NCBI RefSeq assembly: GCF_003790525.1
Contig: NZ_CP033635.1
Direction: 5' to 3' (one strand)
Source: Escherichia coli
Lineage (GTDB): Bacteria; Pseudomonadota; Gammaproteobacteria; Enterobacterales; Enterobacteriaceae
DNA length: 64,000 nt
Shown here: positions 1 to 64,000 of the stretch, in pieces
How the letters are laid out: the number at the start of each line of letters is the position of its first letter
Position numbering within the stretch: the stretch's first letter is position 1
Translations under genes and position numbers: made by a program
Notes under the pieces: model-generated
The model's input: only the letters and a program-made list of their open reading frames with translations
Database searches by the model: none
What the model was told of the DNA's origin: nothing

Positions 1-1443
1 CCGAACATCGCTAACCGCAACAAAGGCGGGCGGCGCAAACCGAAAAAGAATTTTTTCAGCGACGAAGCCATCGAAAAGCTGGAGCAGATTTTCTTTGAGC
101 AGTCTTTCGACTATCAGTTGCACTGGTATCGCGCCGGGCTTGAGCACCGCATCCGCGATATCCTGAAATCCCGCCAGATTGGCGCAACGTTTTATTTTTC
201 CCGCGAGGCGCTGCTGCGTGCCCTGAAAACCGGTCATAACCAGATTTTTCTGTCGGCCAGTAAAACGCAGGCGTATGTGTTCCGCGAATACATCATCGCC
301 TTTGCCCGGCTGGTTGACGTTGACCTGACCGGTGACCCGATTGTCCTGGGCAATAACGGCGCAAAACTGATTTTTCTCGGCACCAACTCCAACACCGCGC
401 AGAGCCATAACGGCGACCTGTACGTCGACGAGATTTTCTGGATCCCGAATTTTCAGGTACTGCGTAAGGTGGCATCAGGTATGGCCTCACAGAGTCACCT
501 GCGCTCGACCTATTTCTCCACCCCGTCCACGCTGGCGCACGACGCCTACCCGTTCTGGTCGGGTGAACTGTTTAACCGGGGACGCGCCAGCGCCGCCGAA
601 CGCGTGGAAATCGACGTCAGTCATAACGCCCTTGCCGGTGGGCTTCTCTGTGCGGACGGCCAGTGGCGGCAGATTGTCACCATTGAGGACGCCCTGAAAG
701 GCGGCTGCACGCTGTTCGACATTGAGCAGCTCAAACGCGAAAACAGCGCCGACGATTTTAAAAACCTGTTCATGTGTGAATTTGTTGACGACAAGGCGTC
801 GGTATTCCCGTTCGAGGAGCTGCAACGCTGCATGGTCGACACGCTGGAAGAATGGGAAGACTATGCGCCGTTTGCCGCCAATCCGTTCGGCTCCCGCCCG
901 GTATGGATTGGTTACGACCCGTCACACCGTGGCGACAGCGCCGGATGCGTGGTGCTGGCACCGCCGGTGGTGGCCGGAGGTAAATTCAGAATACTTGAGC
1001 GTCACCAGTGGAAAGGCATGGACTTTGCCACTCAGGCGGAATCCATCCGCAAACTCACCGAAAAATACAACGTCGAATACATCGGAATTGATGCCACCGG
1101 CCTCGGTGTCGGCGTGTTCCAGCTCGTGCGCTCGTTCTATCCCGCCGCGCGCGATATCCGCTACACGCCGGAAATGAAAACCGCAATGGTGCTCAAGGCA
1201 AAAGACGTCATCCGCCGTGGCTGTCTGGAATATGACGTCAGCGCCACCGACATCACCAGCTCGTTCATGGCTATCCGCAAGACCATGACCAGCAGCGGAC
1301 GCAGCGCCACCTATGAGGCCAGCCGTAGCGAGGAAGCCAGCCACGCCGACCTCGCCTGGGCGACCATGCACGCCCTGTTAAATGAGCCACTCACCGCCGG
1401 TATCAGCACCCCGCTGACATCCACCATTCTGGAGTTTTACTGA
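1..1443 (+). CDS. Phage terminase ATPase (large) subunit, P2 gpP-like; 5' end outside window
   Basis: Frame is open from nt 1 (no stop before the listed 118 start); lies immediately upstream of a 344-aa portal with TGATG stop/start overlap at 1441-1445, as in the P2 P-Q operon. Confidence 0.8.
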   Translation, partial: PNIANRNKGGRRKPKKNFFSDEAIEKLEQIFFEQSFDYQLHWYRAGLEHRIRDILKSRQIGATFYFSREALLRALKTGHNQIFLSASKTQAYVFREYIIAFARLVDVDLTGDPIVLGNNGAKLIFLGTNSNTAQSHNGDLYVDEIFWIPNFQVLRKVASGMASQSHLRSTYFSTPSTLAHDAYPFWSGELFNRGRASAAERVEIDVSHNALAGGLLCADGQWRQIVTIEDALKGGCTLFDIEQLKRENSADDFKNLFMCEFVDDKASVFPFEELQRCMVDTLEEWEDYAPFAANPFGSRPVWIGYDPSHRGDSAGCVVLAPPVVAGGKFRILERHQWKGMDFATQAESIRKLTEKYNVEYIGIDATGLGVGVFQLVRSFYPAARDIRYTPEMKTAMVLKAKDVIRRGCLEYDVSATDITSSFMAIRKTMTSSGRSATYEASRSEEASHADLAWATMHALLNEPLTAGISTPLTSTILEFY

Positions 1444-2477
1444 TGAGCAAGAAAAAAGGGAAAACACCGCAACCTGCGGCAAAAAAAATGACCGCCAGCG
1501 CCCCGAAAATGGAGGCATTCACCTTTGGTGAGCCGGTGCCGGTACTCGACCGCCGTGACATTCTGGATTACGTCGAGTGCATCAGTAACGGCAGATGGTA
1601 TGAGCCACCAGTCAGCTTTACCGGTCTGGCAAAAAGCCTGCGTGCTGCCGTGCATCACAGCTCACCGATTTACGTCAAACGTAACATTCTGGCCTCAACG
1701 TTTATCCCACACCCGTGGCTTTCTCAGCAGGATTTCAGCCGCTTTGTGCTGGATTTTCTGGTATTCGGTAATGCGTTTCTGGAAAAGCGTTACAGCACCA
1801 CCGGTAAGGTCATCAGACTGGAAACCTCACCGGCAAAATATACCCGCCGTGGCGTGGAGGAGGATGTTTACTGGTGGGTGCCGTCCTTCAACGAGCCGAC
1901 ACCTTTCGCGCCCGGCTCCGTGTTTCACCTGCTGGAGCCGGATATTAATCAGGAGCTGTACGGTCTGCCGGAATATCTCAGCGCCCTTAACTCTGCCTGG
2001 CTGAATGAGTCGGCCACGCTGTTCCGCCGCAAGTATTACGAAAACGGCGCTCATGCCGGATATATCATGTACGTCACTGATGCCGTGCAGGATCGCAACG
2101 ATATCGAAATGCTTCGCGAAAACATGGTGAAGTCGAAAGGCCGCAACAACTTTAAAAACCTGTTTCTCTATGCCCCGCAGGGGAAAGCTGACGGCATTAA
2201 AATTATCCCGCTCAGTGAAGTGGCAACGAAGGACGATTTTTTTAATATCAAAAAAGCCAGCGCCGCTGACCTGCTGGACGCGCACCGCATCCCCTTTCAG
2301 TTGATGGGCGGCAAGCCGGAGAACGTCGGGTCGCTGGGTGATATTGAGAAAGTAGCAAAGGTCTTTGTCCGCAATGAGCTTATCCCGTTACAGGACAGGA
2401 TCCGCGAGATAAACGGCTGGCTCGGTCAGGAGGTCATCCGATTTAAAAACTACTCACTGGACACTGACAACGGCTGA
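1443..2477 (+). CDS. Phage portal protein, P2 gpQ-like (344 aa)
   Basis: Size identical to P2 Q; overlapping start with terminase gene; followed by terminator and cos. Confidence 0.8.
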   Translation: MSKKKGKTPQPAAKKMTASAPKMEAFTFGEPVPVLDRRDILDYVECISNGRWYEPPVSFTGLAKSLRAAVHHSSPIYVKRNILASTFIPHPWLSQQDFSRFVLDFLVFGNAFLEKRYSTTGKVIRLETSPAKYTRRGVEEDVYWWVPSFNEPTPFAPGSVFHLLEPDINQELYGLPEYLSALNSAWLNESATLFRRKYYENGAHAGYIMYVTDAVQDRNDIEMLRENMVKSKGRNNFKNLFLYAPQGKADGIKIIPLSEVATKDDFFNIKKASAADLLDAHRIPFQLMGGKPENVGSLGDIEKVAKVFVRNELIPLQDRIREINGWLGQEVIRFKNYSLDTDNG

Positions 2478-2482
2478 ACATC

Positions 2483-2505
2483 GCCGCCTGCGGGCGGCTT
2501 TTTTA
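2483..2505 (+). terminator. Rho-independent terminator after portal gene
   Basis: gccgcc-tgcg-ggcggc hairpin followed by a T-run. Confidence 0.5.
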
Positions 2506-2645
2506 CACCCCGTCATCACGCCCTCACACGTTCGCCACTGTACAAAACACCCCGCAGACACACCAACGCCCCGGCAGGCCGACTAAACGCCATCACGACG
2601 CGCTCAGACGCTGAAAAAATAAAATCAGCACCACCGCCAGCGCGC

Positions 2646-2664
2646 AGTGCTTTCCCCGCCTCGC
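2646..2664. other. Phage cos cohesive-end sequence (P2/186-type)
   Basis: gtgctttccccgcctcgcc is the reverse complement of GGCGAGGCGGGGAAAGCAC, which I recall as the 19-nt P2 cohesive end; position (just 3' of Q) is as expected. Confidence 0.55.
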
Positions 2665-2892
2665 CCGCCCGCTTCATGGGTCGGTTTTGATGCAATTCCA
2701 AAAGCCGTCCAAACTCTCTTAGGCTAAATGTCCAACGAGAAAATAGTTCTTTGAATGTGAATGCATTTTAATGCAGAGTTATGCCCAGCATTTTTGTACA
2801 CTTCGATGTATCAAATGCGCTGCAAACGATCAAATATGGATGTTTTATCAAGCATCCCCCAAAAGATATTTACATCATCCCATGAGGTTAAG

Positions 2893-3966
2893 ATGGATAA
2901 CAAAATCGTAGAAATTGAGACAAATAAGCTTGATTTTGACCCTAAAAACCCACGTTTCTTTCGTCTCAATGATGCCAGTAACGCTGCAACAGTCATTGAG
3001 GAAATGTTAGATGACGAAAGTGTCCACGATCTAATGCTATCAATCGGTCAGCAAGGTTACTTTCCTGGAGAACCTTTATTGGCAGTAAAAAGCAATGGAA
3101 ACTACATCGTGGTTGAGGGAAACAGACGCTTAGCTGCTGTAAAGTTGCTCAATGGAGATCTGCTTCCTCCAAAAAGAAAACTTAAAGGTGTGCAAGAAAT
3201 CATTGATGATACTACCAATAAACCTAAGAAGCTTCCCTGCATCATTTATGAAAACCGAGAGGATGTACTGAGATATATCGGTTATCGTCATATAACTGGG
3301 GTCAAAGAATGGGACTCATTATCTAAAGCCAAATACCTTAAAGAGTTATGTGATACTTTTTATTCACATGAGCCTAAAGAGATAGTATTAAAAAATCTGG
3401 CTCGTGAGATTGGGAGTAAACCACATTATGTTGCAACACTTCTCACTGCACTGAACTTATATGAAGTCGCGCATGACCATGAGTTTTTTAATTTACCCAT
3501 GAAGGCTTCTGACGTGGAATTTTCATATATAACCACAGCTTTGGGATATTCAAAAATCACAAACTGGTTAGGTCTACAGGATAAAAAGGATTTTTTAGAC
3601 CCAAATTTAAATGAAGAAAACCTTAAGCGTTTATTCTCTTGGTTTTTTGTGCCTGACCAACAAGGTAGAACCATCATCGGTGAGTCTCGAAGAATAAAAG
3701 ATATTGCAGCAGTGGTTGAGAAACCCGAAGCAATTGAAATTCTCATGAAAAGTTCAAACTTGGATGAAGCATATCTATATACCAGCGGAGAAAGAGAAGC
3801 ATTAGATAAAGCACTAAACGCAGCTAGTGTTAAATTAAGAGTAGTTTGGGATATGCTACTTAAAGCTAAAGAATTAACATTAGAGCATGAAGAGGCTGCA
3901 TCTGAAATTTTTGAGATGTCAAAAAATATTAGAAATCAGATCAGAAGCAAAAGGGAGGATGATTGA
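2893..3966 (+). CDS. ParB/Srx-like N-terminal-domain protein (hotspot cargo gene 1); ORF open from 2761, start 2893 preferred
   Basis: Motifs LDFDPKNPRFF and IVVEGNRRLAAVKL resemble the ParB PNPxQPR and GERRxRA boxes; GAGG 5 nt upstream of ATG 2893; region looks AT-rich. Confidence 0.7.
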   Translation: MDNKIVEIETNKLDFDPKNPRFFRLNDASNAATVIEEMLDDESVHDLMLSIGQQGYFPGEPLLAVKSNGNYIVVEGNRRLAAVKLLNGDLLPPKRKLKGVQEIIDDTTNKPKKLPCIIYENREDVLRYIGYRHITGVKEWDSLSKAKYLKELCDTFYSHEPKEIVLKNLAREIGSKPHYVATLLTALNLYEVAHDHEFFNLPMKASDVEFSYITTALGYSKITNWLGLQDKKDFLDPNLNEENLKRLFSWFFVPDQQGRTIIGESRRIKDIAAVVEKPEAIEILMKSSNLDEAYLYTSGEREALDKALNAASVKLRVVWDMLLKAKELTLEHEEAASEIFEMSKNIRNQIRSKREDD

Positions 3967-4996
3967 GATTATGATTACAAATCTTGATTCAATGCCTTCT
4001 AATGAGCCTTATTTATGGGCTGATTATATTGAGATATTGGCCTTAACTAATATCGACAGGTCATTCAGTCGAGGAGACCTATATAGCACACTGCAAGCTC
4101 AACCCGAAGCAGTACTAGCTGAAACAGATGAAGCAGAAGAAGAGGGCGTTTATGATGTTGATGATGAAAATGATACGCCTGTACGCAAGAGAACAAAACG
4201 AAGTGTTAGTCGAGCATATACTGACAGAAAGTGGAGCTATGCGATAGGCTTCATACGACAACGCATTGATTTATTTGGGGATAGTTACCCTTTTACTTTA
4301 TCAGAAGACAACGATACTGTAGAGTTACGTGATATATCAGAAAAGCCACTGGAACATTTAGAAAGACTATATTTAGCTTTACTAATCTGTGCTAACATAA
4401 AATATGTCAACATAATGAGCAGAAGAGAGATAACGCGCAGTTTTGAACTAATTAGTTTACCTATTTTTGAAAGCCTAATGCCTAGCGGTAGCATAATAAA
4501 AGCATGCTGGGCTTCTGGTGGTCAAGCGGCCCCTTACACTGGAACTCTATATAATAAATTTAAGAGTATTGCTTCCGATATCCGTTGCACAGCGAACTTC
4601 AAAGAACGAGATTTCAGTCGAGGAAATAGTGGTGACGGAGGCCTTGACATAATTGCCTGGCATCCAATGGGAGATCAACGAGATGCCATCCCTATTTCTT
4701 TTGTTCAGTGTGGCTGTTCTCAAGAAGAGTGGGAAGCGAAGCAGCTTGAGGCCTCACCTGCGATGCTCTACAGTAAATTCCCCGTAGCTCACCGATGGGC
4801 AACTTATTATTTCTTACCTCAAGATCTACGATGGATAGATGGTGAGTGGGCGCATAAAAATAAGTTAGGCGATGCTATTTTTGTTGATCGCCTAAGATTA
4901 ATCAATTTAACCAGAGCATCTGATAATATTGATCACAGTCAAAATATTAGCTATCTAGATATCATCCTTGATCCTTCCAGCGCGATCGCTGCTTAA
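3959..4996 (+). CDS. Hypothetical protein, possible PD-(D/E)xK-like nuclease core in C-terminal half (hotspot cargo gene 2)
   Basis: Start ATG 3959 overlaps gene 1 stop (ATGATTGA), alternative ATG 3971; GGAGG at 3954-3958; acidic then basic tract ETDEAEEEGVYDVDDENDTPVRKRTKR; GGLDIIAW ... EEWEAK fits a D...ExK spacing (weak). Confidence 0.6.
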   Translation: MIEIMITNLDSMPSNEPYLWADYIEILALTNIDRSFSRGDLYSTLQAQPEAVLAETDEAEEEGVYDVDDENDTPVRKRTKRSVSRAYTDRKWSYAIGFIRQRIDLFGDSYPFTLSEDNDTVELRDISEKPLEHLERLYLALLICANIKYVNIMSRREITRSFELISLPIFESLMPSGSIIKACWASGGQAAPYTGTLYNKFKSIASDIRCTANFKERDFSRGNSGDGGLDIIAWHPMGDQRDAIPISFVQCGCSQEEWEAKQLEASPAMLYSKFPVAHRWATYYFLPQDLRWIDGEWAHKNKLGDAIFVDRLRLINLTRASDNIDHSQNISYLDIILDPSSAIAA

Positions 4997-5931
4997 TCCC
5001 ATAAATCTGGAAGGTTTCTAGCAACCGCCTCAAACAATGGAGGCGGTACTGCATTACCTACCACAGTATATTTCATATTAATAGAAGCCCGTTCAGTTTC
5101 TGGGAAAATTAAATCCCCAAAACCTTGTAAAATAGCAGCCTCTCGATAGCTAAACCTACGAGCTGGTGCATCCGAAGTAAATTGCCACTTATCAGGTCCC
5201 AATTTTTCTAATGTTGGACTTATTGGATGTAGAGGCATATGTCTAGGATTTGCAACAATTGTTTTAGATATCTGATCCCAATCTTGCCTACGGTTTCGCG
5301 ATAGATAATACCAATGAAAATCGGCGTCATAAAACTCGCCAACAGGCCAAACAGGCATATGCCCAATAGCATCACGAATTGTGGAATATGGTGTCAAACC
5401 ATCACCATGTGTTGGTTTTGGAAATTTGTATGTAATACCGTAGTCCTTTCGTATTCCTACGATAAAGATTCGCTTCCTATCTTGGGATACCCCATAATGG
5501 GACGCATTCAGAATTTGCGAGCTTACTGTATAACCTGCTTCTTCGAAAACTTTGAATTGATCCTTTAATAAATGCTCAAAGTTACGCCTTACCATACCAG
5601 AGACATTCTCTACAATGAATGCTTTTGGCTTAATTTTACTCAAAGCACGGGCAAACTCTAAATATAGTGTATTAATCTTTCTATCTGCCTTCCTTGCCCC
5701 ACCTTGACTAAATCCTTGGCAAGGATAGCATCCGATGAGCAACTCAGCAGAAGGGAACGACTGGAGCCCTGAGATATCGCCCAAAATGTAGTCAGTTTCA
5801 GGATGGTTTTCTAAGTAAACGTCCCTTGCGTAAGGCAAAATATCATTTGCCATAAGCACATTGAAACCTGCGTTCAAAACTCCCGCATCAGAACCACCAC
5901 ATCCAGAAAAAAGTGAAACTACAGTTGGCAT
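4993..5931 (-). CDS. DNA (cytosine-5)-methyltransferase, short HaeIII/HhaI-size type (312 aa)
   Basis: Motif I FSGCGG, motif IV PCQGFS, motif VI ENV, motif VIII QDRKRIFIVG; AGGAGG-type RBS upstream of start; stop overlaps stop of gene 2 within TTAA at 4993-4996. Confidence 0.9.
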   Translation of the reverse strand: MPTVVSLFSGCGGSDAGVLNAGFNVLMANDILPYARDVYLENHPETDYILGDISGLQSFPSAELLIGCYPCQGFSQGGARKADRKINTLYLEFARALSKIKPKAFIVENVSGMVRRNFEHLLKDQFKVFEEAGYTVSSQILNASHYGVSQDRKRIFIVGIRKDYGITYKFPKPTHGDGLTPYSTIRDAIGHMPVWPVGEFYDADFHWYYLSRNRRQDWDQISKTIVANPRHMPLHPISPTLEKLGPDKWQFTSDAPARRFSYREAAILQGFGDLIFPETERASINMKYTVVGNAVPPPLFEAVARNLPDLWD

Positions 5932-6173
5932 TGACCCCTCCTAAAAACCGACCGCGTATTATAGCGAAACACCCCGTTGGGAAAAGCTAGATTTTGCCAA
6001 GTCTTGATATTCTCACGTTTTAGTAGTTGTGGCCATCTTTAACGAGAAAAAGATAAAATTGACTTCTCATTAATTTTCAATAGGTTTAATTGTAAGCTCA
6101 AACTAACGCCTCGCGACACTCGTTATTCAACCCCGCCAGCCCTGAAAACAAGTTTCACGACTGGCGGCGTTCT

Positions 6174-6392
6174 CTATCGTCTGCGTTGTGGTGGCGCAAC
6201 TCTGGACTGACCGATATGGTTAAACCGCCCGTAATTATCCCGGACTATTTCGGCACACCCGACCAGCTCATCGGGCGTCAGATTTTCGTTGACCATAATC
6301 CGCTGTAAACGCTGAACAATAGCCATCAGCTTGATATTTTTAGTTTTATGGTGCGGTATCTCGCCTGGTATTCTGTGCATTATCCAAGCCAC
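6174..6392 (-). CDS. Small hypothetical protein at cargo/replication-module boundary
   Basis: 72-aa ORF only; overlaps 3' end of ASCH gene; no recognisable motif. Confidence 0.3.
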   Translation of the reverse strand: MAWIMHRIPGEIPHHKTKNIKLMAIVQRLQRIMVNENLTPDELVGCAEIVRDNYGRFNHIGQSRVAPPQRRR

Positions 6393-6832
6393 CCGTTTTG
6401 CTGTGCACGCTCCATCTGTTCATCTGAATAGTTCCATGCTCCATCCGTGGCAACCATTGCCCCGCCAGACATCCCCGTCTCTGGTTCATACATAACAGCA
6501 AGGCCGAGCTGATGCATAATTTCATGATTAATTCTGAATACCAGGCCACGCTCACTAAGTTCTTTCCAGTTCACAATCTCATATGCGCCTGTATTAAGCA
6601 GCTCAATACTTAGCAAGACATAATCTTCCAGCCAGTCTGACAGGTCAGTAACATCTGTTATCCGGGCTTCAACATTTCGCCCCGTATACACACCCTGCAC
6701 CCATTCATACAAAATCAACGTGTCCCCGCGCTCATAATTACGGTCATTTTTCCGGAACTCTGCACGTTTCTTTCCTTCCAGCACAAGGTCGAAATATTTT
6801 GCGTGCAGCTTTACCTCGTGAATTTTTGCCAT
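6380..6832 (-). CDS. ASCH (PUA-like) domain protein at the P2 orf91 position
   Basis: N-terminal MAKIHEVKLHAKYFDLVLEGKKRAEFRKNDRNYERGDTLILYEW resembles ASCH; start ATG 6832 shares a base with the gene A stop (TAATG). Confidence 0.65.
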   Translation of the reverse strand: MAKIHEVKLHAKYFDLVLEGKKRAEFRKNDRNYERGDTLILYEWVQGVYTGRNVEARITDVTDLSDWLEDYVLLSIELLNTGAYEIVNWKELSERGLVFRINHEIMHQLGLAVMYEPETGMSGGAMVATDGAWNYSDEQMERAQQNGWLG

Positions 6833-9159
6833 TATGTCCACTCCATTACTGTTGAGAATCCCGGCCACTCATCAGCGACCGGATACGTGAATTTTTTCCC
6901 GTCATAATTTACGGTCGCGCCACGCGCCAGCGCCTCAAGCTCCCATCGCTGCGGCCTGATACCGTTCTGAGCAAGGTCAACGCGGATACGGGTAATTTGC
7001 GTTCGTTCCGACCGGGTCAGTCTGGCCGATGGCGCTATTTCATGTGGTTTTAACGGGCTTCCGTTTCTCTGCTGACGATTTGGTGTTCTCAGTTCGTGTT
7101 TTAATGCACCTCTGAGCGCCCTCACGACCTCTGGCTCATTCCATTCGATAACACCGTCATCAACCAGATTAAGCACGGCTGCGGCATGTTCATAAGGTGT
7201 GGGAGCCGGTAACGAAGTATCACTGCCGGTGAGCTTTCCACAGTTATTGACAGGACTCCGAGGCGCGGCGATGCCGCTTTTTAAAGTCAAAGGCTCAACG
7301 ACCGGAACTTTCGGCACAATGCGCCAGTCCGTCGTTCTGGTGATATGAATATGACGCGCGCCGAGATGCGGCGCGTAAATACCGACCACTCTCTCGACTT
7401 CTTCCTCGTACTCGTTAACGTCACTCGACGGGCTACGGGCAACCCTGACAGTCTGACAATCGCGCGGGACATTTGCCCCACCCTGCGCGCTGATATACAA
7501 CGCAAAATCACCACTGTCTGCGGCAGCGCGAGCAGCCTCGACGCGTTCGTCAAACTCATCAGCAATACTGACGCCGCGAGGTAATTTGCGTAGTTCACGG
7601 TAAGCCCCCATTGTCGGTAGGCCAACCGTTTTAAATTGCGGAATGCGCCACGTTGACGCCCATGCGGTAACAGCCGCGGCAGTGTCTTTCAGCGGCCTGC
7701 CGGTATCGTTATCGAGCTGACCATCCAGTGCATAGCCGTCGATGTTTTTTGAAATGTATTTCGCGATATACCCCGCAGCACCGCCCCGATTAAGGTGTTT
7801 TGCCTGAAAACGGTTTCGCGCGGCTCCTCTTTCGTCGCCATCCTCTTTGAGCGCATAGCGACGCATGATTTCGATAATCTGGTTACGCTGGCGCGAATTA
7901 CAAAAAAGCATCATATGCCAGTGCGGCGTTCCGTCGTGGTGTGGCTCGACGACACGCAAACCGTAGACCTGTAAATCATTATCCTTGAATGCCGTGCGCA
8001 TCAGGCTCCAGATACGGCAGAGATAACGCTGCGCATCCTTTGGATTAAATGCCTCATCGTTCCAGCCGTGATTAAGCTGCACGGTTTTACTTTCGCCTTT
8101 TCCTACCTGACGTGTCGGGTGATACTTTGACGGCGCGGTCAGCGTGATAAACATCCCCACATCACCCTCTGCAGCGGCGTAACGCTCAATACCGGCAATG
8201 GTGTTCATCAGCTCCATCCGGCGAATTTCAGGATTAGAAATACTGCCCATCACCTTACTGATAAGGTCGATGCGCTCGCCGGTTTCCCTGTTTTCAAGGT
8301 CACACGATTTAAGAAATTCCAGATTTGCCTGGCGGCGCGCACGCACATCACGAATGGCATGTTTACTGGCATAAGGTGAACGGTCTTTATTGACCTCCCC
8401 GACAGCAATCAGTAACGCCTCATGCCAGCGCATACGCTGGCCTTTAAGCTGTCTAATCCACCACTCATCGTTAAACAGGCGGGCAATGGCAGAATATGCC
8501 TGCCTCGTGGTCATCTGCCCTTTACGGTATTTTCTCCAGTACAGCGGGGAAATATTGAAAGCACGTGCAGCGCCAGCAACATGACCATACAGGTGAGCCT
8601 GCGCCTCATCCGTAAACAGCGATTCTTTTTCGCCATGGGCATCCACCCAGGCATCGCAGAGTTCCTCATACATCATGAAAAGCTGCGATGAGATACGGGC
8701 GGCAAACTTTTTCAGCTCCTTGTCATTCATTCCCGGCAGGCGCGCATAGTGGTCACGCTCTGCCAGAAACAGCAACGACGCGTCGGTGTTCATTTCATGG
8801 CGCTGATTCACACGCTCAATGCGCGGCCATAAACGACGCTGAAAAGTGGATGTGAGGAAATAAAACCCGTGCACCGGGCTTTTATTGCGCCGGATGTAGT
8901 CATAGCGTGAAGTAAACAGCGAGCGCAAAAAGTAAGGCAGGCGGTTAATCGTGGATAAAACACCTTGCACCTGACGCATCTCATCACGTGTAAGGGGTCT
9001 TTCGCGCCCGACGGCCTCGCGTGGCGCGTTCCATGCATAAGCACCGGTAAACATCTTACCGGTGCCTGCGGCAAATGCTGACGGAGGGACAAAACGCCCG
9101 GAGGCTTTAACGGCCATATGAGCCAAAAGCCTCTGAACAACGCCTGCTGAGTTGCTCAA
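6832..9159 (-). CDS. Rolling-circle replication initiation endonuclease, P2 gpA-like (HUH superfamily)
   Basis: HUH motif PHWHMMLF and YxxxY motif GYIAKYISK; 775 aa against 761 aa for P2 A; position in early operon. Confidence 0.85.
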   Translation of the reverse strand: MSNSAGVVQRLLAHMAVKASGRFVPPSAFAAGTGKMFTGAYAWNAPREAVGRERPLTRDEMRQVQGVLSTINRLPYFLRSLFTSRYDYIRRNKSPVHGFYFLTSTFQRRLWPRIERVNQRHEMNTDASLLFLAERDHYARLPGMNDKELKKFAARISSQLFMMYEELCDAWVDAHGEKESLFTDEAQAHLYGHVAGAARAFNISPLYWRKYRKGQMTTRQAYSAIARLFNDEWWIRQLKGQRMRWHEALLIAVGEVNKDRSPYASKHAIRDVRARRQANLEFLKSCDLENRETGERIDLISKVMGSISNPEIRRMELMNTIAGIERYAAAEGDVGMFITLTAPSKYHPTRQVGKGESKTVQLNHGWNDEAFNPKDAQRYLCRIWSLMRTAFKDNDLQVYGLRVVEPHHDGTPHWHMMLFCNSRQRNQIIEIMRRYALKEDGDERGAARNRFQAKHLNRGGAAGYIAKYISKNIDGYALDGQLDNDTGRPLKDTAAAVTAWASTWRIPQFKTVGLPTMGAYRELRKLPRGVSIADEFDERVEAARAAADSGDFALYISAQGGANVPRDCQTVRVARSPSSDVNEYEEEVERVVGIYAPHLGARHIHITRTTDWRIVPKVPVVEPLTLKSGIAAPRSPVNNCGKLTGSDTSLPAPTPYEHAAAVLNLVDDGVIEWNEPEVVRALRGALKHELRTPNRQQRNGSPLKPHEIAPSARLTRSERTQITRIRVDLAQNGIRPQRWELEALARGATVNYDGKKFTYPVADEWPGFSTVMEWT

Positions 9160-9382
9160 CCTGCGCGTTTAAATCAGCAAAAGACTTTGCGCTTCCGGTC
9201 AGAATATCGTGATGCATCAGGCCGGAAACGAGCTGGCTTAATTTCGGGTAATAACCAACCACCGCCAGCCATTCCTGACCGGCGTTTTTACCGCTTTCAG
9301 CTCTCTTTTTCTCGTGGAGAATAAACTGAAAGCTGTCACTGGTAACGACATAACGTTCGCCAATTTCAATACGAATACTCAT
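9107..9382 (-). CDS. Phage early-operon hypothetical protein (P2 orf83 position)
   Basis: ORF and synteny only. Confidence 0.5.
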   Translation of the reverse strand: MSIRIEIGERYVVTSDSFQFILHEKKRAESGKNAGQEWLAVVGYYPKLSQLVSGLMHHDILTGSAKSFADLNAQVEQLSRRCSEAFGSYGR

Positions 9383-9603
9383 GCCGTTCTCCGGTAATGT
9401 TTGTTTTTTGCTTCAAAGACTGACTGACAGGAAACACAACGCGTGGCTGACGGATAAGCCGCACGACGGGCAGCAGGTATTGGCGCGTCACACTCTTCGC
9501 AAACCAGCGCAGAAGCACCGCAATGTTTTACCCTTGCCGCGTTAATCTGGCGCTCCAGTAATTCAGCCTGTTGTTCCTGAATAAAATCTACGTTGTCCGG
9601 CAT
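9379..9603 (-). CDS. TraR/DksA-family C4 zinc-finger protein (P2 orf82 position)
   Basis: CxxC ... CxxC pattern (CEECD ... CVSC) in a 74-aa protein. Confidence 0.7.
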   Translation of the reverse strand: MPDNVDFIQEQQAELLERQINAARVKHCGASALVCEECDAPIPAARRAAYPSATRCVSCQSVFEAKNKHYRRTA

Positions 9604-9908
9604 TACCAGTTCCTTTTGTCGTTAAGGTTTTTAAATTCATCAGCGCAATAGCTGGCGATTTCTGTCGTTAATTTCGTCAGTTCATCCACGGAGGAGATTT
9701 GCTTGTGAAACACAGCGCGTTTAACAAGTAAATTGACCACATCAGACAGGAGGTTTAATTCGTTCTGATAAATCGCGATAACAGACTCAGTTATTTCGCG
9801 TTTTTCTTTATCAAGACCAAGTTGAATAAGAGACAAATCGCCATTTTTCATAACGGCGATTTTTAGGGCGTTATTCAGTAATACAACTGAACGAGAACAG
9901 GACATCAA
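9603..9908 (-). CDS. Phage hypothetical protein (orf81 position)
   Basis: ORF, overlapping stop/start chain in operon. Confidence 0.45.
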
Positions 9909-10129
9909 AGCACCTCCCCGCGAGACAATCCGATATTGTGAAATTTTTCCGACTCCTGACTGAGCAGCTCGACTATCTCCACGCGGGATAACTCCGCCTT
10001 TGTGATGTGGCGAATCATGGCGTCAAGATGAGAAGAAAAGCGCGTCGCTGCGTCGGCCTGTGCTTCGGTTCTGGCCTGTTGCAGCAGTAATGCGTATTTA
10101 CCGCACTGATTTTCAGAAACTGTATGCAT
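9905..10129 (-). CDS. Phage hypothetical protein (orf80 position)
   Basis: ORF, operon position. Confidence 0.45.
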
Positions 10130-10192
10130 GACTTTCTCCAGGCAAAAAGAAGCCCCGCACGATTAAGTGCGTTAAAAACTCTGGTTAATTAC

Positions 10193-10693
10193 TTAATGCA
10201 GATATTGCTCTGGTTTTACCGACGTCAGAATTGTCGGTGCATACTCAAACAGGCTGAATAATTCACGTAATGCACGGAATAAAGCATCACGCCAGTAACA
10301 TGATTCTTCATTAATTCGCCAGTATGGCTGGTTGAATTCTTTTTCAGTCAGTCGTGCGTGCATAAATAAAGTGCGACGCTGACTGACTGTTAAAAAACTA
10401 ATATATGCATACTCACTTGCGCCAACCTGACGGCGTTTTGAGAATGCGCCACGCAATTCATCAATTGCACAAACCAGTCGTTCACGTTCGACGTCGTTCA
10501 TTTCTTCAAAACGCATCGTTGCGTGACGCTGTTTTAACTGTGCATGAAAGCAAACCGTTAGCCGTTCGCGCTCCATCATCTGATTATAATAATCACATGT
10601 ATCCTGCCAGCGAGGGACGGCAAGATGCTTGCCAATTATCCGGCGCATAGCTGCTGGCTGTTTTTCAACGAGATTAAGCGTCATCACTGTCAT
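10193..10693 (-). CDS. Phage replication protein, P2 gpB-like (166 aa)
   Basis: Same length as P2 B and same position between cox/orf78 and A. Confidence 0.6.
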   Translation of the reverse strand: MTVMTLNLVEKQPAAMRRIIGKHLAVPRWQDTCDYYNQMMERERLTVCFHAQLKQRHATMRFEEMNDVERERLVCAIDELRGAFSKRRQVGASEYAYISFLTVSQRRTLFMHARLTEKEFNQPYWRINEESCYWRDALFRALRELFSLFEYAPTILTSVKPEQYLH

Positions 10694-10887
10694 TTCCAGC
10701 CCCTCCGGCTTTTCAGAAAGGTCAGAGCCTTTTTTAACGGACTCTGTTTTTTGGTGCGGATAATGATTCCCTTACGCCCCTTACCGTGGGTGATGGTGAA
10801 GTCAATCGCCCTGGGGCTTTCGTTACGCAGTAACTGAGCAATACAACGCGGTTCACTCATAATCACAACCCCATCCACAAAAGCCAT
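10690..10887 (-). CDS. Small phage protein (P2 orf78 position)
   Basis: 65-aa ORF coupled to B. Confidence 0.4.
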   Translation of the reverse strand: MAFVDGVVIMSEPRCIAQLLRNESPRAIDFTITHGKGRKGIIIRTKKQSPLKKALTFLKSRRGWK

Positions 10888-11135
10888 GCATCACGCTGTT
10901 CAACTGGTCGGTTATAAAACGCCTCTCGTACAGCGCGATTAAACTCTGGAATGAAAACCCACTTCTCACCGACACGAGCGTTCGGCTTACTTGGATCACG
11001 AAGCTCAATAACTGGCAACTTATTCTCTTTTACCATCTTGACTACAGCCGTTTCTGGCTTACCAAGTAACTCTGCAAACTTAACCGTATGTACCGCATCA
11101 ATCGGGTACTGAATCACATAGTCATTGACTTCCAT
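10863..11135 (-). CDS. Cox-like excisionase / early-promoter regulator
   Basis: 90 aa against 91 aa for P2 Cox; first gene of early operon, divergent from C-int. Confidence 0.6.
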   Translation of the reverse strand: MEVNDYVIQYPIDAVHTVKFAELLGKPETAVVKMVKENKLPVIELRDPSKPNARVGEKWVFIPEFNRAVREAFYNRPVEQRDAWLLWMGL

Positions 11136-11287
11136 TGATTAGCCCTTTTTGCTTTCGTGTTACCCTTATTAGATCCAGTCCCTTCTAGGTCGCACCTGTC
11201 CTTTCTAGGGACTGGCTAACACACTCAAAAGGTCACCAATACACAACCTTTTGACGGGAATATAAGTCACCAATAGGTTACTGTCAA

Positions 11288-11581
11288 ATGCAGACATTCG
11301 AAAAACTGAAAGCGATTAGGAAAGCAGAAGGCTTAACACAGGCGAAATTCAGCGAAATTAGCGGGATAGCTCTAGGAACAGTCAAAAATTACGAAAGTGG
11401 GCATAAAGACCCTGGTCTCAGCATCGTTATGCGAGTCACAAATACGCCTTTATTTAAAAAATATACGCTCTGGTTAATGACTGGTGATACGTCACCACAA
11501 GCTGGTCAGATCGCGCCGGCTCTCGCACACATTGGGCAAAAACCAACAGAATCAGACCACTCCGAAAAACAGACTGGTTAA
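11288..11581 (+). CDS. Immunity repressor, P2 C-like (HTH)
   Basis: 97 aa; HTH-like segment LTQAKFSEISGIALGTVKNYESG; motif QAGQIAPALAH resembles my recollection of P2 C; upstream of int on same strand. Confidence 0.7.
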   Translation: MQTFEKLKAIRKAEGLTQAKFSEISGIALGTVKNYESGHKDPGLSIVMRVTNTPLFKKYTLWLMTGDTSPQAGQIAPALAHIGQKPTESDHSEKQTG

Positions 11582-11650
11582 CACTCTATAAACATTACAT
11601 TTTCACCATTTGTTACCAAGATGGTGAATACAGCGTCAGAGGGCTTTCTT

Positions 11651-12631
11651 ATGTCAATTAAGAAGCTCGATGATGGACGCTATGAAGTGGACATTAGACC
11701 TCGCGGTCGCGACGGAAAACGCATCCGCAGGAAATTTGAAAGAAAAGCTGAGGCTGTAGCATTTGAGCGATACACAATCGCCTACGCCAGCCAGAAAGAA
11801 TGGGCAGGTCAGCGAGCAGATCGCAGAACTTTGAGTGAGTTGCTGAACATCTGGTGGAAATATCACGGGCAAAACCACGAGCATGGAACAAAAGAGTTTA
11901 ATCATCTGCTCAAAACCATCAGCGGCATAGGTGATATACCAGTGAGCCGGATGAGCAAAAGAGCTTTGATGGATTATCGTTCCATGCGACTACGTGATGG
12001 TATCAGTGCCGCAACGATAAACCGTGACATGTACCGATTATCCGGCATGTTCACAAAATTAATTCAATTGGATGAATTTTCCGGGCAACACCCAATTCAC
12101 GGACTGCCGCCACTGGCGGAGGCCAACCCTGAAATGACGTTCCTGGAAAAAGCAGAAATCGAAAAACTGTTAAATGTTTTGGATGGTGATGACTTACTTG
12201 TCGCACTTTTATGTCTGAGCACTGGAGGAAGATGGACGGAAGTTGCCACGCTAAAACCAGCACAGATTACAAATTGCAGGGTTACCTTCCTGAAAACCAA
12301 AAACGGTAAAAAGCGAACCGTGCCGATTTCTGAGGAACTGGAGAAAAAAGTTAAAGAGGAGGCCAGCGCTAAATTATTCAAAGTTGATTATGAGAAGTTT
12401 TGCGGGATTTTACGCAGAGTGAAGCCAGATATACCACCCAATCAGGCAACCCACATCCTGCGGCATACATTCGCAAGCCATTTCATGATGAATGGGGGCA
12501 ATATAATCGCACTGCAACAGATTCTGGGACATGCGAGCATTCAGCAGACGATGGCCTATGCGCACCTTGCGCCTGACTACCTGCAAAATGCCGTCGCGCT
12601 GAATCCTCTAAAAGGCGGAGTGACGTTATAA
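11651..12631 (+). CDS. Tyrosine integrase, P2 Int-like (ORF open from 11621)
   Basis: C-terminal HILRHTFASHFMMNGGNIIALQQILGHASIQQTMAYAHL tyrosine-recombinase signature; N-terminus MSIKKLDDGRYEVDIRP resembles P2 Int. Confidence 0.9.
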   Translation: MSIKKLDDGRYEVDIRPRGRDGKRIRRKFERKAEAVAFERYTIAYASQKEWAGQRADRRTLSELLNIWWKYHGQNHEHGTKEFNHLLKTISGIGDIPVSRMSKRALMDYRSMRLRDGISAATINRDMYRLSGMFTKLIQLDEFSGQHPIHGLPPLAEANPEMTFLEKAEIEKLLNVLDGDDLLVALLCLSTGGRWTEVATLKPAQITNCRVTFLKTKNGKKRTVPISEELEKKVKEEASAKLFKVDYEKFCGILRRVKPDIPPNQATHILRHTFASHFMMNGGNIIALQQILGHASIQQTMAYAHLAPDYLQNAVALNPLKGGVTL

Positions 12632-12749
12632 ATTTCCCTTCTGAGTGTCCACATAGTGTCCACACTCTCAGAACTTTGTAGCCCTTCCAGTCCCTTATAG
12701 GTTTTCTTAAGTTACTGTTTTCTTACGGAAACCGATGTAAGTGATTGAT

Positions 12750-12777
12750 AAAAAAAACCCCCACATCATGTGGGGGA
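12750..12777 (-). terminator. Rho-independent terminator of cpxP
   Basis: cccccaca-tcatg-tggggg hairpin with A-run on plus strand (T-run on minus) just 3' of cpxP. Confidence 0.5.
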
Positions 12778-12816
12778 AGACAGGGATGGTGTCTATGGCA
12801 AGGAAAACAGGGTTTA

Positions 12817-13317
12817 CTACTGGGAACGTGAGTTGCTACTACTCAATAGCTTCAACGATGAACTTTTTTGCCATTGCGTCACGTCGCGCAACTGCTCCAT
12901 TCGTTGTTGATGTTTCTCGTTTAAAACCGCTTGCTGCTCCGGCGTTAACAGGCGATACATTTGGTTGCGGACTTTTGCCATCTCAACCTGACGAGCAATT
13001 TGCTCATTCGCCATTTTTTCTGCCTGTGCGCGCACAGCGTTTTCATCAAAATTTTCTGCGGTGACAAGGCGATGCATTGTCTCCAGTTCGCTAACATTAA
13101 CAGGAGGCTGTTCGTGCCGGGCCTGTTGCATAAGATCTCGCATCTGCTGACGCTGATGTTCGGTTAAACTTATGCCGTCGAACATATGGCTCTGCGTACT
13201 GCGCTGCGTAAGTTCTTCACCCGGATGCCAGTTATCGCCTGAACCGACTTCAGCAGCGTGGCTTAATGAACTGACTGCCAGCGTTGAGGCCATGACGGCA
13301 GCGGTAACTATGCGCAT
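12817..13317 (-). CDS. cpxP: Periplasmic Cpx-pathway inhibitor/adaptor CpxP
   Basis: Protein [21 protein letters not shown] ... matches CpxP; divergent from cpxRA. Confidence 0.9.
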
Positions 13318-13396
13318 CATTTGCTCCCAAAATCTTTCTGTCGCGATTCAACGATAGAGAGTTTACGATTCAGGCTGCAAACATGCGTCAGGGGGT

Positions 13397-13411
13397 GTAA
13401 AACAACGTAAA
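13397..13411. promoter_or_regulatory. CpxR-P binding box (GTAAA-N5-GTAAA) in cpxP/cpxR divergent promoter region
   Basis: Exact gtaaa-acaac-gtaaa in the intergenic region. Confidence 0.55.
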
Positions 13412-13466
13412 GTCATGGATTAGCGACGTCTGATGACGTAATTTCTGCCTCGGAGGTATTTAAACA

Positions 13467-14165
13467 ATGAATAAAATCCTGTTAGTTGATGATGACCGAG
13501 AGCTGACTTCCCTATTAAAGGAGCTGCTCGAGATGGAAGGCTTCAACGTGATTGTTGCCCACGATGGGGAACAGGCGCTTGATCTTCTGGACGACAGCAT
13601 TGATTTACTTTTGCTTGATGTAATGATGCCGAAGAAAAATGGTATCGACACATTAAAAGCACTTCGCCAGACACACCAGACGCCTGTCATTATGTTGACG
13701 GCGCGCGGCAGTGAACTTGATCGCGTTCTCGGCCTTGAGCTGGGCGCAGATGACTATCTCCCGAAACCGTTTAATGATCGTGAGCTGGTGGCACGTATTC
13801 GCGCGATCCTGCGCCGTTCGCACTGGAGCGAGCAACAGCAAAACAACGACAACGGTTCACCGACACTGGAAGTTGATGCCTTAGTGCTGAATCCAGGCCG
13901 TCAGGAAGCCAGCTTCGACGGGCAAACGCTGGAGTTAACCGGCACTGAGTTTACCCTGCTCTATTTGCTGGCACAGCATCTGGGTCAGGTGGTTTCCCGT
14001 GAGCATTTAAGCCAGGAAGTGCTGGGCAAACGCCTGACGCCTTTCGACCGCGCTATTGATATGCACATTTCCAACCTGCGTCGTAAACTGCCGGATCGTA
14101 AAGATGGTCATCCGTGGTTTAAAACCTTGCGTGGTCGCGGCTATCTGATGGTTTCTGCTTCATGA
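13467..14165 (+). CDS. cpxR: Response regulator CpxR (OmpR family)
   Basis: 232 aa, receiver plus winged-helix; MNKILLVDDDRELT ... Confidence 0.95.
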   Translation: MNKILLVDDDRELTSLLKELLEMEGFNVIVAHDGEQALDLLDDSIDLLLLDVMMPKKNGIDTLKALRQTHQTPVIMLTARGSELDRVLGLELGADDYLPKPFNDRELVARIRAILRRSHWSEQQQNNDNGSPTLEVDALVLNPGRQEASFDGQTLELTGTEFTLLYLLAQHLGQVVSREHLSQEVLGKRLTPFDRAIDMHISNLRRKLPDRKDGHPWFKTLRGRGYLMVSAS

Positions 14166-15535
14166 TAGGCAGCTTAACCGCGCGCATCTTCGCCATCTTC
14201 TGGCTGACGCTGGCGCTGGTGTTGATGTTGGTTTTGATGTTACCCAAGCTCGATTCACGCCAGATGACCGAGCTTCTGGATAGCGAACAGCGTCAGGGTC
14301 TGATGATTGAGCAGCATGTCGAAGCGGAGCTGGCGAACGATCCGCCCAACGATTTAATGTGGTGGCGGCGTCTGTTCCGGGCGATTGATAAGTGGGCACC
14401 GCCAGGACAGCGTTTGTTATTGGTGACCACCGAAGGCCGCGTGATCGGCGCTGAACGCAGCGAAATGCAGATCATTCGTAACTTTATTGGTCAGGCCGAT
14501 AACGCCGATCATCCGCAGAAGAAAAAGTATGGCCGCGTGGAACTGGTCGGTCCGTTCTCCGTGCGTGATGGCGAAGATAATTACCAACTTTATCTGATTC
14601 GTCCGGCCAGCAGTTCTCAATCCGATTTCATTAACTTACTGTTTGACCGCCCGCTATTACTGCTGATTGTCACCATGTTGGTCAGTACGCCGCTGCTGTT
14701 GTGGTTGGCCTGGAGTCTGGCAAAACCGGCGCGTAAGCTGAAAAACGCTGCCGATGAAGTTGCCCAGGGAAACTTACGCCAGCACCCGGAACTTGAAGCG
14801 GGGCCACAGGAATTCCTTGCCGCTGGTGCCAGTTTTAACCAGATGGTCACCGCGCTGGAGCGCATGATGACCTCTCAGCAGCGTCTGCTTTCTGATATCT
14901 CTCACGAGCTGCGCACCCCGCTGACGCGTCTGCAACTGGGTACGGCGTTACTGCGCCGTCGTAGCGGTGAAAGCAAAGAACTGGAGCGTATTGAAACCGA
15001 AGCGCAACGTCTGGACAGCATGATTAACGACCTGTTGGTGATGTCACGTAATCAGCAGAAAAACGCACTGGTTAGCGAGACCATCAAAGCCAATCAGTTG
15101 TGGAGTGAAGTGCTGGATAACGCGGCGTTCGAAGCCGAGCAAATGGGCAAGTCGTTGACAGTTAACTTCCCGCCTGGGCCGTGGCCGCTGTACGGCAATC
15201 CGAACGCCCTGGAAAGTGCGCTGGAAAACATTGTTCGTAATGCCCTGCGTTATTCCCATACGAAGATTGAAGTGGGCTTTGCGGTAGATAAAGACGGTAT
15301 CACCATTACGGTGGACGACGATGGTCCTGGTGTTAGCCCGGAAGATCGCGAACAGATTTTCCGTCCGTTCTATCGTACCGATGAAGCACGCGATCGTGAA
15401 TCTGGCGGTACAGGTTTGGGGCTGGCGATTGTTGAAACCGCCATCCAGCAGCACCGTGGCTGGGTTAAAGCGGAAGACAGTCCGCTTGGCGGTTTACGGC
15501 TGGTGATTTGGTTGCCGCTGTATAAGCGGAGTTAA
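14162..15535 (+). CDS. cpxA: Sensor histidine kinase CpxA
   Basis: 457 aa, H-box SHELRTPLTR, overlapping start with cpxR. Confidence 0.95.
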   Translation: MIGSLTARIFAIFWLTLALVLMLVLMLPKLDSRQMTELLDSEQRQGLMIEQHVEAELANDPPNDLMWWRRLFRAIDKWAPPGQRLLLVTTEGRVIGAERSEMQIIRNFIGQADNADHPQKKKYGRVELVGPFSVRDGEDNYQLYLIRPASSSQSDFINLLFDRPLLLLIVTMLVSTPLLLWLAWSLAKPARKLKNAADEVAQGNLRQHPELEAGPQEFLAAGASFNQMVTALERMMTSQQRLLSDISHELRTPLTRLQLGTALLRRRSGESKELERIETEAQRLDSMINDLLVMSRNQQKNALVSETIKANQLWSEVLDNAAFEAEQMGKSLTVNFPPGPWPLYGNPNALESALENIVRNALRYSHTKIEVGFAVDKDGITITVDDDGPGVSPEDREQIFRPFYRTDEARDRESGGTGLGLAIVETAIQQHRGWVKAEDSPLGGLRLVIWLPLYKRS

Positions 15536-15540
15536 ACTCC

Positions 15541-15640
15541 GCATTGTAGGCAGGATAAGGCGTTTACGCCGCATCCGGCATTTGAGCAGGATGCCTGATG
15601 CGACGCTGATAGCGTCTTATCAGGCCTACACTCCGGGGGT
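15541..15640. repeat. REP/BIME palindromic elements
   Basis: gcctgatgcgacgctg ... cgtcttatcaggcctac type REP units between cpxA and yiiM. Confidence 0.6.
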
Positions 15641-16314
15641 TATTTTCCCCACAACCGGCGGGAAAAATCTTCGATCTTGCCGCTCAGTCGGCGCTTTTGC
15701 ATCGTCCGCGTCCAGCTTTTCGATAACCCGGCGGCGGAGAGTAAACGGTGATACTGATCGTCATCAAACGGCATATGCCATGCGATGGCGGCAGCCTCCT
15801 GCACGGTCACATCACTGACACGGGAAACCAACTCCAGTGGCGCATCAGCAGATACCAACCCTGGTGCAATTACGCTATACAACCACCCCACTTTACCCGT
15901 GTTTTGCATCAACTGCGCTATGTCGCTGATATCAAAATGGTAATTGAGTTTATAGCAAGGCGAGCGCGGCTGGCTGACCTGAATTAATGCCTCTCCCCAG
16001 CGGAAAATATCGCCCATATAAACATTACTTTCCGTCAGACCGTCGGTTGAGAGATTTTCACCAAACGCAGGCGCAACAAACAACTCCGCCTGTTCCGGAA
16101 ATTCCCGCGCCCAGTAGAGATAGTGCTCACGAGGATAATGACAAAGCGCTCTGTCTGGCCCGCCGTGAACCATTTTCTCCGCCTGCTCGTCACCTTCCAG
16201 CCCCAGCTCCGTCAGCATCAACTCACCATCAACCTGGATTTTGGCAATTGCGCTGGGTTTGCCTTCGGGATAAGCCTGAATCTTGCCTGTGTATACATCA
16301 ACCGGATATCGCAT
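15640..16314 (-). CDS. yiiM: MOSC-domain protein YiiM
   Basis: Synteny; start set at MRYPVDVYTG to give the 224-aa K-12 length. Confidence 0.85.
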   Translation of the reverse strand: MRYPVDVYTGKIQAYPEGKPSAIAKIQVDGELMLTELGLEGDEQAEKMVHGGPDRALCHYPREHYLYWAREFPEQAELFVAPAFGENLSTDGLTESNVYMGDIFRWGEALIQVSQPRSPCYKLNYHFDISDIAQLMQNTGKVGWLYSVIAPGLVSADAPLELVSRVSDVTVQEAAAIAWHMPFDDDQYHRLLSAAGLSKSWTRTMQKRRLSGKIEDFSRRLWGK

Positions 16315-16462
16315 CTGTTCCCTCTCCACGAGAAATTTCCCCATTAGACCATATTTATTTTATGTCAGGCGTGCTGTTTTCGCGGTATGTATCCAGGCAG
16401 GAGCTCAATAGCAAACCGGACGAACGTTAGTTCATCCGGCTGTGGGGATTAAGGAAGCAGGT

Positions 16463-17446
16463 TTATTTCACCGTACCTAAAATTTCGATTTTCGCCGCTC
16501 TGGCTTTGACTTTACGTGACCAGATAGAGGTAAGAATTGGCACCAGAATCGAAGTCACAATGACCGCCGTCGCTACCAGCGAAGTTGCTGCCGGAGCCAT
16601 CGGTTTAAACGCAGGCACCATTTCTGCAATCAGCACAGGTGTCGCTACCGCGGCCCCTGCGGAACTGGAAGCGGCAATTCCGGCAGTGCCATCGCCACCG
16701 CCAATCAATTTATCAGCGATAATCAACGGAATACCGGTCACGATAATTACTGCCACACCCAACAGGATCCCCAGCAAACCTGTCTGGGCAATTACAGTCA
16801 AATCAATGGTATTGCCCAGCGCGAAGGCAAAGAATGGAATCAGCGTCTGCACCGCTTTGCTGAAAAATTCTCGTAATTCAGGGTCAAGGTTCCCAAGGGC
16901 AAAGCCCACCAGGAACGGTAATACTGCGCCGACGAAAACATGCGGTTCAAACGAGGCAATCCCGGCAGTGCCCAGAATAATCATCGTCATGAGCGGCCCG
17001 GACTCCAATGACATCAACACAAATGCCCCAGCTTCTTCTTTTGTGCCGTACTGCTGCATGATGGAAGCGTAAAGTCCGCCGTTGGTCATATCCATCGCCG
17101 CCACCAGCGCCAGCGTTGAAAGTCCGGCAAAGAATCCAACTTCAACACCATGTTCCGGAATAATGCGCGAGGCAATCGCCGCAACCACCCACGCGACGGC
17201 AATTTTTGTTACCACCAGCGTGCCGGATTTACGCAATACCGTTCCCGTCGCGCTTAATTTTATTGACGCCCCCATGCAAAAAAACCACACCGCCAGAATG
17301 GGCACCGTACCGGTAATCATCCCGTTGGTGAATGATCCAAAATATTTCCCCGCCCCCGGCGAGAAGGTGTGGCACAGTGCGCCAAGGAATAGCGGGACGA
17401 GCATCATCCCCCCCGGGATTTTCTCAATCGAGCGTTTTATCTGCAT
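16463..17446 (-). CDS. kdgT: 2-keto-3-deoxygluconate permease KdgT
   Basis: Polytopic membrane protein; start at [13 protein letters not shown] (327 aa). Confidence 0.9.
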
Positions 17447-17705
17447 TTCCATCACCTGTCGGCATATTTTTAAGGGCTGATGCGTCATTCCTCAACGGAG
17501 CATCAGTGTTGATGGAAACGAAGATAGACATTCATTTGATCAATAAAAGTGATCAAAACCACACCATTTGAAATACTGTTTTATTTTTATCGGATCATTG
17601 TTTTTATTTTGAAATTGATCACAAAAAAACCACCGCCGTTGGCGATGGTTCATTTTTTAAGCTGCAATGCGGCGTAAACGCCTCATTGCAGCAGGCAGCA
17701 AATGA

Positions 17706-18326
17706 TTATTTTTTCGCCGCGAAACGTGCCGCTGCTTCGTCCCAGTTCACCACGTTCCAGAACTCTTTGATGTAGTCCGGACGGCGGTTCTGGAATTTCA
17801 GGTAGTAAGCATGTTCCCACACATCCAGGCCCACAATCGGGAAGCCGGAAGCGCCAGAAATAGCTTCACCCATCAGCGGGGAGTCCTGGTTAGCAGTAGA
17901 AACCACCGCCAGTTTATCGCCTTTCAGCACCAGCCATGCCCAGCCGGAACCAAAGCGGGAAGCTGCCGCTTTCTCAAATTCTGCTTTGAAGTTATCAACG
18001 GAGCCGAAGTCACGTTCGATAGCCGCTTTCAGGTCACCCTGTAAGGTGGTGCCTTTTTTCAGACCTTTCCAGAACAGGCTGTGGTTAGCGTGACCGCCAG
18101 CGTTGTTGCGCAGTACGGTTTTCTTGTCTGCTGGCAGCTGGTCCAGTTTGGTGATCAGCTCTTCAACCGGCAGGTTAGCGAATTCTGGCAGGCTTTCCAG
18201 CGCCGCGTTGGCGTTGTTGACGTAGGTCTGATGGTGTTTGGTGTGGTGGATTTCCATGGTCTGCTTATCGAAGTGCGGTTCCAGGGCATCGTAAGCATAC
18301 GGCAGGGATGGCAGGGTATAGCTCAT
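17706..18326 (-). CDS. sodA: Manganese superoxide dismutase
   Basis: [32 protein letters not shown] ... Mn/Fe SOD signature. Confidence 0.95.
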
Positions 18327-18610
18327 ATTCATCTCCAGTATTGTCGGGCGGCCGATTGTTAATGCCGCGTAAGCAGTTGGTTCATTATAGTTAATTAAAT
18401 GATATTGAAAATGATTATCAATGCCGTACTTTTCGTAAGGGTATGGTTTTGCAGGAAAATGCCCAAGATGTGAAGCAAATCACCCACTTAATGCCGTGAT
18501 TGCCAGTAAATCGGCAGCGGCGGCAACAGGCGAAAGGTTAATCGACAGCACGATTTTTACACTCATCTCGTCGGAGATGTGACGCGACGAAAAATGATGA
18601 GGATAAGAAG

Positions 18611-19645
18611 ATGAGTAACGCGATTACGATGGGGATATTTTGGCATTTGATCGGCGCGGCCAGTGCAGCCTGTTTTTACGCTCCGTTCAAAAAAGTAAAA
18701 AAATGGTCATGGGAAACCATGTGGTCAGTTGGTGGGATTGTTTCGTGGATTATTCTGCCGTGGGCCATCAGCGCCCTGTTACTGCCGAATTTCTGGGCGT
18801 ATTACAGCTCGTTTAGTCTCTCTACGCTGCTGCCTGTTTTTCTGTTCGGCGCTATGTGGGGGATCGGTAATATCAACTACGGCCTGACCATGCGTTATCT
18901 CGGCATGTCGATGGGAATTGGCATCGCCATTGGCATTACGTTGATTGTCGGTACGCTGATGACGCCAATTATCAACGGCAATTTCGATGTTCTGATTAAT
19001 ACCGAAGGCGGACGCATGACGTTGCTCGGCGTTCTGGTGGCGCTGATTGGCGTAGGGATTGTGACTCGCGCCGGGCAGTTGAAAGAGCGCAAGATGGGCA
19101 TTAAAGCCGAAGAGTTCAACCTGAAAAAAGGGCTGGTGCTGGCGGTGATGTGCGGCATTTTCTCTGCCGGGATGTCCTTTGCGATGAACGCCGCAAAACC
19201 GATGCATGAAGCCGCTGCTGCACTGGGCGTCGATCCACTGTATGTCGCTCTGCCAAGCTATGTTGTCATCATGGGAGGCGGCGCGATCATCAACCTCGGT
19301 TTCTGCTTCATTCGTCTGGCAAAAGTGAAGGATTTGTCGCTAAAAGCCGACTTTTCGCTGGCAAAACCGCTAATCATTCACAACGTGTTACTCTCGGCAC
19401 TGGGCGGTTTGATGTGGTATCTGCAATTCTTTTTCTATGCCTGGGGCCACGCCCGCATTCCGGCGCAGTATGACTACATCAGCTGGATGCTGCATATGAG
19501 CTTCTATGTATTGTGCGGCGGTATCGTCGGGCTGGTGCTGAAAGAGTGGAACAATGCAGGCCGCCGTCCGGTAACGGTGTTGAGCCTCGGTTGTGTGGTG
19601 ATTATTGTCGCCGCCAACATCGTCGGCATGGGCATGGCGAATTAA
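18611..19645 (+). CDS. rhaT: L-rhamnose:H+ symporter RhaT
   Basis: 344 aa membrane protein, synteny. Confidence 0.9.
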
Positions 19646-20580
19646 TCTTTCTGCGAATTGAGATGACGCCACTGGCTGGGCGTCATCCCGGTTTCCCGGG
19701 TAAACACCACCGAAAAATAGTTACTATCTTCAAAGCCACATTCGGTTGAAATATCACTGATTAACAGGCGGCTATGCTGGAGAAGATATTGCGCATGACA
19801 CACTCTGACCTGCCGCAGATATTGATTGATGGTCATTCCAGTCTGCTGGCGAAATTGCTGACGCAAAACGCGCTCACTGCACGATGCCTCATCACAAAAC
19901 TCATCCAGCGCAAAGGGACTTTTCAGGCTGGCCGCCAGCCGGGTAATCAGCTTATCCAGCAACGTTTCGCTGGATGTTGGCGGCAACGAATCGCTGGTGT
20001 AACGATGGCGATTCAGCGACATCACCAACTGCCCGAACAGCAACTCTGCCATTTCGTTAGCAAACGGCACATGCTGACTACTTTCATGCTCAAGCTGACC
20101 GATAATCTGCCGCGCCTGTGCCATCCCCATGCTACCTAAGCGCCAGTGTGGTTGCCCTGCGCTGGCGCTAAATCCCGGAATCGCCCCCTGCCAGTCAAGA
20201 TTCAGCTTCAGCCGCTCCGGGCAATAAATAATATTCTGCAAAACCAGATCGTTAACGGAAGCGTAGGAGTGTTTATCGTCAGCATGAATGTAAAAGAGAT
20301 CGCCACGGGTAATGCGATAAGGGCGATCGTTGAGTACATGCAGACCATTACCGCGCCAGACAATTACCAGCTCACAAAAATCATGTGTATGTTCAGCAAA
20401 GACATCTTGCGGATAACGGTCAGCCACAGCGACTGCCTGCTGGTCGCTGGCAAAAAAATCATCTTTGAGAAGTTTTAACTGATGCGCCACCGTGGCTACC
20501 TCGGTCAGAGAACGAAGTTGATTATTCGCAATATGGCGTACAAATACGTTGAGAAGATTCGCGTTATTGCAGAAAGCCAT
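19642..20580 (-). CDS. rhaR: AraC-family regulator RhaR
   Basis: Start set at [10 protein letters not shown] (312-aa form); longer ORF overlaps rhaS. Confidence 0.9.
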
Positions 20581-21400
20581 CCCGTCCCTGACGAATATCA
20601 CGCGGTGACCAGTTAAACTCTCGGCGAAAAAGCGTCGAAAAGTGGTTACTGTCGCTAAATCCGCAGCGATAGGCGATGTCAGTAACGCTGGCCTCACTGT
20701 GGCGTAGCAGATGTCGGGCCTTCATCAGTCGCAGGCGGTTCAGGTAACGCTGAGGCGTCAGTCCCGTTTGCTGCTTAAGCTGCCGATGTAGCGTACGCAG
20801 CGAAAGAGAAAATTGATCCGCCACGGCATCCCAATTCACCTCATCGGCAAAATGGTCCTCCAGCCAGGCCAGAAGCAAGTTGAGACGTGACGCGCTGTTT
20901 TCCAGGTTCTCCTGCAAACTGCTTTTACGCAGCAAGAGCAGTAATTGCATAAATAAGATCTCGCGACTGGCGGTCGAGGGTAAATCATTTTCCTCTTCCT
21001 GCTGTTCCATCTGTGCAACCAGCTGTCGCACCTGCTGCAACACGCTGTGGTTAACGCGCCAGTGAGACGGATACTGCCCATCCTGCTCTTGTGGCAGCAA
21101 CTGATTCAGCCCGGCGAGAAACTGAAATCGATCCGGCGAGCGATACAGCACATTGGTCAGACACAGATTATCGGTATGTTCATACAGATGCCGATCATGA
21201 TCGCGTACGAAACAGACCGTCCCCCCGGTGATGGTATAGGGCTGCCCATTAAACACATGAATACCCGTGCCATGTTCGACAATCACAATTTCATGAAAAT
21301 CATGATGATGTTCAGGAAAATCCGCCTGCGGGAGCCGGGGTTCTATCGCCACGGACGCGTTACCAGACGGAAAAAAATCCACACTATGTAATACGGTCAT
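20564..21400 (-). CDS. rhaS: AraC-family activator RhaS
   Basis: 278 aa, synteny. Confidence 0.9.
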
Positions 21401-24413
<3,013 letters not shown>

Positions 24414-24475
24414 ACACTGCCGGATGCGGCGCGAGCGCCTTATCCGGCCTACGGGTCGTGCATCCGACAACACCG
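24414..24475. repeat. REP element
   Basis: ctgccggatgcggcg ... gccttatccggcctac. Confidence 0.5.
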
Positions 24476-24495
24476 AATTTACAGGAACACAGAAC

Positions 24496-25320
24496 ATGCA
24501 AAACATTACCCAGTCCTGGTTTGTCCAGGGAATGATCAAAGCCACCACCGACGCCTGGCTGAAAGGCTGGGACGAGCGCAATGGTGGTAACCTGACGCTG
24601 CGCCTGGATGACGCCGATATCGCACCGTATCACGACAACTTTCATGCACAACCGCGCTATATCCCGCTCAGCCAGCCCATGCCTTTACTGGCAAATACAC
24701 CGTTTATTGTCACCGGCTCCGGCAAATTCTTCCGTAACGTCCAGCTTGATCCTGCGGCTAACTTAGGCGTCGTAAAAGTCGACAGCGACGGCGCGGGCTA
24801 CCATATTCTCTGGGGGTTAACCAACGAAGCCGTCCCGACATCCGAACTTCCGGCGCACTTCCTCTCTCATTGCGAACGCATTAAAGCCACCAACGGTAAA
24901 GATCGGGTGATCATGCACTGCCATGCCACCAACCTGATCGCCCTTACCTACGTATTGGAAAACGACACCGCGGTCTTCACTCGCCAGCTTTGGGAAGGCA
25001 GCACCGAGTGTCTGGTAGTGTTCCCGGATGGCGTCGGCATTTTGCCGTGGATGGTGCCCGGCACCGACGAAATCGGCCAGGCGACCGCACAGGAAATGCA
25101 AAAACATTCGCTGGTGTTGTGGCCCTTCCACGGCGTCTTCGGCAGCGGTCCGACACTGGATGAAACATTCGGTTTAATCGACACCGCAGAAAAATCAGCA
25201 CAAGTATTAGTGAAGGTTTATTCGATGGGCGGCATGAAACAGACCATCAGTCGTGAAGAGCTGATAGCACTCGGCCAGCGTTTCGGCGTTACACCACTTG
25301 CCAGTGCGCTGGCGCTGTAA
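24496..25320 (+). CDS. rhaD: Rhamnulose-1-phosphate aldolase
   Basis: Start at [15 protein letters not shown] (274 aa). Confidence 0.95.
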
Positions 25321-25329
25321 GGAGCAAAT

Positions 25330-25644
25330 ATGATCCGCAAAGCCTTTGTCATGCAGGTTAACCCCGACGCCCACGAAGAGTATCAGCGTCGGCATAATCC
25401 AATCTGGCCGGAACTGGAAGCAGTGTTGAAATCTCACGGTGCGCATAACTACGCCATTTACCTCGACAAAGCGCGTAATCTGCTGTTTGCCACGGTAGAG
25501 ATTGAATCTGAAGAACGGTGGAATGCGGTAGCCAGTACTGATGTTTGCCAACGTTGGTGGAAGTATATGACCGACGTTATGCCAGCTAACCCGGATAACA
25601 GCCCAGTCAGTAGCGAGCTGCAAGAAGTGTTTTACCTGCCTTAA
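25330..25644 (+). CDS. rhaM: L-rhamnose mutarotase
   Basis: 104 aa, synteny. Confidence 0.9.
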
Positions 25645-25684
25645 TGAGTTGCGGTGCCGGAAAATATCCAGCACCGCGCCTTCA

Positions 25685-27079
25685 TCAGAAGAAGTATTTA
25701 AAGCGAACGCGTGCGCCGTAACGGTCATCAGTATCATCACCGTGTTTTTTATCACCGTCGCTATCCAGAATGGAGTAATACGTCCCGAGGTAAATATTAA
25801 AGTTCTCCATATCCATCACATTAGCGAACTGATAAGACGCATGAATGGTGTGAATGGTGTACGTCCCTTCATCATCAATCCAGCAGTCGTTATCACAAAC
25901 TACACCGCTGAATTCATCAATCTTATTGTGCGCGTAGATATAACCCAGCTCGAAACGTTTCCACAGCGCGTTAATCCCGGCAGTGAAATCTTTCTCATTA
26001 TTAGCATCTAAATAGGCGGTATTAAGATTAACCACGACGCCATTTTCCGGATCCGTTTTCAGGCCATTCCAGGTCATGCTCATACCATAGCCGGTACGAT
26101 CGGACTGATCGACAAAATTACCCTTGCTATCGGTATAACCATAAGCATTATTTACTACGTTCGCTTCCATCGCTGCGGAAACGGTGAATTCTTCCGTCGG
26201 CGACCAGGCAATTACCGGACGCAGATAAGCAACATTTTTCTGCTGCTCCATATCGCGTCCATGATAATTACCGTCATTATATAAAGATGTTCCGTCTTCA
26301 AGTAACGTGTTTAACTCAAAATACCAGTTATCAAGTTGTTTGCTGACGAGGAAATTACCGCCAGCGTTAGAGCGCCCGCGGCCCTCTTTCATCATATAGA
26401 TATAACCGCTGCCATCGTCATAAAGATCGTTCGCAGTATTACCGGAATGTTCAACAAAGGTATCCTGATTCAGCGGGAACATATCGTAGGCTTCAAAACG
26501 GCCGACTTTGACCTTCCAGTCATTCTCTTTCCCAAAGAAGAATACCGCATCATCGATATTTACTGAACCGTGCATGTCCCCCAGCGGTTGTGCGGAGAAC
26601 CCGGCGAAATAGCCATTATCCAGTTTTCGCATACCATCAAAACCTAACAAAATACGACCATTGAGATTCCACTGTTCATTAGTGGGATCGCTATTCACAT
26701 CAGCGTTGGTCATTGCCAGCAGGCCATGATTACTTTCTGCATCCATATTAAATTCTACGTCGCCGTAGATTTTTAAATCGCCATAACCTGAGAGCAAAAG
26801 ATTAGGTGAGGTGGAGTTTTTCTTTGCAGATTCCGCCGTTGCCTGTCCATTTACCGGCGTATTGCCCTGGGCAGCCTTAATTTCGCGGATCTCAGCGGCT
26901 TGTTGTGTCTGCAGCTGTTTAACCTGGCTCTCTGCTTTTGCTGCCCGCATTTCTGCCGCTTCCAGGCGTTCTTCCAGCAATGCCATGCGTTGTTCCAGCG
27001 TTAAATGCTGTGTTTTTGCCATTCCGGTACTACATGCCAATAATAAACCGATGGCTAAAGATAATGTCGATTTTTTCAT
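25685..27079 (-). CDS. Outer-membrane carbohydrate-selective porin, OprB-like
   Basis: Signal peptide MKKSTLSLAIGLLLACSTGMA, coiled-coil LEQRMALLEERLEAAEMRAAKAESQVKQLQ, beta-rich body, C-terminal aromatic (RFKYFF). Confidence 0.7.
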   Translation of the reverse strand: MKKSTLSLAIGLLLACSTGMAKTQHLTLEQRMALLEERLEAAEMRAAKAESQVKQLQTQQAAEIREIKAAQGNTPVNGQATAESAKKNSTSPNLLLSGYGDLKIYGDVEFNMDAESNHGLLAMTNADVNSDPTNEQWNLNGRILLGFDGMRKLDNGYFAGFSAQPLGDMHGSVNIDDAVFFFGKENDWKVKVGRFEAYDMFPLNQDTFVEHSGNTANDLYDDGSGYIYMMKEGRGRSNAGGNFLVSKQLDNWYFELNTLLEDGTSLYNDGNYHGRDMEQQKNVAYLRPVIAWSPTEEFTVSAAMEANVVNNAYGYTDSKGNFVDQSDRTGYGMSMTWNGLKTDPENGVVVNLNTAYLDANNEKDFTAGINALWKRFELGYIYAHNKIDEFSGVVCDNDCWIDDEGTYTIHTIHASYQFANVMDMENFNIYLGTYYSILDSDGDKKHGDDTDDRYGARVRFKYFF

Positions 27080-27555
27080 TATTTACGTTCCCTGAAATAA
27101 AAGAGACCCTACGCTTTCCAAAAGGAATACGTATATAGAGAAATATAAGGTGTGCACTTTCGAATTTTTAATCCAACTTCAGCAGGCCGATGGATAGTAT
27201 CCCGCTGCATAATATGAGTAAATCCGCTGATTTCCTGGAACGTGAGGAATATAACAATAGTGCCTTTTTTAACCAAATATCGTAAAAAATATTAGATATA
27301 ATTCACGCTGACTCATAAGCCACAAATATAAATAACCTTGCTGCAAAACATGTGCGACAGTTAAACATTCACAACATCATTAAATAATGATTTTTTATTC
27401 ACTGAATTTATTTTTCCCATCAATATGTGCCTTACACCACAAAATTTATCCTTCACTCTGCCTTATATTGTCACGACTTCACGACATATCCGCGCTCATC
27501 ACAAAACCGCCCCGCCGTTACAATTAACTATAATATTTTTTCATGGAGTCCAATA

Positions 27556-28002
27556 ATGGCAGCACTTACTGCAAGCTGTATTGACCTGAATATTCAGGGC
27601 AATGGCGCTTATTCCGTTCTGAAGCAGTTGGCGACAATGGCGTTACAAAACGGTTTTATCACCGACTCACACCAGTTCCTGCAAACCCTGCTGCTGCGCG
27701 AAAAAATGCACTCCACGGGATTTGGTTCCGGCATCGCCGTGCCGCACGGTAAAAGCGCCTGCGTTAAACAACCGTTCGTGTTATTCGCCCGCAAAACGCA
27801 GGCCATTGACTGGCAGGCCAGCGATGGCGAAGACGTCAATTGCTGGATCTGCCTCGGCGTGCCACAAAGTGGCGAAGAGGAACAGGTCAAAATCATCGGC
27901 ACGCTGTGCCGCAAAATTATCCACCAGGATTTTATCAACCAACTGCGACAGGGCGACGCCGACCAGGTACTTGCTTTGTTAAATCAAACCCTCAGCTCAT
28001 AA
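27556..28002 (+). CDS. frvA: PTS fructose-like EIIA component
   Basis: Start at MAALTASCIDLNIQG (148 aa); longer ORF rejected. Confidence 0.85.
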   Translation: MAALTASCIDLNIQGNGAYSVLKQLATMALQNGFITDSHQFLQTLLLREKMHSTGFGSGIAVPHGKSACVKQPFVLFARKTQAIDWQASDGEDVNCWICLGVPQSGEEEQVKIIGTLCRKIIHQDFINQLRQGDADQVLALLNQTLSS

Positions 28003-28012
28003 GGAAGTGGCG

Positions 28013-29464
28013 ATGGAGTCATCCTTACGTATTGTCGCGATCACCAACTGCCCCGCCGGGATCGCTCACACCTACATGGTGGCGGAAGCCCTGGAACAGA
28101 AAGCCCGTTCTCTCGGTCATACCATTAAAGTTGAAACTCAAGGATCAAGCGGCATCGAAAACCGCTTATCCAGCGAAGAGATTGCCGCTGCCGATTACGT
28201 GATTCTCGCTACCGGGCGTGGCCTGAGCGGTGATGATCGCGCGCGATTTGCCGGGAAAAAGGTTTATGAGATTGCCATCTCCCAGGCGCTGAAAAATATC
28301 GACCAGATTTTCAGTGAATTACCGACAAACTCGCAGCTTTTTGCCGCAGATAGCGGCGTGAAGCTCGGCAAACAGGAAGTGCAAAGTGGCAGCGTAATGA
28401 GCCATCTGATGGCGGGTGTTTCTGCGGCGCTGCCGTTTGTCATCGGTGGCGGTATCCTGGTGGCGCTTGCCAACATGCTGGTGCAGTTCGGTTTGCCGTA
28501 TACCGATATGTCGAAAGGCGCGCCGTCGTTTACCTGGGTGGTGGAATCCATCGGTTATCTCGGCTTCACCTTTATGATCCCCATCATGGGCGCTTATATT
28601 GCCTCGTCGATTGCCGATAAACCGGCTTTCGCTCCGGCGTTTCTGGTTTGCTATCTGGCGAATGACAAAGCCCTGCTCGGCACCCAGTCTGGCGCGGGCT
28701 TCCTCGGTGCGGTGGTGCTGGGGCTGGCGATTGGCTATTTCGTCTTCTGGTTCCGTAAAGTGCGCCTTGGCAAAGCATTACAACCGCTGCTCGGTTCCAT
28801 GCTGATCCCGTTCGTTACTCTGCTGGTTTTTGGCGTACTGACTTACTACGTTATCGGACCGGTGATGTCCGACCTCATGGGCGGGTTGCTGCACTTCCTG
28901 AACACCATTCCTCCGTCAATGAAGTTTGCGGCGGCGTTTCTGGTTGGTGCGATGCTGGCATTCGATATGGGCGGCCCCATCAACAAAACCGCCTGGTTCT
29001 TCTGCTTCTCTCTGCTGGAAAAACACATTTACGACTGGTACGCCATCGTCGGCGTTGTCGCGCTGATGCCGCCTGTCGCGGCGGGTCTTGCGACGTTCAT
29101 TGCGCCCAAACTGTTTACTCAACAGGAAAAAGAAGCCGCCAGTAGCGCCATTGTGGTCGGTGCCACGGTCGCGACCGAACCGGCTATTCCTTACGCTCTG
29201 GCGGCACCACTGCCAATGATCACCGCCAATACGCTGGCGGGCGGCATTACCGGCGTGCTGGTGATCGCTTTCGGAATCAAACGACTGGCACCTGGTTTGG
29301 GTATCTTTGACCCGCTGATCGGCCTGATGTCGCCGGTAGGTTCGTTTTACCTGGTGCTGGCGATTGGCCTCGCGCTGAACATTTCATTCATTATCGTCCT
29401 GAAAGGATTATGGTTACGCCGCAAAGCCAAAGCTGCGCAACAGGAGCTTGTCCATGAACATTGA
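28013..29464 (+). CDS. frvB: PTS fructose-like EIIBC component
   Basis: Membrane protein, synteny. Confidence 0.85.
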   Translation: MESSLRIVAITNCPAGIAHTYMVAEALEQKARSLGHTIKVETQGSSGIENRLSSEEIAAADYVILATGRGLSGDDRARFAGKKVYEIAISQALKNIDQIFSELPTNSQLFAADSGVKLGKQEVQSGSVMSHLMAGVSAALPFVIGGGILVALANMLVQFGLPYTDMSKGAPSFTWVVESIGYLGFTFMIPIMGAYIASSIADKPAFAPAFLVCYLANDKALLGTQSGAGFLGAVVLGLAIGYFVFWFRKVRLGKALQPLLGSMLIPFVTLLVFGVLTYYVIGPVMSDLMGGLLHFLNTIPPSMKFAAAFLVGAMLAFDMGGPINKTAWFFCFSLLEKHIYDWYAIVGVVALMPPVAAGLATFIAPKLFTQQEKEAASSAIVVGATVATEPAIPYALAAPLPMITANTLAGGITGVLVIAFGIKRLAPGLGIFDPLIGLMSPVGSFYLVLAIGLALNISFIIVLKGLWLRRKAKAAQQELVHEH

Positions 29465-30524
29465 GTTGCTGCAACAGTTGTGCGAAGCCAGCGCCGTCAG
29501 CGGCGATGAACAGGAAGTTCGCGACATTCTGATAAACACGCTGGAACCTTGCGTTAATGAGATCACCTTTGATGGTCTGGGCAGCTTTGTTGCCCGTAAG
29601 GGGAATAAAGGGCCAAAAGTTGCTGTTGTCGGGCATATGGATGAAGTCGGCTTTATGGTCACCCACATCGACAAGAGCGGTTTTCTGCGTTTTACCACCA
29701 TTGGCGGCTGGTGGAATCAGTCGATGCTCAACCACCGGGTAACCATACGGACACACAAGGGAGTGAAAATCCCTGGTGTAATTGGCTCCGTCGCCCCACA
29801 TGCGTTAACCGAAAAGCAAAAGCAACAACCGCTGTCATTTGATGAGATGTTCATTGATATTGGCGCGAACAGTCGCGAAGAGGTGGAAAAACGCGGCGTG
29901 GAAATTGGCAATTTTATTAGCCCGGAAGCCAATTTTGCCTGCTGGGGCGAAGATAAAGTGGTCGGCAAGGCGTTGGATAACCGCATCGGCTGCGCAATGA
30001 TGGCCGAGCTACTACAGACAGTAAATAACCCCGAAATTACGCTTTATGGCGTTGGCAGTGTGGAAGAAGAAGTTGGGCTACGCGGGGCACAAACCTCGGC
30101 TGAACACATTAAACCGGATGTGGTGATCGTGCTGGATACCGCCGTCGCGGGCGATGTTCCGGGCATTGATAACATTAAATACCCGCTGAAACTGGGCCAG
30201 GGGCCGGGGCTGATGCTGTTTGACAAGCGCTACTTCCCCAACCAGAAACTGGTGGCGGCGTTAAAAAACTGTGCCGCACATAACGATTTACCGCTGCAAT
30301 GTTCCACCATGAAAACCGGAGCGACGGATGGCGGGCGCTACAACGTGATGGGCGGCGGGCGTCCAGTTGTCGCGCTGTGTCTGCCAACGCGTTATCTGCA
30401 CGCCAATAGCGGTATGATTTCAAAAGCCGATTACGATGCTCTGCTCACGTTGATAAGGGATTTTCTGACCACCTTAACCGCGGAGAAAGTCAACGCGTTT
30501 AGCCAGTTCCGTCAGGTGGATTAA
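29454..30524 (+). CDS. frvX: M42-family aminopeptidase/cellulase-like protein FrvX
   Basis: Start at MNIELLQQL (356 aa). Confidence 0.85.
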   Translation: MNIELLQQLCEASAVSGDEQEVRDILINTLEPCVNEITFDGLGSFVARKGNKGPKVAVVGHMDEVGFMVTHIDKSGFLRFTTIGGWWNQSMLNHRVTIRTHKGVKIPGVIGSVAPHALTEKQKQQPLSFDEMFIDIGANSREEVEKRGVEIGNFISPEANFACWGEDKVVGKALDNRIGCAMMAELLQTVNNPEITLYGVGSVEEEVGLRGAQTSAEHIKPDVVIVLDTAVAGDVPGIDNIKYPLKLGQGPGLMLFDKRYFPNQKLVAALKNCAAHNDLPLQCSTMKTGATDGGRYNVMGGGRPVVALCLPTRYLHANSGMISKADYDALLTLIRDFLTTLTAEKVNAFSQFRQVD

Positions 30525-32272
30525 TGCTAAACGAACGCCAGTTAAAGATTGTCGATCTGCTGGAGCAACAGCCACGCACGCCTGGCGAGCTGGCGCAACA
30601 GACTGGCGTTTCCGGCAGGACCATCCTGCGTGATATTGACTATCTCAACTTTACCCTTAACGGCAAAGCCCGCATTTCCGCCAGTGGCAACGCGGGCTAT
30701 CAGCTGGAAATCTTCGAGCGCCGCAGCTTTTTTCAGTTGCTGCAAAAGCACGATAACGACGATCGGCTGCTGGCGCTGTTATTACTGAATACCTTCACTC
30801 CCCGTGCGCAACTCGCCTCGGCGCTTAATTTGCCAGAAACGTGGGTAGCAGAGCGCCTGCCCCGCCTGAAACAGCGCTATGAACGCGGTTTTTGTCTCGC
30901 TAGTCGCCCTGGTTTGGGCCATTTCATTGATGAGACAGAAGAGAAACGCATTATTTTGCTGGCGAATCTTTTACGCAAAGATCCGTTTTTAATTCCGCTG
31001 TCGGGCGTAACACGAGACAATTTTCAACAATTAACCACCGCCTGCGAAAAGCAACGTCGCTGGCCGCTGATGCAAGGCGACTATCTCTCAAGCCTGATTC
31101 TGGCGATTTACGCCCTGCGTAATCAACTGACCGATGAGTGGCCGCAATATCCCGGTGACGAGATAAAACAAATCGTTGAACAGAGCGGCCTGTTTCTTGG
31201 TGATAACGCTGTAAGAACCCTGACAGGTTTGATAGAGAAACAGCATCAGCAAGCGCAGGTAATTTCTGCCGATCATGTGCTGGGGTTGCTGCAAAGGGTG
31301 CCAGGCATCGCGTCATTGAATATTATTGATACGCAGTTGGTTGAGAATATTACCGGGCATTTATTACGTTGCCTTGCCGCACCGGTGTGGATTGCCGAGC
31401 ACCGCCAAAGCAGCATGAATAACCTGAAAGCCGCCTGGCCTGCGGCCTTTGATATGAGTCTGCACTTTATTACGCTACTGCGTGAACAGCTCGATATTCC
31501 CCTTTTCGACAGCGATCTGATCGGTTTGTATTTTGCCTGTGCGCTGGAACGGCATCAAAACGAACGCCAGCCGATCATTTTGCTCTCGGACCAGAACGCG
31601 ATTGCCACCATTAATCAGCTCGCCATTGAGCGCGATGTTTTACATTGTCGGGTGATTATTGCCCGTAGCTTAAGCGAACTTGTTGCCATTCGCGAAGAGA
31701 TTGAGCCGTTATTGATCATTAACAACAGCCATTATTTACTGGATGACGCGGTAAATAATTACATCACCGTAAAAAATATCATTACGGCTGCCGGTATCGA
31801 ACAAATAAAACATTTTCTGGCGACGGCATTTATTCGCCAGCAACCGGAGCGTTTTTTCTCTGCCCCCGGAAGTTTTCATTATTCGAATGTACGCGGTGAA
31901 AGCTGGCAACATATTACCCGGCAAATTTGTGCTCAATTAGTCGCACAACACCATATTACCGCCGATGAAGCGCAACGGATCATCGCCCGCGAAGGCGAAG
32001 GTGAAAACCTGATTGTTAATCGCCTCGCCATCCCACATTGCTGGAGCGAACAGGAGCGACGTTTTCGTGGATTTTTTATTACCCTCGCCCAACCGGTTGA
32101 GGTGAATAACGAAGTAGTTAACCATGTACTGATCGCCTGTGCCGCCGCCGATGCGCGTCATGAGCTAAAAATATTTAGCTATCTGGCAAGCGTATTGTGC
32201 CAGCATCCGGCAGAGGTTATTGCCGGGTTAACAGGATATGAGGCATTTATGGAGTTACTTCACAAGGGGTGA
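30524..32272 (+). CDS. frvR: PRD/HTH-type regulator FrvR
   Basis: 582 aa, synteny. Confidence 0.85.
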   Translation: MLNERQLKIVDLLEQQPRTPGELAQQTGVSGRTILRDIDYLNFTLNGKARISASGNAGYQLEIFERRSFFQLLQKHDNDDRLLALLLLNTFTPRAQLASALNLPETWVAERLPRLKQRYERGFCLASRPGLGHFIDETEEKRIILLANLLRKDPFLIPLSGVTRDNFQQLTTACEKQRRWPLMQGDYLSSLILAIYALRNQLTDEWPQYPGDEIKQIVEQSGLFLGDNAVRTLTGLIEKQHQQAQVISADHVLGLLQRVPGIASLNIIDTQLVENITGHLLRCLAAPVWIAEHRQSSMNNLKAAWPAAFDMSLHFITLLREQLDIPLFDSDLIGLYFACALERHQNERQPIILLSDQNAIATINQLAIERDVLHCRVIIARSLSELVAIREEIEPLLIINNSHYLLDDAVNNYITVKNIITAAGIEQIKHFLATAFIRQQPERFFSAPGSFHYSNVRGESWQHITRQICAQLVAQHHITADEAQRIIAREGEGENLIVNRLAIPHCWSEQERRFRGFFITLAQPVEVNNEVVNHVLIACAAADARHELKIFSYLASVLCQHPAEVIAGLTGYEAFMELLHKG

Positions 32273-32327
32273 ACTGTGTCGGATGCGCCGCATCCGACAC
32301 TGCATTTATCACCAAAATCAAAAACGT

Positions 32328-33383
32328 TTAACGCAAGCTATTATAGTCATCGACCATTTCGTTGTACTCGCGTAACGCTCGTGGAAATGAGTCGTCGACC
32401 ATCCAGCTTGTGTTTGCATCCTGAAGTTGCTCTTTATCCCAGTCAGAATACGGAACTTTATCTCTGACGCGGCGAACATATTTTTTAGCCTCGAGTTGAT
32501 ACTGGTCTGCCGAATTAATGAACGAGAAATTCATACCGCCTTTATCCGCTTCTTTGGCCTGCGCCACCAGCGTTTCCAGTTCAGACACTTTCTTCATTGC
32601 CGCATCAACATCAAACTTCTCTTGCGATATCAGGTTATTAATTTGTTTCGCTGAAATCATGACTGCCAGAGAATAGTAGTGGAATGTTTTCCCTTCTCTT
32701 TCTTCAATATTTTTCAGTTCCGCAAGCTGACGCTTATCATTAATTTCCTGGATCGCCGCATGATAAGATTCGGCTACAGGTTCAAAGGCTTCCAGATTTT
32801 TTAAGAATGTCTGGTGCAGCGTTTTCCCTTTCGCAAACGCATCGTCTTTATAATTTTCCTGGGTGTAATATTTATCCATTTCGTTAATGGTATTACCCAA
32901 CGCCACGGCAGCATCGATATAACTCACCGCTACGCCATCAATAGGTTGCAGCGCAGGCGTTAACGCCACAGCACTTTTTACGCCTTTTTCACACTCAGCG
33001 AGGCTGGATTCACTAAAGCCGTAGATGCCATAAACAGTACTCTCTTTACCGGTAGGCCCCTGTTTAAAATCTTTCAGCCAGTCAGCATAACGCGCCAGAC
33101 TGCGCTGTACCGGGATCTGTAACTTGTTGTAGCACTTGATATAGACATCCATTTTTTCGTCGAAAACCGCTTGTTCATCGACCACCGGTTGGGCAGGAGT
33201 TTCAGGTTTAACTTCTGCTTTTGCAACGGGAGCTTCAGCAGGTTTCGCTTCAGGAGCTGGTGCGGCAGGTTGACTATTGGCAGGCGGGGGCGTTTCTGTT
33301 TCGGCTTTTTTATCATCACAACCCGTGAGACCGAGGGCCATGATGGCGACTATAATAGCGGAAGATAATAAATTCCTTTTCAT
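32328..33383 (-). CDS. yiiG: Lipoprotein-like protein YiiG
   Basis: 351 aa, lipobox LTGC, Pro/Ala-rich linker. Confidence 0.8.
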   Translation of the reverse strand: MKRNLLSSAIIVAIMALGLTGCDDKKAETETPPPANSQPAAPAPEAKPAEAPVAKAEVKPETPAQPVVDEQAVFDEKMDVYIKCYNKLQIPVQRSLARYADWLKDFKQGPTGKESTVYGIYGFSESSLAECEKGVKSAVALTPALQPIDGVAVSYIDAAVALGNTINEMDKYYTQENYKDDAFAKGKTLHQTFLKNLEAFEPVAESYHAAIQEINDKRQLAELKNIEEREGKTFHYYSLAVMISAKQINNLISQEKFDVDAAMKKVSELETLVAQAKEADKGGMNFSFINSADQYQLEAKKYVRRVRDKVPYSDWDKEQLQDANTSWMVDDSFPRALREYNEMVDDYNSLR

Positions 33384-33577
33384 TTAATTGCCTTATAAAT
33401 ATTTAGATAAGAGAGATAATATTTTAAATGAAAAAATGATCCGTCACTATACACATTTTGCTTATAAACAAACCGAAATCATTCACACTCCGAATAATTC
33501 CTGCGACTTAAAATATAAATCGCAGGAAGCGATTTTAATTACCCGCTCTACCACTGGCGCAGGATATAAACTCTCAC

Positions 33578-35884
33578 CTACATTCCATAACGTTCAGAAA
33601 TAGCAGCATGCTTCTCTTCATTCGCCCCGGCTTCTTTGGCAAGACGCCACCAGCACAACGGATGTTCCCAGTCAGCGGTCAATTCGTGCAAGGTCTTATC
33701 GATATCACCTTTAGAAACTGAACGCGGCGCGCTGATAACAAAGTAGAACGCGGGCAGCGGCTGTGCATCTTCTCCCTGCTGGCTGTCCGTTAACGTATAG
33801 TCCTCGTTACTGTTGCTCCAGTAGTACCAGTTTCGTTCACGGAGCGCCTCACGGAAGGCATTAAACTGTTCTTCACCAGGCATGACACCTTCGCAGAACC
33901 AGGACTCGCCGTACTCAGTCGGGATAATGGTTTGCAGGCAGGCATAAAGTGGCGTGAAATTCTTCCGTTCTTCCTCATCCTCTGGTTGGGTGTTCAATAT
34001 TTCCGCATCGAATACCACAACTTCATCAACATGTTGCGGATAATCGGTCCGGTAAGTTGGCTCAATGATCCTTGCTGTTACCGGCCCAATACGTTGAGCA
34101 TAGTAATAGCGGTATTCATAATTTTCCCGGAAGCGAATGTTTAGCAGTCCCCATTTTTCGTCGATAAAACCTTCACCTTCCGTAAGTTCGATTTCCAGTT
34201 CAGCTGCAATAGCACGAACCAAATCCCATTGTTGCAGGATGCTGGCGGTCGCCATGATATCCCACTGGATATTACGAATATCTTCTTCACGGCTAATCAT
34301 CAGTTGCTGCAATTGTTGTAAATAATCCAGCTGTCGATCCCAGGCTTCCTGTTTTTGTGCTGCCCAGGAGCACATGCGATAAACGCCGATCCACTCACGC
34401 CCTTTTTCGTTTTGCAGCAACTGGTGCCCAATCGACTCGAGTTCACTCCAGTCTTCCTGTTGGTTGATCACTCGCGCACGGAACCACAAGGCCATATGTA
34501 GCAGCCCCGCCTGTTCATACTGCTTCGCCAGGTGCTCAATGGTTTGCAGATCGTCACGGTGGAGCAATAAATCCAACAGATCGAAGCAAAGACCATTATC
34601 TTCCTGGATGTGGCTTTCGACGTAGCGTTGCAGAAGTTCAATCGACTCATCAATCGCATTACAGGCGTTTAACGCATTGACCAGTTTGCCCAGCAATTCC
34701 GCATCATCTGGCGCGTTCAGGTAAGCGCGGCGGAATGTTTCGACGTCTTTTTCTGGATCTGGCTGCGTTTCTTCATCGCTATTTTCAGGTACTTCTACAA
34801 CCGGACGAGCAAGCAACTCTGCTTCTTTGGCGGCGATTTTTTCACTCAGTTCGAGAAACTCACGATCAACCCCCAGTAACACGCGTAATTTTGGCATGTG
34901 TCGCTGGGCCAGTTTCATCGCTATTTTGGCAACCCAGACGGATTCACGCTCCAGCGCCAGGGTAATTTGCAGTTTCGCCAGATCAACCACTTTGCGGTGC
35001 GCTCCGGCCTGCGAGCGGTGCTCCAGCATTTTTTGGATGATGCGCGCCAGTTGCCAGTTGTTTCTTTGTGGATGACGGGGAAGTAACACAGTAATGATTT
35101 TCAGCCATGACCCCCATGAATGGGGAGTCAGATCTGACCAACGCGGTAATTCCTCCCAGACTTCTTCGTCCTGCCCGCATAACGCCATGATGTACAGTTT
35201 TTTGAGGTGATTACTAATGCGGTCGCGGCCCCAGTAATCATTGGCTTCTGTCAGCTCATCAATCAGTATGCGTGCTTCATCATAACGCTGAAGTTCAATC
35301 AGAATATCGGCACGAGTATAAAGTAATGCATCAATATCATCTTCCCCGGCTGCTTTAACTGCGTCGATTTGTCGATCCAGATAAGCCAGTGCCTCCTCTA
35401 TTCTTTTGGAATCTATCAGTGCACTGGCATATTCAGTGGACAAACACTGAAAACAGCTCCAGGTCGGATCAATCCGCGCGATGGTTTCTTCACATACCGC
35501 CATACGTTCATTCGCCCAGCCAGGTGCATCAATATTTTCGTAGCAGGCGGATAAATCCTGGGTAACGCAGATAGATTGTGGGCAATCTTTTGTCTCTTCC
35601 CGGTGCGCTTTTTCAAACAGCGCTACCACGTCTGGCAGCACCTTTTCACCTTCTTCATAGTTAGTCAGGCGATGACGCATTTCCCAGTGACCAATAAATA
35701 TTTCCAGCCACGGATTTTTTGCCACCTGGGTAAGTGCTTTTACTTCAGGTAACAGCGAATCGCACTTTTCCATTTGCAGGTGCATAACGCCTTCCGAATA
35801 ATCATCGATAAGTTGCGGAATATACTCCTGCCCGGCATCGCGTAACTCCTTAGTATATTTGTGATACCACTCCCATATATCCAT
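33578..35884 (-). CDS. Hypothetical 768-aa protein, alpha-helical, second gene of HtpG-like operon
   Basis: Start ATG 1 nt downstream of the HtpG-like stop; no catalytic motif recognised; sequence suggests a helical repeat protein. Confidence 0.75.
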   Translation of the reverse strand: MDIWEWYHKYTKELRDAGQEYIPQLIDDYSEGVMHLQMEKCDSLLPEVKALTQVAKNPWLEIFIGHWEMRHRLTNYEEGEKVLPDVVALFEKAHREETKDCPQSICVTQDLSACYENIDAPGWANERMAVCEETIARIDPTWSCFQCLSTEYASALIDSKRIEEALAYLDRQIDAVKAAGEDDIDALLYTRADILIELQRYDEARILIDELTEANDYWGRDRISNHLKKLYIMALCGQDEEVWEELPRWSDLTPHSWGSWLKIITVLLPRHPQRNNWQLARIIQKMLEHRSQAGAHRKVVDLAKLQITLALERESVWVAKIAMKLAQRHMPKLRVLLGVDREFLELSEKIAAKEAELLARPVVEVPENSDEETQPDPEKDVETFRRAYLNAPDDAELLGKLVNALNACNAIDESIELLQRYVESHIQEDNGLCFDLLDLLLHRDDLQTIEHLAKQYEQAGLLHMALWFRARVINQQEDWSELESIGHQLLQNEKGREWIGVYRMCSWAAQKQEAWDRQLDYLQQLQQLMISREEDIRNIQWDIMATASILQQWDLVRAIAAELEIELTEGEGFIDEKWGLLNIRFRENYEYRYYYAQRIGPVTARIIEPTYRTDYPQHVDEVVVFDAEILNTQPEDEEERKNFTPLYACLQTIIPTEYGESWFCEGVMPGEEQFNAFREALRERNWYYWSNSNEDYTLTDSQQGEDAQPLPAFYFVISAPRSVSKGDIDKTLHELTADWEHPLCWWRLAKEAGANEEKHAAISERYGM

Positions 35885-35885
35885 T

Positions 35886-37721
35886 TTATTTTCCTTGATT
35901 AATTAAGACAGGAATAACCTGAGTAAAATCTTCCAGTGCCTGGTGTAAATCCCACTGCTGTTCTTTATTACCGCTGGAGCACAAAATCACTTTCAGCGAT
36001 TTTAATAAGCGTAATGCCGCTGCGGGCTGTTGCTGGTGTTGTAATGCCGTCACCAGTTGCATGATGCAAGGGTTATTAAGGTTGATGTATAAACTTGAGG
36101 TTTTCGTTTTTTGGATTTGTGAAGTAAATTGCCGCGCCAGCATTAACGCTGCGGTGCTGATGCGTTTATCTGCGTCATCCTGTTCGAGAATTTGTTTTAA
36201 TTCTGCTTCGCGGTCTGGCGTAACCACTAACGGTAAAACGGCGGGTTCGAAGCGGGAGATAATTAATTGCTCGCCATCGCAGAGATGCTCTTCCAGATAA
36301 GCTACCTGCTCTTCGGGTAATTCCGCCAGGCTGAACAACTGCTCATTACCTGTTTGCGTACCGACTTCGACAATCCGGCAGTGATATAACAGCGCCCAGC
36401 GACGTAAAAATGGCACGACGGCATAGCGATCGCCACGGGCAACGGGCCGTTGCAGAATGTGGAACAACATCTCTTCAAAACCGCCGTCGCGGCTTAACAG
36501 AATATGAATGCTGTTATTAACGCGTAAATCCTTCGCCAGCAACGCCCCTTTTGACGTTGGCACCTGCAAGCGATCTTTGAGCAAATCAAACAGACGGTCA
36601 TCACATAATGCCGCACCGAGCAACGCTTCGTTGTGGCGCATTAATACACGCCGCCAGATTTCTGGCTGATTTTGTGCGAGATCGGACAAACCAGAAATCA
36701 GCGCCTCTTTTAACGCCTCCTGCACCGCAACCCAGGTTTCGTCCCGCTGGAGATCTTCCCGGCTCGCCGTAGGCGTTAGTTTCGATGACTCAATCACGCC
36801 GCCAATAAATCCGGCCCAGGGAGGTAACAACTCACGCGCTTCATCATCCAGTAACATACCGCGCAAAAACAGCGACAGGTTGCGGTTATCGCTGGTGCCG
36901 TAGGTTGCGCCATCCTGAATCCATAAAATCCCAACCGCGTCGCTCATCCCCACGGGCACCACCGGAATGGTGCAAATCGGTTCGAAGGAGGATTCAAACT
37001 GGGCGGCAAAGGCGAGATTTTTACGCTGTACCAGCGCGCGGTGCATGGTTACGCCTTCGGGGGCAACTTCACGCCACGGTGGTTGAAGTTTATTTACCGG
37101 CTCGCTGGCATCGCCGACATAGACCGGTTCGTGCAGCAATATACAGTAGCGGGAAAGAACGCGGTTCAGCAAATTGTTACTCGCCAGATGGCTGTACTCT
37201 TCTTTGAGCGTCAGAATCACCTGCGTACCCGTTTCCGAGGACTGATGCGGCGTAACGGTATATTTTTGCCCGTCGGTAGAGTGGTATTTCCAGCTCTGAT
37301 CCGGCGTTTGCCAGGATGTGGTCAACACCGTGACCTCTTTCGCCAACACAAAGGCCGACAAAAAACCGAGGCCGAACATACCAATTAAACCGGTGTTGTC
37401 ATCCTGCTGGCGCAACATTCGGGTATAACCCACGCCTACTGTCGCCAGGAAGCCGTGAATTTCACTTTCTGTCAGTCCAGCGCCAGTATCGCTAATAGTG
37501 ATAGTGGACTTCGCCACGTCTGCCACCACACGAATCGCGTTATCCTTTGGTGCATCGGGCTGCTCAATCCTGCGGCGAACGATCGCATCATGGCCGTTCT
37601 GCACCAGCTCGCGCACGGCAACCACGGGAGTGGAGTAAAGATGCTTACTGAGCACCTCAATTAAGCCGTTTAAATTAACTTCTGTAGAATATGAACTACC
37701 AGGTAACTGTAATGTACTCAT
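35886..37721 (-). CDS. Hsp90/HtpG-like GHKL ATPase paralog (611 aa)
   Basis: Bergerat-fold boxes: ELVQNGHDA (N box), DTGAGLT (G1), GMFGLGFLSAF (G2), aligning with HtpG LRELISNASDA / GQFGVGFYSAF. Confidence 0.8.
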   Translation of the reverse strand: MSTLQLPGSSYSTEVNLNGLIEVLSKHLYSTPVVAVRELVQNGHDAIVRRRIEQPDAPKDNAIRVVADVAKSTITISDTGAGLTESEIHGFLATVGVGYTRMLRQQDDNTGLIGMFGLGFLSAFVLAKEVTVLTTSWQTPDQSWKYHSTDGQKYTVTPHQSSETGTQVILTLKEEYSHLASNNLLNRVLSRYCILLHEPVYVGDASEPVNKLQPPWREVAPEGVTMHRALVQRKNLAFAAQFESSFEPICTIPVVPVGMSDAVGILWIQDGATYGTSDNRNLSLFLRGMLLDDEARELLPPWAGFIGGVIESSKLTPTASREDLQRDETWVAVQEALKEALISGLSDLAQNQPEIWRRVLMRHNEALLGAALCDDRLFDLLKDRLQVPTSKGALLAKDLRVNNSIHILLSRDGGFEEMLFHILQRPVARGDRYAVVPFLRRWALLYHCRIVEVGTQTGNEQLFSLAELPEEQVAYLEEHLCDGEQLIISRFEPAVLPLVVTPDREAELKQILEQDDADKRISTAALMLARQFTSQIQKTKTSSLYINLNNPCIMQLVTALQHQQQPAAALRLLKSLKVILCSSGNKEQQWDLHQALEDFTQVIPVLINQGK

Positions 37722-37997
37722 TTTTCAATACTCATAATCCATCACCTACTATTGAAAATACATCGCTGTTTTTACAACCGGTGCAAGGTTTGTTATTTCA
37801 TTCACTCATCGGAAACATTTATTTATTGACGCGATGATTAAAACAAAATGTCTTATATAAATAATGATTAATTCTTAAAGGATTAATGCGACTGGAGTAT
37901 ATCGATATAACCCGGAGTTAACGAGATAATTTCTTGTGGTGAAATTATTATTTGAATGCTGAATAATATATTGAGGATTATTTAATAGAAAAATAAA

Positions 37998-38030
37998 ACC
38001 GCAATCCAGAATCAGAATTGCGGTATTTCT
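37998..38030 (-). terminator. Terminator hairpin after fdhD
   Basis: ccgcaat ... attgcgg stem flanked by T-run on the minus strand. Confidence 0.45.
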
Positions 38031-38867
38031 TTAATTATGAATCAAACGCTGCGGATGGGTATAAACCGTTGCCCGACCCGGTTTACAAAAACCTACCAGT
38101 GTCAGATTACAGCGCTCAGCCACTTCTACAGCAAGCGTGGTCGCGGCAGACACCGCAAACAAAATCTCTACGCCGCACATCGCTGACTTTTGCACCATTT
38201 CATAACTGGCACGGCTGGAAACCAGCACCGCACCTTGCTGCCAGCTTTCCCCTTCTTGTGACCGGCGGCCTAACAGTTTGTCCAGCGCCACATGGCGACC
38301 CACGTCTTCATGCCCGCCGACCAGTTCGCCAGATGGCAACATCCAGGCGGCGGCGTGAGTACAACCGGTCAGTTGCCCCACTGGCTGAAAATCATTGAGA
38401 TGACGTAATGCATCATCCAGTTTGTTGAGATCAAACGTCTGGGTGAACGGTAGCGGCTGCACCGGTTTTCCGATGTCATTAAGTTGCTCCACGCCGCACA
38501 CGCCACATCCCGTACGTCCCGCCAGTGCCCGGCGACGCTCCTTCAACCCCATAAAGCGGCGGCTGGAAAGCTCAATTTGCACTTCCAGACCATTACAGGA
38601 AGGAACGACATCCATACCGAAGATATCGCGCGGACTTTCGATAATCCCCTCGGAAAGCGAAAAACCGAGCGCAAAGTACTCAAGGTCTTTGGGTGACGCC
38701 ATCATCACTACATGCGAAATGCCGTTGTAGACCAGCGCAACGGGAACCTCTTCCGCCACCTCATCTAACCGTGGGTGTTGTAAATCATCACGCCGCCATA
38801 ACTCAATTTGACGAACACCTGTGACACTTGTCACATTTTCGATTTCTTTTTGCTGTGTTTTTTTCAC
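38031..38867 (-). CDS. fdhD: Formate dehydrogenase sulfurtransferase/accessory protein FdhD
   Basis: 278 aa, synteny divergent from fdoGHI. Confidence 0.9.
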
Positions 38868-39060
38868 TTTCTCTTAACCAGATAAGAACACACACACCAA
38901 CATTATGGTATTCTGTTACAAACCCTTCCTGGATGGAGGGAAATTGAGCCAATTCTGGACCTTTGCGGCCCCTTCCGCAAAGAAAAATAACTCCCACTCC
39001 CTGCACACGCAGCAAGCGAATGTAAATGGGACGTGACAATGTCGAAACAAGGAGCAATCC

Positions 39061-42000
39061 ATGCAGGTCAGCAGAAGGCAGTTCTTTAAGATCTGCGCTG
39101 GCGGTATGGCAGGCACCACGGCAGCGGCACTGGGTTTTGCACCCAGCGTAGCACTCGCGGAAACCCGGCAGTATAAACTGCTGCGCACCCGCGAAACCCG
39201 TAATACCTGCACCTATTGTTCCGTAGGCTGTGGGCTGTTGATGTACAGCCTCGGTGACGGAGCAAAAAACGCCAAAGCATCTATCTTCCATATCGAAGGT
39301 GACCCGGATCACCCGGTCAACCGCGGAGCACTTTGTCCGAAAGGCGCTGGCCTGGTGGATTTCATCCACTCCGAAAGCCGCCTGAAGTTTCCGGAATACC
39401 GTGCGCCAGGTTCTGATAAATGGCAACAAATCAGTTGGGAAGAGGCGTTTGATCGCATCGCCAAACTGATGAAAGAAGACCGCGATGCGAACTACATTGC
39501 GCAAAACGCCGAAGGCGTGACTGTTAACCGCTGGCTCTCCACCGGGATGCTGTGTGCTTCCGCGTCGAGCAACGAAACCGGCTATTTAACACAAAAATTC
39601 TCCCGCGCGCTGGGTATGCTCGCGGTCGACAACCAGGCGCGTGTCTGACACGGACCAACGGTAGCAAGTCTTGCTCCAACATTTGGTCGCGGTGCGATGA
39701 CCAACCACTGGGTCGACATCAAGAATGCCAACCTCGTCGTGGTGATGGGCGGTAACGCCGCTGAAGCTCACCCGGTCGGGTTCCGCTGGGCGATGGAAGC
39801 CAAAATTCACAACGGCGCGAAGCTGATTGTGATCGATCCTCGCTTTACACGTACGGCGGCGGTGGCTGACTACTATGCCCCTATTCGTTCCGGGACTGAC
39901 ATTGCTTTCCTGTCAGGCGTATTGCTGTACCTGCTGAACAATGAAAAATTCAACCGCGAATACACCGAAGCCTATACCAACGCCAGCCTGATCGTGCGTG
40001 AGGATTACGGCTTTGAAGATGGCCTGTTCACCGGCTACGACGCGGAAAAACGCAAGTACGATAAATCCAGCTGGACCTACGAGCTGGACGAAAACGGCTT
40101 CGCCAAACGCGATACCACGCTGCAACATCCGCGCTGCGTGTGGAACTTGCTGAAACAGCACGTTTCCCGTTATACGCCAGATGTGGTTGAAAACATCTGT
40201 GGTACGCCGAAAGACGCGTTCCTGAAAGTCTGCGAATACATCGCAGAGACCAGTGCTCACGATAAAACTGCCTCGTTCCTTTACGCGCTCGGCTGGACGC
40301 AACACTCCATTGGTGCGCAAAACATTCGTACGATGGCGATGATCCAGCTGCTGCTCGGCAACATGGGGATGGCAGGCGGCGGCGTTAACGCCCTGCGCGG
40401 TCACTCCAATATTCAGGGGCTGACCGACCTGGGGCTGCTGTCGCAGAGTCTGCCAGGTTACATGACGTTGCCAAGCGAGAAGCAGACCGATCTGCAAACT
40501 TACCTTACCGCCAACACGCCGAAACCACTGCTGGAAGGCCAGGTTAACTACTGGGGCAATTACCCGAAATTCTTCGTCTCCATGATGAAGGCCTTCTTTG
40601 GTGATAAAGCGACGGCGGAAAATAACTGGGGCTTTGACTGGTTGCCGAAGTGGGATAAAGGCTACGACGTCCTGCAATACTTCGAGATGATGAAAGAGGG
40701 CAAGGTCAATGGCTATATCTGCCAGGGCTTTAACCCTGTTGCCTCATTCCCGAACAAAAACAAAGTGATCGGCTGTCTGTCGAAACTGAAGTTCCTCGTG
40801 ACCATCGACCCGCTGAACACTGAAACCTCTAACTTCTGGCAGAACCACGGTGAACTGAACGAAGTTGACTCGTCGAAGATCCAGACCGAAGTGTTCCGTC
40901 TGCCATCGACCTGCTTCGCGGAAGAGAACGGTTCAATCGTCAACTCTGGCCGCTGGTTGCAGTGGCACTGGAAAGGTGCGGACGCCCCGGGGATTGCGCT
41001 GACTGACGGCGAGATCCTCTCCGGTATCTTCCTGCGCTTGCGCAAGATGTATGCCGAACAGGGTGGCGCGAACCCGGACCAGGTGCTGAACATGACCTGG
41101 AACTACGCCATTCCGCATGAGCCATCTTCAGAAGAAGTGGCGATGGAGAGTAACGGTAAGGCGCTGGCCGATATTACCGATCCGGCAACCGGTGCGGTTA
41201 TCGTCAAGAAAGGCCAACAACTTAGCTCGTTCGCCCAACTGCGCGATGACGGTACAACCTCCTGTGGCTGCTGGATTTTCGCCGGTAGCTGGACGCCGGA
41301 AGGCAACCAGATGGCGCGTCGTGATAACGCCGATCCGTCTGGCCTCGGTAACACGCTGGGCTGGGCATGGGCATGGCCGCTTAACCGCCGCATTCTGTAT
41401 AACCGCGCCTCCGCAGATCCGCAGGGTAACCCATGGGATCCGAAGCGTCAGTTGCTGAAATGGGACGGCACTAAGTGGACCGGCTGGGATATTCCGGATT
41501 ACAGCGCAGCGCCTCCGGGCAGTGGCGTCGGGCCGTTTATCATGCAGCAGGAAGGCATGGGGCGTCTGTTTGCCCTCGATAAGATGGCGGAAGGTCCGTT
41601 CCCGGAACACTACGAGCCGTTTGAAACGCCGCTGGGAACTAACCCGCTGCATCCAAACGTTATCTCGAACCCGGCTGCGCGAATCTTTAAAGACGACGCC
41701 GAAGCATTGGGTAAAGCCGATAAGTTCCCGTATGTCGGAACCACCTATCGTCTGACCGAGCACTTCCACTACTGGACCAAACACGCGCTGTTGAACGCGA
41801 TTTTGCAACCAGAGCAGTTTGTGGAAATCGGGGAGTCGCTGGCGAATAAACTTGGCATTGCCCAGGGCGATACTGTGAAAGTCTCCTCCAACCGTGGCTA
41901 TATCAAAGCCAAAGCGGTAGTGACCAAACGTATTCGCACGCTGAAAGCAAACGGCAAAGATATCGATACCATCGGTATTCCGATTCACTGGGGCTATGAA

Positions 42001-42111
42001 GGTGTTGCGAAAAAAGGCTTTATTGCCAATACGTTGACGCCATTCGTCGGTGATGCGAACACGCAGACGCCGGAGTTTAAGTCCTTCCTTGTGAATGTGG
42101 AAAAGGTGTAA
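39061..42111 (+). CDS. fdoG: Formate dehydrogenase-O major subunit; in-frame UGA (39646-39648) read as selenocysteine
   Basis: Two listed ORFs (39061-39648 and 39697-42111) share one frame; ... NQARV-TGA-HGPTVA ... is the conserved Sec context; Tat signal RRQFFK. Confidence 0.9.
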
Positions 42112-42123
42112 CGGAGACGACAT

Positions 42124-43026
42124 ATGGCTTATCAATCGCAAGATATCATTCGTCGTTCCGCGACTAACGGTCTGACCCCCGCGCCTCAGGCGCGGGACTT
42201 CCAGGAAGAAGTGGCGAAACTCATCGACGTCACCACCTGTATCGGCTGTAAAGCCTGTCAGGTGGCGTGTTCAGAGTGGAACGACATTCGCGATACCGTC
42301 GGCAATAACATTGGGGTGTACGACAACCCCAATGATTTAAGTGCCAAATCGTGGACGGTGATGCGATTCTCGGAAGTGGAGCAGAACGACAAACTGGAAT
42401 GGCTGATCCGCAAAGACGGCTGTATGCACTGTTCCGATCCAGGCTGCCTGAAAGCGTGCCCGGCGGAAGGGGCAATTATTCAGTATGCCAACGGTATCGT
42501 CGACTTCCAGTCCGAGCAGTGCATCGGCTGCGGTTATTGCATTGCGGGCTGTCCGTTCGACATTCCGCGCCTCAACCCGGAAGATAACCGCGTCTACAAA
42601 TGTACGTTGTGCGTTGACCGCGTGGTGGTTGGGCAAGAACCGGCCTGCGTGAAGACCTGCCCAACGGGCGCGATTCACTTCGGTACGAAAGAGTCGATGA
42701 AAACGCTGGCGAGCGAGCGCGTGGCGGAGCTGAAAACCCGTGGTTACGACAATGCGGGTCTGTACGATCCGGCAGGCGTCGGTGGTACACACGTTATGTA
42801 CGTGCTGCACCATGCTGACAAGCCAAATCTGTATCATGGCTTGCCGGAGAACCCGGAAATCAGCGAAACCGTGAAATTCTGGAAAGGCATCTGGAAACCG
42901 CTCGCAGCTGTTGGCTTTGCGGCTACCTTCGCAGCCAGTATCTTCCACTACGTGGGTGTCGGTCCGAACCGTGCGGATGAGGAAGAGAATAATCTGCACG
43001 AAGAGAAAGACGAGGAGCGCAAATGA
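42124..43026 (+). CDS. fdoH: Formate dehydrogenase-O Fe-S subunit
   Basis: Multiple CxxCxxCxxxC ferredoxin motifs. Confidence 0.95.
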
Positions 43027-43658
43027 AACGACGTGACACCATCGTGCGCTACACCGCGCCGGAACGTATCAACCACTGGATCACCGCCTTCTGCTTCATC
43101 CTGGCGGCGGTGAGCGGGCTGGGCTTTTTGTTCCCGTCCTTCAACTGGTTGATGCAAATCATGGGCACATCGCAGCTGGCGCGCATTCTGCACCCGTTTG
43201 TCGGCGTGGTTATGTTTGCCTCGTTCATCATCATGTTTTTCCGTTACTGGCATCACAACCTAATCAATCGGGATGATATCTTTTGGGCGAAGAATATTCG
43301 TAAGATCGTCGTCAACGAGGAAGTAGGCGACACCGGGCGTTATAACTTCGGTCAGAAATGCGTTTTCTGGGCGGCGATTATTTTCCTGGTTCTGCTGCTG
43401 GTGAGCGGCGTGATTATCTGGCGTCCTTATTTTGCGCCTGCTTTCTCAATCCCGGTGATCCGATTCGCGTTAATGCTGCATTCATTTGCCGCAGTGGCGT
43501 TAATTGTGGTTATCATGGTGCATATCTACGCCGCCCTTTGGGTGAAAGGCACGATTACCGCCATGGTGGAAGGATGGGTTACCAGCGCCTGGGCGAAGAA
43601 ACATCACCCGCGCTGGTACCGTGAGGTCCGCAAGACAACGGAAAAGAAAGCTGAATGA
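43023..43658 (+). CDS. fdoI: Formate dehydrogenase-O cytochrome b556 subunit
   Basis: 211 aa membrane protein. Confidence 0.95.
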
Positions 43659-44584
43659 GTATTCGCATAATCCCGCAAGATGAGCTGGGTTCGAGCGAGA
43701 AACGTACGGCGGATATGATTCCGCCGTTATTGTTCCCTCGGCTCAAGAATTTATACAACCGCCGCGCCGAGCGTCTGCGCGAGCTGGCAGAAAATAATCC
43801 GCTGGGTGATTACCTGCGCTTTGCTGCGCTTATCGCCCACGCCCAGGAAGTGGTGCTGTACGACCATCCGCTGGAGATGGATCTGACCACGCGCATTAAA
43901 GAAGCCAGCGCACAAGGCAAGCCCCCGCTGGATATTCACGTTCTGCCGCGTGATAAGCACTGGCAAAAGCTGCTGATGGCGCTGATTGCTGAGCTGAAAC
44001 CTGAAATGAGCGGCCCGGCGCTGGCAGTGATTGAGAATCTGGAGAAGGCATCGACTCAGGAGCTGGAAGATATGGCCAGCGCACTGTTTGCCTCTGATTT
44101 CTCGTCCGTCAGCAGCGATAAAGCGCCGTTTATCTGGGCTGCGCTGTCGCTCTACTGGGCGCAGATGGCTAATCTGATCCCCGGCAAAGCCCGCGCTGAA
44201 TACGGCGAACAACGTCAATATTGCCCGGTATGTGGCTCTATGCCGGTGTCCAGCATGGTGCAAATTGGCACCACTCAGGGGCTGCGTTACCTGCACTGCA
44301 ACCTGTGTGAAACCGAATGGCACGTAGTGCGCGTAAAATGCAGCAACTGCGAGCAGAGCGGCAAACTGCATTACTGGTCGCTGGATGACGAACAGGCCGC
44401 GATTAAAGCCGAAAGCTGCGATGACTGCGGCACTTACCTGAAAATTCTCTATCAGGAAAAAGATCCAAAAATCGAAGCCGTAGCAGATGACCTCGCCTCT
44501 CTGGTACTGGACGCGCGAATGGAGCAAGAAGGCTACGCCCGTAGTTCTATTAACCCGTTCTTGTTTCCGGGTGAAGGGGAGTAA
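43655..44584 (+). CDS. fdhE: Formate dehydrogenase formation protein FdhE
   Basis: 309 aa, CxxC clusters. Confidence 0.95.
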
Positions 44585-44759
44585 TCTCTGACGTTTTCCG
44601 GGTGGCGCAGGTCGCCCGGATTACAGCTCATAGGGTGTGACGACACTATCTCTCGTATTCCGCGTTACCCATTCAAGATCATGCCGCAATTGTCTGTTTG
44701 CCTCGTTCTTCCCTCCAACACATCGATAAGGTTATGGGTATGTCACTGATGACAAGCGT

Positions 44760-44870
44760 ATGATTGCCTGATGCGCTGCGCTTATCAGGCCTACCAATAA
44801 ACTTCAATATATTGAATTTGCATGACTTTGTAGGCCGGATAAGGCGTTCACGCCGCATCCAGCATGAACA
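44760..44870. repeat. BIME: two inverted REP units
   Basis: gcctgatgcgctgcgcttatcaggcctac and gtaggccggataaggcgttcacgccgcatcc. Confidence 0.6.
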
Positions 44871-44912
44871 ACGCGCTCGTTGTCAGCAATCTGATTGGTA
44901 TCATTTTTGCCA

Positions 44913-45131
44913 TTACCATTCCTCGCGCAGCTTACGCTGGTATTCGACACCATCTTCCTCACTCCCTTGCCAGATGCCAAAAGCACTGGCTCTTGCTGTT
45001 TGCGATTGATTTACCAGGTATTGATCTACCGCTTCCCGTAATAGCTCCGCACGAGGAAGATTACGCTGCACCTCGAGATCATCAAGTTGCTTAAACAACT
45101 CATTCGATAAATTGAGTAAAATTCTGCCCAT
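44913..45131 (-). CDS. yiiF: Ribbon-helix-helix (CopG-like) protein YiiF
   Basis: 72-aa form; [15 protein letters not shown]. Confidence 0.75.
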
Positions 45132-45373
45132 ATCTATACCTGCCAGAGAGTTCATAAATATCTCGCCAATATCATTTTTGAATCTATGGAGAGAAAAGTA
45201 CCCTTGCCGAATCTTTAAAGAAAGCGCATTTACGCATCATTTTTTATTTTTGCGAGGCGTTTTCCAGATACGATGTAACAGTTGCAGTTATTATAAGTTC
45301 AAGTAAAACAACCTTGTATTAATATCAGAATAAGGGCATCTGGTTTTTATATTCAAGAATAATATATTTTTTG

Positions 45374-45592
45374 TCATTCCTTATGCTCCTTACACTGATC
45401 ATCAACAACTACTGTCTCACCCCTTTGCCTGCCTCCCTTTGCTTTACGCACCGGGAATTGCTGACGTTCCAGATATTGCTCTACCGCTTCGCGTAAAATT
45501 GCAGATCGTGAAACCTTACGCCAGCCCCTAAGCTTGTTCAGCCGTTTAATTGCCTCTTCTGATAAATGAAGAAAAACCGTATTCATCGCCAT
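45374..45592 (-). CDS. yiiE: Ribbon-helix-helix (CopG-like) protein YiiE, paralog of YiiF
   Basis: 72-aa form; VSRSAILREAVEQYL. Confidence 0.75.
   Translation of the reverse strand: MAMNTVFLHLSEEAIKRLNKLRGWRKVSRSAILREAVEQYLERQQFPVRKAKGGRQRGETVVVDDQCKEHKE

Positions 45593-64000: not shown

Follow-up and report, generated by a model that had tools for sequence, protein, structure and literature searches.

A P2-type cos site beside the cargo hotspot of a Wphi-like prophage in Escherichia coli

Close to the left end of a 64-kb stretch of Escherichia coli DNA (the whole stretch that was analysed, called the window from here on), a sequence of 19 nucleotides lies between the portal gene of a P2-like prophage and a block of variable genes. 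The locus raises the question of whether this sequence is the cohesive end of a P2-family phage, and whether it marks the edge of the variable DNA beside it. The best explanation of the locus is based on the identity of the sequence, its position, its conservation profile, the homology breakpoints around it and the presence of terminase genes. According to this explanation, to which a probability of about 95% is given, positions 2640-2694 are a cos site in its uncut state, within a Wphi-type prophage of the P2 family that is apparently intact; the phage DNA would be cut there and packaged by P2-type machinery, and the core of the site ends the conserved backbone. Cleavage, the polarity of the overhangs and packaging at this particular site would follow by analogy with the biology of P2 and 186.

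Identity and position of the 19-nt sequence

The sequence GTGCTTTCCCCGCCTCGCC is found in the 64-kb window as a single exact copy, on the + strand at 2647-2665. The preliminary description had correctly recognised the 19-mer, although it was placed one base too low, at 2646-2664. The reverse complement, GGCGAGGCGGGGAAAGCAC, is identical at 19 of 19 positions to bases 1-19 of phage P2 (NC_001895), where these bases are annotated as 'cosL; left cohesive end' and their repeat at 33575-33593 as 'cosR'. Alignment with the left end of the P2 reference thus shows that the P2 cos sequence given in the preliminary description was right. The genomes of Wphi (NC_005056), P4 (NC_001609) and fiAA91-ss (KF322032) also start with GGCGAGGCGGGGAAAGCAC, and cosL is annotated in the record of the latter. 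Phage 186 (NC_001317) starts with GGCGTGGCGGGGAAAGCAT, annotated as 'cos; cohesive end', which agrees with the window 19-mer at 17 of 19 positions; the earlier name of 'P2/186 cos end' is therefore exact for P2, whereas 186 differs at two bases.

A fortuitous match without function was also considered, the GC-rich composition of the local DNA being all that can be said in its favour. However, when dinucleotide-preserving shuffles are used, only 0.01 matches are expected even if three mismatches are allowed, and the 19-mer is embedded in 2.7 kb of DNA showing 97% identity to the left end of P2. Both the expectation and the P2-like flank rule out a coincidence, whose probability is practically zero. 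No other copy with up to three mismatches was detected on either strand of the 64-kb window.

The following features are located on the portal side of the window, up to and including the 19-mer:

1..1443, + strand: gene of the large terminase subunit (gpP homologue), its 5' end lost at the window edge
1443..2477, + strand: portal gene (gpQ homologue, 344 aa), Pfam Phage_portal 5.9e-14
2483..2505, + strand: Rho-independent terminator of the P-Q operon, equivalent to tQ (stem and T run)
2647..2665: 19-bp cohesive-end sequence, equal to P2 cosL 1-19, with putative nick sites

The P reading frame is open from base 1 to its stop at 1443 and contains the Pfam domains Terminase_6N (2.9e-60) and Terminase_6C (2e-47); the full gene has 1773 nt according to the annotation in the record of E. 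coli SMS-3-5. The portal gene has the length and position of Q in P2 (187-1221). The terminator consists of a 6-bp stem made only of G and C (GCCGCC/GGCGGC) followed by TTTTTT, and it is the counterpart of 'tQ' at 160-181 in P2. Between the stop of the portal gene at 2477 and the 19-mer there is a gap of 169 nt, the gap in P2 being 167 nt, in good agreement with the distance of about 170 nt downstream of the portal gene, as on the P2 map, that had been proposed before. The order of the genes and sites (P, Q, tQ, cos, cargo, orf91, A) is also that of P2, and the cos sequence occupies its position on the P2 map, beyond the portal gene and the terminator, where it borders on the non-essential region.

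The 55-bp cos core and its occurrence in satellites

In order to delimit the site, each reference genome was joined end to end so as to form a circular junction, and these junctions were compared with the window by blastn, with the following results:

P2 junction: window 1-2694, 97.1% identity
P2 junction: window 6612-10651, 96.9% identity
Wphi junction: window 1-7843, colinear, 98.2% identity
186 junction: window 2270-2694, 75% identity
P4 junction: window 2640-2694 only (55 bp), 89% identity

In these blastn alignments the homology of P2, 186 and P4 ends at the same base, 2694. Two further features can thus be given:

2640..2694: cos core, common to P2, 186 and P4 and supported by the conservation profile
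2666..2694: right arm of the cos core, read in P2 orientation as TGCATCAAAA-CCGACCCATG-AAGCGGGCG

The core of the window is identical to that of Wphi (55/55), and it agrees with the cores of P2, P4 and 186 at 52, 49 and 49 of the 55 positions, respectively. The match between P4 and the window, of exactly 55 bp, agrees with the published '55 bp long cos site' (PMC9594776, PMC9122126), a figure which both papers credit to Ziermann and Calendar 1990.

The conservation profile was obtained from an exact-match scan of IMG/VR with the 19-mer, which gave at least 120 loci, from which 112 distinct sequences were anchored on the 19-mer. In practically all 112 contigs among the matches listed, conservation extends over 29-30 nt towards the cargo and over 7 nt towards the portal gene. 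Column by column, conservation in the listed matches of these 112 contigs is high from 29 nt before the 19-mer to about 7 nt after it, and then drops. More than 30 nt out on the cargo side, 110 of the 112 contigs listed are no more similar to the window than random sequence would be, the cargo flank being common to the other two.

Within the right arm, which differs from P2 at 3 of its 29 positions and is identical to Wphi, two blocks, TGCATTAAAA and AAGCGGGC(G/A), are nearly invariant in the P2-like and the other (P4-like) contigs among the matches listed, and they are separated in those matches by about 10 variable nucleotides. A hairpin at 2667-2681, proposed by a terminator scan, was considered as a structural signal and rejected: in the 115 contigs listed, the left half of the repeat varies while the AAGCGGGC half is fixed. 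Related to this, no compensatory changes were found among the listed matches of the 115 contigs in the inverted repeat CCG(A/C)CC...GGGCGG that abuts the cut site, and for this reason the right arm is interpreted here as blocks of conserved sequence rather than a conserved hairpin. This pattern of conservation argues for blocks that are recognised by a protein.

As the core is also carried by P4, it has to be considered whether the cos site of the window belongs to a P4-like satellite instead of a helper phage. The 19-mer of P4 is identical and its core agrees at 49 of 55 positions; besides, when E. coli matches were sampled, about 17 in 60 covered the core only and were of the satellite type. 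Nevertheless, the left arm of the site in the window runs without interruption into tQ, the portal gene and the terminase gene with 97% identity to P2, orf91 and gpA follow on the opposite side, and the neighbourhood is devoid of psu, delta, sid and primase genes. A satellite origin is ruled out by this flanking gene content, and the probability left to it is negligible. One of the core-only E. coli matches was examined and is a P4-like satellite, with an integrase, a hypothetical gene, a retron reverse transcriptase, cos, psu, a delta-like gene, further genes and a primase. In this satellite (NZ_CP148357.1, 7001-7056), the 55-bp core has the retron reverse transcriptase on the arm that faces the portal gene in the window, and psu on the other one; this order of retron, cos and psu means that the variable genes of the satellite are on the opposite side of cos with respect to the P2-like prophage.

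The cargo hotspot next to the core

The end of the homology at 2694 coincides with a drop in GC content, from 0.58-0.59 in the intervals covering 2400-2699 to 0.37 from 2700 on. The cargo is therefore considered to extend from 2695 to about 6100, a region with GC values of 0.33-0.46 and one exception (0.50 at 4600-4799). The 19-mer itself had been taken as the left boundary of the cargo; the variable region does lie beyond it, but the homology breaks 29 nt further, at 2694/2695. The features from this point to the end of the prophage are as follows:

2695..~6100: variable cargo (P2 hotspot 1, 'tin-old' region), defined by the homology breaks and the low GC content
2893..3966, + strand: cargo gene 1, ParB-N-like protein (Wphi gp98), RefSeq 'ParB N-terminal domain-containing protein'
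3959..4996, + strand: cargo gene 2, 345 aa (Wphi gp96), phrog_3984, no assigned function
4993..5931, - strand: cargo gene 3, C5 cytosine DNA methyltransferase (Wphi Mth), from Pfam and TIGR
6380..6832, - strand: DUF3850/ASCH protein, homologue of P2 orf91, Pfam DUF3850 1.1e-17 and RefSeq
6832..9117, - strand: replication initiator endonuclease gpA, Pfam Phage_GPA 6e-123, RefSeq 'replication endonuclease'
11651-12631: integrase, RefSeq CDS

P2 shows no homology to the window from 2695 to 6611; the corresponding interval of its genome is occupied by tin, old and the end of orf91. On the far side (6101-6611) the variable region has no sharp edge: in most Peduovirus genomes homology is recovered at about 6101-6124, upstream of a gene for a 68-aa orf92-like protein at 6174-6380, whereas in P2 it does not return until 6612, within the orf91 homologue. 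The orf91 homologue of the window has an extra C-terminal part, DUF7415.

The variability of the region was also evaluated by comparing 5426 complete E. coli genomes with positions 2478-3100 of the window, using a coverage cut-off of at least 80%. Matches were found in 2152 genomes, and only 102 of them reach this coverage and thus the cargo. When 60 evenly spaced matches were inspected, 39 covered the portal side and stopped at 2693-2703 or just short of it, 17 were restricted to about 2638-2714, and 3 were full length.

The tin-old locus of P2 is reportedly the subject of Odegrip 2006, a work cited by both Rousset 2022 and Vassallo 2022. The cargo of the window lies between Q (which ends at 2477) and orf91/A (6380-9117), and the hotspot has been defined as the locus between portal/cos and the replication endonuclease (PMC9122126). 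The cos-adjacent hotspot between gpQ and gpA has been published (Rousset 2022; Vassallo 2022, PMC9519451, as 'P2 defence hotspot #1').

Regarding the products of the cargo genes, the N-terminal part of the first one is the only part that matches the PADLOC models PDC-M38A (9.2e-25) and PD-Lambda-5_A (3.2e-24). Its Pfam ParB_N match has an E value of only 0.021, and it belongs to phrog_3694, to which no function is assigned in that collection. The second product has no match in Pfam, NCBIfam or PADLOC. The third gene, convergent with the other two, encodes a protein with the Pfam domain DNA_methylase (9.9e-62) and the family TIGR00675 dcm (1.8e-54), and it is called mth in the annotation of Wphi. 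Taken as a whole, the cargo gives partial PADLOC matches (PDC-M38A, the N-terminal domain of PD-Lambda-5_A and DruM/MTase_II) and no complete known system. A consensus scan of 2400-3000 did not detect any sigma-70 promoter for the cargo genes. In the literature search no functional description of gp98, gp96 or Mth was found, the accessions of the three RefSeq cargo proteins appear in no searchable paper, and the papers checked report no anti-phage activity of the cassette. From the domain matches it may tentatively be proposed, with somewhat less than even confidence, that gp98, gp96 and Mth form an uncharacterised anti-phage system linked to methylation, which would be a distant relative of PD-lambda-5 and PDC-M38 through the N-terminal domain only.

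The prophage, its virion ends and related phages

Positions 1-14000 of the window are 100% identical to positions 4407564-4421563 of E. coli SMS-3-5 (NC_010498.1), in whose record the prophage is found between fieF and cpxP. The gene of the small terminase subunit and most of the late genes are located outside the window and were read in this matching record only. Going leftward, the SMS-3-5 prophage contains genes for scaffold, capsid, a 'terminase endonuclease subunit', head completion, lysis, baseplate, fibre, sheath, tube and tape measure proteins, that is, the full late set of P2 with both terminase subunits (gpM and the ATPase subunit gpP) and without pseudogene flags. The cognate terminase and portal are therefore encoded in the same element as the cos site: a partial P and Q in the window, and the full P together with gpM in the SMS-3-5 record. 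Beyond the cargo, the DUF3850 (orf91-like) gene is followed by gpA, early genes, cox, the repressor gene and the integrase gene, and then by the host genes cpxP, cpxR and cpxA. The prophage ends shortly past the integrase gene, in the region 12633-12816, and the host gene cpxP occupies 12817-13320 on the - strand, with cpxR and cpxA after it.

A heavily degraded copy of the element is present in E. coli WCHEC020031 (NZ_CP033401.1, 3293894-3318516) at the same fieF/cpxP site, and its place between both genes shows the insertion site. In this copy the genes for portal, sheath, gpV and gpA are truncated pseudogenes, and the cos site and the three cargo genes are kept with 100% identity; as they are intact amid truncated genes, the cargo has been kept while the phage backbone decayed.

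The existence of such degraded relatives led to the consideration of a further possibility, namely that the cos site of the window is an inactive relic in a defective prophage which produces no phage, so that it is never cut or packaged. Against this, every late and early P2 gene is full length and free of pseudogene flags in the 100% identical SMS-3-5 copy, which is annotated as fully intact. Besides, the P frame is open up to the window edge, Q and A are intact, and the core is identical at 55 of 55 positions to that of Wphi, deposited as a complete phage genome. Even in a defective prophage, moreover, a P2-like phage that superinfects the cell could supply a terminase able to cut the site. 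A relic is thus very improbable, and the locus continues to be described here as the cos site of an apparently intact prophage.

The ends of virion DNA map to the site in related phages, as judged from deposited phage genomes only. The base aligned to position 2665 of the window is exactly the first or the last one in at least 15 linear Peduovirus genomes that have been deposited, and position 2666 is matched by the right end of Wphi and by a terminus of OU784549. For some of these records the termini were probably chosen because of their homology to P2 and not measured, and consequently they constitute supportive but not fully independent evidence. In the record of 186 it is indicated that 'top strand cut at 5' end and bottom strand cut at 3' end'. 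By analogy with the annotation of P2 and 186, the nicks would fall at 2646|2647 on the + strand and at 2665|2666 on the - strand and would leave 5' overhangs.

The following sequence of events can be proposed: i) excision and replication of the prophage would generate circular phage DNA bearing the 55-bp core, ii) the terminase, with gpM as small and gpP as large subunit, would recognise the core on this circular DNA, iii) both strands would be nicked 19 bp apart at the positions indicated above, iv) the genome would become linear, with cohesive 5' ends of 19 nt and with GGCGAGGCGGGGAAAGCAC at the left (portal-gene) end, and v) this linear DNA would pass through the gpQ portal into the procapsid and be packaged. 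No observation made in this analysis speaks against this scheme. P2-type prophages are poorly inducible. As they carry the same core, P4-like satellites would be packaged by the same machinery.

The 19-mer is the canonical and well-characterised P2-type cos of a Wphi-like prophage, it lies beside a published hotspot, and it is in this sense already known; the existing picture of P2-family phages is not changed by it. Its value is that of a reliable landmark, which would fix where the packaged DNA of this prophage physically begins and ends. The site also indicates that the element could serve P4-like satellites as a helper. On the other side, the left edge of the hotspot, now placed to the base (2694/2695), helps in annotation and in extraction of the cargo cassette.

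Among the known phages compared, Wphi (NC_005056/AY135739), a P2-related phage from E. coli W, has a core identical to that of the window, and its cargo (gp98, gp96, Mth, gp92 and orf91) is 99.5% identical. The genome of E. coli W matches positions 1-14000 of the window at 98.5%, including the cpxP side of the insertion. The differences from Wphi consist of about 1.8% nucleotide divergence in the backbone and of the host, which is SMS-3-5 and not W. OU784549, deposited as 'Peduovirus P2', is closer than Wphi and 100% identical across the cargo.

P2 itself shares with the window the 19-nt end, the order of portal gene Q, tQ and cos, and a core that agrees at 52 positions, and it also has non-essential genes directly past the right arm that are transcribed away from cos. 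However, P2 carries old and tin in the hotspot, whereas the window carries the ParB-N-like gene, the gp96 homologue and the C5 methyltransferase gene, and P2 has three substitutions in the right arm. Phage 186 is similar in having a portal gene (W), a terminator (tW) and then cos, with a 19-nt 5' overhang and a core that agrees at 49 positions, but it has two substitutions in the 19-mer (GGCGTGGCGGGGAAAGCAT) and its flanking left arm is only 75% identical. P4 and the P4-like satellites have the identical 19-mer, the 55-bp core being the only homology between both types of element, and P4 differs from the prophage of the window in that it is devoid of portal and terminase genes. Finally, the published P2 hotspot resembles the locus of the window in its location next to cos, in the interval between portal and endonuclease genes, in its extreme variability and in its low GC content.

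What the first reader, a model, noticed from the sequence alone, without database searches (positions are those of the whole stretch)
2665..6173. AT-rich three-gene cargo in the P2 tin/old-position hotspot: candidate uncharacterised defence or R-M-like module
The block sits between the cos match (2646-2664) and the orf91/A replication module, which is where P2 carries tin and old and where P2-like prophages are known to carry variable anti-phage cargo. Its three genes (ParB/Srx-like protein, coupled partner, convergent short C5-MTase) look lower in GC than the flanking phage genes. I cannot match the trio to any named system from memory.
Basis: partly seen in the sequence, partly recalled or inferred. 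Interest (0 to 1): 0.85.

Follow-up and report, generated by a model that had tools for sequence, protein, structure and literature searches.

The report
Prophage restriction-modification-like trio with ParB-fold subunit
The AT-rich block next to the cos site of this P2-like (WΦ-type) prophage is a real three-gene cassette that looks like an unusual restriction-modification system (DNA cytosine methylase plus a two-part nuclease with a ParB-like subunit). It has already been catalogued and cloned by others, who listed it without reported anti-phage activity, and its mechanism is unknown.

Summary
Three tightly packed genes lie at 2893-5931: a ParB/Srx-fold protein, a partner gene starting 4 nt after it, and a convergent C5-methylase. 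GC is 35-45% against 51-60% in the flanking phage genes. The block sits between an exact P2 cos site and orf92/orf91/A.

It is not new as an object. It is gp98/gp96/mth of phage WΦ, is 100% identical in 103 complete E. coli genomes, and appears in Rousset et al. 2022 as "DNA_methylase + hypothetical + ParBc". They cloned it as pFR107 "RM-like" and list it among tested systems that were not validated against eight phages in MG1655.

What I add:
- The partner has no Pfam, PADLOC or NCBIfam family, but folds as a PD-(D/E)xK restriction nuclease with a conserved D…Q…K core.
- ParB-like gene and partner are adjacent wherever both fall within the contig, in 47 species-level genomes across many phyla.
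- 33 of those loci carry a C5-methylase, usually the same orthologue and sometimes with Vsr. Seven sit beside dnd phosphorothioation genes. Three sit beside other methylases.

Best reading: a restriction-modification-type module whose restriction half is a nucleotide-gated ParB-like subunit plus a nuclease. It is a relative in theme, not a member, of PD-λ-5. This is a new variant of a known kind, of moderate interest, and function is unproven.

The parts
2646..2664 (.). P2-type cos site (19-nt cohesive end), left boundary of the cargo
   Evidence: Exact sequence gtgctttccccgcctcgcc. Linear WΦ and P2-type phage records end or begin at window 2666.
2665..2892 (+). Leader and presumed promoter region of the ParB-like/nuclease operon; Shine-Dalgarno GAGG a few nt before the ATG at 2893
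   Evidence: Sequence. The consensus scan found no convincing sigma-70 promoter. IS2 is inserted in this interval in E. coli strain E2.
2893..3966 (+). ParB/Srx-fold protein (357 aa; WΦ gp98): N-terminal nucleotide-binding ParB-like domain plus a long helical C-terminal domain
3971..4996 (+). Partner protein (341 aa; WΦ gp96): predicted PD-(D/E)xK-fold nuclease of an unnamed family
4993..5931 (-). C5 DNA cytosine methyltransferase (312 aa; WΦ mth), M.HaeIII-like
   Evidence: PF00145 5.5e-61. TIGR00675 at 185.6 bits, above its cut-off of 100.65. Best solved relative is M.HaeIII, 1.6e-48 over the full length including the target-recognition domain.
5932..6173 (-). 5' region of the methylase gene: AGGAGG (5942-5937) 5 nt before the ATG, and a perfect TATAAT (5963-5958)
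   Evidence: Read directly from the sequence. The promoter is inferred, and the consensus scan did not call it.
6174..6392 (-). orf92 (WΦ gp92), small phage protein of unknown function between the methylase and orf91; travels with the methylase side of the hotspot; probably not part of the system
   Evidence: PHROG 11386 at 2.3e-38, unknown function. Annotated as gp92 or hypothetical protein. A similar small ORF lies at this position in related prophages.

Best explanation
The three genes form a restriction-modification-type self/non-self module carried as prophage cargo.

The HaeIII-like C5-methylase marks the DNA of the lysogen and the prophage. The target is possibly GGCC; this is inferred only.

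The two tightly packed upstream genes encode the restriction half. One is a ParB/Srx-fold subunit with an intact nucleotide-binding pocket and a long helical domain. The other is a PD-(D/E)xK nuclease subunit.

By analogy with ParB/KorB CTP-gated clamps, and with the ParB-like (DUF262) NTPase domains of GmrSD, BrxU and SspE, I infer that the ParB-like subunit binds and hydrolyses a nucleotide to load on or scan DNA. It would license the nuclease on DNA that lacks the cognate modification. The methylase then acts as antidote, and the cassette also works as an addiction module that stabilises the prophage.

Shown: gene anatomy, folds, conserved motifs, and conserved linkage to modification genes.

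Inferred: physical complex, nucleotide dependence, target sequence, and any restriction activity.
For: - Anatomy: the pair is packed with a 4-nt gap, and the convergent methylase overlaps by 4 bp.
- Folds: ParB/Srx and restriction-endonuclease-like.
- Both proteins keep family-wide invariant motifs, consistent with active sites: EGNRR, DxxNPR; DGGxD…Q…K.
- In 47 loci from one-genome-per-species contigs, spanning Proteobacteria, Campylobacterota, Bacteroidota, Acidobacteriota, Chloroflexota, Planctomycetota and Negativicutes, the ParB-like gene and partner are adjacent wherever both fall within the contig.
- 33 of the 47 have a C5-methylase, and it is directly adjacent in 32, in convergent or co-directional order.
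- In most of these the methylase is the same orthologue (60-88% identity, recognition domain 65-89%), even where the partner has dropped to 26-35%.
- Vsr, the m5C mismatch-repair nuclease, accompanies the methylase in L002, L003, L014, L031, L033, L047 and L061.
- A small HTH_3 gene, of the controller-protein type, precedes the methylase in L062.
- Non-phage chromosomal contexts exist: Methylomonas, Ramlibacter, and beside SymE/RhuM.
- In distant branches the C5-methylase is replaced by other modification modules: dndA/B/C/D in L046 and L049-L053, L056; a Dam-family methylase in L054/L055; an SPPY methylase-like gene in L058.
- Three natural disruptions spare the methylase: IS5 in the partner gene twice, and IS2 upstream of the ParB gene once.
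- Precedent: PD-λ-5, described as 'ParB/HEPN, methyltransferase', is a validated broad defence.
Against: - The exact trio, cloned with native promoters on a pSC101 plasmid in MG1655, appears only among Rousset et al.'s non-validated systems. The panel was λ, T4, P1, 186, T7, CLB_P2, LF82_P8 and AL505_P2. A constitutively active type II enzyme with a 4-bp site should have restricted λ and P1.
- E. coli W, the natural WΦ host, is described as restriction-minus from its genome.
- The canonical lysine of the (D/E)xK triad is glycine here (QCG). Activity would need the conserved K257 as a relocated lysine.
- Profile comparison with an Mrr-type domain aligned only the GDGGID motif, at 7.5% probability.
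- In phage vB_EcoM-12474III a 97.8%-identical methylase sits beside a pair only 32% and 25% identical. Either the whole family shares one target, or the pair does not read sequence itself.
- No promoter was detected upstream of the pair.
Confidence: 0.5

Rival explanations
1. Two unrelated cargos lie side by side. One is an orphan phage methylase, serving anti-restriction or epigenetic roles and read through from the early A-orf91-orf92 operon. The other is a separate two-gene ParB-like/nuclease defence, either abortive-infection or modification-dependent type IV-like, that does not use the methylase.
For: - The methylase is on the same strand as A, orf91 and orf92, directly downstream of them.
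- The methylase stays 91-98% identical while the pair is swapped for a 25-32%-identical one in the 12474 phages.
- No restriction phenotype was reported for the cloned trio.
- Some AFDB relatives of the partner are labelled type IV Mrr.
Against: - The methylase is adjacent in 32 of the 33 loci that have one, across phyla, in several gene orders and outside prophages. The same methylase lineage is co-inherited with the pair.
- A type IV enzyme that attacks m5C would not be stably linked to an m5C methylase and Vsr.
- In distant branches the methylase is replaced by dnd or other methylases rather than simply absent.
Confidence: 0.15
2. A modification-sensing system of the SspE/Dnd kind. The ParB-like/nuclease complex needs the host's own mark (m5C here, phosphorothioate in the dnd-linked relatives) as a positive signal or docking site. 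It is switched on only during infection, so it would not behave as a classical restriction barrier.
For: - Seven distant homologue pairs sit beside dndBCD(A) clusters.
- The ParB-like NTPase plus nuclease logic parallels SspE, described in the abstract of PMC13251355 listed.
- This would account for the absence of a reported phenotype on a small panel.
Against: - There is no sequence membership in the SspE, GmrSD or DndB families.
- Two dnd-linked loci also carry their own dnd restriction genes (dnd_restrict_1, DptH), so there the pair may just be a neighbour in a defence island.
Confidence: 0.15
3. Not defence at all. The ParB-like protein serves prophage maintenance, partition or gene regulation (as ParB, KorB or IbrB do), and the partner is an accessory factor.
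For: The ParB/KorB fold is the best structural match. Rousset et al. note partition-like cargo in this hotspot, but that is the StbA/Plasmid_stab_B cassette.
Against: - No ParA or other partition ATPase is present, and no repeats resembling a centromere were found.
- The TIGR00180 ParB partition model scores 29.9 bits, below its 58.45 cut-off.
- The partner has a nuclease fold.
- The pair is consistently linked to DNA-modification genes.
Confidence: 0.05
4. A decayed or silent relic in E. coli. The cassette was once an R-M system, but in WΦ-type prophages the restriction half is no longer active or expressed.
For: No activity was reported for the clone. W is regarded as restriction-minus. The triad lysine is replaced. 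IS hits occur in or before the pair.
Against: - The locus is 100% identical in about 100 complete genomes, with intact reading frames.
- All family-wide invariant residues are retained in the window copy.
- The QCG/QCA form with the downstream W..K is the norm across the family, not a local lesion.
Confidence: 0.1

Closest known systems
PD-λ-5 (Vassallo et al. 2022; PADLOC PD-Lambda-5_A/B)
   Same: Prophage-borne compact module pairing a ParB-N-like protein with a DNA methyltransferase. The authors describe it as a compacted RM+Abi system. The N-terminal ~150 residues of the window protein match PD-Lambda-5_A profiles at up to 3e-24.
   Different: PD-λ-5 has two genes and its A protein is a ParB-HEPN fusion, which predicts an RNase effector. 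Here the match stops at about profile position 160 of 440-500. The C-terminus is a different helical domain, and the effector is a separate PD-(D/E)xK nuclease with no PADLOC hit. PD-λ-5 is validated; this trio is not.
GmrSD / BrxU / SspE-type enzymes (DUF262 ParB-like NTPase + DUF1524 HNH nuclease)
   Same: The same logic: a ParB/Srx-fold nucleotide-binding module coupled to a DNA nuclease, within systems that discriminate DNA by its modification. The distant relatives here are likewise linked to phosphorothioation genes. The family architectures are from my own knowledge.
   Different: Those are single polypeptides with a DGQQR motif and an HNH-type nuclease. Here there are two polypeptides, the motif is the classical ParB-like EGNRR, and the nuclease is PD-(D/E)xK. 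There is no Pfam or NCBIfam hit to those families. GmrSD attacks modified DNA, whereas this cassette carries its own methylase.
Multi-subunit, NTP-dependent type II-like R-M systems with C5-methylases (e.g. CglI/NgoAVII R+N proteins, BsuMI, LlaJI)
   Same: A C5-methylase plus a restriction activity split over two or more proteins, one of them nucleotide-dependent. This comparison is from my own knowledge.
   Different: Their NTPase subunits are SF2-helicase-like or McrB-like AAA+ proteins, and their nucleases are PLD or McrC-type. None uses a ParB/Srx fold. No sequence relationship was detected here.
Phage WΦ gp98-gp96-mth, also listed as Rousset et al. 2022 'RM-like' pFR107
   Same: The identical object: 99.8% DNA identity to WΦ and identical protein sequences in Table S2B.
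   Different: Nothing differs. That work gave it a label and tested it in a plaque assay, but offered no fold assignment for gp96, no comparative genomics and no mechanism.
Canonical ParB of ParABS partition systems, KorB and Noc
   Same: The N-terminal fold and the GxxRxxA-type arginine motif.
   Different: No ParA partner, no parS-like repeats, a different C-terminal domain, and a score below the curated ParB cut-off.

Membership tests
Restriction-modification system (type II-like) | A DNA methyltransferase with complete catalytic motifs | tested here: met
   PF00145 5.5e-61 over residues 3-307. TIGR00675 at 185.6 bits against a 100.65 cut-off. Full-length alignment to M.HaeIII.
Restriction-modification system (type II-like) | Adjacent gene or genes encoding an endonuclease | tested here: met
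Restriction-modification system (type II-like) | Evolutionarily conserved linkage of the R and M genes | tested here: met
   33 of 47 species-level loci carry a C5-methylase, adjacent in 32. The same methylase lineage is co-inherited with the pair. Other modification modules take its place in distant branches.
Restriction-modification system (type II-like) | Cleavage of unmodified DNA that is blocked by the cognate methylation, and restriction of unmodified phage | not testable with these tools
   The only experiment on record is pFR107 in MG1655 with eight phages. It is listed among the non-validated systems. The host was McrBC+/Mrr+, while the natural host W lacks both.
PD-λ-5 | A protein that is a ParB-N domain fused to a HEPN domain | tested here: not met
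   Only profile positions ~1-160 of 440-500 are matched, by residues 45-195 of the ORF. One search gives the composition as 'ParB/HEPN, methyltransferase'. No HEPN hit in Pfam.
PD-λ-5 | Two-gene architecture with a methyltransferase as the second gene | tested here: not met
   There are three genes here, including an extra nuclease gene that has no PADLOC model.
PADLOC candidate PDC-M38 | Full-length match to PDC-M38A (715-position profile) | tested here: inconclusive
   9.2e-25, but only profile positions 58-342 are covered. No paper in the library holds the name. The other components of the candidate system could not be inspected.
ParABS partition ParB | Score above the curated ParB/RepB/Spo0J threshold, with a ParA partner and centromere repeats | tested here: not met
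   TIGR00180 scores 29.9 bits against a 58.45 cut-off. No ParA-like ORF. No repeat array.
Mrr-type (type IV) restriction endonuclease | Mrr_cat domain with a D…QxK catalytic motif | tested here: not met
   No Pfam hit even at E<=10. hhalign against an Mrr-like ORF aligns only 13 columns (GDGGID), at 7.5% probability. The motif is QCG, not QxK. The resemblance is fold and motif only.
GmrSD/BrxU/SspE (DUF262+DUF1524) | DUF262 (DGQQR) and DUF1524 (HNH-like) domains | tested here: not met
   No such Pfam or NCBIfam hits for either protein or for the dnd-linked homologues. The motif is EGNRR.
Druantia (DruM-containing types) | A DruM methylase together with DruE and other Dru genes | tested here: not met
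   The methylase matches the DruM2|DruM model at 1e-110, because both are C5-methylases. No large helicase gene is present in the block.
P2 Q/cos-A hotspot cargo | Location between portal gene Q/cos and replication gene A in a P2-like prophage, with atypical composition | tested here: met
   The arrangement is listed in Rousset Table S5A.

The most novel reading that the evidence does not exclude
The ParB-like/nuclease pair is a previously unrecognised, widespread class of portable restriction module: more than 1,500 clusters at 50% identity, and no Pfam family for the nuclease. In it a ParB/Srx-fold nucleotide switch, perhaps a CTPase, gates a PD-(D/E)xK nuclease. The module can be plugged into chemically different self-marks: m5C, m6A or m4C, and phosphorothioate. 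If so, it would be the first R-M enzyme built on the ParB CTP-switch fold. It is also a candidate for the long-unmapped basis of the λ restriction in E. coli W reported in the 1967 study in which the C(WΦ) lysogen was made.
Probability: 0.3. Interest if true: 0.75.

Novelty: new variant of a known kind. Interest (0 to 1): 0.5.

Why it matters
If the trio is functional, it would add a new architecture to restriction-modification. The ParB/Srx nucleotide-switch fold is best known from chromosome segregation. Here it would gate a restriction nuclease, in a module that evolution has coupled to at least three kinds of DNA modification.

It would also give a function to a large unnamed protein family, and to cargo present in about 2% of complete E. 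coli genomes (103 of 5,426). That includes ST410-type clinical strains and the industrial strain W.

Practically, an active m5C methylase and nuclease in these lysogens would affect transformation, phage therapy host range and methylome interpretation.

If the published negative plaque result holds under better conditions, the cassette is instead a cautionary example. A gene set can have perfect R-M-like synteny and still give no classical restriction.

Tried and rejected
- **Named-system search.** PADLOC, NCBIfam, PHROGs and Pfam were run on all three proteins. Only domain-level hits came back, and no system-level match.
- **PDB sequence search with the partner profile.** Nothing, even at E<=10.
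- **Partner as an Mrr_cat member.** Rejected as membership. hhalign aligned only the GDGGID motif, at 7.5% probability.
- **Partition system.** Rejected: no ParA, no repeats, and a score below the ParB cut-off.
- **Fused ParB-nuclease proteins.** None among the best 150 of 1,519 representative hits; all are stand-alone proteins of ~300-370 aa.
- **Promoter and terminator scan, and repeat search of the block.** Nothing above shuffled expectation, and no meaningful repeats.
- **Literature.** No paper was found that describes this ParB+nuclease+C5-methylase trio mechanistically. The SNIPE (PD-λ-1) preprint mentions ParB only as a fluorescent reporter. The Pectobacteriaceae Tn-seq paper concerns other R-M systems. 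The Dnd reappraisal paper lists many dnd-linked nucleases, but a term search found no mention of this pair.
- **Papers not held.** Kerszman et al. 1967, Liu & Haggård-Ljungquist 1999, Odegrip et al. 2006 and Christie & Calendar 2016 could not be read. What the 1967 paper says about WΦ and λ restriction is therefore unverified.
- **McrBC/Mrr status of the hosts.** I did not test whether the 103 E. coli hosts lack McrBC or Mrr. The search tool lists too few rows to intersect the gene sets.


Full report

Yes. Between an exact P2-type cos site (gtgctttccccgcctcgcc, 2646-2664) and the orf92/orf91/A replication block lie three ORFs:
- a ParB-like gene, ORF 2761-3966, with the homologue-supported start at 2893;
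- a partner gene, ORF 3887-4996;
- a convergent C5-methylase, 4993-5931 on the minus strand.

The partner's N-terminus conserved among homologues (MITNLD…) starts at 3971, 4 nt after the ParB stop. RefSeq uses the ATG at 3959, which overlaps the ParB gene by 8 nt. Partner and methylase overlap by 4 bp at their 3' ends.

GC falls to 0.35-0.45 across 2800-6200, against 0.51-0.60 in the terminase/portal genes and 0.49-0.57 in gene A. The linear genomes of WΦ and a P2-type phage start or end at window 2666, which independently places cos.

The prophage sits beside cpxR/cpxA, the WΦ attachment region.

**2. It is already on record.**

- The block is 99.8% identical to phage WΦ, where the genes are gp98, gp96 and mth.
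- It is 100% identical in 103 of 5,426 complete E. coli genomes.
- Rousset et al. 2022 (PMC9122126) list the arrangement "DNA_methylase + hypothetical + ParBc" in their census of the P2 Q-A hotspot.
- They cloned exactly these three proteins from E. coli W as pFR107, named "RM-like".
- pFR107 appears in Table S2B ("additional tested systems"), not in Table S2A (validated systems).

The assay used native promoters on a low-copy pSC101 vector in E. coli K-12 MG1655. The phages were λ, T4, P1, 186cIts, CLB_P2, LF82_P8, AL505_P2 and T7. The same paper notes that one PARIS homologue was silent until it was induced, and that the small panel underestimates activity.

**3. What the proteins are.**

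*Methylase.* A complete C5-methylase: PF00145 at 5.5e-61 and TIGR00675 above its cut-off. The closest solved structure is M.HaeIII (GGCC), at 1.6e-48, aligned end to end including the target-recognition domain. GGCC specificity is a lead, not a result.

*ParB-like protein.*
- Pfam barely sees it (ParB_N, 0.067).
- PHROG 3694 matches the full length.
- PADLOC PD-Lambda-5_A profiles match only its first ~150 residues, and the candidate PDC-M38A matches partially.
- The AF2 model (pLDDT 86.6) hits KorB, sulfiredoxin, PadC, pNOB8 ParB-N, SerK, SbnI and Spo0J.
- DxxNPR, EGNRRL (the ParB box II arginine motif) and GxxHxxGxxxW are invariant even among 24-36%-identical relatives. An intact nucleotide pocket is therefore likely.
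- The C-terminal ~200 residues are helical, with no informative match.

*Partner.*
- It has no Pfam, NCBIfam, PADLOC or PDB-sequence hit.
- It models confidently (pLDDT 91).
- Some AFDB relatives are auto-named "Restriction endonuclease" or "type IV Mrr domain".
- Conserved across the family are F158/E159, D222-G-G-x-D226, Q246 and K257, plus an N-terminal aDxxEL, YPF and a C-terminal DRxR.
- The usual QxK lysine is glycine or alanine in most members, which instead keep an invariant W..K eight residues on. The one lineage with QCK lacks that exact spacing. This suggests a relocated lysine, but it is inference.
- A profile comparison with an Mrr-type ORF aligned only the GDGGID motif, so I do not file the protein under Mrr.

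**4. Comparative genomics.**

This is the main new evidence.

The partner family is large: 1,519 clusters at 50% identity at E<=1e-3, all stand-alone proteins of ~300-370 aa.

A scan of one genome per species returned 47 loci from many phyla. In every locus where the contig allows it, the ParB-like gene lies immediately upstream. The tally is as follows:

| Neighbouring modification genes | Loci |
|---|---|
| C5-methylase (directly adjacent in 32; mostly convergent, co-directional in four) | 33 |
| dndB/C/D(/A) phosphorothioation genes (L046, L049-L053, L056) | 7 |
| Dam-family methylase plus a second ParB-like gene (L054, L055) | 2 |
| SPPY methylase-like gene (L058) | 1 |
| Truncated or uninformative | 4 |

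Further points from these loci:
- In most C5-methylase loci the methylase is the same orthologue as in the window (60-88% identity, recognition domain 65-89%), even where the partner is only 26-35% identical. This is an old, stable association with the fast-R/slow-M pattern typical of R-M systems.
- Vsr accompanies the methylase in several loci.
- One locus has a small HTH_3 gene ahead of the methylase.
- One lies beside SymE/RhuM in an enterobacterial chromosome.
- Methylomonas and Ramlibacter carry the trio outside prophages.
- Two of the dnd-linked loci also carry dnd restriction genes (dnd_restrict_1, DptH).

Within P2-like phages the pair is exchanged as a unit. vB_EcoM-12474III has a 97.8%-identical methylase next to a pair only 32% and 25% identical.

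Three E. coli genomes carry IS insertions: two in the partner gene, one just upstream of the ParB gene, and none in the methylase. This is anecdotal, but it is the direction expected for an R-M toxin/antidote pair.

**5. Most likely mechanism.**

I take the cassette to be an R-M-type module.
- The methylase marks self DNA.
- The ParB-like subunit is a nucleotide-gated DNA-binding or scanning subunit.
- The partner is the nuclease that acts on DNA lacking the mark.

The shown parts are the anatomy, the folds, the motifs and the linkage to modification genes. The complex, the nucleotide, the target sequence and any cleavage are inferred.

There are two analogies. The first is ParB/KorB CTP switches, which give the structural match. 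The second is the ParB-like DUF262 NTPase domains fused to nucleases in GmrSD, BrxU and SspE; those architectures are from my own knowledge, with the SspE abstract listed. PD-λ-5, described as "ParB/HEPN, methyltransferase", is a validated precedent for a ParB-N protein working with a methylase. Notably, it had to be assayed in a strain deleted for the mrr region.

**6. Why confidence is only about 0.5.**

- The published plaque result is negative. A constitutive enzyme with a 4-bp site should have hit λ and P1.
- E. coli W is regarded as restriction-minus, although that statement is genome-based.

Caveats on the negative result:
- MG1655 has McrBC and Mrr, whereas W lacks hsdMRS, mcrBC and mrr. 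From my own knowledge, GGm5CC DNA is a McrBC substrate. A clone in MG1655 could therefore survive only with low methylase activity.
- Expression from native signals was not checked.
- I could not find a convincing promoter for the pair.

The remaining probability goes to four rivals:
- two independent cargos, namely an orphan methylase plus a separate ParB/nuclease system;
- an SspE-like system that uses the self-mark as a positive signal and fires only on infection;
- a silent relic;
- a non-defence ParB role.

**7. Comparison with known systems, and novelty.**

The trio is not a member of PD-λ-5, since it has no HEPN domain and an extra nuclease gene. It is also not a member of GmrSD/SspE, Mrr, ParABS or Druantia; the membership table gives the tests.

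It works most like an R-M system with a split, probably nucleotide-dependent restriction enzyme. That makes it a new variant of a known kind.

It is not a new discovery as a locus. What is new here is the fold assignment for gp96, the family-wide conserved sites, and the finding that the pair is a widespread cassette linked to m5C, other methylases and phosphorothioation.

**8. An unverified historical lead.**

[quoted passage not shown] I could not obtain the paper. If that restriction maps to the prophage, this trio is an obvious candidate, which would sit oddly with the pFR107 result on λ.

**Verdict.** The cassette is an already catalogued, functionally unproven R-M-like module with an unusual ParB-fold/nuclease restriction half. 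Interest is 0.5.

Noticed in passing
L011 (phage vB_EcoM-12474III) 1953-4989, compared with window 2893-5931: The same hotspot carries a methylase 97.8% identical to the window's, but a ParB-like/partner pair only 32% and 25% identical. The restriction half is swapped as a unit next to an unchanged methylase.
   Followed up: partly
L049, L050, L056, L052, L046, L051, L053 (pair at about 4.7-7.0 kb of each locus): Distant homologues of the ParB-like/partner pair lie beside dndA/B/C/D phosphorothioation genes. L049 and L050 also have dnd restriction genes (dnd_restrict_1, DptH). I found no description of this pair in the Dnd literature I could search.
   Followed up: partly
L063 and L065 (IS5 inside the partner gene); L064 (IS2 between cos and the ParB-like gene): Three E. 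coli genomes have IS insertions that disrupt or uncouple the putative restriction genes, while the methylase stays intact. In these genomes the portal gene is also annotated as truncated, so the prophage is a remnant.
   Followed up: partly
L054/L055 2707-6867 (Bacteroidales MAGs): A four-gene variant: a second, different ParB-like protein (422 aa), a Dam-family methylase, the ParB-like protein and the partner. The partner here has the canonical QCK motif instead of QCG.
   Followed up: no
L059 3897-7682; L062 2655-6029: The trio also occurs in an enterobacterial chromosome next to SymE toxin and RhuM genes. In another genome a 66-aa HTH_3 gene lies directly upstream of the methylase, as a controller protein would in an R-M system.
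   Followed up: no
window 6380-6868 (-): The orf91 homologue is 162 aa. It combines a DUF3850/ASCH-like N-terminal part (PHROG 986, 'RNA-binding protein') with an extra C-terminal segment (PHROG 3954). WΦ annotates only a 93-aa orf91 here, so this position is itself variable.
   Followed up: no
window 6174-6392 (-): orf92 (WΦ gp92; PHROG 11386, unknown function) lies between the methylase and orf91, at intermediate GC. A small ORF occupies the same position in related prophages. Its role, and whether it belongs to the cargo or to the backbone, is unknown.
   Followed up: partly
window 11000-17000: The prophage integrase abuts cpxR/cpxA, yiiM and kdgT, the WΦ attachment region (cpxP-fieF). This stretch is 100% identical to E. 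coli SMS-3-5.
   Followed up: partly
window 2761-2892 (+): The mechanical ORF of the ParB-like gene extends 44 codons upstream of the start supported by homologues and RefSeq. No homologue shares the extension, so it is probably not translated.
   Followed up: yes
literature: The C(WΦ) lysogen is credited to a 1967 paper on restriction of phage λ in E. coli W. Whether WΦ was shown to cause that restriction could not be checked, and it may bear directly on this cassette.
   Followed up: partly

Follow-up and report, generated by a model that had tools for sequence, protein, structure and literature searches.

ParB proteins are best known from chromosome segregation and, more recently, as CTP-dependent clamps, and ParB-like domains recur in PD-lambda-5, DndB, DndI, SspE, and GmrSD. 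PD-lambda-5, a validated prophage-borne defence system that had of necessity to be cloned in an mrr-deleted host, consists of a ParB/HEPN protein and a methyltransferase; the C-terminal HEPN part of PD-Lambda-5_A is a predicted RNase, and the authors who described it speak of a compacted 'RM+Abi' (Vassallo et al. 2022, PMC9519451). SspE and DndI each join a ParB-superfamily (DUF262) NTPase to a nuclease in one protein and are linked to phosphorothioation (PMC11662687). Type II enzymes of the SdaI type combine a winged helix with a PD-(D/E)xK domain and have a cognate C5 methyltransferase. Here we describe a locus with likenesses to each of these systems, in which a ParB-like protein (gene 1), a nuclease-fold protein (gene 2), and a C5 DNA cytosine methyltransferase (mth) are encoded together and probably make up a restriction-modification-like defence cassette. 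Our literature search found no paper describing such a trio, and ParB and methyltransferase both go unmentioned in Rousset et al. (PMC9122126).

A prophage island and its described relatives

The analyzed DNA (the window) is a 64,000-nucleotide stretch of the Escherichia coli contig NZ_CP033635.1, of which the part from 1 to 12.6 kb is a P2-like prophage with its integrase at 11621-12631. The locus is 99.9% identical to that of phage Wphi, where the counterparts of the three genes are gp98, gp96, and mth (Table 1). It sits between the portal gene Q and the replication gene A, that is, in the P2 hotspot housing old and tin, and unrelated systems are known to be stacked in P2 hotspots (PMC9519451). 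The island extends from the cos end beside Q to the homologue of P2 orf91 upstream of gene A; its GC content is 35-44% at 3000-6000, compared with 51-60% in the flanks, and the linear Wphi genome ends at a point corresponding to ~2666. The sole terminator found in a promoter/terminator scan is a terminator-like hairpin at 2483-2498, after Q, and upstream of gene 1 the same scan gave no promoter above shuffled or chance expectation.

Table 1. Positions of the features of the locus in the window.
Feature	Position	Strand	Basis
Low-GC cargo island, P2 defence hotspot 1	2667..6380	.	GC profile, Wphi genome end, hotspot in PMC9519451
Gene 1 (Wphi gp98), 357 aa, ParB/Srx N-terminal domain, HTH DNA-binding domain, C-terminal helical hairpin	2893..3966	+	
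Gene 1/gene 2 junction ATGATTGA; gene 2 ATG overlaps gene 1 TGA (3964-3966) by 8 nt	3959..3966	+	sequence
Gene 2 (Wphi gp96), N-terminal winged-helix-like region, C-terminal PD-(D/E)xK restriction-endonuclease fold	3959..4996	+	
Low-complexity insertion in gene 2, first acidic and then basic; residues 51-81 (from 3971)	4121..4213	+	alignment of 45 homologues
TTAA, shared by the stop codons of gene 2 and mth, which converge	4993..4996	.	sequence
mth, C5 DNA cytosine methyltransferase, 312 aa, HaeIII-like, convergent on gene 2	4993..5931	-	TIGR00675, PDB 1dct

Like PD-lambda-5, the locus combines a DNA methyltransferase with a protein that has a ParB-N domain. The matches of gene 1 to 24 PD-Lambda-5_A models (best E 2.5e-24) cover residues 1-151, that is, the N-terminal domain only, and hhalign aligns the N-terminal domain of a PD-Lambda-5_A-like protein with the gene 1 family at 94.7% probability, NPR, GNRR, LPC, and (Y)(R/K)H being common to both. 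The differences are that gene 1 continues with an HTH and a helical C terminus and has no HEPN, that the effector is a separate PD-(D/E)xK-fold protein without a PADLOC match, and that mth is a C5 enzyme for which PD-Lambda-5_B is not among the 25 PADLOC matches listed. The cassette, with no HEPN, an unrelated gene 2, and the mth matches described below, was therefore not assigned to PD-lambda-5. We also rejected PD-Lambda-5_A as a gene 1-gene 2 fusion: its hhalign comparison with the gene 2 family gave 0.2% probability, and its C terminus is HEPN according to the authors. In two related loci (L051 and L052), a PD-lambda-5-like pair lies directly upstream of the gene 1-gene 2 pair.

The likeness to DndI and SspE is in the combination of a ParB-superfamily nucleotide-binding module with a nuclease, partnered with DNA modification; in addition, relatives of genes 1 and 2 are found beside dndBCDE or dndH, as dndI is. 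However, DndI and SspE are single polypeptides with DGQQR and an HNH nuclease, whereas the cassette has two proteins with EGNRR, a ParB-type HTH, and a PD-(D/E)xK fold, and the copy in the window is accompanied by an m5C methyltransferase, not by phosphorothioation. There are no dnd genes in the window, and the locus is not a member of the Dnd/Ssp modules (DndFGH, DndI, SspE, PbeABCD); the architecture of the dnd-linked relatives is itself unlike all the named modules. The 25 PADLOC matches listed for gene 1 include none of the SspE, DndB, and GmrSD models.

The domain layout of gene 2 is that of the SdaI-type enzymes, and the C5 methyltransferase converging on it, together with the Vsr genes close to relatives, recalls the usual layout of m5C restriction-modification systems. 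Gene 2 differs from type II enzymes in having no sequence similarity to solved structures and an apparently displaced catalytic-motif lysine, and no known type II system has anything comparable to its obligatory, highly conserved ParB-like partner.

Domains and conserved residues of the two coupled proteins

The open reading frame at 2761-3966 carries MDNKIVEIETNKLDFDPKNPRFF... from the ATG at 2893, as well as ...YIVVEGNRRLAAVKLL. All 46 gene 1 homologues start at the position equivalent to 2893, which shows this start to be correct and implies that the 401-aa annotation of Wphi gp98 is probably too long. The ParB N-terminal-domain boxes that the original prediction had read in gene 1 are present: N19-P20-R21 (box I-like, xPR) and G76-N77-R78-R79-L-A-A (box II-like, GxxRxxA) are invariant across 45 loci, the invariant motifs of the family being DxxNPR, EGNRR, and (Y/F)(R/K)H(I/V)(T/N)G...W...KA. 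The sequence likeness to ParB is marginal, with E 0.067 for Pfam ParB_N and E 0.008-0.15 for the PDB matches. HMMER pairs the GNRR of gene 1 with the GERR of Spo0J and ParB, and the predicted structure has the ParB/sulfiredoxin fold, matching KorB, Spo0J/ParB, and sulfiredoxin.

The order of domains in gene 1, from the N-terminal ParB/Srx domain through the HTH to the C-terminal helical region, is the same as in the ParB/KorB clamps, which also share the box I-like NPR and the box II-like GNRR. Gene 1 departs from these clamps in having no ParA, parS, or KorA context and, apparently, in box III. At the place of this box (ENxxR), it has Y131-R132-H133-I-T-G with an invariant (R/K)-H, in a register set manually against the Spo0J secondary structure, as no tool aligned this stretch. 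Box III thus appears, on this manual alignment, to be replaced by (R/K)-H. Its E-N residues are needed for CTP hydrolysis in ParB, and the replacement means that CTPase activity is not to be assumed for gene 1.

Gene 2 encodes 345 aa if it starts at 3959 and 341 aa if it starts at a second ATG, at 3971. Most homologues align from this second ATG, 4 nt past the gene 1 stop, and PGAP, the NCBI annotation pipeline, calls a start equivalent to 3959 in one related locus (L056); therefore the true start is either 3959 or 3971, both tightly coupled to gene 1. The original prediction had gene 2 starting inside the gene 1 stop in a coupled arrangement, and the overlap, from which translational coupling of the two genes is predicted, is indeed kept in relatives: six relatives repeat the -8 overlap, with values between -8 and +5 nt at most of the other loci.

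The predicted structure of gene 2 (pLDDT 89) matches the PD-(D/E)xK restriction endonucleases SdaI, NgoMIV, and MspJI and contains the core alpha-beta-beta-beta-alpha-beta restriction-endonuclease fold. Fold comparison had been proposed to decide between a nuclease system and a canonical partition ParB with a partner of another fold; it returned a nuclease fold for gene 2 and a KorB/Spo0J/sulfiredoxin match for gene 1, and ParA and parS are absent at the locus. Sequence and profile searches of gene 2 against the PDB gave nothing meaningful and no solved structure similar in sequence, and no family was matched in Pfam, NCBIfam, or PADLOC, including when 45 aligned members were scanned singly. 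The gene 2 family, which is unannotated, comprises at least 1518 clusters at 50% identity (E<=1e-3) and the gene 1 family 1624 clusters at 90% identity. The features of both proteins are hence not due to chance, as they belong to large conserved families.

The family-wide invariants of gene 2, numbered from 3971, are E159, D222, D226 (codon GAC at 4646-4648), D235, Q246, W254, K257, and D306-R307-x-R309. The active-site segment proposed originally was only partly borne out: GDGGLDIIAW and SQEEWEAK are present, but E-A-K is not conserved, and W254 and K257 alone are kept in EEWEAK. Since its glutamates vary, the 'ExK' of the proposal does not describe the conserved motif, and the conserved candidate catalytic set is instead E159, D222, D226, Q246, and K257. 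E159 and D226 are found at the positions expected for the PD-(D/E)xK core, the third-strand position is Q246 rather than D/E, and the sole invariant lysine, K257, lies 11 residues past Q246 in a low-confidence loop of the model. Displaced lysines occur in the Cfr10I/NgoMIV group. A candidate zinc site (C247, C249, H231, and H274) was dropped because these residues vary in divergent clades. The acidic-then-basic tract noticed earlier is real and clade-specific; it is missing from most homologues and lies in a variable loop between helices, where the pLDDT falls to 66.

The methyltransferase and the conservation of the gene set

The product of mth matches TIGR00675 dcm (E 1.8e-54) and, over residues 4-307, PDB 1dct (M.HaeIII; E 1.6e-48), so that the similarity to the latter runs end to end and includes the target-recognition region. 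Its stop overlaps that of gene 2 by 4 nt, an arrangement also seen in at least 15 related loci of different genera, and mth is likely the modification partner of genes 1 and 2. The original prediction paired a ParB-like sensor with a nuclease effector; the coupled pair and the lack of a partition context stand, but this third gene had been overlooked; adding it turns 'sensor plus effector' into a restriction-modification-like cassette. The best PADLOC matches of mth are DruM and MTase_II. The former raised the possibility of Druantia type II, which was dropped because DruE, DruF, and DruG are absent beside mth, with no large helicase ORF within 2477-6832; what the DruM match shows is membership of the C5 methyltransferase family at large. 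GGCC is found 178 times in the window (308 expected) and 33 times in its prophage part (50 expected), counts given without an E. coli background for comparison.

Gene 1 is directly upstream of gene 2 in every related locus with upstream DNA retained. The order gene 1, gene 2, methyltransferase is kept in all 44 viral contigs, most of which have the set between the P2 portal and gpA homologues, and in ~34 of the 48 genome loci, across several phyla; the hosts of the latter include Gamma- and Betaproteobacteria, Acidobacteria, Armatimonadetes, Chloroflexi, and Negativicutes. In ~29/48 genome loci, gene 2 adjoins, mostly tail to tail, a methyltransferase 60-84% identical to mth, and more distant C5 methyltransferases are nearby in five or six more. 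A methyltransferase linked to a nuclease gene, as in Type II-like restriction-modification, is thus found, convergent and with overlapping stops in the window. Vsr, a repair nuclease accompanying m5C systems, is adjacent in six loci (L002, L003, L010, L028, L030, and L044).

In eight divergent loci without a C5 methyltransferase, the pair stands beside DndB, DndC, DndD, or DndA, or directly after DndH; in L051 and L052 the methyltransferase is PD-Lambda-5_B, and in L055 it is another type II one. Altogether, a modification gene is found <=6 kb from the pair in 45 of the 48 loci, and the remaining three are truncated contigs. The occurrence of the pair beside m5C methyltransferases or phosphorothioation genes suggests that the pair is a restriction module able to take different DNA marks as partners.

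Three loci (L027, L029, and L037) combine a split or truncated gene 2 with an intact methyltransferase, and E. coli JXZ9A32M carries an IS5 within gene 2, its methyltransferase being intact; such decay hints at a pattern typical of restriction-modification systems. The pairwise identities of genes 1 and 2 are correlated over the loci (r = 0.94). Among 5426 complete E. coli genomes, 103 have the cassette and 36 more a variant, in which an essentially identical methyltransferase (98% at the amino acid level) lies beside a pair only 32% and 25% identical to genes 1 and 2. This is awkward for a strictly co-evolved sequence-specific enzyme and fits if both pairs recognize one site or sense modification generically.

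Interpretation as a probable restriction-modification-like cassette

Genes 1 and 2 and mth probably constitute a single mobile defence cassette of restriction-modification type in the Q-A hotspot of a Wphi-type prophage. This reading is based on the coupling of the genes, their folds and invariant residues, and the three-gene synteny, with dnd synteny in a sister clade; the N-terminal homology of gene 1 to the validated PD-Lambda-5_A also counts in its support, as do the Vsr linkage, the decay of gene 2 beside intact methyltransferases, the correlated identities of genes 1 and 2, the hotspot position, and the lack of the classical restriction loci hsdRMS, mcrBC, and mrr in E. coli W, the host of Wphi (PMC3032704). 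Counting against it are the divergent pairs beside a near-identical methyltransferase in the 36 E. coli genomes, the apparent replacement of box III, and the chance-level promoter scan upstream of gene 1. In such a cassette, mth would put 5-methylcytosine on host and prophage DNA, probably at a GGCC-like site to judge from its end-to-end similarity to M.HaeIII. Genes 1 and 2 would jointly be the restriction half, associated in a two-subunit module kept in check by the modification of the partner. Gene 1, a ParB/KorB-type DNA-binding protein in which the nucleotide-pocket signature (NPR, GNRR) is intact, would find or scan DNA, perhaps with an NTP, and report its modification state; gene 2, through its winged helix and PD-(D/E)xK domain, would cut DNA without modification, and the cell would be protected against phages.

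The same components might also work in the manner of SspE and DndI, with a ParB-like NTPase that reads the host modification and a nuclease that is switched on (SspE) or released from self DNA (DndI), so that cutting would be little sequence-specific. We consider this rather unlikely. SspE and DndI themselves follow such a mechanism (PMC11662687), the pair is found with m5C, phosphorothioation, and other methyltransferases, and the 98%-identical methyltransferase tolerates divergent pairs; moreover, two loci (L048 and L050) encode a DUF262 protein, matched by Orf5, HEC-06, and SspE models, directly upstream of gene 1. However, EGNRR and the PADLOC matches listed for gene 1 place it outside DUF262, the nuclease fold is not HNH, and models of activation, release, and blocking are all equally compatible with the data. 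It is distinctly improbable that gene 2 by itself acts as a conventional type II restriction endonuclease, with gene 1 a mere regulator in the manner of a C protein or DndB that binds DNA as a KorB-like repressor. The HTH domain of gene 1 does resemble those of KorB and ParB, the winged-helix-like region of gene 2 is its own and SdaI-like, and DndB, of the ParB superfamily, is reported as a transcriptional regulator of dnd genes (PMC10853773). Yet gene 1 exceeds gene 2 in size and in conservation (mean pairwise identity 37% vs 31%), has retained its invariant, enzyme-like pocket in several phyla, shows translational coupling to gene 2 at nearly all loci, and is present wherever upstream DNA exists. 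The C proteins known so far are, furthermore, small HTH proteins.

Solitary phage methyltransferases are common, and mth could accordingly be an anti-restriction or epigenetic gene of the phage that merely shares its hotspot with the pair, an independent defence or abortive-infection system. The stacking of unrelated systems in P2 hotspots (PMC9519451) agrees with this arrangement, but the convergent stop overlap is also kept at chromosomal loci of unrelated, non-phage context, no locus with flanking DNA lacks a modification gene, and Vsr is linked to the set in relatives, which leaves two independent systems very improbable. The view that gene 1 is a partition or segregation ParB of the phage genome, to which its ParB N-terminal and HTH domains lend some color, is effectively refuted. 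In agreement with the original prediction, a partition context is missing: the interval from Q to A has no ParA-like ORF, no parS-like inverted repeats were found in 2480-6400, and the TIGR00180 score is 30.5 against a cut-off of 58.45. P2-like phages, besides, integrate, all 139 E. coli copies are chromosomal, and the partner of gene 1 is always a nuclease-fold protein.

If the restriction-modification-like cassette is the correct reading, restriction-modification gains a new architecture with a ParB-family protein as the obligatory partner of the nuclease, and a small three-gene E. coli system makes it testable how the ParB-like domains of defence systems couple nucleotide binding to self/non-self discrimination. 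Within this reading, we propose tentatively that gene 1 is a nucleotide-gated clamp of ParB/KorB type recruited as the target-finding restriction subunit, which would load on DNA, or slide along it, and pass unmodified DNA to gene 2. Such a clamp would define a new NTP-dependent restriction class distinct from the helicase motors of types I/III and from the McrBC GTPase, and the pair would be a portable module plugging into m5C methylation, phosphorothioation, or other modifications. Many prophage genes now called 'hypothetical', including those of the 103 and 36 E. coli genomes, would also gain a function if the cassette reading holds. Restriction of phage lambda by E. coli W was reportedly described in 1967, and the cassette is a candidate for its genetic basis, to which it may be linked through Wphi.

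A low-GC cassette in a P2-like prophage

A P2-like prophage occupies the window from position 1 to ~12.6 kb, and its segment 2666–6200 shares 99.9–100% identity with phage Wphi and with a record titled 'Peduovirus P2'. In Wphi, gene 1 (ParB/Srx fold) is labeled gp98, gene 2 (PD-(D/E)xK fold) gp96, and the next gene mth (DNA cytosine methylase). The trio lies in the Q–A interval, a hotspot of P2-like phages that is the site of old and tin and from which four of the new systems of Vassallo et al. came (PMC9519451). The GC content is 35–44% across 3000–6000 versus 51–60% in the flanks, as expected for acquired cargo. A small ORF, gp92 in Wphi, is located between mth and the DUF3850 ORF.

Features of the window and of homologous loci (L0xx) in other genomes
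Record	Feature	Coordinates	Strand	Remarks
Window	Terminase	118–1443		Flanking gene
Window	Portal Q	1443–2477		Flanking gene
Window	Gene 1	2893–3966	+	ParB/Srx fold
Window	Gene 2	3959–4996	+	PD-(D/E)xK fold
Window	mth	4993–5931	−	C5 cytosine methyltransferase, 312 aa; stop overlaps gene 2 stop in TTAA
Window	DUF3850 protein ORF	6380–6868	−	P2 orf91 homologue; annotated between mth and gene A in Wphi and E. coli records
Window	Replication gene A	6832–9159	−	Flanking gene
Window	Integrase	11621–12631		Flanking gene
Window	naRNA4 (CssrE)	15549–15626	+	Rfam, above gathering score
Window	SECIS_3 selenocysteine insertion element	39643–39701	+	Rfam, above gathering score
Window	ES036 (CssrF)	44787–44829	−	Rfam, above gathering score
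L048	DUF262-type protein, ~570 aa	3212–4930		Directly 5' of gene 1 homologue, overlapping
L050	DUF262-type protein, ~570 aa	3141–4895		Directly 5' of gene 1 homologue, overlapping
L051 (and L052)	Locus with PD-lambda-5-like pair	2692–6867 (L051)		Immediately 5' of gene 1–gene 2 pair
L056 (E. coli JXZ9A32M)	Cassette with IS5 inside gene 2	2567–4795		Otherwise 100% identical
L057 (E. coli O145 RM8988-C1)	Variant cassette	1902–4938		Compare window 2893–5931

Gene 1 extends from an ATG at 2893, with GAGG just before it, to a TGA at 3964–3966, and gene 2 from an ATG at 3959 to a TAA at 4994–4996; their junction, ATGATTGA, is an overlap of 8 nt. The ORF list and raw sequence bear out the original prediction that gene 1 carries the boxes LDFDPKNPRFF and VVEGNRRLAAVKL and that gene 2, which starts inside the gene 1 stop, contains GGLDIIAW and EEWEAK (within GDGGLDIIAW and SQEEWEAK). 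In the deposited Wphi annotation, gp98 is 401 aa long with its start at 2761, and gp96 is 369 aa long with its start at 3887. Since 46 gene 1 homologues have their first residue at the position of 2893, the 2761 start is probably wrong. Homologue alignments support the shorter starts, 2893 for gene 1 and 3959 or 3971 for gene 2. In most gene 2 homologues the alignment starts at the following ATG, position 3971; the PGAP start in L056 is at the position of 3959, and the 345-aa length of UniProt A0A602C1X9 agrees with 3959. From either start, gene 2 is tightly coupled to gene 1, and the junctions in related loci usually measure −8 to +5 nt, with the identical −8 overlap in six.

Folds and conserved residues of the three proteins

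Gene 1 matches Pfam ParB_N only at an E value of 0.067; in PADLOC, residues 1–151 match 24 PD-Lambda-5_A models (best E value 2.5e-24) and residues 41–327 the candidate PDC-M38A. Its domain order is that of ParB, an N-terminal ParB/Srx domain followed by an HTH and a C-terminal helical hairpin, and its closest structural relatives are the ParB and KorB clamps. Residue conservation was compared over 45 loci spanning the whole family. In gene 1, D16, N19-P20-R21, E60, E75-G76-N77-R78-R79, (R/K)132-H133, G136, W140, and K145-A146 are conserved. The equivalents of ParB boxes I and II are intact, and in box III, in a manual register, (R/K)-H appears to stand for the E-N pair.

Gene 2 matches nothing in Pfam, NCBIfam, or PADLOC, also when 45 members are scanned singly, and it has no sequence relative among solved structures. 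Its closest structural relatives are SdaI-type enzymes, while weaker matches to winged-helix proteins probably correspond to its N-terminal third. Among the family members that Foldseek retrieved from the AlphaFold database, a few are automatically named 'Restriction endonuclease'. The residues conserved in the 45 loci are D18, E21, R98, Y134, F158-E159, D222, D226, W230, D235, Q246, W254, K257, and D306-R307-x-R309. In the model, the first core helix carries E159, D226 opens the second strand, Q246 closes the third, and K257 sits in the low-confidence loop after it; together they may plausibly form a variant PD-(D/E)xK site. The E-A-K segment originally proposed for the nuclease core is rejected because its glutamates vary among the 45 loci. 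A candidate zinc site was dropped because the two QCGCS cysteines are not universal.

The product of mth scores above the dcm family cut-off, and its residues 4–307 align with M.HaeIII (PDB 1dct, E value 1.6e-48), target-recognition region included, which suggests a GGCC-like site.

In a maximal-order Markov comparison confined to the window, GGCC is under-represented, with 178 copies where 308 are expected over the whole window and 33 where 50 are expected up to 12.6 kb. Counts of CCGG and GCGC are close to expectation.

Association of the gene pair with DNA-modification genes

Look-ups of gene 2 homologues revealed the order ParB-like gene, gene 2, convergent DNA methylase both on a chromosome of Methylomonas and in P2-like prophages of Enterobacter; in Ramlibacter, vsr directly follows the pair and a methylase is ~3.6 kb off. 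With each species represented by a single genome, and with profiles of both families applied to the loci, a wider search yielded 48 loci from Gamma- and Betaproteobacteria, Campylobacterota, Acidobacteria, Armatimonadetes, Chloroflexi, Negativicutes, Planctomycetes, and Bacteroidetes. Gene 1 is immediately 5' of gene 2 in every one with upstream DNA. A C5 methyltransferase is nearby in about 34 of the 48, directly adjacent and 60–84% identical to mth in about 29 of these and more distantly related in the others; Vsr adjoins it in several loci, and the 4-nt stop overlap with gene 2 recurs in at least 15. The full trio is present in all 44 loci on viral contigs (44/44), mostly with P2-like phage homologues of portal and gpA on either side, and 103 of 5426 complete E. 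coli genomes carry the cassette at ≥99% identity, always on the chromosome.

Thirteen genome loci are without a related C5 methyltransferase and have other DNA-modification genes as neighbours; those with dnd genes represent a sister clade linked to phosphorothioation. DndH is directly upstream of the pair in L041, DndA/SspA and DndC are near it in L046, DndB, DndC, and DndD stand tail to tail with it in L047 and L053, and DndC and DndD are nearby in L043, L049, L048, and L050. The DUF262-type protein of L048 and L050 (Campylobacterota) is recognized as PADLOC Orf5, HEC-06, and SspE-like; these loci may be three-gene operons joining two different ParB-superfamily proteins. On the Bacteroidales-type contigs of L051 and L052, the upstream pair comprises a 422-aa ParB-N protein and a PD-Lambda-5_B methyltransferase, giving four genes in one direction, and in L055 a different type II methyltransferase is downstream. 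The remaining three of the 13 are truncated contigs. Taking C5 methyltransferases and other modification genes together, the pair is therefore associated with a DNA-modification function in 45 of 48 loci, and no pair without one was found among loci with enough flanking DNA. Restriction modules such as DndFGH and DndI hold the same place beside dnd genes (PMC10853773, PMC11662687).

Proposed mechanisms: restriction of unmodified DNA or sensing of the modification

The three genes very probably constitute one functional unit. Pairwise identities of gene 1 and gene 2 correlate strongly (r = 0.94), as joint inheritance of the two would predict. We regard the feature as real and not ordinary, probably a restriction-modification-like defence cassette, and we lean toward a reading in which mth would mark the resident DNA and genes 1 and 2 would together restrict unmodified DNA. 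The ParB-like protein would bind DNA via its HTH, with the nucleotide pocket as a switch, and the gene 2 protein would supply the PD-(D/E)xK cut, so that incoming unmodified DNA is cleaved. What the analysis shows is folds, motifs, gene coupling, and synteny; we infer a complex of the two proteins, dependence on nucleotide, DNA cleavage, a recognition site, and protection against phages. Gene 2 is split or truncated in L027, L029, and L037 and interrupted in L056, within a degraded prophage (portal and gpA truncated), in each case beside an intact methyltransferase, a sign of restriction-like selection.

The main rival mechanism is that genes 1 and 2 sense the modification itself, as in DndI and SspE, the closest mechanistic analogues of the cassette. 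In 36 complete E. coli genomes, for example O145 strains, the methyltransferase in the same hotspot has 98% protein identity to mth, and the gene 1 and gene 2 next to it share only 32% and 25% identity with those of the window; these L057-type loci look like a restriction pair swapped beside a fixed methyltransferase. Across classes, gene 2 falls to about 30% while adjacent methyltransferases keep 60–84%. Either the divergent pairs share one recognition site or discrimination leans more on sensing of the mark than on a sequence reader that co-evolved with it, and modification sensing is therefore retained beside the favored restriction of unmodified DNA.

The nearest named system is PD-lambda-5, a ParB/HEPN protein with a methyltransferase, which needed an mrr-deleted host and is a compacted RM+Abi system according to its authors (Vassallo et al., PMC9519451). 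The two systems share homologous ParB-like N-domains and differ in their remaining parts, and the cassette is therefore not a PD-lambda-5 member. In the literature searched, of incomplete coverage, no description of the trio was found; the proposed restriction half of two subunits is undescribed there. E. coli W is devoid of hsdRMS, mcrBC, and mrr (PMC3032704). The cassette could explain the restriction of phage lambda reported for that strain in 1967.

The host part of the window contains SECIS_3, naRNA4, and ES036. The SECIS_3 match would presumably fit a formate dehydrogenase gene near cpxP–fieF, the reported insertion site of Wphi1 in E. coli W.

Follow-up and report, generated by a model that had tools for sequence, protein, structure and literature searches.

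Three neighbouring genes in a P2-like prophage of Escherichia coli probably work as one modification-based module for telling self from non-self DNA, an RM-like system carried as cargo of the tin/old hotspot. Two of them, encoding a ParB/Srx-fold protein (gene 1) and a protein with a predicted restriction-endonuclease-like fold (gene 2), converge on the third, which encodes a C5-cytosine DNA methylase. In our best reading, drawn by analogy, the effector that genes 1 and 2 would form resembles DndI/SspE and PD-lambda-5. The cassette has been catalogued and cloned before, yet it is nameless. Comparison of relatives shows a fixed pair of ParB-fold and restriction-fold proteins that plugs into m5C, Dam-like or dnd modules, and it joins three things that had been described separately: 'RM-like' hotspot cargo, PD-lambda-5 and DndI/SspE.

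The cassette in its prophage setting

The cassette lies in a 64,000-nucleotide stretch of E. coli DNA (contig NZ_CP033635.1), hereafter the window, and comprises the following features.

2700..2892, plus strand: non-coding leader 5' of gene 1, where the promoter of the gene 1-gene 2 operon is presumed to lie
2893..3966, plus strand: gene 1 (Wphi gp98), ParB/Srx-fold protein, 357 aa
3971..4996, plus strand: gene 2 (Wphi gp96), winged helix and PD-(D/E)XK domain predicted, 341 aa
4993..5931, minus strand: methylase (Wphi mth), C5-cytosine DNA methyltransferase, 312 aa
4993..4996: TTAA overlap of the stop codons of gene 2 (plus) and the methylase (minus)

Both plus-strand genes start later than their longest open reading frames imply. 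The start of gene 1 at 2893 agrees with homologues of 357-360 aa, with RefSeq and with the table of Rousset et al.; that of gene 2 is placed at 3971, with 3959 as a possible alternative. The cassette is flanked by the portal gene (Q) and the replication gene (A, gpA), and the region from Q to A of P2-like prophages is a documented tin/old defence hotspot. GC content drops from 53-60% to 37-42% over 2800-5800, and it is this low GC that marks the cassette as cargo. The leader forms the left edge of the low-GC segment, following the cos-proximal region and a terminator-like hairpin (2483-2498) behind Q. A promoter scan returned no promoter-like match on the plus strand of 2700-2892, and promoter-like matches across the scanned region were not above chance.

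The stop codon of gene 2 (TAA, 4994-4996) and that of the methylase (the reverse complement of 4993-4995) fall together, so that the two genes have one TTAA in common; a preliminary description of this DNA had already placed the convergence there, and the coordinates 4993-4996 are confirmed. This TTAA leaves no space for a terminator between the convergent genes, and the promoter/terminator scan detected nothing resembling one there. Of the 31 distinct relatives whose methylase is convergent, 14 show the same YTAR overlap of 4 bp, and in another 11 the stops lie 0-7 bp apart; the overlap or near-contact is kept over gene 2 identities ranging from 29% to 100%. The stop-to-stop junction is thus more than chance.

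The cassette of the window is identical to gp98-gp96-mth of phage Wphi. Of 5426 complete E. coli genomes, 103 have the identical cassette and a further 36 a variant that matches over the methylase only. It is also the "RM-like" cassette of Rousset et al. (2022), who took it from E. coli ATCC 9637 and cloned it as pFR107, with the arrangement 'DNA_methylase + hypothetical + ParBc'; their Table S2B gives the three protein sequences, each identical to its counterpart in the window. Their Table S5A lumps this arrangement into system #2, which accounts for 1136 of 18,150 hotspot occurrences, and the lumped family ranks second in frequency among the P2-hotspot systems of E. coli. Their account gives neither fold nor mechanism, nor a distribution beyond E. 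coli. Table S2B lists pFR107 under 'additional tested systems', outside the validated ones; defence was not validated in this test, the only one published for the exact cassette, which used eight phages in K-12 MG1655 and native promoters. McrBC and Mrr of MG1655 may have interfered with the m5C methylase in this test, which suggests that the published negative could be explained by the cloning of such a methylase in an McrBC+/Mrr+ host. Our literature searches (ParB-like with methyltransferase and defence; phosphorothioate with ParB) found no paper on this three-gene system, and a search on the methylome or restriction of E. coli W returned nothing useful.

An apparently intact HaeIII-like methylase

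As the preliminary description had proposed, the methylase gene is, on its sequence, intact, and the core motifs that it quoted are present, within LFSGCGG, YPCQGFS, VENV and QDRKRIFIVG; GNAVPPP can be read as well. The protein is a full-length match to the C5 family with motifs I, IV (PCQ), VI (ENV), VIII and X, covered end to end by PF00145 (E 5.5e-61, residues 3-307) and scoring 185.6 bits against TIGR00675, for which the cut-off is 100.65. M.HaeIII (1dct) aligns over residues 4-307 (E 1.6e-48), and the alignment takes in the SRNR...W...T..A..R...LHP segment of the target-recognition domain. Across 32 distinct cassette methylases, conservation of this domain equals that of the catalytic core. 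The recognised site would be HaeIII-like and might be GGCC. Site counts for GGCC, CCGG, GCGC, GGNCC and CCWGG in the cassette and the prophage part were uninformative on specificity: no avoidance of GGCC was visible in either, and the absence of CCGG from the cassette (0 observed, 4.1 expected) involves numbers too small for interpretation.

The best PADLOC match of the methylase is DruM2 (E 1e-110). Druantia type II was rejected as an assignment, as DruE, DruF and DruG are absent beside the methylase, whose neighbours are genes 1 and 2 and P2 backbone genes.

Gene 1 and gene 2

Gene 1 encodes an N-terminal domain of NTP-binding type, a helical middle and two long C-terminal helices. It has the ParB/KorB/Srx fold, with the NTP-binding-type motifs FDPxNPRF and EGNRRLAA, in which NPR (Box I) and GNRR (G-x-R-R, Box II) are invariant, and it thus belongs in the broad sense (ParB/Srx fold with both boxes) to the ParB-CTPase fold. 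The PADLOC profile PD-Lambda-5_A matches its N-terminal ~160 aa with E-values down to 3e-24, and hhalign pairs it with a PD-lambda-5 A-like protein at E 6.5e-8 over 144 columns; profile matches end at about position 160-220. No DUF262 or SspE match was found in gene 1.

The predicted fold is the sole informative evidence on the family of gene 2, which has no sequence-family match in Pfam, NCBIfam, PADLOC or PDB sequences. The model predicts, with high confidence, a winged helix at the N-terminus and, at the C-terminus, a PD-(D/E)XK restriction-endonuclease-like domain. The homologues share the constellation D...Q.G...K..E. The third core strand is without the canonical (D/E)xK triplet, and for this reason the putative catalytic residues were assigned by analogy. 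An acidic insertion at about aa 45-80 has low model confidence and is missing from homologues of ~305 aa. We found no HEPN family in either gene. In addition, hhalign shows gene 2 to be unrelated to the C-terminal half of the PD-lambda-5 A-like protein, so gene 2 is not simply a split-off C-terminus of PD-lambda-5 A.

One gene pair, several modification modules

Gene 1 lies directly upstream of gene 2 in every locus in which gene 2 is intact and upstream sequence is available, and the lineages of the two genes co-vary. A modification module adjoins the pair in 41 of 44 species-level loci, as follows.

Core HaeIII-like m5C methylase: 25 of 44 loci
Other m5C methylase: 5 of 44 loci
dnd phosphorothioation genes: 9 of 44 loci
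Dam-like methylase (PD-lambda-5_B): 2 of 44 loci

One further species-level locus has a weak N4/N6-methylase-like neighbour. In two Bacteroidales loci, a PD-lambda-5 A+B pair stands directly upstream of genes 1 and 2.

In the dnd loci, the pair lies directly downstream of dndH and faces dndBCDE. Downstream of dndH is the position of dndI, whose product is a ParB-like NTPase and nuclease shown to cut unmodified DNA. In two loci (L045 and L047) the pair coexists with a DndI-like gene and therefore does not simply stand in for DndI. The linkage to dnd is confined to relatives with 24-28% tblastn identity to gene 2, and in the window there are no dnd or ssp genes beside the cassette. We also considered whether dnd-type loci have a third conserved gene ahead of gene 1; the neighbours there in L044 and L050 (243 aa and 249 aa) are unrelated, and the idea was rejected.

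The association also holds when viewed from the methylase. Among 50,697 phage records, those with a methylase homologue at 60% identity or more are exactly those that carry gene 2 (12/12), and the pair is present in all three of the enterobacterial methylase clusters sampled (76-85% identity). Co-occurrence extends to non-prophage chromosomal loci of distant phyla. A plasmid search yielded no close methylase and a single, distant gene 2 match, from which we conclude that the cassette is not plasmid-borne. IS elements have entered the cassette in three E. coli genomes, two in gene 2 and one upstream of gene 1, with none in the methylase.

The methylase family is much more conserved than genes 1 and 2, and methylase and effector have reassorted: two very different gene 1-gene 2 lineages share a nearly identical methylase, gene 2 being 26% and the methylase 98% identical. 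Such sharing would be unusual if the effector itself read a specific sequence.

Proposed mechanism and comparison with known systems

In the model that we favour, the methylase would place m5C at a HaeIII-like site, which could be GGCC, in the DNA of both host and prophage. A two-protein effector, presumably a complex, would come from genes 1 and 2: gene 1 acts as a ParB/Srx-fold NTP-binding switch with DNA-binding and dimerisation regions of its own, and gene 2 contributes a PD-(D/E)XK nuclease together with a winged helix that reads DNA. If DndI/SspE is a guide, an NTPase activity of gene 1 could link sensing of the mark to whether the nuclease is engaged or released. With mark-sensing in the direction that we presume, unmarked DNA entering the cell would suffer a nick or a cut, and self DNA bearing the mark would escape. 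The junction, tail-to-tail and free of a terminator, may couple methylase and effector both genetically and transcriptionally. Of the three readings in the preliminary description, the one in which the methylase protects the host from the ParB-like protein and its partner fits best.

The likeness to PD-lambda-5, a validated broad defence of the ParB/HEPN-plus-methylase type (Vassallo et al. 2022) whose cloning required a host deleted for the mrr region, lies in a compact, prophage-type layout that puts a ParB-N-domain protein together with a DNA methylase, and its A protein is homologous to the N-terminal ~155-160 aa of gene 1. PD-lambda-5, however, has two genes, with a weakly predicted HEPN-like C-terminus in A, whereas the cassette effector is split over two proteins. 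Its B protein is a MethyltransfD12 (Dam-like) N6-adenine enzyme, whereas the cassette methylase is a C5 enzyme. The cassette thus shares the ParB N-domain and has neither a HEPN-like C-terminal half on the same polypeptide nor a D12 methylase.

DndI/SspE likewise pairs a ParB-superfamily NTPase and a nuclease with a DNA-modification module. There, a DUF262 NTPase with DGQQR is fused to HNH (DUF1524) in one polypeptide that reads phosphorothioate; the cassette instead has two proteins, EGNRR and a predicted PD-(D/E)XK fold, and its partner in the window is an m5C methylase. Neither a DGQQR-DUF262-HNH fusion nor linkage to phosphorothioation is found at the cassette of the window. PD-lambda-5 as a validated relative, the dndI slot and the pattern of IS insertions were all counted for the RM-like module. 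Counted against it were the published test that did not validate defence, the missing (D/E)xK triplet of gene 2, the near-identical methylase shared by two divergent pairs and the lack of visible GGCC avoidance.

More tentatively, and with considerable doubt, we suggest that genes 1 and 2 could be a portable two-protein restriction head, in which a ParB-fold NTP switch, possibly a sliding clamp like ParB/KorB, loads onto or scans DNA and licenses the nuclease where the mark is missing, and whose lineages have been re-tuned to m5C, m6A or phosphorothioate. If this NTP-switch idea holds, ParB-fold nucleotide switches would extend to methylation-based restriction. If such a restriction head exists, the cassette would represent an NTP-gated class of restriction built on a ParB fold instead of helicase or AAA+ motors, and a common unrecognised defence of Enterobacteriaceae.

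Alternative explanations

The foremost alternative, itself unlikely, is abortive infection or addiction: genes 1 and 2 would be a toxin that attacks the cell's own DNA once methylation lapses, upon phage takeover or prophage loss, and the main role would be post-segregational killing or abortive infection and not direct restriction. Vassallo et al. call PD-lambda-5 a compacted prophage version of an RM+Abi system, and the cassette is still found in decayed prophage remnants whose portal gene is truncated. That IS insertions hit the effector side and spare the methylase would also be in keeping with a toxin. The effector here, however, has a predicted DNase fold, whereas that of PD-lambda-5 is a HEPN RNase, and DndI, whose place in dnd loci the pair can take, targets unmodified phage DNA directly.

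Next, and again unlikely, is a classical Type II restriction-modification system, in which gene 2 alone would be the cognate, sequence-specific endonuclease and gene 1 a controller-like regulator or DNA-binding accessory. The preliminary description had proposed gene 2 as the cognate endonuclease, and part of that proposal stands: the restriction fold predicted by the model and the tight linkage to the methylase. Convergent R and M genes and a methylase that aligns over its whole length with M.HaeIII also recall HaeIII/BspRI-type systems, although gene 2 has no similarity to known HaeIII-type endonucleases. The one-enzyme part does not stand. Wherever it can be checked, gene 1 is present and co-varies with gene 2, whereas Type II systems have two components and no NTP-dependent partner; nor is this 357-aa ParB-fold protein with NTP-binding motifs a small helix-turn-helix controller. 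The pair also serves dnd and Dam-like modules, and 26%-identical gene 2 lineages beside a 98%-identical methylase are hard to fit to a co-evolving specific enzyme. Since genes 1 and 2 are inseparable and the methylase is interchangeable, the cassette does not behave as a classical one-enzyme Type II system.

Far less probable is that the methylase is a phage anti-restriction enzyme for self-protection that happens to stand beside two unrelated hotspot genes. Orphan methylases are common in phages, and the better conservation of the methylase family and its reassortment with the effector would fit such a role. The preliminary description had allowed for an orphan enzyme, which would be expected without genes 1 and 2 in most relatives; the pair was instead found beside every close homologue sampled, which disfavours the orphan reading. 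The co-occurrence is strict in both directions, reaching the non-prophage loci of distant phyla, the zero-distance junction is conserved, and in loci that lack the methylase the pair is joined to other modification modules instead.

Hardly credible is the notion that gene 1 is a prophage ParB-type partition or silencing protein and that genes 1 and 2 serve maintenance or regulation and not conflict: the ParB/KorB fold and the plasmid-partition genes held by about a quarter of P2-like hotspots speak for it, but gene 1 scores 29.9 bits against TIGR00180, far under the cut-off of 58.45, and has no parA nearby in the window or related loci, so that we rejected assignment as a ParB/Spo0J partition protein, and its partner has a predicted nuclease fold; in chromosomal defence settings, moreover, the pair stands with methylases and dnd genes.

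Gene content and the stop-codon junction

The cassette formed by gene 1, gene 2 and the methylase is best explained as a modification-based self/non-self module, its activity and specificity being predicted from sequence, and its NTP-switch mechanism and catalytic residues proposed by analogy. The methylase would mark self DNA, and the predicted effector would combine gene 1, a ParB-fold NTP switch, with gene 2, a winged helix joined to a restriction-fold nuclease. The module may act through direct restriction or through abortive infection or addiction, which the present data do not distinguish. The cassette lies in a P2-like (Peduovirus) prophage that occupies the first 12.6 kb of the window and also carries terminase gene P and, listed between the cassette and gene A, an orf91/DUF3850-like gene.

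1443-2477, portal gene Q
2483-2498, strong terminator-like hairpin, GCCGCCTGCGGGCGGC then a T run, directly behind Q, at the edge of the cos-proximal region ahead of the cassette
2893-3966, plus strand, gene 1, ParB/Srx-fold protein
3971-4996, plus strand, gene 2
4993-4996, TTAA common to both stops, where gene 2 (plus) and the methylase (minus) converge
4993-5931, minus strand, methylase, 312-aa ORF, C5-cytosine methyltransferase
6832-9159, replication gene A
11621-12631, integrase

The preliminary description had proposed an intact methylase whose stop overlaps, tail to tail, that of its partner, and both proposals hold. The plus-strand ORF ends in TAA at 4994-4996 and the methylase stop is the complement of 4993-4995; motifs LFSGCGG, YPCQGFS, VENV, QDRKRIFIVG and GNAVPPP are present, PF00145 matches residues 3-307 (E 5.5e-61), and the TIGR00675 score exceeds the family cut-off. 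Both partner genes begin downstream of their longest-ORF starts. For gene 1 the start is at 2893, giving 357 aa; its homologues are 357-360 aa long, and RefSeq and the corresponding entry of Rousset et al. give the same start. The 341-aa gene 2 begins at 3971 (3959 in RefSeq), five bases past the gene 1 stop and preceded by a GGGAGGA motif. Of 31 distinct loci in which the methylase is convergent, 14 share this 4-bp YTAR overlap, and the stops lie 0-7 bp apart in a further 11; thus the tail-to-tail fusion is a conserved trait of the family. A scan of the gene 2/methylase junction found no terminator-like structure. Overlap of the convergent transcripts at this point is implied, and it may have a regulatory meaning.

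Gene 2 of the window contains an acidic-then-basic low-complexity insertion (4103-4210, about aa 45-80: AETDEAEEEGVYDVDDENDTPVRKRTKRSVSR), where model confidence is low. It is absent from most of the homologues of about 305 aa, and insertions at this position also occur in a few unrelated lineages.

Prophage setting and distribution

Since Q and A flank the cassette, it fills the cos-proximal slot, the P2 counterpart of which carries tin and old and is presented as an anti-phage hotspot in two studies. The cassette has 37-42% GC and its flanks 52-60%. GATC is strongly depleted in the prophage part (window 1-12700), with 19 sites observed and about 47 expected from first-order Markov (dinucleotide-frequency) resampling. 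In three related P2-like prophages, a D12 (Dam-like) methylase adjoins gene A on the side away from the hotspot (L003, 9512-10921; L004 and L005, 9494-10354), accompanied in L003 by a PAPS-reductase-like gene.

Phage Wphi (gp98-gp96-mth) and a record titled Peduovirus P2 match the 3.4-kb cassette at 99.9-100% identity. Of 5426 complete E. coli genomes, 103 contain it at 99% identity or above, and 36 more have a methylase-only match at 90-95% identity; plasmids, when searched, essentially lacked the system. The suggestion that the methylase might be an orphan is disfavoured by its linkage to the pair, in a census that covered all phage records and three bacterial clusters. Of 50,697 phage records, 12 carry a methylase of 60% identity or higher, and these coincide fully with the 12 that carry both genes: Wphi, the Peduovirus record, the vB_EcoM-12474 phages, Yersinia HQ103 and Pseudomonas D14A. 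The three bacterial clusters, abundant methylases of enterobacteria (76-85% identity; one is found on hundreds of contigs), are all accompanied by the pair and located in the P2 hotspot.

An insertion sequence is present in the cassette of three complete E. coli genomes, IS5 within gene 2 (L053, L055) or IS2 upstream of gene 1 (L054), with the methylase intact each time. A costly effector would predict such a bias, although three cases are anecdotal. The portal gene is truncated in these genomes, so the cassette persists in a prophage remnant.

Linkage of the pair to DNA modification

A gene 2 profile run against one genome per species, followed by ORF calling and profile searches, gave 44 loci from Proteobacteria, Campylobacterota, Bacteroidota, Acidobacteriota, Chloroflexota, Armatimonadota, Planctomycetota and Negativicutes. 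Gene 1 is immediately upstream in every locus with an intact gene 2 and upstream sequence to check, and a DNA-modification module adjoins the pair in almost all. The neighbour is a C5 methylase in 30 loci (25 of the core m5C family, 61-84% identical to that of the window, and five others), dnd phosphorothioation genes in nine, PD-lambda-5 A plus Dam-like B directly upstream in two, and a weak N4/N6-methylase-like gene in one. Two loci have incomplete flanks: one contig stops just after gene 2, and the other begins within gene 1, with no modification gene downstream. Such linkage counts against reading gene 1 as a partition protein, which we disfavour.

Modification genes of dnd type adjoin the pair in L040, L042, L043, L044, L046, L047 and L050, mostly convergent with dndBCDE; the L044 pair faces dndEDCB, and DndB, C, D and E of L050 all exceed NCBIfam cut-offs. 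The pair directly follows dndH in L039 (1018-7951, overlapping the dndH end) and L044 (30-12667), which is where dndI has been described. A DndI-like DUF262/DUF1524 gene comes directly before the pair in L045 and L047.

In two loci of uncultured Bacteroidales/Bacteroidetes (L048, 3707-7870; L049, 216-4379), a PD-lambda-5-like A gene and Dam-like PD-lambda-5_B (E 1e-108) lie directly upstream in one orientation, one methylase apparently serving two ParB-fold effectors. Two Burkholderiales loci (L006, 5915-10589; L023, 8101-12414) have, past the pair and on the opposite strand, a Type IIG-like restriction-methylase protein of about 1040 aa and a less closely related C5 methylase (48-49% identity). 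A vsr mismatch endonuclease directly follows gene 2 in L006, and vsr fragments flank the methylase in two other loci (L007, L011).

A conserved methylase beside diverging predicted effectors

Phage vB_EcoM-12474II has the same architecture as the window, with a methylase 98% identical in protein and 93% in DNA, yet its gene 1 and gene 2 are only 32% and 25% identical, and DNA similarity starts exactly at the methylase stop codon. An identity matrix of 11 loci resolved two deep gene 1-gene 2 lineages in enterobacterial P2 hotspots (about 33% and 27% identical between lineages); the two genes always switch together, and the methylases are 76-98% identical whichever lineage is present. Even those of Pseudomonas, Xanthomonadales, Burkholderiales and Methylococcales are about 70% identical. 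In a set of 32 distinct methylases, conservation of the recognition domain equals that of the catalytic core, which argues for one conserved specificity and suggests that the effector pair diversifies while the mark stays constant. The methylase of the window aligns over its full length, recognition domain included, with M.HaeIII (GGCC; E 1.6e-48). McrBC restricts HaeIII-type m5C methylation.

Relation to described systems

Among P2-hotspot loci, Rousset et al. (2022) record a 'DNA_methylase + hypothetical + ParBc' arrangement, lumped into system #2 (1136 of 18,150 occurrences). They cloned the identical trio of proteins, taken from E. coli ATCC 9637, as the 'RM-like' pFR107, which their Table S2B places under 'additional tested systems', outside the validated set; the active P2 systems named in the main text are three others. 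Because the test host was K-12 MG1655, restriction of the predicted mark by McrBC may have compromised the test.

Vassallo et al. (2022) validated PD-lambda-5, a ParB/HEPN protein with a D12 methylase, as a broad defence and described it as a compacted RM+Abi system, the cloning of which needed a host deleted for the mrr region. According to the DndI paper, the gene for DndI lies downstream of dndH, and the protein joins a ParB-like DUF262 NTPase to an HNH nuclease; DndI nicks phosphorothioate-free DNA, and modified DNA raises its ATPase activity and causes its release. The gene 1-gene 2 pair is undescribed in broad surveys of Dnd machinery and of the ParB-CTPase fold. The cassette would be a split form of the DndI/SspE design with a PD-(D/E)XK nuclease, and related to PD-lambda-5. 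We nevertheless place it outside both, and outside classical Type II systems, because the defining features of each fail: the cassette has no DGQQR or HNH and no phosphorothioation genes beside it, unlike DndI/SspE; it has neither HEPN nor D12 methylase, unlike PD-lambda-5; and its ParB-fold partner is obligatory, unlike classical Type II. In PADLOC the methylase scores best against DruM of Druantia type II (E 1e-110), and the family to which the methylase belongs seems to serve at least two kinds of defence system.

Follow-up and report, generated by a model that had tools for sequence, protein, structure and literature searches.

The AGTGTCCACA pair at positions 12644-12664 of the window, i.e., the whole 64-kb stretch of Escherichia coli DNA that was analysed, is very likely the P' arm pair of arm-type Int sites in the attachment site of a WPhi-type P2-like prophage, a reading drawn from comparison of its sequence with those of related phages and lysogens. 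The repeat is thereby assigned to Int arm sites. The prophage boundary is fixed by the core at 12747-12793, and the element measures 35,001 bp from core to core. The features concerned are listed in Table 1.

Table 1. Predicted and annotated features around the prophage-cpxP junction, in window coordinates.
Feature	Position	Strand	Basis and remarks
cox, lytic repressor and excision factor	10863..11135	-	Pfam Phage_Cox E 9e-24; WPhi annotation
Two 12-nt direct repeats, GTCCCTTCTAGG and GTCCTTTCTAGG, 20 bp apart, Pe-Pc region	11178..11209	+	Probable Cox operator; related to the P' arm box
C immunity repressor (HTH), first gene of the C-int operon	11288..11581	+	Pfam HTH_3; WPhi annotation
int, tyrosine integrase, 326 aa	11651..12631	+	RefSeq start; mechanical ORF from 11621; stop taa 12629-12631
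P' arm-type Int binding site, copy 1 (predicted)	12644..12653	-	AGTGTCCACA on +, TGTGGACACT on -, fits tgTGGaCa; identical to 10-mer in P2 'Int, P' arm'
P' arm-type Int binding site, copy 2 (predicted)	12655..12664	-	One helical turn (11 bp) from copy 1; same basis; invariant in four diverged arm variants
Candidate Cox box GTCCCTTATAGG, P' arm	12690..12701	+	Suggested by similarity to the switch-region repeat
Candidate IHF site TATCAATCACTTA (WATCARNNNNTTR)	12738..12750	-	Perfect consensus; preceded by T-run; abuts core
att core, 47 nt, GATAAAAAAAACCCCCACATCATGTGGGGGAAGACAGGGATGGTGTC	12747..12793	.	Identity common to attB, attP and both prophage ends
CpxQ sRNA (cpxP 3' UTR)	12750..12807	-	5' end approximate; terminator scan, PMC9438474, PMC4817254
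cpxP	12817..13320	-	RefSeq annotation; stop codon 12817-12819

The prophage next to cpxP and its attachment core

Positions 1-12900 of the 64-kb window are 100% identical to the reverse strand of the E. coli SMS-3-5 chromosome (NC_010498.1, 4421563-4408664), in which the RefSeq annotation of the locus places a complete P2-like prophage between cpxP and fieF. The annotated gene order runs from int through C (HTH), cox, the B-region genes and the replication endonuclease gpA into an accessory region, followed by portal, terminase, capsid, lysis and tail genes, with D and ogr at the far end. Judged by its sequence, the element is a WPhi-type P2-like prophage (Peduovirus) of approximately 35 kb. 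Positions 11200-12793 share 99.7% DNA identity over 1594 bp with phage WPhi (AY135739/NC_005056), a match that stops exactly at 12793, and the int gene by itself is 99.7% identical to that of WPhi; moreover, the insertion site of WPhi in E. coli W has been listed as "cpxP-fieF" (PMC3032704). Thus int, C and attP of the window prophage are near-identical to those of the WPhi lineage, and its site is cpxP-fieF. The likeness to WPhi comprises the C-int-P' arm-core stretch at the above 99.7% DNA identity, identical arm repeats, an identical 47-nt core and the same chromosomal site as in E. coli W, whereas the remainder of the SMS-3-5 prophage is mosaic, with other accessory cargo in the old/tin hotspot and an IS4 element in the ogr terminator. 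The prophages of SMS-3-5 and E. coli W are 98.4% identical over 12.9 kb. A P4-like satellite or a PICI, which the 775-aa replication protein and the small integrase had brought to mind, was rejected because of the P2 gene order (terminase, portal, gpA, cox, C, int, ogr) and the identity to WPhi.

Several further observations concern the body of the prophage and a relative. The segment from the portal gene to gpA (window 2761-5931) is the 'old/tin' accessory hotspot of P2, and it encodes a ParB-N-like protein of which the N-terminal approximately 150 aa match PADLOC PD-Lambda-5_A (E 3e-24) and PDC-M38A, a convergent C5 cytosine methyltransferase (PF00145, DruM-like), and a 369-aa protein without Pfam or PADLOC match; this cargo is possibly an anti-phage cassette. 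The IS4 copy lies inside the ogr terminator hairpin of the SMS-3-5 prophage, approximately 21 kb left of the window start (about 35250-36680 of the extracted SMS-3-5 locus), and is accompanied by a duplication of its target, CTCAACTGAGGGG; both the core and the P-arm Int sites of this prophage are intact, and its length is 35,001 bp as against approximately 33.6 kb. In E. coli WCHEC020031 (3297433-3313468), a decayed relative occupies the same site; its genes for sheath, baseplate V, portal and replication endonuclease are truncated, and its int and both att junctions are identical.

The core was delimited in a four-way alignment that combined the junctions of the window and of a related lysogen (its ogr side) with WPhi attP and the empty site of a prophage-free strain. 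A preliminary description of this DNA had proposed a prophage-chromosome junction beside cpxP, which was borne out by the end of the WPhi match at 12793 and the start of the empty-site match at 12747; it had also recommended the empty-site alignment as the means to find the core, and this alignment indeed located 12747-12793. In exact-match searches, the empty site and WPhi each gave one copy of the 47-nt core, and SMS-3-5 gave two, which are 35,001 bp apart (extract positions 1772 and 36773) with an identity that extends zero bases to either side. The core is therefore both the attP/attB identity and the direct repeat at the two prophage ends. Its second copy adjoins fieF, approximately 22.2 kb left of window position 1, where the expected other junction beyond the left edge was found with a matching core as direct repeat. 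Furthermore, a 701-bp junction query matched all genomes with cpxP (5425 of 5425), only 791 of which also matched across int; in the genomes without int match, similarity begins at query base 348, corresponding to window position 12747.

On these alignments, the exchange point must lie somewhere inside 12747-12793, i.e., within the cpxP terminator/CpxQ sequence. The interval 12632-12750, in which the preliminary description had confined the junction, was not upheld, since empty-site similarity starts at 12747; the segment in which exchange would occur had been taken for flanking chromosome. According to the P2/lambda convention the window junction is attL (B-O-P'), although it is the right-hand one in window coordinates.

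The tandem 10-mer as predicted arm sites of the integrase

The int stop and cpxP are separated by 185 bp, and within this gap the 9-mer gtgtccaca had been noticed twice, 2 nt apart, between the int stop and the cpxP terminator. Both copies were confirmed, and they are contained in two exact copies of AGTGTCCACA with a period of 11 bp, the first of which starts 12 nt past the int stop. The heptamer GTCCACA occurs three times in the 64-kb window, twice in this pair, and AGTGTCCACA is the sole exact, non-low-complexity 10-mer that is repeated at a period of 10-13 bp within the window. First-order Markov simulation of 64 kb yielded at least one such tandem in approximately 20% of the runs; therefore, the repeat by itself is not statistically compelling, and the case for its function rests on comparative evidence.

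P2-like integrases recognise arm sites through their N-terminal domain (Nilsson et al. 2011, PMC3448106), and the arm-site consensus of the P2-type group, tgTGGaCa (PMC3448106), is the reverse complement of TGTCCACA within the window repeat. The P' arm of P2 reads GAGAGTGTCCACA-C-AGTGTCCACAG, i.e., the same two 10-mers at the same 11-bp period. At least two direct repeats of the tgTGGaCa type are present on each side of the core, namely the pair at 12644-12664 on the P' arm and CTGTCCACAT-AGCGTCCACAT, in the same orientation, on the P arm (ogr side) of WPhi and SMS-3-5. Moreover, alignment of four cpxP-adjacent prophage variants revealed that CTGAGTGTCCACATAGTGTCCACACTC is invariant and that the DNA from the repeat to the core is heavily diverged. 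The conservation across P2, WPhi and diverged variants, the second pair on the other arm, and the co-variation of the motif on both arms in another lineage (see below) leave a negligible probability to a chance tandem duplication without function, despite the one-in-five frequency with which simulated 64-kb sequences hold such a tandem.

The integrase itself contains the Pfam domains Int_N (E 3e-28) and Phage_integrase (E 4e-20). It is identical to P2 Int in 35 of the 42 residues (83%) of the N-terminal 42-aa arm-binding segment and in 52% of residues overall, which fits an arm specificity in common with P2 and a different core specificity; the P2 site annotation used as a reference belongs, accordingly, to a phage with an Int that is only 52% identical. 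In the P2 RefSeq record (NC_001895), the order of the protein_bind features is ogr terminator, Int P arm, IHF, Int core, Cox, Int P' arm, and int. When P2 and WPhi are aligned, conserved islands stand out at the arm repeats of P' and of P, over part of the IHF region and at the ogr terminator, and the cores are unrelated. Compared with the experimentally footprinted attP of P2, the element order is thus the same, the P' 10-mers and their 11-bp spacing are identical, and the P repeats, IHF region and ogr terminator are similar. Differences concern the core, which is 27 bp in P2 and 47 nt here and is of unrelated sequence, so that the host site differs, as well as the P' sites, which overlap the end of int in P2 but follow the int stop at 12 nt in the window.

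In the attP of phage lambda, the N-terminal domain of Int binds arm repeats, its C-terminal domains act on the core, and bending proteins bridge the two. The window prophage would have the heterobivalent arm/core logic of Int in common with lambda (PMC3448106), whereas arm sequence, site number and core are different, without detectable sequence relationship of the att DNA. The 186-type arm sites (tgccGCCActt) likewise form direct repeats on each of the two arms of their P2-like attP (PMC3448106); however, their motif is a different one and the 186-type group tends to integrate in tRNA genes, whereas the window element belongs to the P2-type group.

Two readings of the repeat had been offered in the preliminary description, i.e., an integrase binding site or a part of the att core, and the identity with P2 supports the first in the form of an arm-type Int site. 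The second did not stand. The position of the repeat between int and the chromosome is one where a core might be expected, and the core hairpin arm ATGTGGGGG is loosely like TGTGGACA; however, the repeat ends 82 bp before the 47-nt segment that is common to attB, attP and both junctions, it is absent from attB, and the identical repeat of P2 accompanies an unrelated core, which makes a role as part of the att core or crossover region extremely improbable. In agreement with the expectation that the repeat would be missing from prophage-free strains, an exact-match search of 3.35 kb around the empty site did not find AGTGTCCACA.

The 10-mers are enclosed by an inverted repeat, TTCTGAGTGT/ACTCTCAGAA (12639-12648 and 12664-12673), with a minimum free energy of -9.2 kcal/mol, which could imply an RNA hairpin acting as terminator or stabiliser at the 3' end of the C-int transcript, the direct repeat being incidental. 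This we consider very improbable, if somewhat less so than a core function of the repeat: the z-score is only -1.70, with 15 of 200 shuffled sequences folding as well, the structure is without U-tract and was not called by the terminator scan, and the outer stem is not conserved in P2 and is altered in those arm variants in which the 10-mers are invariant. The DNA between the 10-mers and the core contains candidate sites for accessory proteins.

Two segments of the Pe-Pc switch region resemble the 17-nt box TCCAGTCCCTTATAGGT at 12686-12702: 11174-11190 matches it at 94%, and 11194-11210 is related to it. The Pe-Pc target of WPhi Cox is reported to be a direct repeat of 12 nt (PMC5009727), and the P2 RefSeq record places the footprint of Cox in the interval that separates the P' arm sites from the core. 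On basis of the switch-region likeness, the 12-nt repeat of WPhi Cox and the position of the P2 footprint, GTCCCTTATAGG is read as a candidate Cox box; the Cox box of P2 is a different one, TTAAA(G/C)NC(A/C), as opposed to the 12-nt repeat in WPhi (PMC5009727). In variant lineages, boxes common to arm and switch region were also found, and their co-variation in two lineages is suggestive, with a pattern that is not clean. With respect to IHF, the perfect consensus at 12738-12750 is the one match in the 4-kb WPhi locus; this number is near the 0.41 expected by chance, so that the site is no more than a candidate. A segment ATGTAAGTrATTG is kept in the diverged arm variants. The annotated IHF site of P2 is on the P arm and not beside P', and the P-arm segment of WPhi resembles the P2 IHF region.

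Between cox and C, GTCACCAATA occurs twice (11232-11241 and 11266-11275), 34 bp apart. The half-sites O1 and O2 of the WPhi C repressor were reported as TATTGGTGAC in oligonucleotides, with a centre-to-centre spacing of 34 nt (PMC1904263), and the GTCACCAATA pair matches both these half-sites and the spacing. Direct repeats are the targets of P2-like C and Cox proteins (PMC1904263; PMC5009727), and the tandem 10-mer might by this token bind Cox or the C repressor instead of Int. However, the C half-sites GTCACCAATA and the Cox-type 12-mer GTCCCTTCTAGG are both unlike GTGTCCACA, and P2 and WPhi are heteroimmune and differ in Cox specificity, yet have exactly the same repeat; binding of such a regulator is hence judged slightly less probable still than the transcript hairpin. 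By analogy with the protein_bind annotation of P2, Int would bind the arm pair in the WPhi-type prophage of the window, and recombination would depend on these repeats; Cox and IHF may bind at their candidate sites.

CpxQ and the cpxP terminator within the core

The terminator scan called a Rho-independent terminator of cpxP on the minus strand, with a hairpin at 12758-12776 and a U8 run at 12750-12757. CpxQ is an RNA of approximately 60 nt that covers nearly the whole cpxP 3' UTR (PMC9438474; PMC4817254); it is Hfq-dependent, cut by RNase E from the cpxP mRNA, and exceptionally conserved in enterobacteria (PMC9438474; PMC4817254; PMC5736990). The cpxP 3' UTR in the window comprises 67 nt (12750-12816), and the RNA assigned to it lies directly 3' of the stop codon, ends with the terminator and has a length of approximately 60 nt, as is characteristic of CpxQ. 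Of the approximately 60 nt of CpxQ, the att core takes in the 3' 44 nt and with them the cpxP terminator, i.e., the Hfq-binding terminator plus the adjacent conserved stretch. We take the 5' end at about 12807 to be that of the species of reportedly 58 nt (Chao and Vogel 2016), of which the 5' 14 nt, UUUUCCUUGCCAUA, would presumably stay chromosomal.

The core copy brought by the phage is identical to the 3' part of CpxQ, and therefore the cpxP-CpxQ unit is intact in the lysogen. At the opposite end, the second terminator copy separates ogr from fieF. We infer that neither cpxP-CpxQ nor fieF is affected by integration, which would thus be silent on both sides. This resembles integration into the 3' ends of sRNA or tRNA genes with regeneration of the gene, in that the end of an RNA gene next to its terminator, here that of CpxQ, is copied in the phage core, so that the gene remains intact; it differs in that CpxQ is a processed mRNA 3' UTR and not an independent gene (PMC9438474). 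That the attB of WPhi is CpxQ is the sole mildly new point in this respect, the WPhi att site and the POP' architecture of P2 being known already; no paper linking CpxQ to prophage integration was found in the searchable literature.

The Rfam scan of 12400-13500 gave no curated family on the CpxQ strand. On the opposite, plus strand, Hrs1 (RF02628, 'Hfq-regulated sRNA 1') matched 12750-12822 with 44.5 bits, below the gathering score of 56.4, and the two other Rfam matches in this region were at chance level. The Hrs1 consensus starts with an A-run that is followed by a GC hairpin and thus resembles a terminator read backwards; the family may represent a CpxQ homologue modelled on the wrong strand.

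With the core being the 3' 44 nt of CpxQ, a sense-oriented partial CpxQ copy would lie downstream of ogr in all WPhi-type phages and in at least one further Int lineage, whose arm sites differ. Transcription that continues from ogr or the late operon could then generate a CpxQ-like RNA or an Hfq sponge during lytic growth, or the fieF-side copy could only insulate fieF from prophage transcription; we advance this as a speculation that is unlikely to hold.

Distribution of the site and a proposed course of recombination

The P' arm was detected in 780 of the 5426 complete E. coli genomes, on the chromosome in all cases, and int was adjacent to cpxP in 791 genomes of the same set. Among the 780 carriers, 260 have a near-identical arm, and approximately 520 have an arm that is only about 80% identical, with the 10-mers kept; five examples of the diverged arm were retrieved and all five lie beside cpxP. 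No match was on a plasmid record, with the exception of a 32,330-bp attP replicon. This replicon, NZ_JBQJRQ010000002.1, is a circular P2-like phage genome that was assembled as a separate replicon and is annotated as a plasmid. Its Int is 67% identical to that of the window and its core is the same CpxQ-terminator sequence, with about 44-46 nt matched; therefore, at least two Int lineages target the CpxQ-terminator attB. Two copies of TTGTCTACA occupy its int-side arm, and the opposite arm contains CGTCTACA and TGACTACA, such that GTCTACA replaces GTCCACA in three of the four arm copies, TGACTACA being the fourth, and positions and period are kept. Such a parallel change of the motif on both arms, with position and period retained, supports a function of the repeat.

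In the proposed mechanism, Int would act as a heterobivalent tyrosine recombinase, the N-domains of which hold four arm repeats, one pair being that of the window (P') and the other that of the ogr side (P), while its core-binding and catalytic domains would act on the 47-bp core at 12747-12793, where the seat of Int is probably the palindromic CCCCCACAT-C-ATGTGGGGG. Bending of the DNA between arm and core would unite both types of sites in one intasome; on the P' arm, the bend is probably imposed by Cox at the GTCCCTTATAGG box, for excision, and IHF may contribute as well. Strand exchange within the core would then lead to integration or excision of the phage. Upon integration, an intact cpxP-CpxQ transcription unit would be rebuilt at the window junction, and the second terminator copy would come to lie between ogr and fieF.

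In an inventory of E. coli W and laboratory strains (Table 2 of PMC3032704), the three sites of P2-like prophages are rybB, cyaR and cpxP-fieF. All three are at or beside loci of Hfq-dependent sRNAs, a pattern suggesting that P2-type integrases generally prefer the terminators of sRNAs. The use of the 3' end of a stress sRNA as attB by at least two Int lineages fits the targeting of sRNA loci, such as rybB and cyaR, by P2-like phages. The presumably silent integration at cpxP/CpxQ is relevant to annotators of CpxQ or of E. coli prophage ends. Finally, the integrase and the arm are found in approximately 14-15% of complete E. coli genomes (780-791 of 5426), next to cpxP in each example inspected, which makes this prophage a common polymorphism at the Cpx locus.

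Follow-up and report, generated by a model that had tools for sequence, protein, structure and literature searches.

A conserved CpxR box in the cpxP-cpxRA control region of an Escherichia coli strain with a WPhi-type prophage at cpxQ

PhoB pho-box promoters such as pstS carry tandem direct repeats spaced by about one helical turn, which the regulator binds head-to-tail over the -35 region of promoters that have no -35 element of their own. The cpxRA operon is known to be positively autoregulated. The consensus site of CpxR is 5'-GTAAA(N5)GTAAA-3' (De Wulf 2002), and by the criterion of Price & Raivio a CpxR box should be no more than about 100 bp away from the start site of a promoter under Cpx control, both as cited in PMC8831704. 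Table S1 of PMC9600279 lists 41 known CpxR sites and enters, for the cpxP-cpxR region, the 15-mer GTAAAACAACGTAAA as cpxR/cpxP1 and GCAAACATGCGTCAG as cpxR/cpxP2. In E. coli, cpxP is up 60-fold upon NlpE overproduction, with a value of 0.03 in a cpxR mutant (Table 1 of PMC9600279). It is the most strongly induced Cpx promoter, its native start site is contained in 44 bp of 5' cpxP sequence, and the cpxP 3' UTR yields CpxQ (PMC4817254). CpxP in turn inhibits CpxA, and cpxRA is positively regulated by RpoS (PMC6737893).

The closest experimental counterpart is the divergent cpxR-cpxP promoter of Yersinia pseudotuberculosis, where CpxR~P protects gtcagggcatgtaaagctga from DNase I, where shuffling of the GTAAA(N)5GTAAA site reduces or abolishes CpxR~P binding, and where a strain with the shuffled site shows poor cpxR expression (PMC3158067). 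On the phage side, the attachment site of WPhi has been placed at K-12 coordinate 4104392 (PMC3448106), and a survey of P2-like insertion sites, which include rybB, cyaR, and ssrA, gives it as "cpxP-fieF: Wphi1 (P2)" (PMC3032704).

The locus described here lies in a 64-kb window, meaning the whole stretch of DNA that was analyzed, and comprises the following Cpx genes and CpxR boxes:

12750 to 12807, minus strand: cpxQ, 58-nt sRNA from the cpxP 3' UTR (K-12 annotation b4716, placed by alignment)
12817 to 13320, minus strand: cpxP, periplasmic inhibitor/chaperone of the Cpx system (NCBIfam score 215.3 bits, cut-off 160)
13377 to 13391, plus strand: CpxR box 2, GCAAA-CATGC-GTCAG (GCAAACATGCGTCAG), degenerate, on the cpxP side, 20 bp start-to-start from box 1
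13397 to 13411, plus strand: CpxR box 1, GTAAA-ACAAC-GTAAA (GTAAAACAACGTAAA), perfect consensus match, oriented towards cpxR
13467 to 14165, plus strand: cpxR, OmpR/PhoB-family response regulator that binds the boxes (NF008199, 508.6 bits, cut-off 341)
14162 to 15535, plus strand: cpxA, sensor histidine kinase (NF007007, 824.7 bits, cut-off 486)

The gene names cpxP, cpxR, and cpxA given in the original prediction hold, as the three proteins each score above their NCBIfam equivalog cut-off and have the same amino-acid sequences as CpxP, CpxR, and CpxA of K-12 MG1655. The cognate regulator and kinase of the box are therefore encoded here and intact. The coordinate 13320 for cpxP comes from the first of two adjacent ATGs while RefSeq takes the second (13317), which leaves the finding unaffected.

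Box 1 reads GTAAA (13397-13401), ACAAC (13402-13406), and GTAAA (13407-13411) on the plus strand and sits in the 146-bp cpxP-cpxR intergenic region (13321-13466), at a distance of 77 nt to the ATG of cpxP and 70 nt to that of cpxR. If the cpxP start is placed according to PMC4817254 (at most 44 bp from the ATG), then the box lies within about 80 bp of it. A pattern search on both strands found the exact GTAAA-N5-GTAAA only once in the 64-kb window, and this match is box 1 at 13397-13411, exactly where the original prediction had put it. By comparison, 100 dinucleotide-preserving shuffles of the window gave an expectation of 0.04 matches, with any match at all in 4 of them, and scaling this expectation by length yields p ~1e-4 for a chance exact match within the 146-bp intergenic region. 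Boxes with one mismatch are at chance level (4 found in the window, 3.7 expected), so that the exact box alone stands out. Other one-mismatch CpxR boxes in the window lie at 12399, 21473, and 29681, again with a frequency as by chance. The phrase "exact consensus match" is partly circular because the site itself belongs to the known sites behind CpxR motif models, and it is the conservation across species that provides evidence independent of this circularity.

The original prediction had named the K-12 alignment as its check, with an absent box as refutation. Aligned to K-12 MG1655 (NC_000913.3), all 146 bases of the intergenic region are identical, box 1 included. The K-12 sites cpxR/cpxP1 and cpxR/cpxP2 thus have the same control region and the same CpxR, CpxA, and CpxP proteins as found here. 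Downstream, a prophage adjoins the cpxQ 3' end in this strain, and the cpxQ terminator loop has A where K-12 has C. Being identical to the laboratory strain, the site is an ordinary one. Complete E. coli genomes match the region with at least 99% identity in 5425 of 5426 cases (5423 covering at least 80% of it), and this near-identity makes variation within the species uninformative.

A notable exception, strain 23AR0151 (NZ_CP195448.1), has an IS903B inserted inside box 2 with a 9-bp target duplication, GCTGCAAAC, that corresponds to 13374-13382 of the window. This insertion separates the cpxP core promoter from three of the four half-sites described below by about 1 kb, making this sputum isolate a natural candidate for a cpxP/cpxQ promoter-down mutant.

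A scan for CpxR relatives with one genome per species provided 14 loci with 57-99% CpxR identity (E. albertii, Citrobacter, 3 Enterobacter, Superficieibacter, Klebsiella, Acerihabitans, 3 Vibrio, 2 Shewanella, and Rodentibacter). The perfect GTAAA-N5-GTAAA is found upstream of cpxR in 13 of them, every time pointing to cpxR, i.e., in the 7 Enterobacteriaceae, Acerihabitans, the 3 Vibrio, and the 2 Shewanella. The Rodentibacter locus has no box, and no cpxP homologue was detected there. Divergent cpxP homologues were detected in 12 of the 14 loci; the second locus without a detectable one, that of Vibrio mexicanus, does carry the box. All ten pentamer positions are invariant in the 13 loci, which span three bacterial orders, while 7 to 8 different spacers occur between them (including ACAAC, GCTAC, GAATC, TAATC, GATAC, AGACT, and TCAGT). 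Invariant pentamers around a changing spacer are the signature of a repeat that is contacted by a protein. By group, the spacers and the distances from box 1 to the two start codons are as follows:

Enterobacteriaceae (7 loci): spacer ACAAC; 70 nt to the cpxR ATG; 77-79 nt to the cpxP ATG (3 loci with an in-frame ATG)
Acerihabitans: spacer GCTAC; 68 nt to the cpxR ATG; 82 nt to the cpxP ATG
Vibrio (3 loci): spacers GAATC, TAATC, and GATAC; 90-96 nt to the cpxR ATG; 95-99 nt to the cpxP ATG (2 loci)
Shewanella (2 loci): spacers AGACT and TCAGT; 176-233 nt to the cpxR ATG; 105-124 nt to the cpxP ATG

Across the three orders, box 1 thus lies 77-124 nt from the cpxP start codon, compared to 68-233 nt from that of cpxR. 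The better conservation of the former distance suggests that the geometric constraint is with cpxP.

Together with box 2, which the original prediction did not mention (nor the sRNA gene cpxQ), box 1 forms a series of four half-sites that start at 13377, 13387, 13397, and 13407, i.e., in a 10-bp phase of one helical turn each and all in the same orientation. In an alignment of nine Enterobacterales, both pentamers of box 2 are invariant as well, and near-invariance extends furthest in a block that begins with GCTGCAAAC, spans the two boxes, and ends with GTCATGGAT. The offset between the two boxes is 20 bp in Enterobacterales (GCAAA-N5-GTCAG as box 2) and 21 bp in Vibrio, where the partner box reads GTAAA-N5-GTAT[AG]. 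This layout, in which the weak box is the one nearer to cpxP, the perfect box the one nearer to cpxR, and cpxR the gene to which the two point, is conserved from Escherichia to Vibrio. It probably extends to Shewanella, where weaker GTCAA and GTAAG pentamers are found at a 21-bp offset.

The sequence protected in Yersinia, gtcagggcatgtaaagctga, aligns with GTCAGGGGGTGTAAAACAAC of E. coli. The Yersinia pseudotuberculosis site shares the orthologous position, the orientation, and the GTAAA-N5-GTAAA box with the one described here, but its spacer and flanking bases are unlike those of E. coli, and both the footprint and the shuffle mutant are Yersinia's.

For the divergent promoters themselves, two sets of elements can be proposed:

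13360 to 13365, minus strand: putative -10 hexamer of cpxP, TAAACT, from sequence and conservation (TAGACT in other genera)
13416 to 13444, plus strand: putative cpxRA core promoter with a -35-like TGGATT (13416-13421), a variable spacer of 17 bp, and a -10-like TAATTT (13439-13444)

On the cpxP side, the TAAACT candidate keeps T1, A2, and T6 in other genera, while the alternative TATCGT loses A2. A -10 element at this position would imply a cpxP start site near 13353, in agreement with the 44 bp reported in PMC4817254, and with a 17-bp spacer the -35 position of cpxP would fall inside box 2. The half-sites would then cover about -24 to -58 of cpxP, with box 1 centered near -51. On the cpxR side, two blocks conserved in the alignment of nine Enterobacterales, GTCATGGATTAG and GATGACGTAATTTC, flank the variable spacer, which suggests that TGGATT/TAATTT is a weak cpxRA promoter with its -35 element abutting box 1. 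This assignment is the weakest step of the model and may be wrong because it implies a start at about 13451, with the unusual consequence that the mRNA would begin almost directly with the cpxR Shine-Dalgarno sequence (13452-13456). A sigma-70 consensus scan of 12500-13700 revealed no strong promoter; this is uninformative since activator-dependent promoters are not expected to have a strong consensus.

We consider it very likely that four half-sites make up a CpxR~P array (13377-13411), with box 1 as its high-affinity half, common to the back-to-back promoters of cpxP (leftward) and cpxRA (rightward); none of the observations speaks against it. Our analysis supports this reading with the sequence of the site, which is unique in the window and the same as in K-12, and with the deeply conserved half-sites, their phasing, and their orientation. 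The binding of CpxR~P, the dependence of induction on CpxR, and the feedback by CpxP are drawn from the literature. The published cpxR/cpxP1 site and the cross-species conservation likewise support the autoregulated Cpx circuit that had been read from the box initially. From the literature and its conservation, box 1 itself can be taken as a real, functional, and already known CpxR site.

The promoter hexamers, start sites, and order of occupancy that we infer would fit the following course of events. Upon envelope stress, CpxA would phosphorylate CpxR, and two dimers of CpxR~P, a winged-helix protein of the OmpR/PhoB type, would bind head-to-tail to the direct GTAAA repeats at one helical turn from each other. 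The perfect box 1 is presumably occupied first, and the degenerate box 2 would then be filled alongside. Seen from cpxP, box 2 would stand in place of a -35 element with box 1 centered near -51, so that this promoter, lacking a usable -35 of its own, would be inactive unless CpxR~P is present to induce it strongly; CpxQ would also arise from its transcript. Seen from cpxR, box 1 abuts a weak -35 element, which would result in a moderate positive autoregulation of cpxRA, and CpxP would close the loop by negative feedback on CpxA. The arrangement of repeats over the -35 region resembles the PhoB pho-box promoters (pstS), and CpxR scores as a relative of PhoB and OmpR. Unlike at those promoters, the pentamer is GTAAA, the array would serve two divergent promoters, and the start-site geometry is one that we infer.

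The most serious competitor to a shared array is the possibility that these half-sites are essentially an activator site of cpxP and add little to the expression of cpxRA, for which RpoS or other inputs would matter more, the sharing being nominal. The spacing data are what this explanation would lead one to expect, given that box 1 keeps its distance to cpxP well (77-82 nt in Enterobacterales, 95-99 nt in Vibrio, 105-124 nt in Shewanella) and drifts relative to the cpxR ATG (from 68-70 to 176-233 nt), and that the weaker box lies on the cpxP side in every case. The positive regulation of cpxRA by RpoS (PMC6737893) points in the same direction. Indeed, the poor conservation of the box 1-cpxR spacing outside Enterobacterales weakens the notion that the box would serve cpxRA with a fixed geometry in every species. 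However, shuffling of the orthologous Yersinia site resulted in poor cpxR expression (PMC3158067), and in Enterobacterales the distance between the box and the cpxR ATG is fixed (68-70 nt), with a conserved -35-like block beside the box. Overall, we regard an array that essentially serves cpxP as improbable.

A role of the box as an operator at which bound CpxR~P represses cpxRA, i.e., negative autoregulation, is considerably less plausible still. It would draw on a -10-like TAAAGT (13408-13413) that overlaps the second pentamer and that CpxR would occlude if this were the real -10 element of cpxR. Yet positive autoregulation of cpxRA is established, the promoter-like conserved blocks lie downstream of the box, and the shuffle mutant of Yersinia showed lowered and not raised cpxR expression (PMC3158067). 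That the box is merely a chance AT-rich 10-mer in intergenic DNA without function can be dismissed: 4 of 100 window shuffles did contain an exact match and one-mismatch matches are as frequent as by chance, but the box falls within the single 146-bp stretch that would be predicted to hold it, has been published as a bound site (PMC3158067, PMC9600279), and shows the invariant pentamers with changing spacer across three bacterial orders that refute a chance occurrence.

For annotation, the analysis confirms that the Cpx envelope-stress circuit of this strain is intact and identical to that of K-12, with the control region, cpxP, and cpxQ undisturbed by the neighboring prophage. Published work already covers both boxes, the consensus, the autoregulatory loop, and the attachment site of the phage, and there is nothing new here on Cpx regulation. 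Of possible interest to specialists are the conserved two-box layout, the spacing constraint on the cpxP side, and the location of the WPhi core inside cpxQ.

The neighboring prophage is P2-like, with the following features in the window:

1443 to 2477: portal gene
2761 to 5931: cargo genes between gene A and the portal gene
6832 to 9159: replication gene A
10863 to 11135: cox
11288 to 11581: C repressor gene
11621 to 12631, plus strand: tyrosine integrase gene of the WPhi/fiAA91-ss type, transcribed towards cpxQ
12747 to 12793, unstranded: attachment core of a WPhi-type P2-like prophage, attR copy, 47 bp (four-way comparison of attP, attB, attL, and attR)

These genes follow the order known from P2, in which the integrase gene adjoins the core and is followed by C, cox, and A. 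The prophage runs past the left end of the window, where a terminase ORF is cut (1-118), so that attL lies outside. The integrase gene shows 99.9-100% nucleotide identity to the best phage records, fiAA91-ss included. The edges of the core are defined by WPhi, which is identical to the window up to 12793, and by K-12, which matches from 12747 rightwards. The 47-bp core is identical in the attP of fiAA91-ss, attL and attR of WCHEC020031, the attR of the window, and in E. coli O157 and E. albertii without the prophage. When attP, attB, attL, and attR are compared, the arms change over at the edges of the core. The same prophage junction is present in 790 of the 5426 complete E. coli genomes (about 15%).

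Because cpxQ maps to 12750-12807, the core covers the last 44 nt of this gene, terminator included, and integration restores an intact cpxQ. The original prediction had placed the prophage on the other side of cpxP beyond its terminator. This is correct from the host's viewpoint, given that non-K-12 DNA begins 3 bp past the T-tract of cpxP/cpxQ, with the refinement that the core includes the terminator and most of cpxQ. WPhi itself has the same host site, a 47-bp core identical to that of the prophage described here, and an identical integrase-proximal arm (100%), but the prophage in our window has its own cargo genes (2761-5931). Published descriptions of the WPhi site predate cpxQ (before 2016) and call it intergenic, whereas the core makes up 44 of the 58 nt of cpxQ. 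A WPhi core inside cpxQ looks like another instance of P2-like phages integrating at sRNA genes. In Enterobacter sp. Bisph1 (at about 770-790), the cpxQ core is preceded on its left by TAAATGATTGAT, which is similar to the phage arm, TAAGTGATTGAT, and not to the host flank; this suggests that a WPhi-like prophage may occupy the same site in that strain.

For cpxQ, the predicted folding energy is -17.4 kcal/mol (z -2.6), and its terminator consists of a stem (12758-12776) and a T-tract (12750-12757). Compared to K-12, cpxQ is identical at 57 of 58 nt, and the single difference is at 12767 in the terminator loop, where the RNA has C in K-12 and A in this strain. The phage core as a donor of this allele was considered and rejected, as the window's allele is carried by prophage-free O157:H7 and 23AR0151, by E. 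albertii, and by Citrobacter and Enterobacter. It is K-12 that is the variant at this position, since prophage-free strains and other genera share the allele of the window.

In P2-type phages, the C-int operon is expressed in the lysogenic state. A terminator scan found no plus-strand terminator-like site from the end of int (12631) up to the coding sequence of cpxP, and the plus-strand hairpin with T-tract that follows the core in attP goes to attL upon integration. With no plus-strand terminator left after integration, it is conceivable, if rather unlikely, that C-int transcription in the lysogen reads through the core and runs antisense into cpxQ and cpxP. Such read-through, if it occurs, could dampen or retune the CpxQ and CpxP output of the CpxR-driven promoter. 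At the other end of the prophage, it is unlikely that the attL core provides the ogr transcript with a CpxQ-like end, as ogr and the core are set apart, in both attP and attL, by another hairpin that has a T-rich tail.

The cargo genes between gene A and the portal gene encode a 401-aa protein whose N-terminal part matches PD-Lambda-5_A defense models (E 3e-24), a C5 cytosine methyltransferase, and a 369-aa protein without a family match. This cargo is probably a defense or restriction-modification-like module in a variable hotspot of P2.

Searches with Rfam returned no family for cpxQ on its own strand at the gathering threshold. A sub-threshold match to Hrs1 (RF02628) lies opposite cpxQ on the plus strand at 12750-12822 (44.5 bits compared to a gathering score of 56.4; E 3e-7). 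Matches at the gathering score are naRNA4 just downstream of cpxA (15549-15626), a SECIS_3 selenocysteine insertion element (39643-39701), and the ES036 sRNA (44787-44829).

Follow-up and report, generated by a model that had tools for sequence, protein, structure and literature searches.

The porin gene between rhaM and the frv operon of Escherichia coli SMS-3-5 was found to encode a full-length member of the RafY family, which is neither OprB-like nor a relative of LamB. It lies in a stretch of 64,000 nucleotides (the window), which matched the SMS-3-5 chromosome at 100% identity. The gene is real, intact and selectively maintained, and its product is an ordinary, uncharacterised member of a known and already annotated family. 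Taking the analyses together, we consider it likely that the gene is a chromosomal rafY orthologue at its native site, that it encodes a wide diffusion channel expressed from a CRP promoter, and that K-12 lost a gene which was ancestral here.

The 464-aa ORF was present on the minus strand in the ORF listing, and the coordinates of its neighbours placed it between rhaM and frvA, convergent with rhaM, as a preliminary description of this DNA had stated (Table 1). The divergent spacer between the porin gene and frvA was 477 bp. In SMS-3-5, RefSeq labels the product as "carbohydrate porin" (WP_000749944.1), and the public annotations of the porin are generic only (carbohydrate porin, porin, hypothetical protein). 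The G+C content was about 45% in the porin gene, 34-36% in the upstream spacer, and about 55% in the flanks. A GTGCC...GGCAC hairpin similar to that between the stop codons of rhaM and the porin gene was found 3' of rhaM in K-12; at the hairpin in the window, the scanner called no intrinsic terminator. Inspection of the locus showed that the E. coli porin is an orphan, with no adjoining catabolic genes and no dedicated regulator. The RefSeq annotation and a remnant search at the E. coli porin revealed no rafR, rafA, rafB or rafD, and no adjoining glycosidase or permease genes. Such an association with oligosaccharide catabolic genes, present at orthologous loci of other genera, is a matter of genetic context and does not define membership of the RafY family.

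Table 1. Features of the porin locus, with coordinates counted from the first nucleotide of the window
Feature	Coordinates	Strand	Basis or remark
rhaM	25330..25644	+	porin convergent with rhaM
Segment differing from K-12	25645..27420		about 1.78 kb (porin and 340 bp upstream) where K-12 has 165 bp of unrelated spacer
Hairpin GCGGTGCCGG-AAAATAT-CCAGCACCGC	25651..25677		between the convergent rhaM and porin stop codons; read from sequence
Porin CDS, 464 aa and stop, ATG start	25685..27079	minus	ORF listing, Pfam, RefSeq
Predicted beta-barrel, residues 100-464, about 16 transmembrane strands	25688..26782	minus	AF2 model
Long loop between strands 5 and 6, residues 195-240	26360..26497	minus	AF2: non-strand
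Low-complexity linker, residues 71-99	26783..26869	minus	AF2, pLDDT <50
N-terminal periplasmic helix, residues 28-70	26870..26998	minus	AF2, pLDDT about 90
Putative signal peptide, residues 1-21 MKKSTLSLAIGLLLACSTGMA, predicted cleavage before K22	27017..27079	minus	read from sequence
RBS AGGGAA within the conserved TTTATTTCA(A/G)GGAA block	27088..27093	minus	near-invariant alignment columns
5'-UTR hairpin ACGTATTCC-TTTT-GGAAAGCGT	27111..27132	minus	about 20 nt upstream of the RBS
Predicted distal promoter: -35 TTTACT (27222->27217), 17-nt spacer, -10 TACTAT (27199->27194)	27194..27222	minus	conserved spacing
CRP-like box TGTTATATTCCTCACG	27241..27256	minus	conserved upstream element
frvA	about 27557..28002	+	porin divergent from frvA

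Family assignment and modelled architecture

Pfam analysis showed that residues 104-464 matched PF16966 (Porin_8, RafY glycoporin) over the whole profile (1-372/372), with an E value of 3.1e-154 and a score of 513.9 bits (curated cut-off 25). The same family was matched by all of the 45 aligned relatives. The OprB (PF04966) and LamB (PF02264) profiles gave no match to the porin at E<=1, the OprB profile gave none among the 45 relatives at E<=0.01, and NCBIfam had no model matching the porin. The preliminary description had called the protein OprB-like; membership of that family was ruled out by Pfam, for the protein and its 45 relatives, and by the PDB profile search. A substrate-specific (glucose- or carbohydrate-selective) porin of the OprB family, already refuted at the level of family membership, is an extremely improbable explanation of this gene.

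The RafY family is small, with 233 clusters (50% identity) at E<=1e-3 among 1.84 billion representatives, and many of its distant members are about 350-390 aa long and have no N-terminal extension. Sugarporin_N (PF11471) matched the porin below the cut-off of 25.7 bits (E 0.024, 15.3 bits); at the homologous position, this domain was detected in 13 of 45 family members at E<=0.01 (best 5.9e-07). The extension of the Sugarporin_N type in these 13 members is the trait shared with ScrY and LamB, which are 18-stranded.

A chromosomal island of strain NB4833, flanked by an integrase and IS3 fragments, carried the canonical raf operon (LacI-type rafR, alpha-galactosidase rafA, MFS permease rafB and GH32 invertase rafD), ending in a 464-aa porin; with this RafY of the rafR-rafA-rafB-rafD-porin cluster (L003), the window protein shared 79% identity over 450 aligned residues. 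The mobile RafY (rafRABDY, plasmid pRSD2 type) is among the closest known counterparts of the window protein. Both have 464 aa, share 79% identity and the same helix-linker-barrel layout, and match the same Pfam family end to end. In contrast to the mobile copy, the window gene is chromosomal, lies at the rhaM/frvA junction, and has no raf genes near it. Residues 1-99 evolved fastest, with dN several-fold above that of the barrel; against mobile RafY, dN was 0.38 in the N-terminal 99 residues and 0.08 in the barrel.

AlphaFold2 (AF2) was run on the 45-sequence alignment and gave a mean pLDDT of 81.6. The N-terminus of the porin reads as a Sec signal peptide, with the mature N-terminus predicted at MKKSTLSLAIGLLLACSTGMA|KT, and pLDDT was below 50 for residues 1-22. 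The LLLAC in the signal peptide is weakly lipobox-like; Cys16 is missing from the orthologues in other genera. In its best heptad register, the helix of residues 28-70 was hydrophobic at 11 of 15 a/d positions and thus fits a probable coiled coil. AF2 placed 16 long strands between residues 101 and 463, and the barrel prediction was confident; 16 strands are also predicted for the RafY family in TCDB (1.B.15). The C-terminus (...RFKYFF) ends in Phe. The signal peptide, the N-terminal coiled coil and the C-terminal aromatic residue noted in the preliminary description were thus all in agreement with the sequence and the model.

No part of the family was more conserved than the long loop of residues 195-240, in which D206, Y228 and R236 are invariant; its consensus is KVGRFEAYDMFPLGQDTF...YIYxMKEGRGRS (also written KVGRFEAYDMFPL..DTF....YIY.MKEGRGRS). 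By analogy with L3 of classical porins, it may be regarded as a candidate pore-constriction or pore-lining loop.

Sequence and profile searches found no solved structure of a RafY-family relative. When solved porins were compared on fold, the listed values were 24.0 for OprP, 23.4 for Omp-Pst1, 23.3 for Omp32 and 22.8 for DcaP, and, at the lower end, 22.5 for VhChiP, 19.4 for OprB, 18.4 for ScrY and 18.0 for LamB; OprB was not the closest solved fold in this comparison. OprP, Omp32 and porins of the Omp-Pst1/OmpF type are classical 16-stranded trimeric porins. With these and with DcaP of A. baumannii, the porin shared 11-13% identity and no family-level relationship. Neither a LamB profile match nor an 18-strand barrel was found for the porin. 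By its modelled fold, the protein combines a barrel of the general-porin type with a periplasmic stalk resembling that of ScrY or DcaP.

Locus history across genera and within E. coli

One genome per species was scanned, and the 80 loci obtained were classed by marker proteins. Porins with at least 67% identity formed one clade and were convergent with rhaM wherever the contig reached far enough. The rhaM-convergent porin was found in Escherichia, Citrobacter, Kluyvera, Klebsiella, Raoultella, Enterobacter, Pseudocitrobacter, Superficieibacter and Trabulsiella, and the frv operon was on the other side of the porin in many genera. More distant porin clades (identity of 65% or less) sit elsewhere, one of them adjoining an MFS permease and a GH32 enzyme.

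The content beside the porin differed among genera. In Escherichia and Trabulsiella, there was nothing, and frvA was the next gene upstream; in Citrobacter and Kluyvera, azlCD and an HTH_3/cupin regulator were present. K. spallanzanii, K. grimontii, R. terrigena and Enterobacter JUb54 had rafR-rafA-rafB beside the porin, with an ORF for a Mac-type acetyltransferase between rafB and the porin in K. spallanzanii. In Enterobacter kpr-6 and ENT03, rafR-rafA-rafB was directly downstream of the porin and frvA was upstream. The porin was adjoined by a LacI/MFS_2/GH32/beta-helix set in K. michiganensis, and by rafB together with GntR, PTS-EIIC and GH4 in Superficieibacter. The orthologous porins of the Klebsiella, Raoultella and Enterobacter raf clusters (L018, L019, L024, L025, L021 and L031) were 74-76% identical to the window porin and at the same position; these loci carry rafR-rafA-rafB by the porin, and L018 adds the Mac-type acetyltransferase ORF, whereas the E. 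coli locus has none of these genes.

In the neighbour-joining tree of the barrel region, constructed without bootstrap, mobile RafY branched within the rha-linked clade as the sister of the Escherichia gene. The dS to the window gene was 0.95 for mobile RafY, the lowest among the non-Escherichia relatives, and was saturated (>2) for Citrobacter and Kluyvera. On the most parsimonious view, rafY is native to the rha/frv junction, sugar-utilisation cassettes have been exchanged beside it, and the mobile raf operon was acquired from a site of this kind in a lineage close to Escherichia. The preliminary description had taken the porin as inserted between the two operons, which most likely gave the event the wrong direction. 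A recent horizontal insertion into SMS-3-5 was ruled out by the same position beside rhaM in many genera and by a dS equal to that of the flanking genes. The lower G+C content was common to the context of all orthologues and so gives no evidence for recent transfer.

The distribution of the porin within the species was analysed in 5,426 complete E. coli genomes, with presence defined as a match to at least 80% of a 2.2-kb query. The porin was present in 2,543 genomes (about 47%), and the empty K-12-type junction was found in 2,814. About 1,166 of the 2,543 porin genomes, including the ST131 strains EC958, JJ1886 and JJ1887, kept the porin but had lost frvABXR together with the 5' end of yiiG. 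The remaining genomes, about 1,377 by subtraction, were of the SMS-3-5 type with both porin and frv; this type includes O157:H7, whose genomes matched the locus at full length. We take ST131 to belong to phylogroup B2, O157:H7 to E, SMS-3-5 to F, and K-12 to A.

Between SMS-3-5 and the ST131-type allele, dS was 0.215 for the porin, 0.23 for rhaM and 0.27 for rhaD, and the dN/dS of the porin was 0.049; against two other Escherichia alleles, its dN/dS was 0.017 and 0.030. The matching dS and the low dN/dS showed that the porin has diverged at the pace of its flanking genes and that purifying selection on it is strong. A supposed common truncated allele (P0057, 342 aa) was rejected, since two of its three examples were assembly gaps (runs of N). 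One locus (L092) had a real 1-bp deletion at codon 118 and is a frameshift allele.

These genome types bear on the link to the frv PTS substrate that the preliminary description had suggested. The porin might serve the cryptic frv PTS (frvABXR) as its outer-membrane component and share with it the 477-bp divergent control region, and the divergent layout of frvA and the porin is indeed seen in Escherichia, Trabulsiella (L034) and Enterobacter (L021, L031). However, K-12-type genomes kept frv without the porin, and about 1,166 genomes, EC958 and JJ1886 among them, kept, without frvABXR, a porin allele on which purifying selection was strong (w 0.049). On the frv side of the porin, several Citrobacter and Kluyvera loci had azlCD and a regulator, or no frv. 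A partnership with frv is highly improbable.

In K-12 MG1655, rhaM (b3901) adjoins frvA (b3900) with a 300-bp spacer and no porin, and this adjacency agrees with the preliminary description. Both observations that would have contradicted that description, a protein with no predicted barrel and a porin gene at this position in K-12, were thus absent. Local alignment showed that positions 165-298 of the K-12 spacer (the right ~135 bp) matched positions 27421-27554 of the window, while the first 165 bp had no match in the porin allele. Searches of the E. coli and K-12 spacers for raf, azl, GH4, GH32, regulator or porin remnants gave only noise (E>0.05). Because of the unmatched 165 bp and the lack of any gene remnant, the K-12 event was not a simple deletion or a clean excision. 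A breakpoint shared by the K-12 indel and the ST131 frv deletion was rejected, as the homology of E41-1 to SMS-3-5 reached about 27538, just before frvA. Judging from the compared sequences, the porin was most likely ancestral at the locus and lost in the K-12 lineage rather than gained by SMS-3-5. The matches of the 80-locus scan included no representatives of the other Escherichia species, so the loss would have to be recurrent or the history more complex. As to the preliminary interpretation as a whole, a sugar porin with a coiled-coil extension that is missing in K-12 was retained, and the OprB family and the insertion were given up.

Upstream region and predicted control

Alignment of the upstream regions across genera showed two conserved modules in otherwise unalignable sequence. 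The CRP-like box TGTTATATTCCTCACG occurred once in the 64-kb window (0.12 expected) and was kept in 32 of 36 chromosomal orthologous upstream regions, across genera; Enterobacter JUb54 (L019) had the same box as E. coli. The box was missing from mobile rafY and from four Klebsiella/Raoultella loci in which the porin comes directly after operon genes. It agreed with the CRP consensus TGTGA-N6-TCACA at 8 of 10 positions, its left half being weak (TGTTA instead of TGTGA). The right half, TCACGTTC, was identical to that of the rhaBAD element in the same window (about 21564-21579), which we take to be a CRP site.

In about 25 of 32 loci, the box, 18 nt, TTTACn, 17 nt and TAnTnT followed one another at a fixed spacing, with variable sequence in between; the distance to the ATG was 169-234 nt in the 32 loci. 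The predicted distal promoter sets the centre of the box at -61.5, which is the class I CRP geometry, as in lac P1. On the basis of this conserved arrangement, the porin is probably expressed from a CRP-type class I promoter. Because the left half of the box is weak, a regulator other than CRP could bind it. The consensus promoter scanner did not call the distal promoter and instead called a proximal one (TTAAAA-18-TATATT, 27171->27142). This alternative proximal promoter is possible, and transcripts made from it would begin with the 5'-UTR hairpin. During growth in the laboratory, the AT-rich stretch upstream of the gene (34% G+C) may be subject to silencing.

In about 27 of 32 orthologues, a 5'-UTR hairpin stood at this offset although its stem sequence differed; the mean z was -2.0 against dinucleotide shuffles. 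In positions 25000-28000, including this hairpin, there was no Rfam match at E<=1. The conserved promoter and the 5'-UTR hairpin belong to the window gene, unlike the mobile rafY, which has neither.

The upstream region also bears on a tie to rhamnose catabolism, another link put forward in the preliminary description; the porin could, for example, serve the entry of rhamnose or rhamnose-containing oligosaccharides. The adjacency of the porin and rhaM was kept in about ten genera while the other flank varied, and one TTTCCTG heptamer at 27231 resembles the core of two PrhaBAD half-sites. However, the heptamer region was not conserved outside Escherichia, and the local similarity between the porin promoter and PrhaBAD was 11, against a shuffle mean of 9.3, with 11% of the shuffles reaching 11. 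Control by RhaS/RhaR was rejected, as this alignment was not above shuffles. In addition, rhaM and the porin are convergent and so are not co-transcribed, and K-12 and the 2,814 genomes of its junction type, half of E. coli, have an intact rha operon without the porin. In other genera, the genes upstream on the porin's strand were raf, GH32 or GH4 genes, not rha, and rhamnose is a monosaccharide small enough for general porins. A rhamnose-specific role is therefore very unlikely.

Proposed role of the porin

The literature search found no experiment on the chromosomal copy, and the sole mention found was that of rafY2 in O157:H7, in a paper that described O157 as lacking rafRABD and having a homologue annotated rafY2. 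Because O157:H7 genomes match the locus at full length, rafY2 is the window gene. Plasmid RafY, as presented in the citing papers, is a wide general-diffusion channel through which sugars of raffinose size pass, and overlapping oligosaccharide substrates have been reported for RafY and the ScrY/LamB sugar porins. In K. pneumoniae without OmpK35/36, a permease-hydrolase-porin operon is de-repressed by mutations in a LacI-type repressor, and the RafY-family porin GlyP of this operon suffices by itself for the fitness gain; GlyP was placed in the RafY family by its authors, and it shows that a RafY-type channel can serve as an alternative general route of uptake (2026 preprint, bioRxiv 10.64898/2026.03.29.715108). 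GlyP differs from the window porin in its locus and in its dedicated repressor (LacI-permease-hydrolase-porin operon), and it probably corresponds to the ~60%-identity clade adjoining MFS and GH32 genes.

In the proposed mechanism, the porin would be exported by its Sec signal peptide and would fold as an outer-membrane barrel of roughly 16 strands, with the conserved long loop probably lining the pore and the periplasmic N-terminal coiled coil joined to the barrel via the flexible linker. Its channel properties, substrates and oligomeric state are those we infer: judged by its characterised homologue RafY, the protein most likely forms a wide diffusion channel that does not saturate, by which di- to tetrasaccharides and solutes too bulky for OmpF/OmpC would cross the outer membrane. 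The E. coli copy is without the raffinose catabolic genes found beside the porin in some other genera, and it would serve whichever inner-membrane sugar transporters the strain has. Expression would probably be CRP-cAMP-dependent, of class I, and active under carbon limitation.

The gene could instead be a silent leftover, or an alternative porin that matters only once the major porins are lost. Its orphan state, the AT-rich upstream region, the half of E. coli without the porin and at least one frameshift allele (L092) would fit this explanation, as would the K. pneumoniae RafY-family porin, which is normally repressed and matters when OmpK35/36 are lost. However, dN/dS of 0.02-0.05 at dS of 0.12-0.42 is incompatible with a neutral relic, and the conservation of the promoter, the RBS and the 5'-UTR hairpin across genera argues against a silent gene. 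We regard this explanation as unlikely.

A wider reading, possible but doubtful, is that the rhaM-side RafY porin is a fixed, CRP-controlled, wide-channel anchor of a hotspot for sugar utilisation in Enterobacteriaceae, where cassettes for raffinose, GH32 fructosides and GH4/PTS substrates plug in, mostly upstream, and that the mobile raf operon was captured at a site of this type in a close relative of Escherichia; in lineages such as ST131 and O157:H7, the E. coli orphan would then be a starvation-induced channel for large solutes. If this is true, the orphan porin could affect oligosaccharide scavenging in the gut and the permeability to bulky antibiotics.

For the locus as read here, as the native site of a chromosomal rafY orthologue, the synteny survey suggests the source of the mobile raffinose operon and shows a conserved porin beside which different sugar cassettes have been exchanged. 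A well-conserved, probably CRP-controlled and probably wide channel of major pathogenic lineages is not known to have been studied, because K-12 is without it; the standard model strain is uninformative on a channel found in the ST131 and O157:H7 lineages. The GlyP preprint points to an ability of RafY-type porins to stand in for the major porins and to alter fitness in gut communities, and the E. coli counterpart could thus play a part in competition for nutrients and in the permeability of resistant strains deficient in porins.

Signal peptide, loop cysteines and upstream region of the porin

The coordinates of the features are listed in the table. The signal peptide of the E. coli porin carried a weakly lipobox-like motif ending in Cys16. 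Judged from the sequences, lipidation is not a family trait of the porin, because Cys16 was absent from the orthologues of Citrobacter, Kluyvera and other genera, which read GLLLVANNGFA|K. Two further cysteines, four residues apart, fell in a predicted loop with lower model confidence. Both are shared by the porin of the mobile raffinose operon rafRABDY (GVVCNNGCWIDGEG), and the pair may form a disulfide.

Analysis of the upstream region showed a hairpin in the 5'-UTR, for which no Rfam match was obtained. Among 32 orthologues from several genera, about 27 had a hairpin at this offset, with stems that differed in sequence. The CRP-like box and the -35 element flanked a single TTTCCTG heptamer, which was similar to the core common to both PrhaBAD half-sites. 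Beyond Escherichia this heptamer was not conserved; the match probably arose by chance.

Features of the porin and of the rha/frv junction
Feature	Location	Positions	Strand	Remarks
LLLAC, weakly lipobox-like	window, residues 12–16	27032–27046		E. coli signal peptide
Cysteine pair in GVVCDNDCWIDDEG	window, residues 391–404	25868–25909
5'-UTR hairpin	window	27111–27132	minus	ahead of porin RBS
TTTCCTG heptamer	window	27231–27237	plus
rhaA-rhaD spacer	window	24414–24495
rhaA-rhaD spacer	L089 (MG1655)	6274–6723
frv-deleted, porin-bearing allele	L090 (E. coli E41-1)	3281–4188		likewise in EC958, JJ1886, JJ1887
rafR-rafA-rafB-porin-rhaM	L018, L019, L024, L025
frv-porin-rafR-rafA-rafB	L021, L031
LacI, MFS_2, GH32, beta-helix protein	L023 (K. 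michiganensis)	248–5843		upstream of porin
rafB, GntR, PTS EIIC, GH4	L028 (Superficieibacter)	788–5548		upstream of porin

Variation of the locus within E. coli

The porin was retained, with frvABXR and the 5' end of yiiG gone, in about 1,166 complete E. coli genomes; reference strains of ST131 are among them. The remainder of yiiG was annotated as a DUF3829 pseudogene, and was followed immediately by fdhD. The porin gene itself was altered in two single strains: L091 had a 21-bp in-frame deletion of codons 30–36, which takes a single complete heptad out of the coiled coil, and L092 had a frameshift caused by a 1-bp deletion at codon 118. Two further apparent truncations were rejected as runs of N in the assemblies.

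Only one copy of the porin was present inside the window. Outside it, the 2.2-kb query also matched a second place in the SMS-3-5 chromosome (NC_010498.1), which may be another rafY-like copy. The rhaA-rhaD spacer was 82 bp in the window versus about 450 bp in K-12, which has about 370 additional bases there; the spacer of isolate 106 was also about 450 bp.

Sugar-utilisation cassettes at the rha/frv junction

The record L030 (CACSKA010000012.1), titled 'Chryseobacterium sp. 18061', had the enterobacterial arrangement frvRXBA-porin-rhaM, and is therefore probably mislabelled or contaminated.

The slot upstream of the porin also held other sugar-utilisation cassettes, in K. michiganensis and Superficieibacter. 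Chromosomal raf clusters occurred at the junction in two gene orders, and rafD was missing from all six of the listed loci; in L018, an ORF for a Mac-type acetyltransferase sat between the porin and rafB. The presence of such clusters at this position in Klebsiella, Raoultella and some Enterobacter species suggests that the raf genes are native to the rha/frv junction.

Follow-up and report, generated by a model that had tools for sequence, protein, structure and literature searches.

The question raised by this locus is whether an in-frame TGA at 39646-39648 ends a gene or is read as an amino acid. The ORF list of the window, by which the whole 64,000-nt stretch of Escherichia coli DNA is meant, has two + strand entries here, 39061..39648 (195 aa) and 39697..42111 (804 aa). 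An earlier note on this DNA had held that the two parts share one frame, that the TGA between them is the selenocysteine codon of the formate dehydrogenase gene fdoG, and that the gene should not be called a pseudogene. The evidence assembled below leaves very little doubt that 39061-42111 is an intact fdoG with a selenocysteine codon and a SECIS element, in which UGA 196 is recoded as selenocysteine.

Reading frame and identity of the gene

The gene, the features at and near its 5' end, and the genes around it are as follows.

39061..42111, + strand: fdoG coding sequence, formate dehydrogenase-O alpha subunit, 1016 aa with selenocysteine at 196 (translation, TIGR01553, K-12 identity, RefSeq)
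39049..39054, + strand: putative Shine-Dalgarno-like AAGGAG, 6 nt before the start codon ATG of fdoG at 39061 (read from the sequence)
39061..39159, + strand: predicted N-terminal twin-arginine (Tat) signal region, MQVSRRQFFKICAGG...ALA, extent approximate (SRRQFFK motif; aligns to the N-terminus of FdnG in 1KQF)
39646..39648, + strand: UGA codon 196, read as selenocysteine (translation, 1KQF alignment, published mass spectrometry (PMC3636253), conservation of the surrounding 71-mer)
38031..38867, - strand: fdhD, accessory sulfurtransferase, divergent from fdoG (TIGR00129, 339.2 bits; RefSeq)
42124..43026, + strand: fdoH, Fe-S beta subunit (TIGR01582, 478.7 bits; RefSeq)
43023..43658, + strand: fdoI, cytochrome b556 gamma subunit (NF007924, 450.3 bits; RefSeq)
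43655..44584, + strand: fdhE, formate dehydrogenase accessory protein (NF002925, 603.9 bits)

Translation of 39061-42111 in one frame gave 1016 codons with one internal stop; by direct reading the TGA at 39646-39648 is codon 196, and the stop codon of fdoG is at 42109-42111. The starts of the two listed ORFs, 39061 and 39697, are 636 nt apart (212 x 3, or 212 codons), and the two parts on either side of the break are therefore in the same frame, as the earlier note had stated. Around the stop the translation reads ...LAVDNQARV*HGPTVASLAPTFGRGAM..., in which the context given by that note, ARV-UGA-HGPTVA, is found exactly. The frame is open from 39649 onward, and the interval 39649-39696 appears between the listed ORFs because the list starts the second one at Met213, the first ATG beyond the stop.

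The protein obtained by reading through the TGA was identical to K-12 FdoG (b3894) at 1014/1016 residues (99.8%), the two amino-acid differences being I417V and N522S, and to FdnG at 782/1016 (77%). With the NCBIfam model TIGR01553 (cut-off 814), the part N-terminal to the TGA scored 271 bits over profile positions 1-194 and the C-terminal part scored 1279 bits over positions 196-1009; the profile is thus unbroken across both halves save for one position, that of the UGA. When residue 196 was entered as X, it fell opposite the X that stands for Sec196 in 1KQF chain A (E = 7e-272), which places the UGA at the conserved selenocysteine site of formate dehydrogenases, and the alignment to this crystal structure of FdnG ran from end to end with no break at the UGA. 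The alignment across the junction, proposed as a check in the earlier note, is continuous with FdnG and FdoG alike.

The assignment to fdoG likewise holds. K-12 fdoG shows no difference over the 66 nt around the UGA (100% identity), the operon context is the same (fdhD / fdoGHI-fdhE), and the gene order, fdhD (divergent) / fdoG-fdoH-fdoI-fdhE, is that of K-12. The locus differs from K-12 by a 4.5-kb insertion of two genes between fdhD and yiiG, outside the operon. These two inserted genes near fdhD carry a GHKL/HSP90-like ATPase domain, TPR repeats, and a weak TmtA match (PADLOC and Pfam).

RefSeq annotation was taken from SMS-3-5; the reverse complement of NC_010498.1:4357564-4421563 differs from the window at 2 of 64,000 nt. 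There the gene is a single 3051-nt CDS that spans the TGA and carries no pseudogene flag; the same gene in K-12 is annotated as fdoG, b3894, likewise as a single CDS. The PGAP gene label, 'fdnG', is the name of the equivalog model, and the gene is to be called fdoG, not fdnG, because of its neighbouring genes and its sequence identity. E. coli fdnG (b1474, formate dehydrogenase N, 1KQF) is a paralogue of the window fdoG, with 77% protein and 75.5% DNA identity; fold and cofactor family are common to the two, and selenocysteine is likewise at residue 196. The fdnG locus differs from that of fdoG in that fdnG sits with fdnHI. The fdn operon is nitrate-inducible, and fdo is not known to be.

Formate dehydrogenase O, whose catalytic subunit is FdoG, is a respiratory enzyme that faces the periplasm and has a molybdenum bis-MGD cofactor. 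The location of Fdh-O is reported as periplasmic (PMC3160892), and the SRRQFFK twin-arginine motif of FdoG agrees with this.

The SECIS element after codon 196

The sequence immediately downstream of the UGA was compared with the Rfam covariance models, folded, and aligned with its counterparts in other Proteobacteria. Three nested features were delimited.

39643..39701, + strand: SECIS element, full-length match to RF01989 SECIS_3 (model 1-59 of 59; 84.3 bits, E = 1.4e-19)
39649..39691, + strand: whole SECIS hairpin, lower and upper helices, beginning directly after the UGA (MFE structure, pair counts)
39660..39677, + strand: apical stem-loop GGU(bulge)AGCAA-GUC-UUGCUCC, presumed SelB-binding part (pairing, covariation)

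The RF01989 match is full-length and lies above the gathering score of 63, with E = 1.4e-18 when scaled to the whole 64-kb window; it was the sole SECIS match to the Rfam covariance models within that window, and SECIS_2 scored 28 bits on the same element, below threshold. The hairpin that had been proposed just 3' of the UGA occupies 39649-39691, within the range proposed for it. It lies inside the CDS, with pairing that starts at 39649, immediately 3' of the in-frame UGA. In the predicted apical stem-loop the bulged U is 39662, itself a predicted feature, and the loop G and U are 39668-39669. With 7 bp in the apical stem and 20 nt from the A of the UGA to the loop G (39668), the element matches the published description of bacterial SECIS elements, in which an apical stem of 6-8 bp carries a conserved loop G some 20 nt past the UGA (PMC4605307).

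The experimentally dissected prototype is the SECIS of E. coli fdhF (formate dehydrogenase H, Sec140). The context ARV-UGA-HGP occurs in both fdhF and fdoG, and the two sequences are almost the same over the 11 nt that follow the UGA. Numbered with the U of UGA as 1, both elements have a bulged U at 17, a loop G at 23, and a loop U at 24 in the alignment to K-12 fdhF. We take U17, G23, and U24 of fdhF to be SelB determinants. The two elements differ in the apical stem (UGCA/UGCA in fdhF, AGCAA/UUGCU in fdoG) and in the loop (GGUC and (A)GUC(U), respectively), and the 3' half of the fdhF SECIS is unrelated to that of fdoG.

The folding test suggested in the earlier note was borne out in part: the hairpin does appear, but its energy is like that of shuffled sequences (z = -0.2 to -0.6) and is not decisive. 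Against dinucleotide shuffles, z was -0.21 for the MFE of 39646-39700 and -0.61 for that of 39646-39697, and values of about -2.1 were obtained only for the trimmed hairpin 39649-39691 and the apical part 39660-39677. The fdhF element, a proven SECIS, was likewise no better than shuffles (z = +0.09). Since neither the proven fdhF element nor that of fdoG exceeds its shuffles, folding energy alone is a poor test for such elements.

Comparative evidence was more informative about the helix. A search was made with the degenerate DNA pattern V-UGA-HGPTVASLAPTFG, in which all synonymous positions were left free, using one genome per species. It returned at least 120 loci across Proteobacteria, the search pattern itself demanding the UGA context; the matches listed include Enterobacterales, Pseudomonas, Rhizobiales, Burkholderiales, Chromatiaceae, and Geobacter-like taxa. 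The 63 distinct 71-mers among the matches listed were aligned without gaps and used as the comparative set. In the apical helix (columns 18-25 with 29-35), a standard pair was present in 100% of cells for these 63 distinct sequences. Pair 21:33 covaries as GC in 37 sequences, AU in 19, and GU in 7, and pair 24:30 as CG in 27, AU in 25, and GC in 11 (63 sequences each); both pairs join third-codon positions on the two sides, and there was no exception to the covariation. The covariation score was 0.201, against 0.104 for column shuffles, a value reached by 0/500 of them, and slid controls gave 0.084 or less. Over the whole hairpin 91-92% of positions were paired, against 26-54% in slid controls; sliding the partner by 1-3 columns lowered pairing from 91% to 26-48%.

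No variation occurs at the loop G and U among the 63 distinct sequences, although the U stands at a synonymous site (AGU or AGC, with UCN also allowed by the pattern). All 63 also have G at column 18.

Covariation was weak in the lower helix, and its register is ambiguous. The consensus register of Rfam SECIS_3 leaves two mismatches in the E. coli type, A12-G44 and A8-C48, and fits the C12 type seen in Pseudomonas and Rhizobiales; the E. coli type, which has A at column 12, is better accommodated when the register moves by one position and G47 bulges out. Overall pairing in the two registers is alike, at 90.9% and 91.6%. RNAalifold on the 63 sequences preferred G19-C38/U20-A37 over the bulged-U pairing and added a closing helix of 1-3 with 57-59. 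Covariation cannot choose between the RNAalifold and bulged-U pairings because the columns concerned show no variation or C/U exchanges only.

Decoding of UGA 196 and rival readings

Zorn et al. found by mass spectrometry the peptide VU196HGPTVASLAPTFGR, with selenocysteine at codon 196 of FdoG/FdnG, in E. coli MC4100; cysteine was never found at position 196 of either protein, and in a selC mutant, which lacks Sec-tRNA(Sec), translation of fdoG and fdnG ended at codon 196 (PMC3636253). For FdoG/FdnG of MC4100, selenocysteine at residue 196 is thus given by direct analysis of the protein, and the same residue is expected in the window's strain.

The codon is conserved throughout the species. 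The TGA-containing 71-mer 39643-39713 was present in 5425/5426 complete E. coli genomes, as a rule in two copies, one in fdoG and one in fdnG, and the best copy was at least 99% identical in 5432 of the 5433 E. coli records. No tRNA gene was found within the 64-kb window, and sel genes were absent from it; in the species-wide count selC was present in 5424/5426 complete E. coli genomes and selAB in 5425/5426.

Delivery of Sec-tRNA(Sec) by SelB at a SECIS is the established mechanism in E. coli and the textbook one for bacteria. The fdoG mRNA at 39649-39691, directly 3' of the UGA, folds into the SECIS hairpin, and on this model the C-terminal domain of SelB would, by analogy, bind the apical stem-loop at 39660-39677. 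SelB would carry GTP and Sec-tRNA(Sec), the selC product charged via SelA and SelD. With the UGA in the ribosomal A site, the tethered SelB would deliver Sec-tRNA(Sec) in competition with release factor 2, and translation would then run on to the stop at 42109-42111. In the FdnG structure the selenium of selenocysteine is a ligand of the active-site molybdenum; by homology with FdnG, the selenium of FdoG would ligate the molybdenum of the bis-MGD cofactor. For the window's strain, we infer both the binding of SelB and the ligation of molybdenum.

Three other readings of the locus were weighed, and together they retain only a sliver of the probability. The first is that fdoG is a pseudogene, with a nonsense mutation at codon 196 that leaves a 195-aa fragment only. 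This agrees with the mechanical ORF list, which splits fdoG at 39646-39648, and with the fact that translation does stop at codon 196 when Sec-tRNA(Sec) is lacking (PMC3636253). A stop found with its 71-mer in 5425/5426 E. coli genomes is not sporadic, however, and the same codon occurs in at least 120 loci across Proteobacteria, where the search pattern required it. The 820 codons downstream are open, score 1279 bits to TIGR01553, and show no decay, a SECIS follows the TGA, and the RefSeq CDS is not flagged as a pseudogene. The conservation data and the published mass spectrometry refute this reading, to which we attach hardly any weight. The earlier note's warning against it was well founded, given the intact downstream frame, the conserved TGA, and the single RefSeq CDS.

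No more probable is that the UGA is read by a near-cognate tRNA (Trp or Cys) or by some other SelB-independent route and does not specify selenocysteine. Low-level UGA read-through exists in E. coli. The sequence itself lends this reading no support. A canonical, covarying SECIS follows the UGA, and the aligned residue in 1KQF is selenocysteine. The absence of cysteine at position 196 and the termination in selC mutants (PMC3636253) argue against it as well.

Least probable of all, despite the two separate entries in the ORF list, is a pair of genes encoding a 195-aa protein (39061-39648) and an 804-aa protein from the ATG at 39697, since the 16 in-frame codons at 39649-39696 encode HGPTVASLAPTFGRGA, which is identical to FdnG, aligns unbroken to 1KQF, and is covered by TIGR01553, while no ribosome-binding motif was seen by eye before 39697, the ATG there is Met213 within a conserved tract, and the reported peptide VU196HGPTVASLAPTFGR spans the junction (PMC3636253).

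Synonymous sites around the UGA in Enterobacterales

Selenocysteine recoding of UGA 196 in fdoG is accompanied by a constraint on the coding sequence that extends over the following feature.

39643..39711, + strand: tract with frozen synonymous sites in Enterobacterales, spanning codons 195-217, 69 nt (fdoG/fdnG run; third-position statistics)

When the window fdoG was compared with K-12 fdnG (75.5% DNA identity), a perfect run of 71 nt, exactly 39643-39713, was observed over the UGA and SECIS. The next longest identical run between fdoG and fdnG is 27 nt, and 23 identical codons in a row were obtained in 3/20,000 permutations of synonymous identity. The same 71-mer was found in at least 49 of the scanned loci, belonging to at least 22 named genera of Enterobacterales. 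Third positions were examined in the 59 distinct Enterobacterales loci among the matches listed, with flank codons of equally invariant amino acid as the reference. The majority-base fraction was 0.979 in codons 195-217 versus 0.668 in the flanks (p = 5e-11), and the edges of the tract are sharp, with a fraction of 0.59 one codon before it (194) and of 0.53 one codon after it (218). Between Providencia and the window, third positions were identical at 23/23 sites inside the tract and at 39% outside it.

The freeze is a property of Enterobacterales. In the 56 non-Enterobacterales loci listed, the corresponding fractions were 0.688 in the tract and 0.696 in the flanks, and the helix is kept there by covariation. 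The sites frozen in Enterobacterales include positions of the loop, the internal loop, and the 3' tail that are free to vary in other Proteobacteria. Synonymous conservation in Enterobacterales also runs about 10 nt beyond the 3' end of the Rfam SECIS_3 model, which suggests that the curated model stops slightly short of the end of the constrained element.

Gene conversion between fdoG and fdnG was considered as the main cause of the 71-nt run and rejected, as the same 71-mer occurs in distant genera and the flanks are saturated. No earlier account of the synonymous freeze was found in the literature searched, which mostly omits older subscription papers on SECIS elements.

It is conceivable, though we regard it as unlikely, that a constraint additional to the minimal SelB-binding hairpin acts on the Enterobacterales tract. 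Such a constraint could come from an extended or alternative structure in which the UGA itself takes part (A6-U51, or 1-3 with 57-59), from the kinetics of unwinding by the ribosome, or from a second trans-acting partner. Mundane causes of the freeze are at least as likely. Our guess at the simplest account is that any single change in a weak, A-U-rich helix is deleterious, with codon preference added to this; preferred codons could be the cause of conservation at codons 214-216.

The value of the result is for annotation: fdoG should be entered as a single selenoprotein gene of 1016 aa that carries a translation exception for codon 196, and neither as a pseudogene nor as two ORFs. RefSeq already complies: the Sec196 codon of fdoG is known and correctly annotated there, and knowledge of selenocysteine decoding is unchanged. 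The frozen tract, for its part, is a clean and quantified case of an RNA signal overriding synonymous drift within a coding region, spanning a whole bacterial order and two paralogues with sharp edges.

Frozen tract around the selenocysteine codon

The alpha-subunit gene of the formate dehydrogenase operon and its selenocysteine signal are placed in the window as follows.

Features at the selenocysteine site
39061-42111 (+), fdoG
39646-39648 (+), UGA codon (Sec196)
39643-39701 (+), match to the Rfam SECIS_3 model
39643-39713 (+), 71 nt shared with fdnG

The paralogues fdoG and fdnG, which share 75.5% identity overall, are perfectly identical over 71 nt (window 39643-39713, equivalent to 984-1054 of L003, the K-12 fdnG locus). 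The identical 71-mer was found in at least 49 of the loci from the cross-species pattern scan (L006-L123), representing at least 22 named genera of Enterobacterales. Synonymous sites were frozen across codons 195-217 (0.979 versus 0.668 in the flanks), the edges of the tract were sharp, and the tract overran the Rfam SECIS_3 model by about 10 nt. Loop and tail positions, which are variable in other Proteobacteria, were likewise frozen.

The third position of Val195, directly before the UGA (window 39645; column 3 of A3, the alignment of distinct 71-mers from Proteobacteria), was C or U in 63 of 63 distinct sequences and A or G in none of them. GUY (39643-39645) was paired with GAC (39699-39701) by RNAalifold, whereas the Rfam model leaves both segments unpaired. 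Such a long-range helix of 3 bp, as predicted by RNAalifold, would surround the UGA.

Gene naming and the region 5' of fdoG

In NC_010498.1 (L001, the SMS-3-5 region; 3162-6212), PGAP labels fdoG as "fdnG, formate dehydrogenase-N subunit alpha"; the gene so labelled is 99.8% identical to K-12 FdoG and stands next to genes named fdoH and fdoI. The same naming was present in all 22 of the matches listed from two E. coli searches (5433 records matched). The label is a naming artefact derived from the TIGR01553 equivalog. A match to Rfam RF02778 (FdoG-1 5' UTR thermometer) at 38892-39090 (+), taking in the interval between fdhD and fdoG plus the 5' end of fdoG, scored 32 bits (E = 4e-5), below the gathering score of 50.

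Other features of the window

Genes typical of P2-like prophages, according to the annotation of the matching SMS-3-5 record, adjoin cpxP. A transposase and a truncated gene lie past two CopG-family regulator genes downstream of the fdo operon, on the fabY side.

Features outside the fdo operon
1 to about 12631, prophage-type genes (SMS-3-5 annotation): terminase, portal, replication endonuclease, Cox-family protein, integrase, DNA cytosine methyltransferase, ParB-domain protein
15549-15626 (+), naRNA4 (REP-derived), full match, 78.6 bits
33578-37721 (-), two-gene insertion: (1) 611-aa GHKL/HSP90-like ATPase (RefSeq "ATP-binding protein"; Pfam HATPase_c_3 and HSP90; weak PADLOC TmtA match); (2) 768-aa TPR-repeat protein (RefSeq "hypothetical protein")
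44741-44869, naRNA4/REP-like, partial matches
44787-44829 (-), Rfam ES036/CssrF sRNA, directly downstream of fdhE, 39.6 bits (gathering score 37.6)
about 46288-48102, transposase and truncated hypothetical gene flagged as pseudogene (SMS-3-5 annotation)

The 4.5-kb insertion occupies the yiiG-fdhD interval and is absent from K-12. Its TPR-repeat protein had no defence-system match, and the insertion possibly represents a so far uncharacterised cassette with an accessory or defence role.
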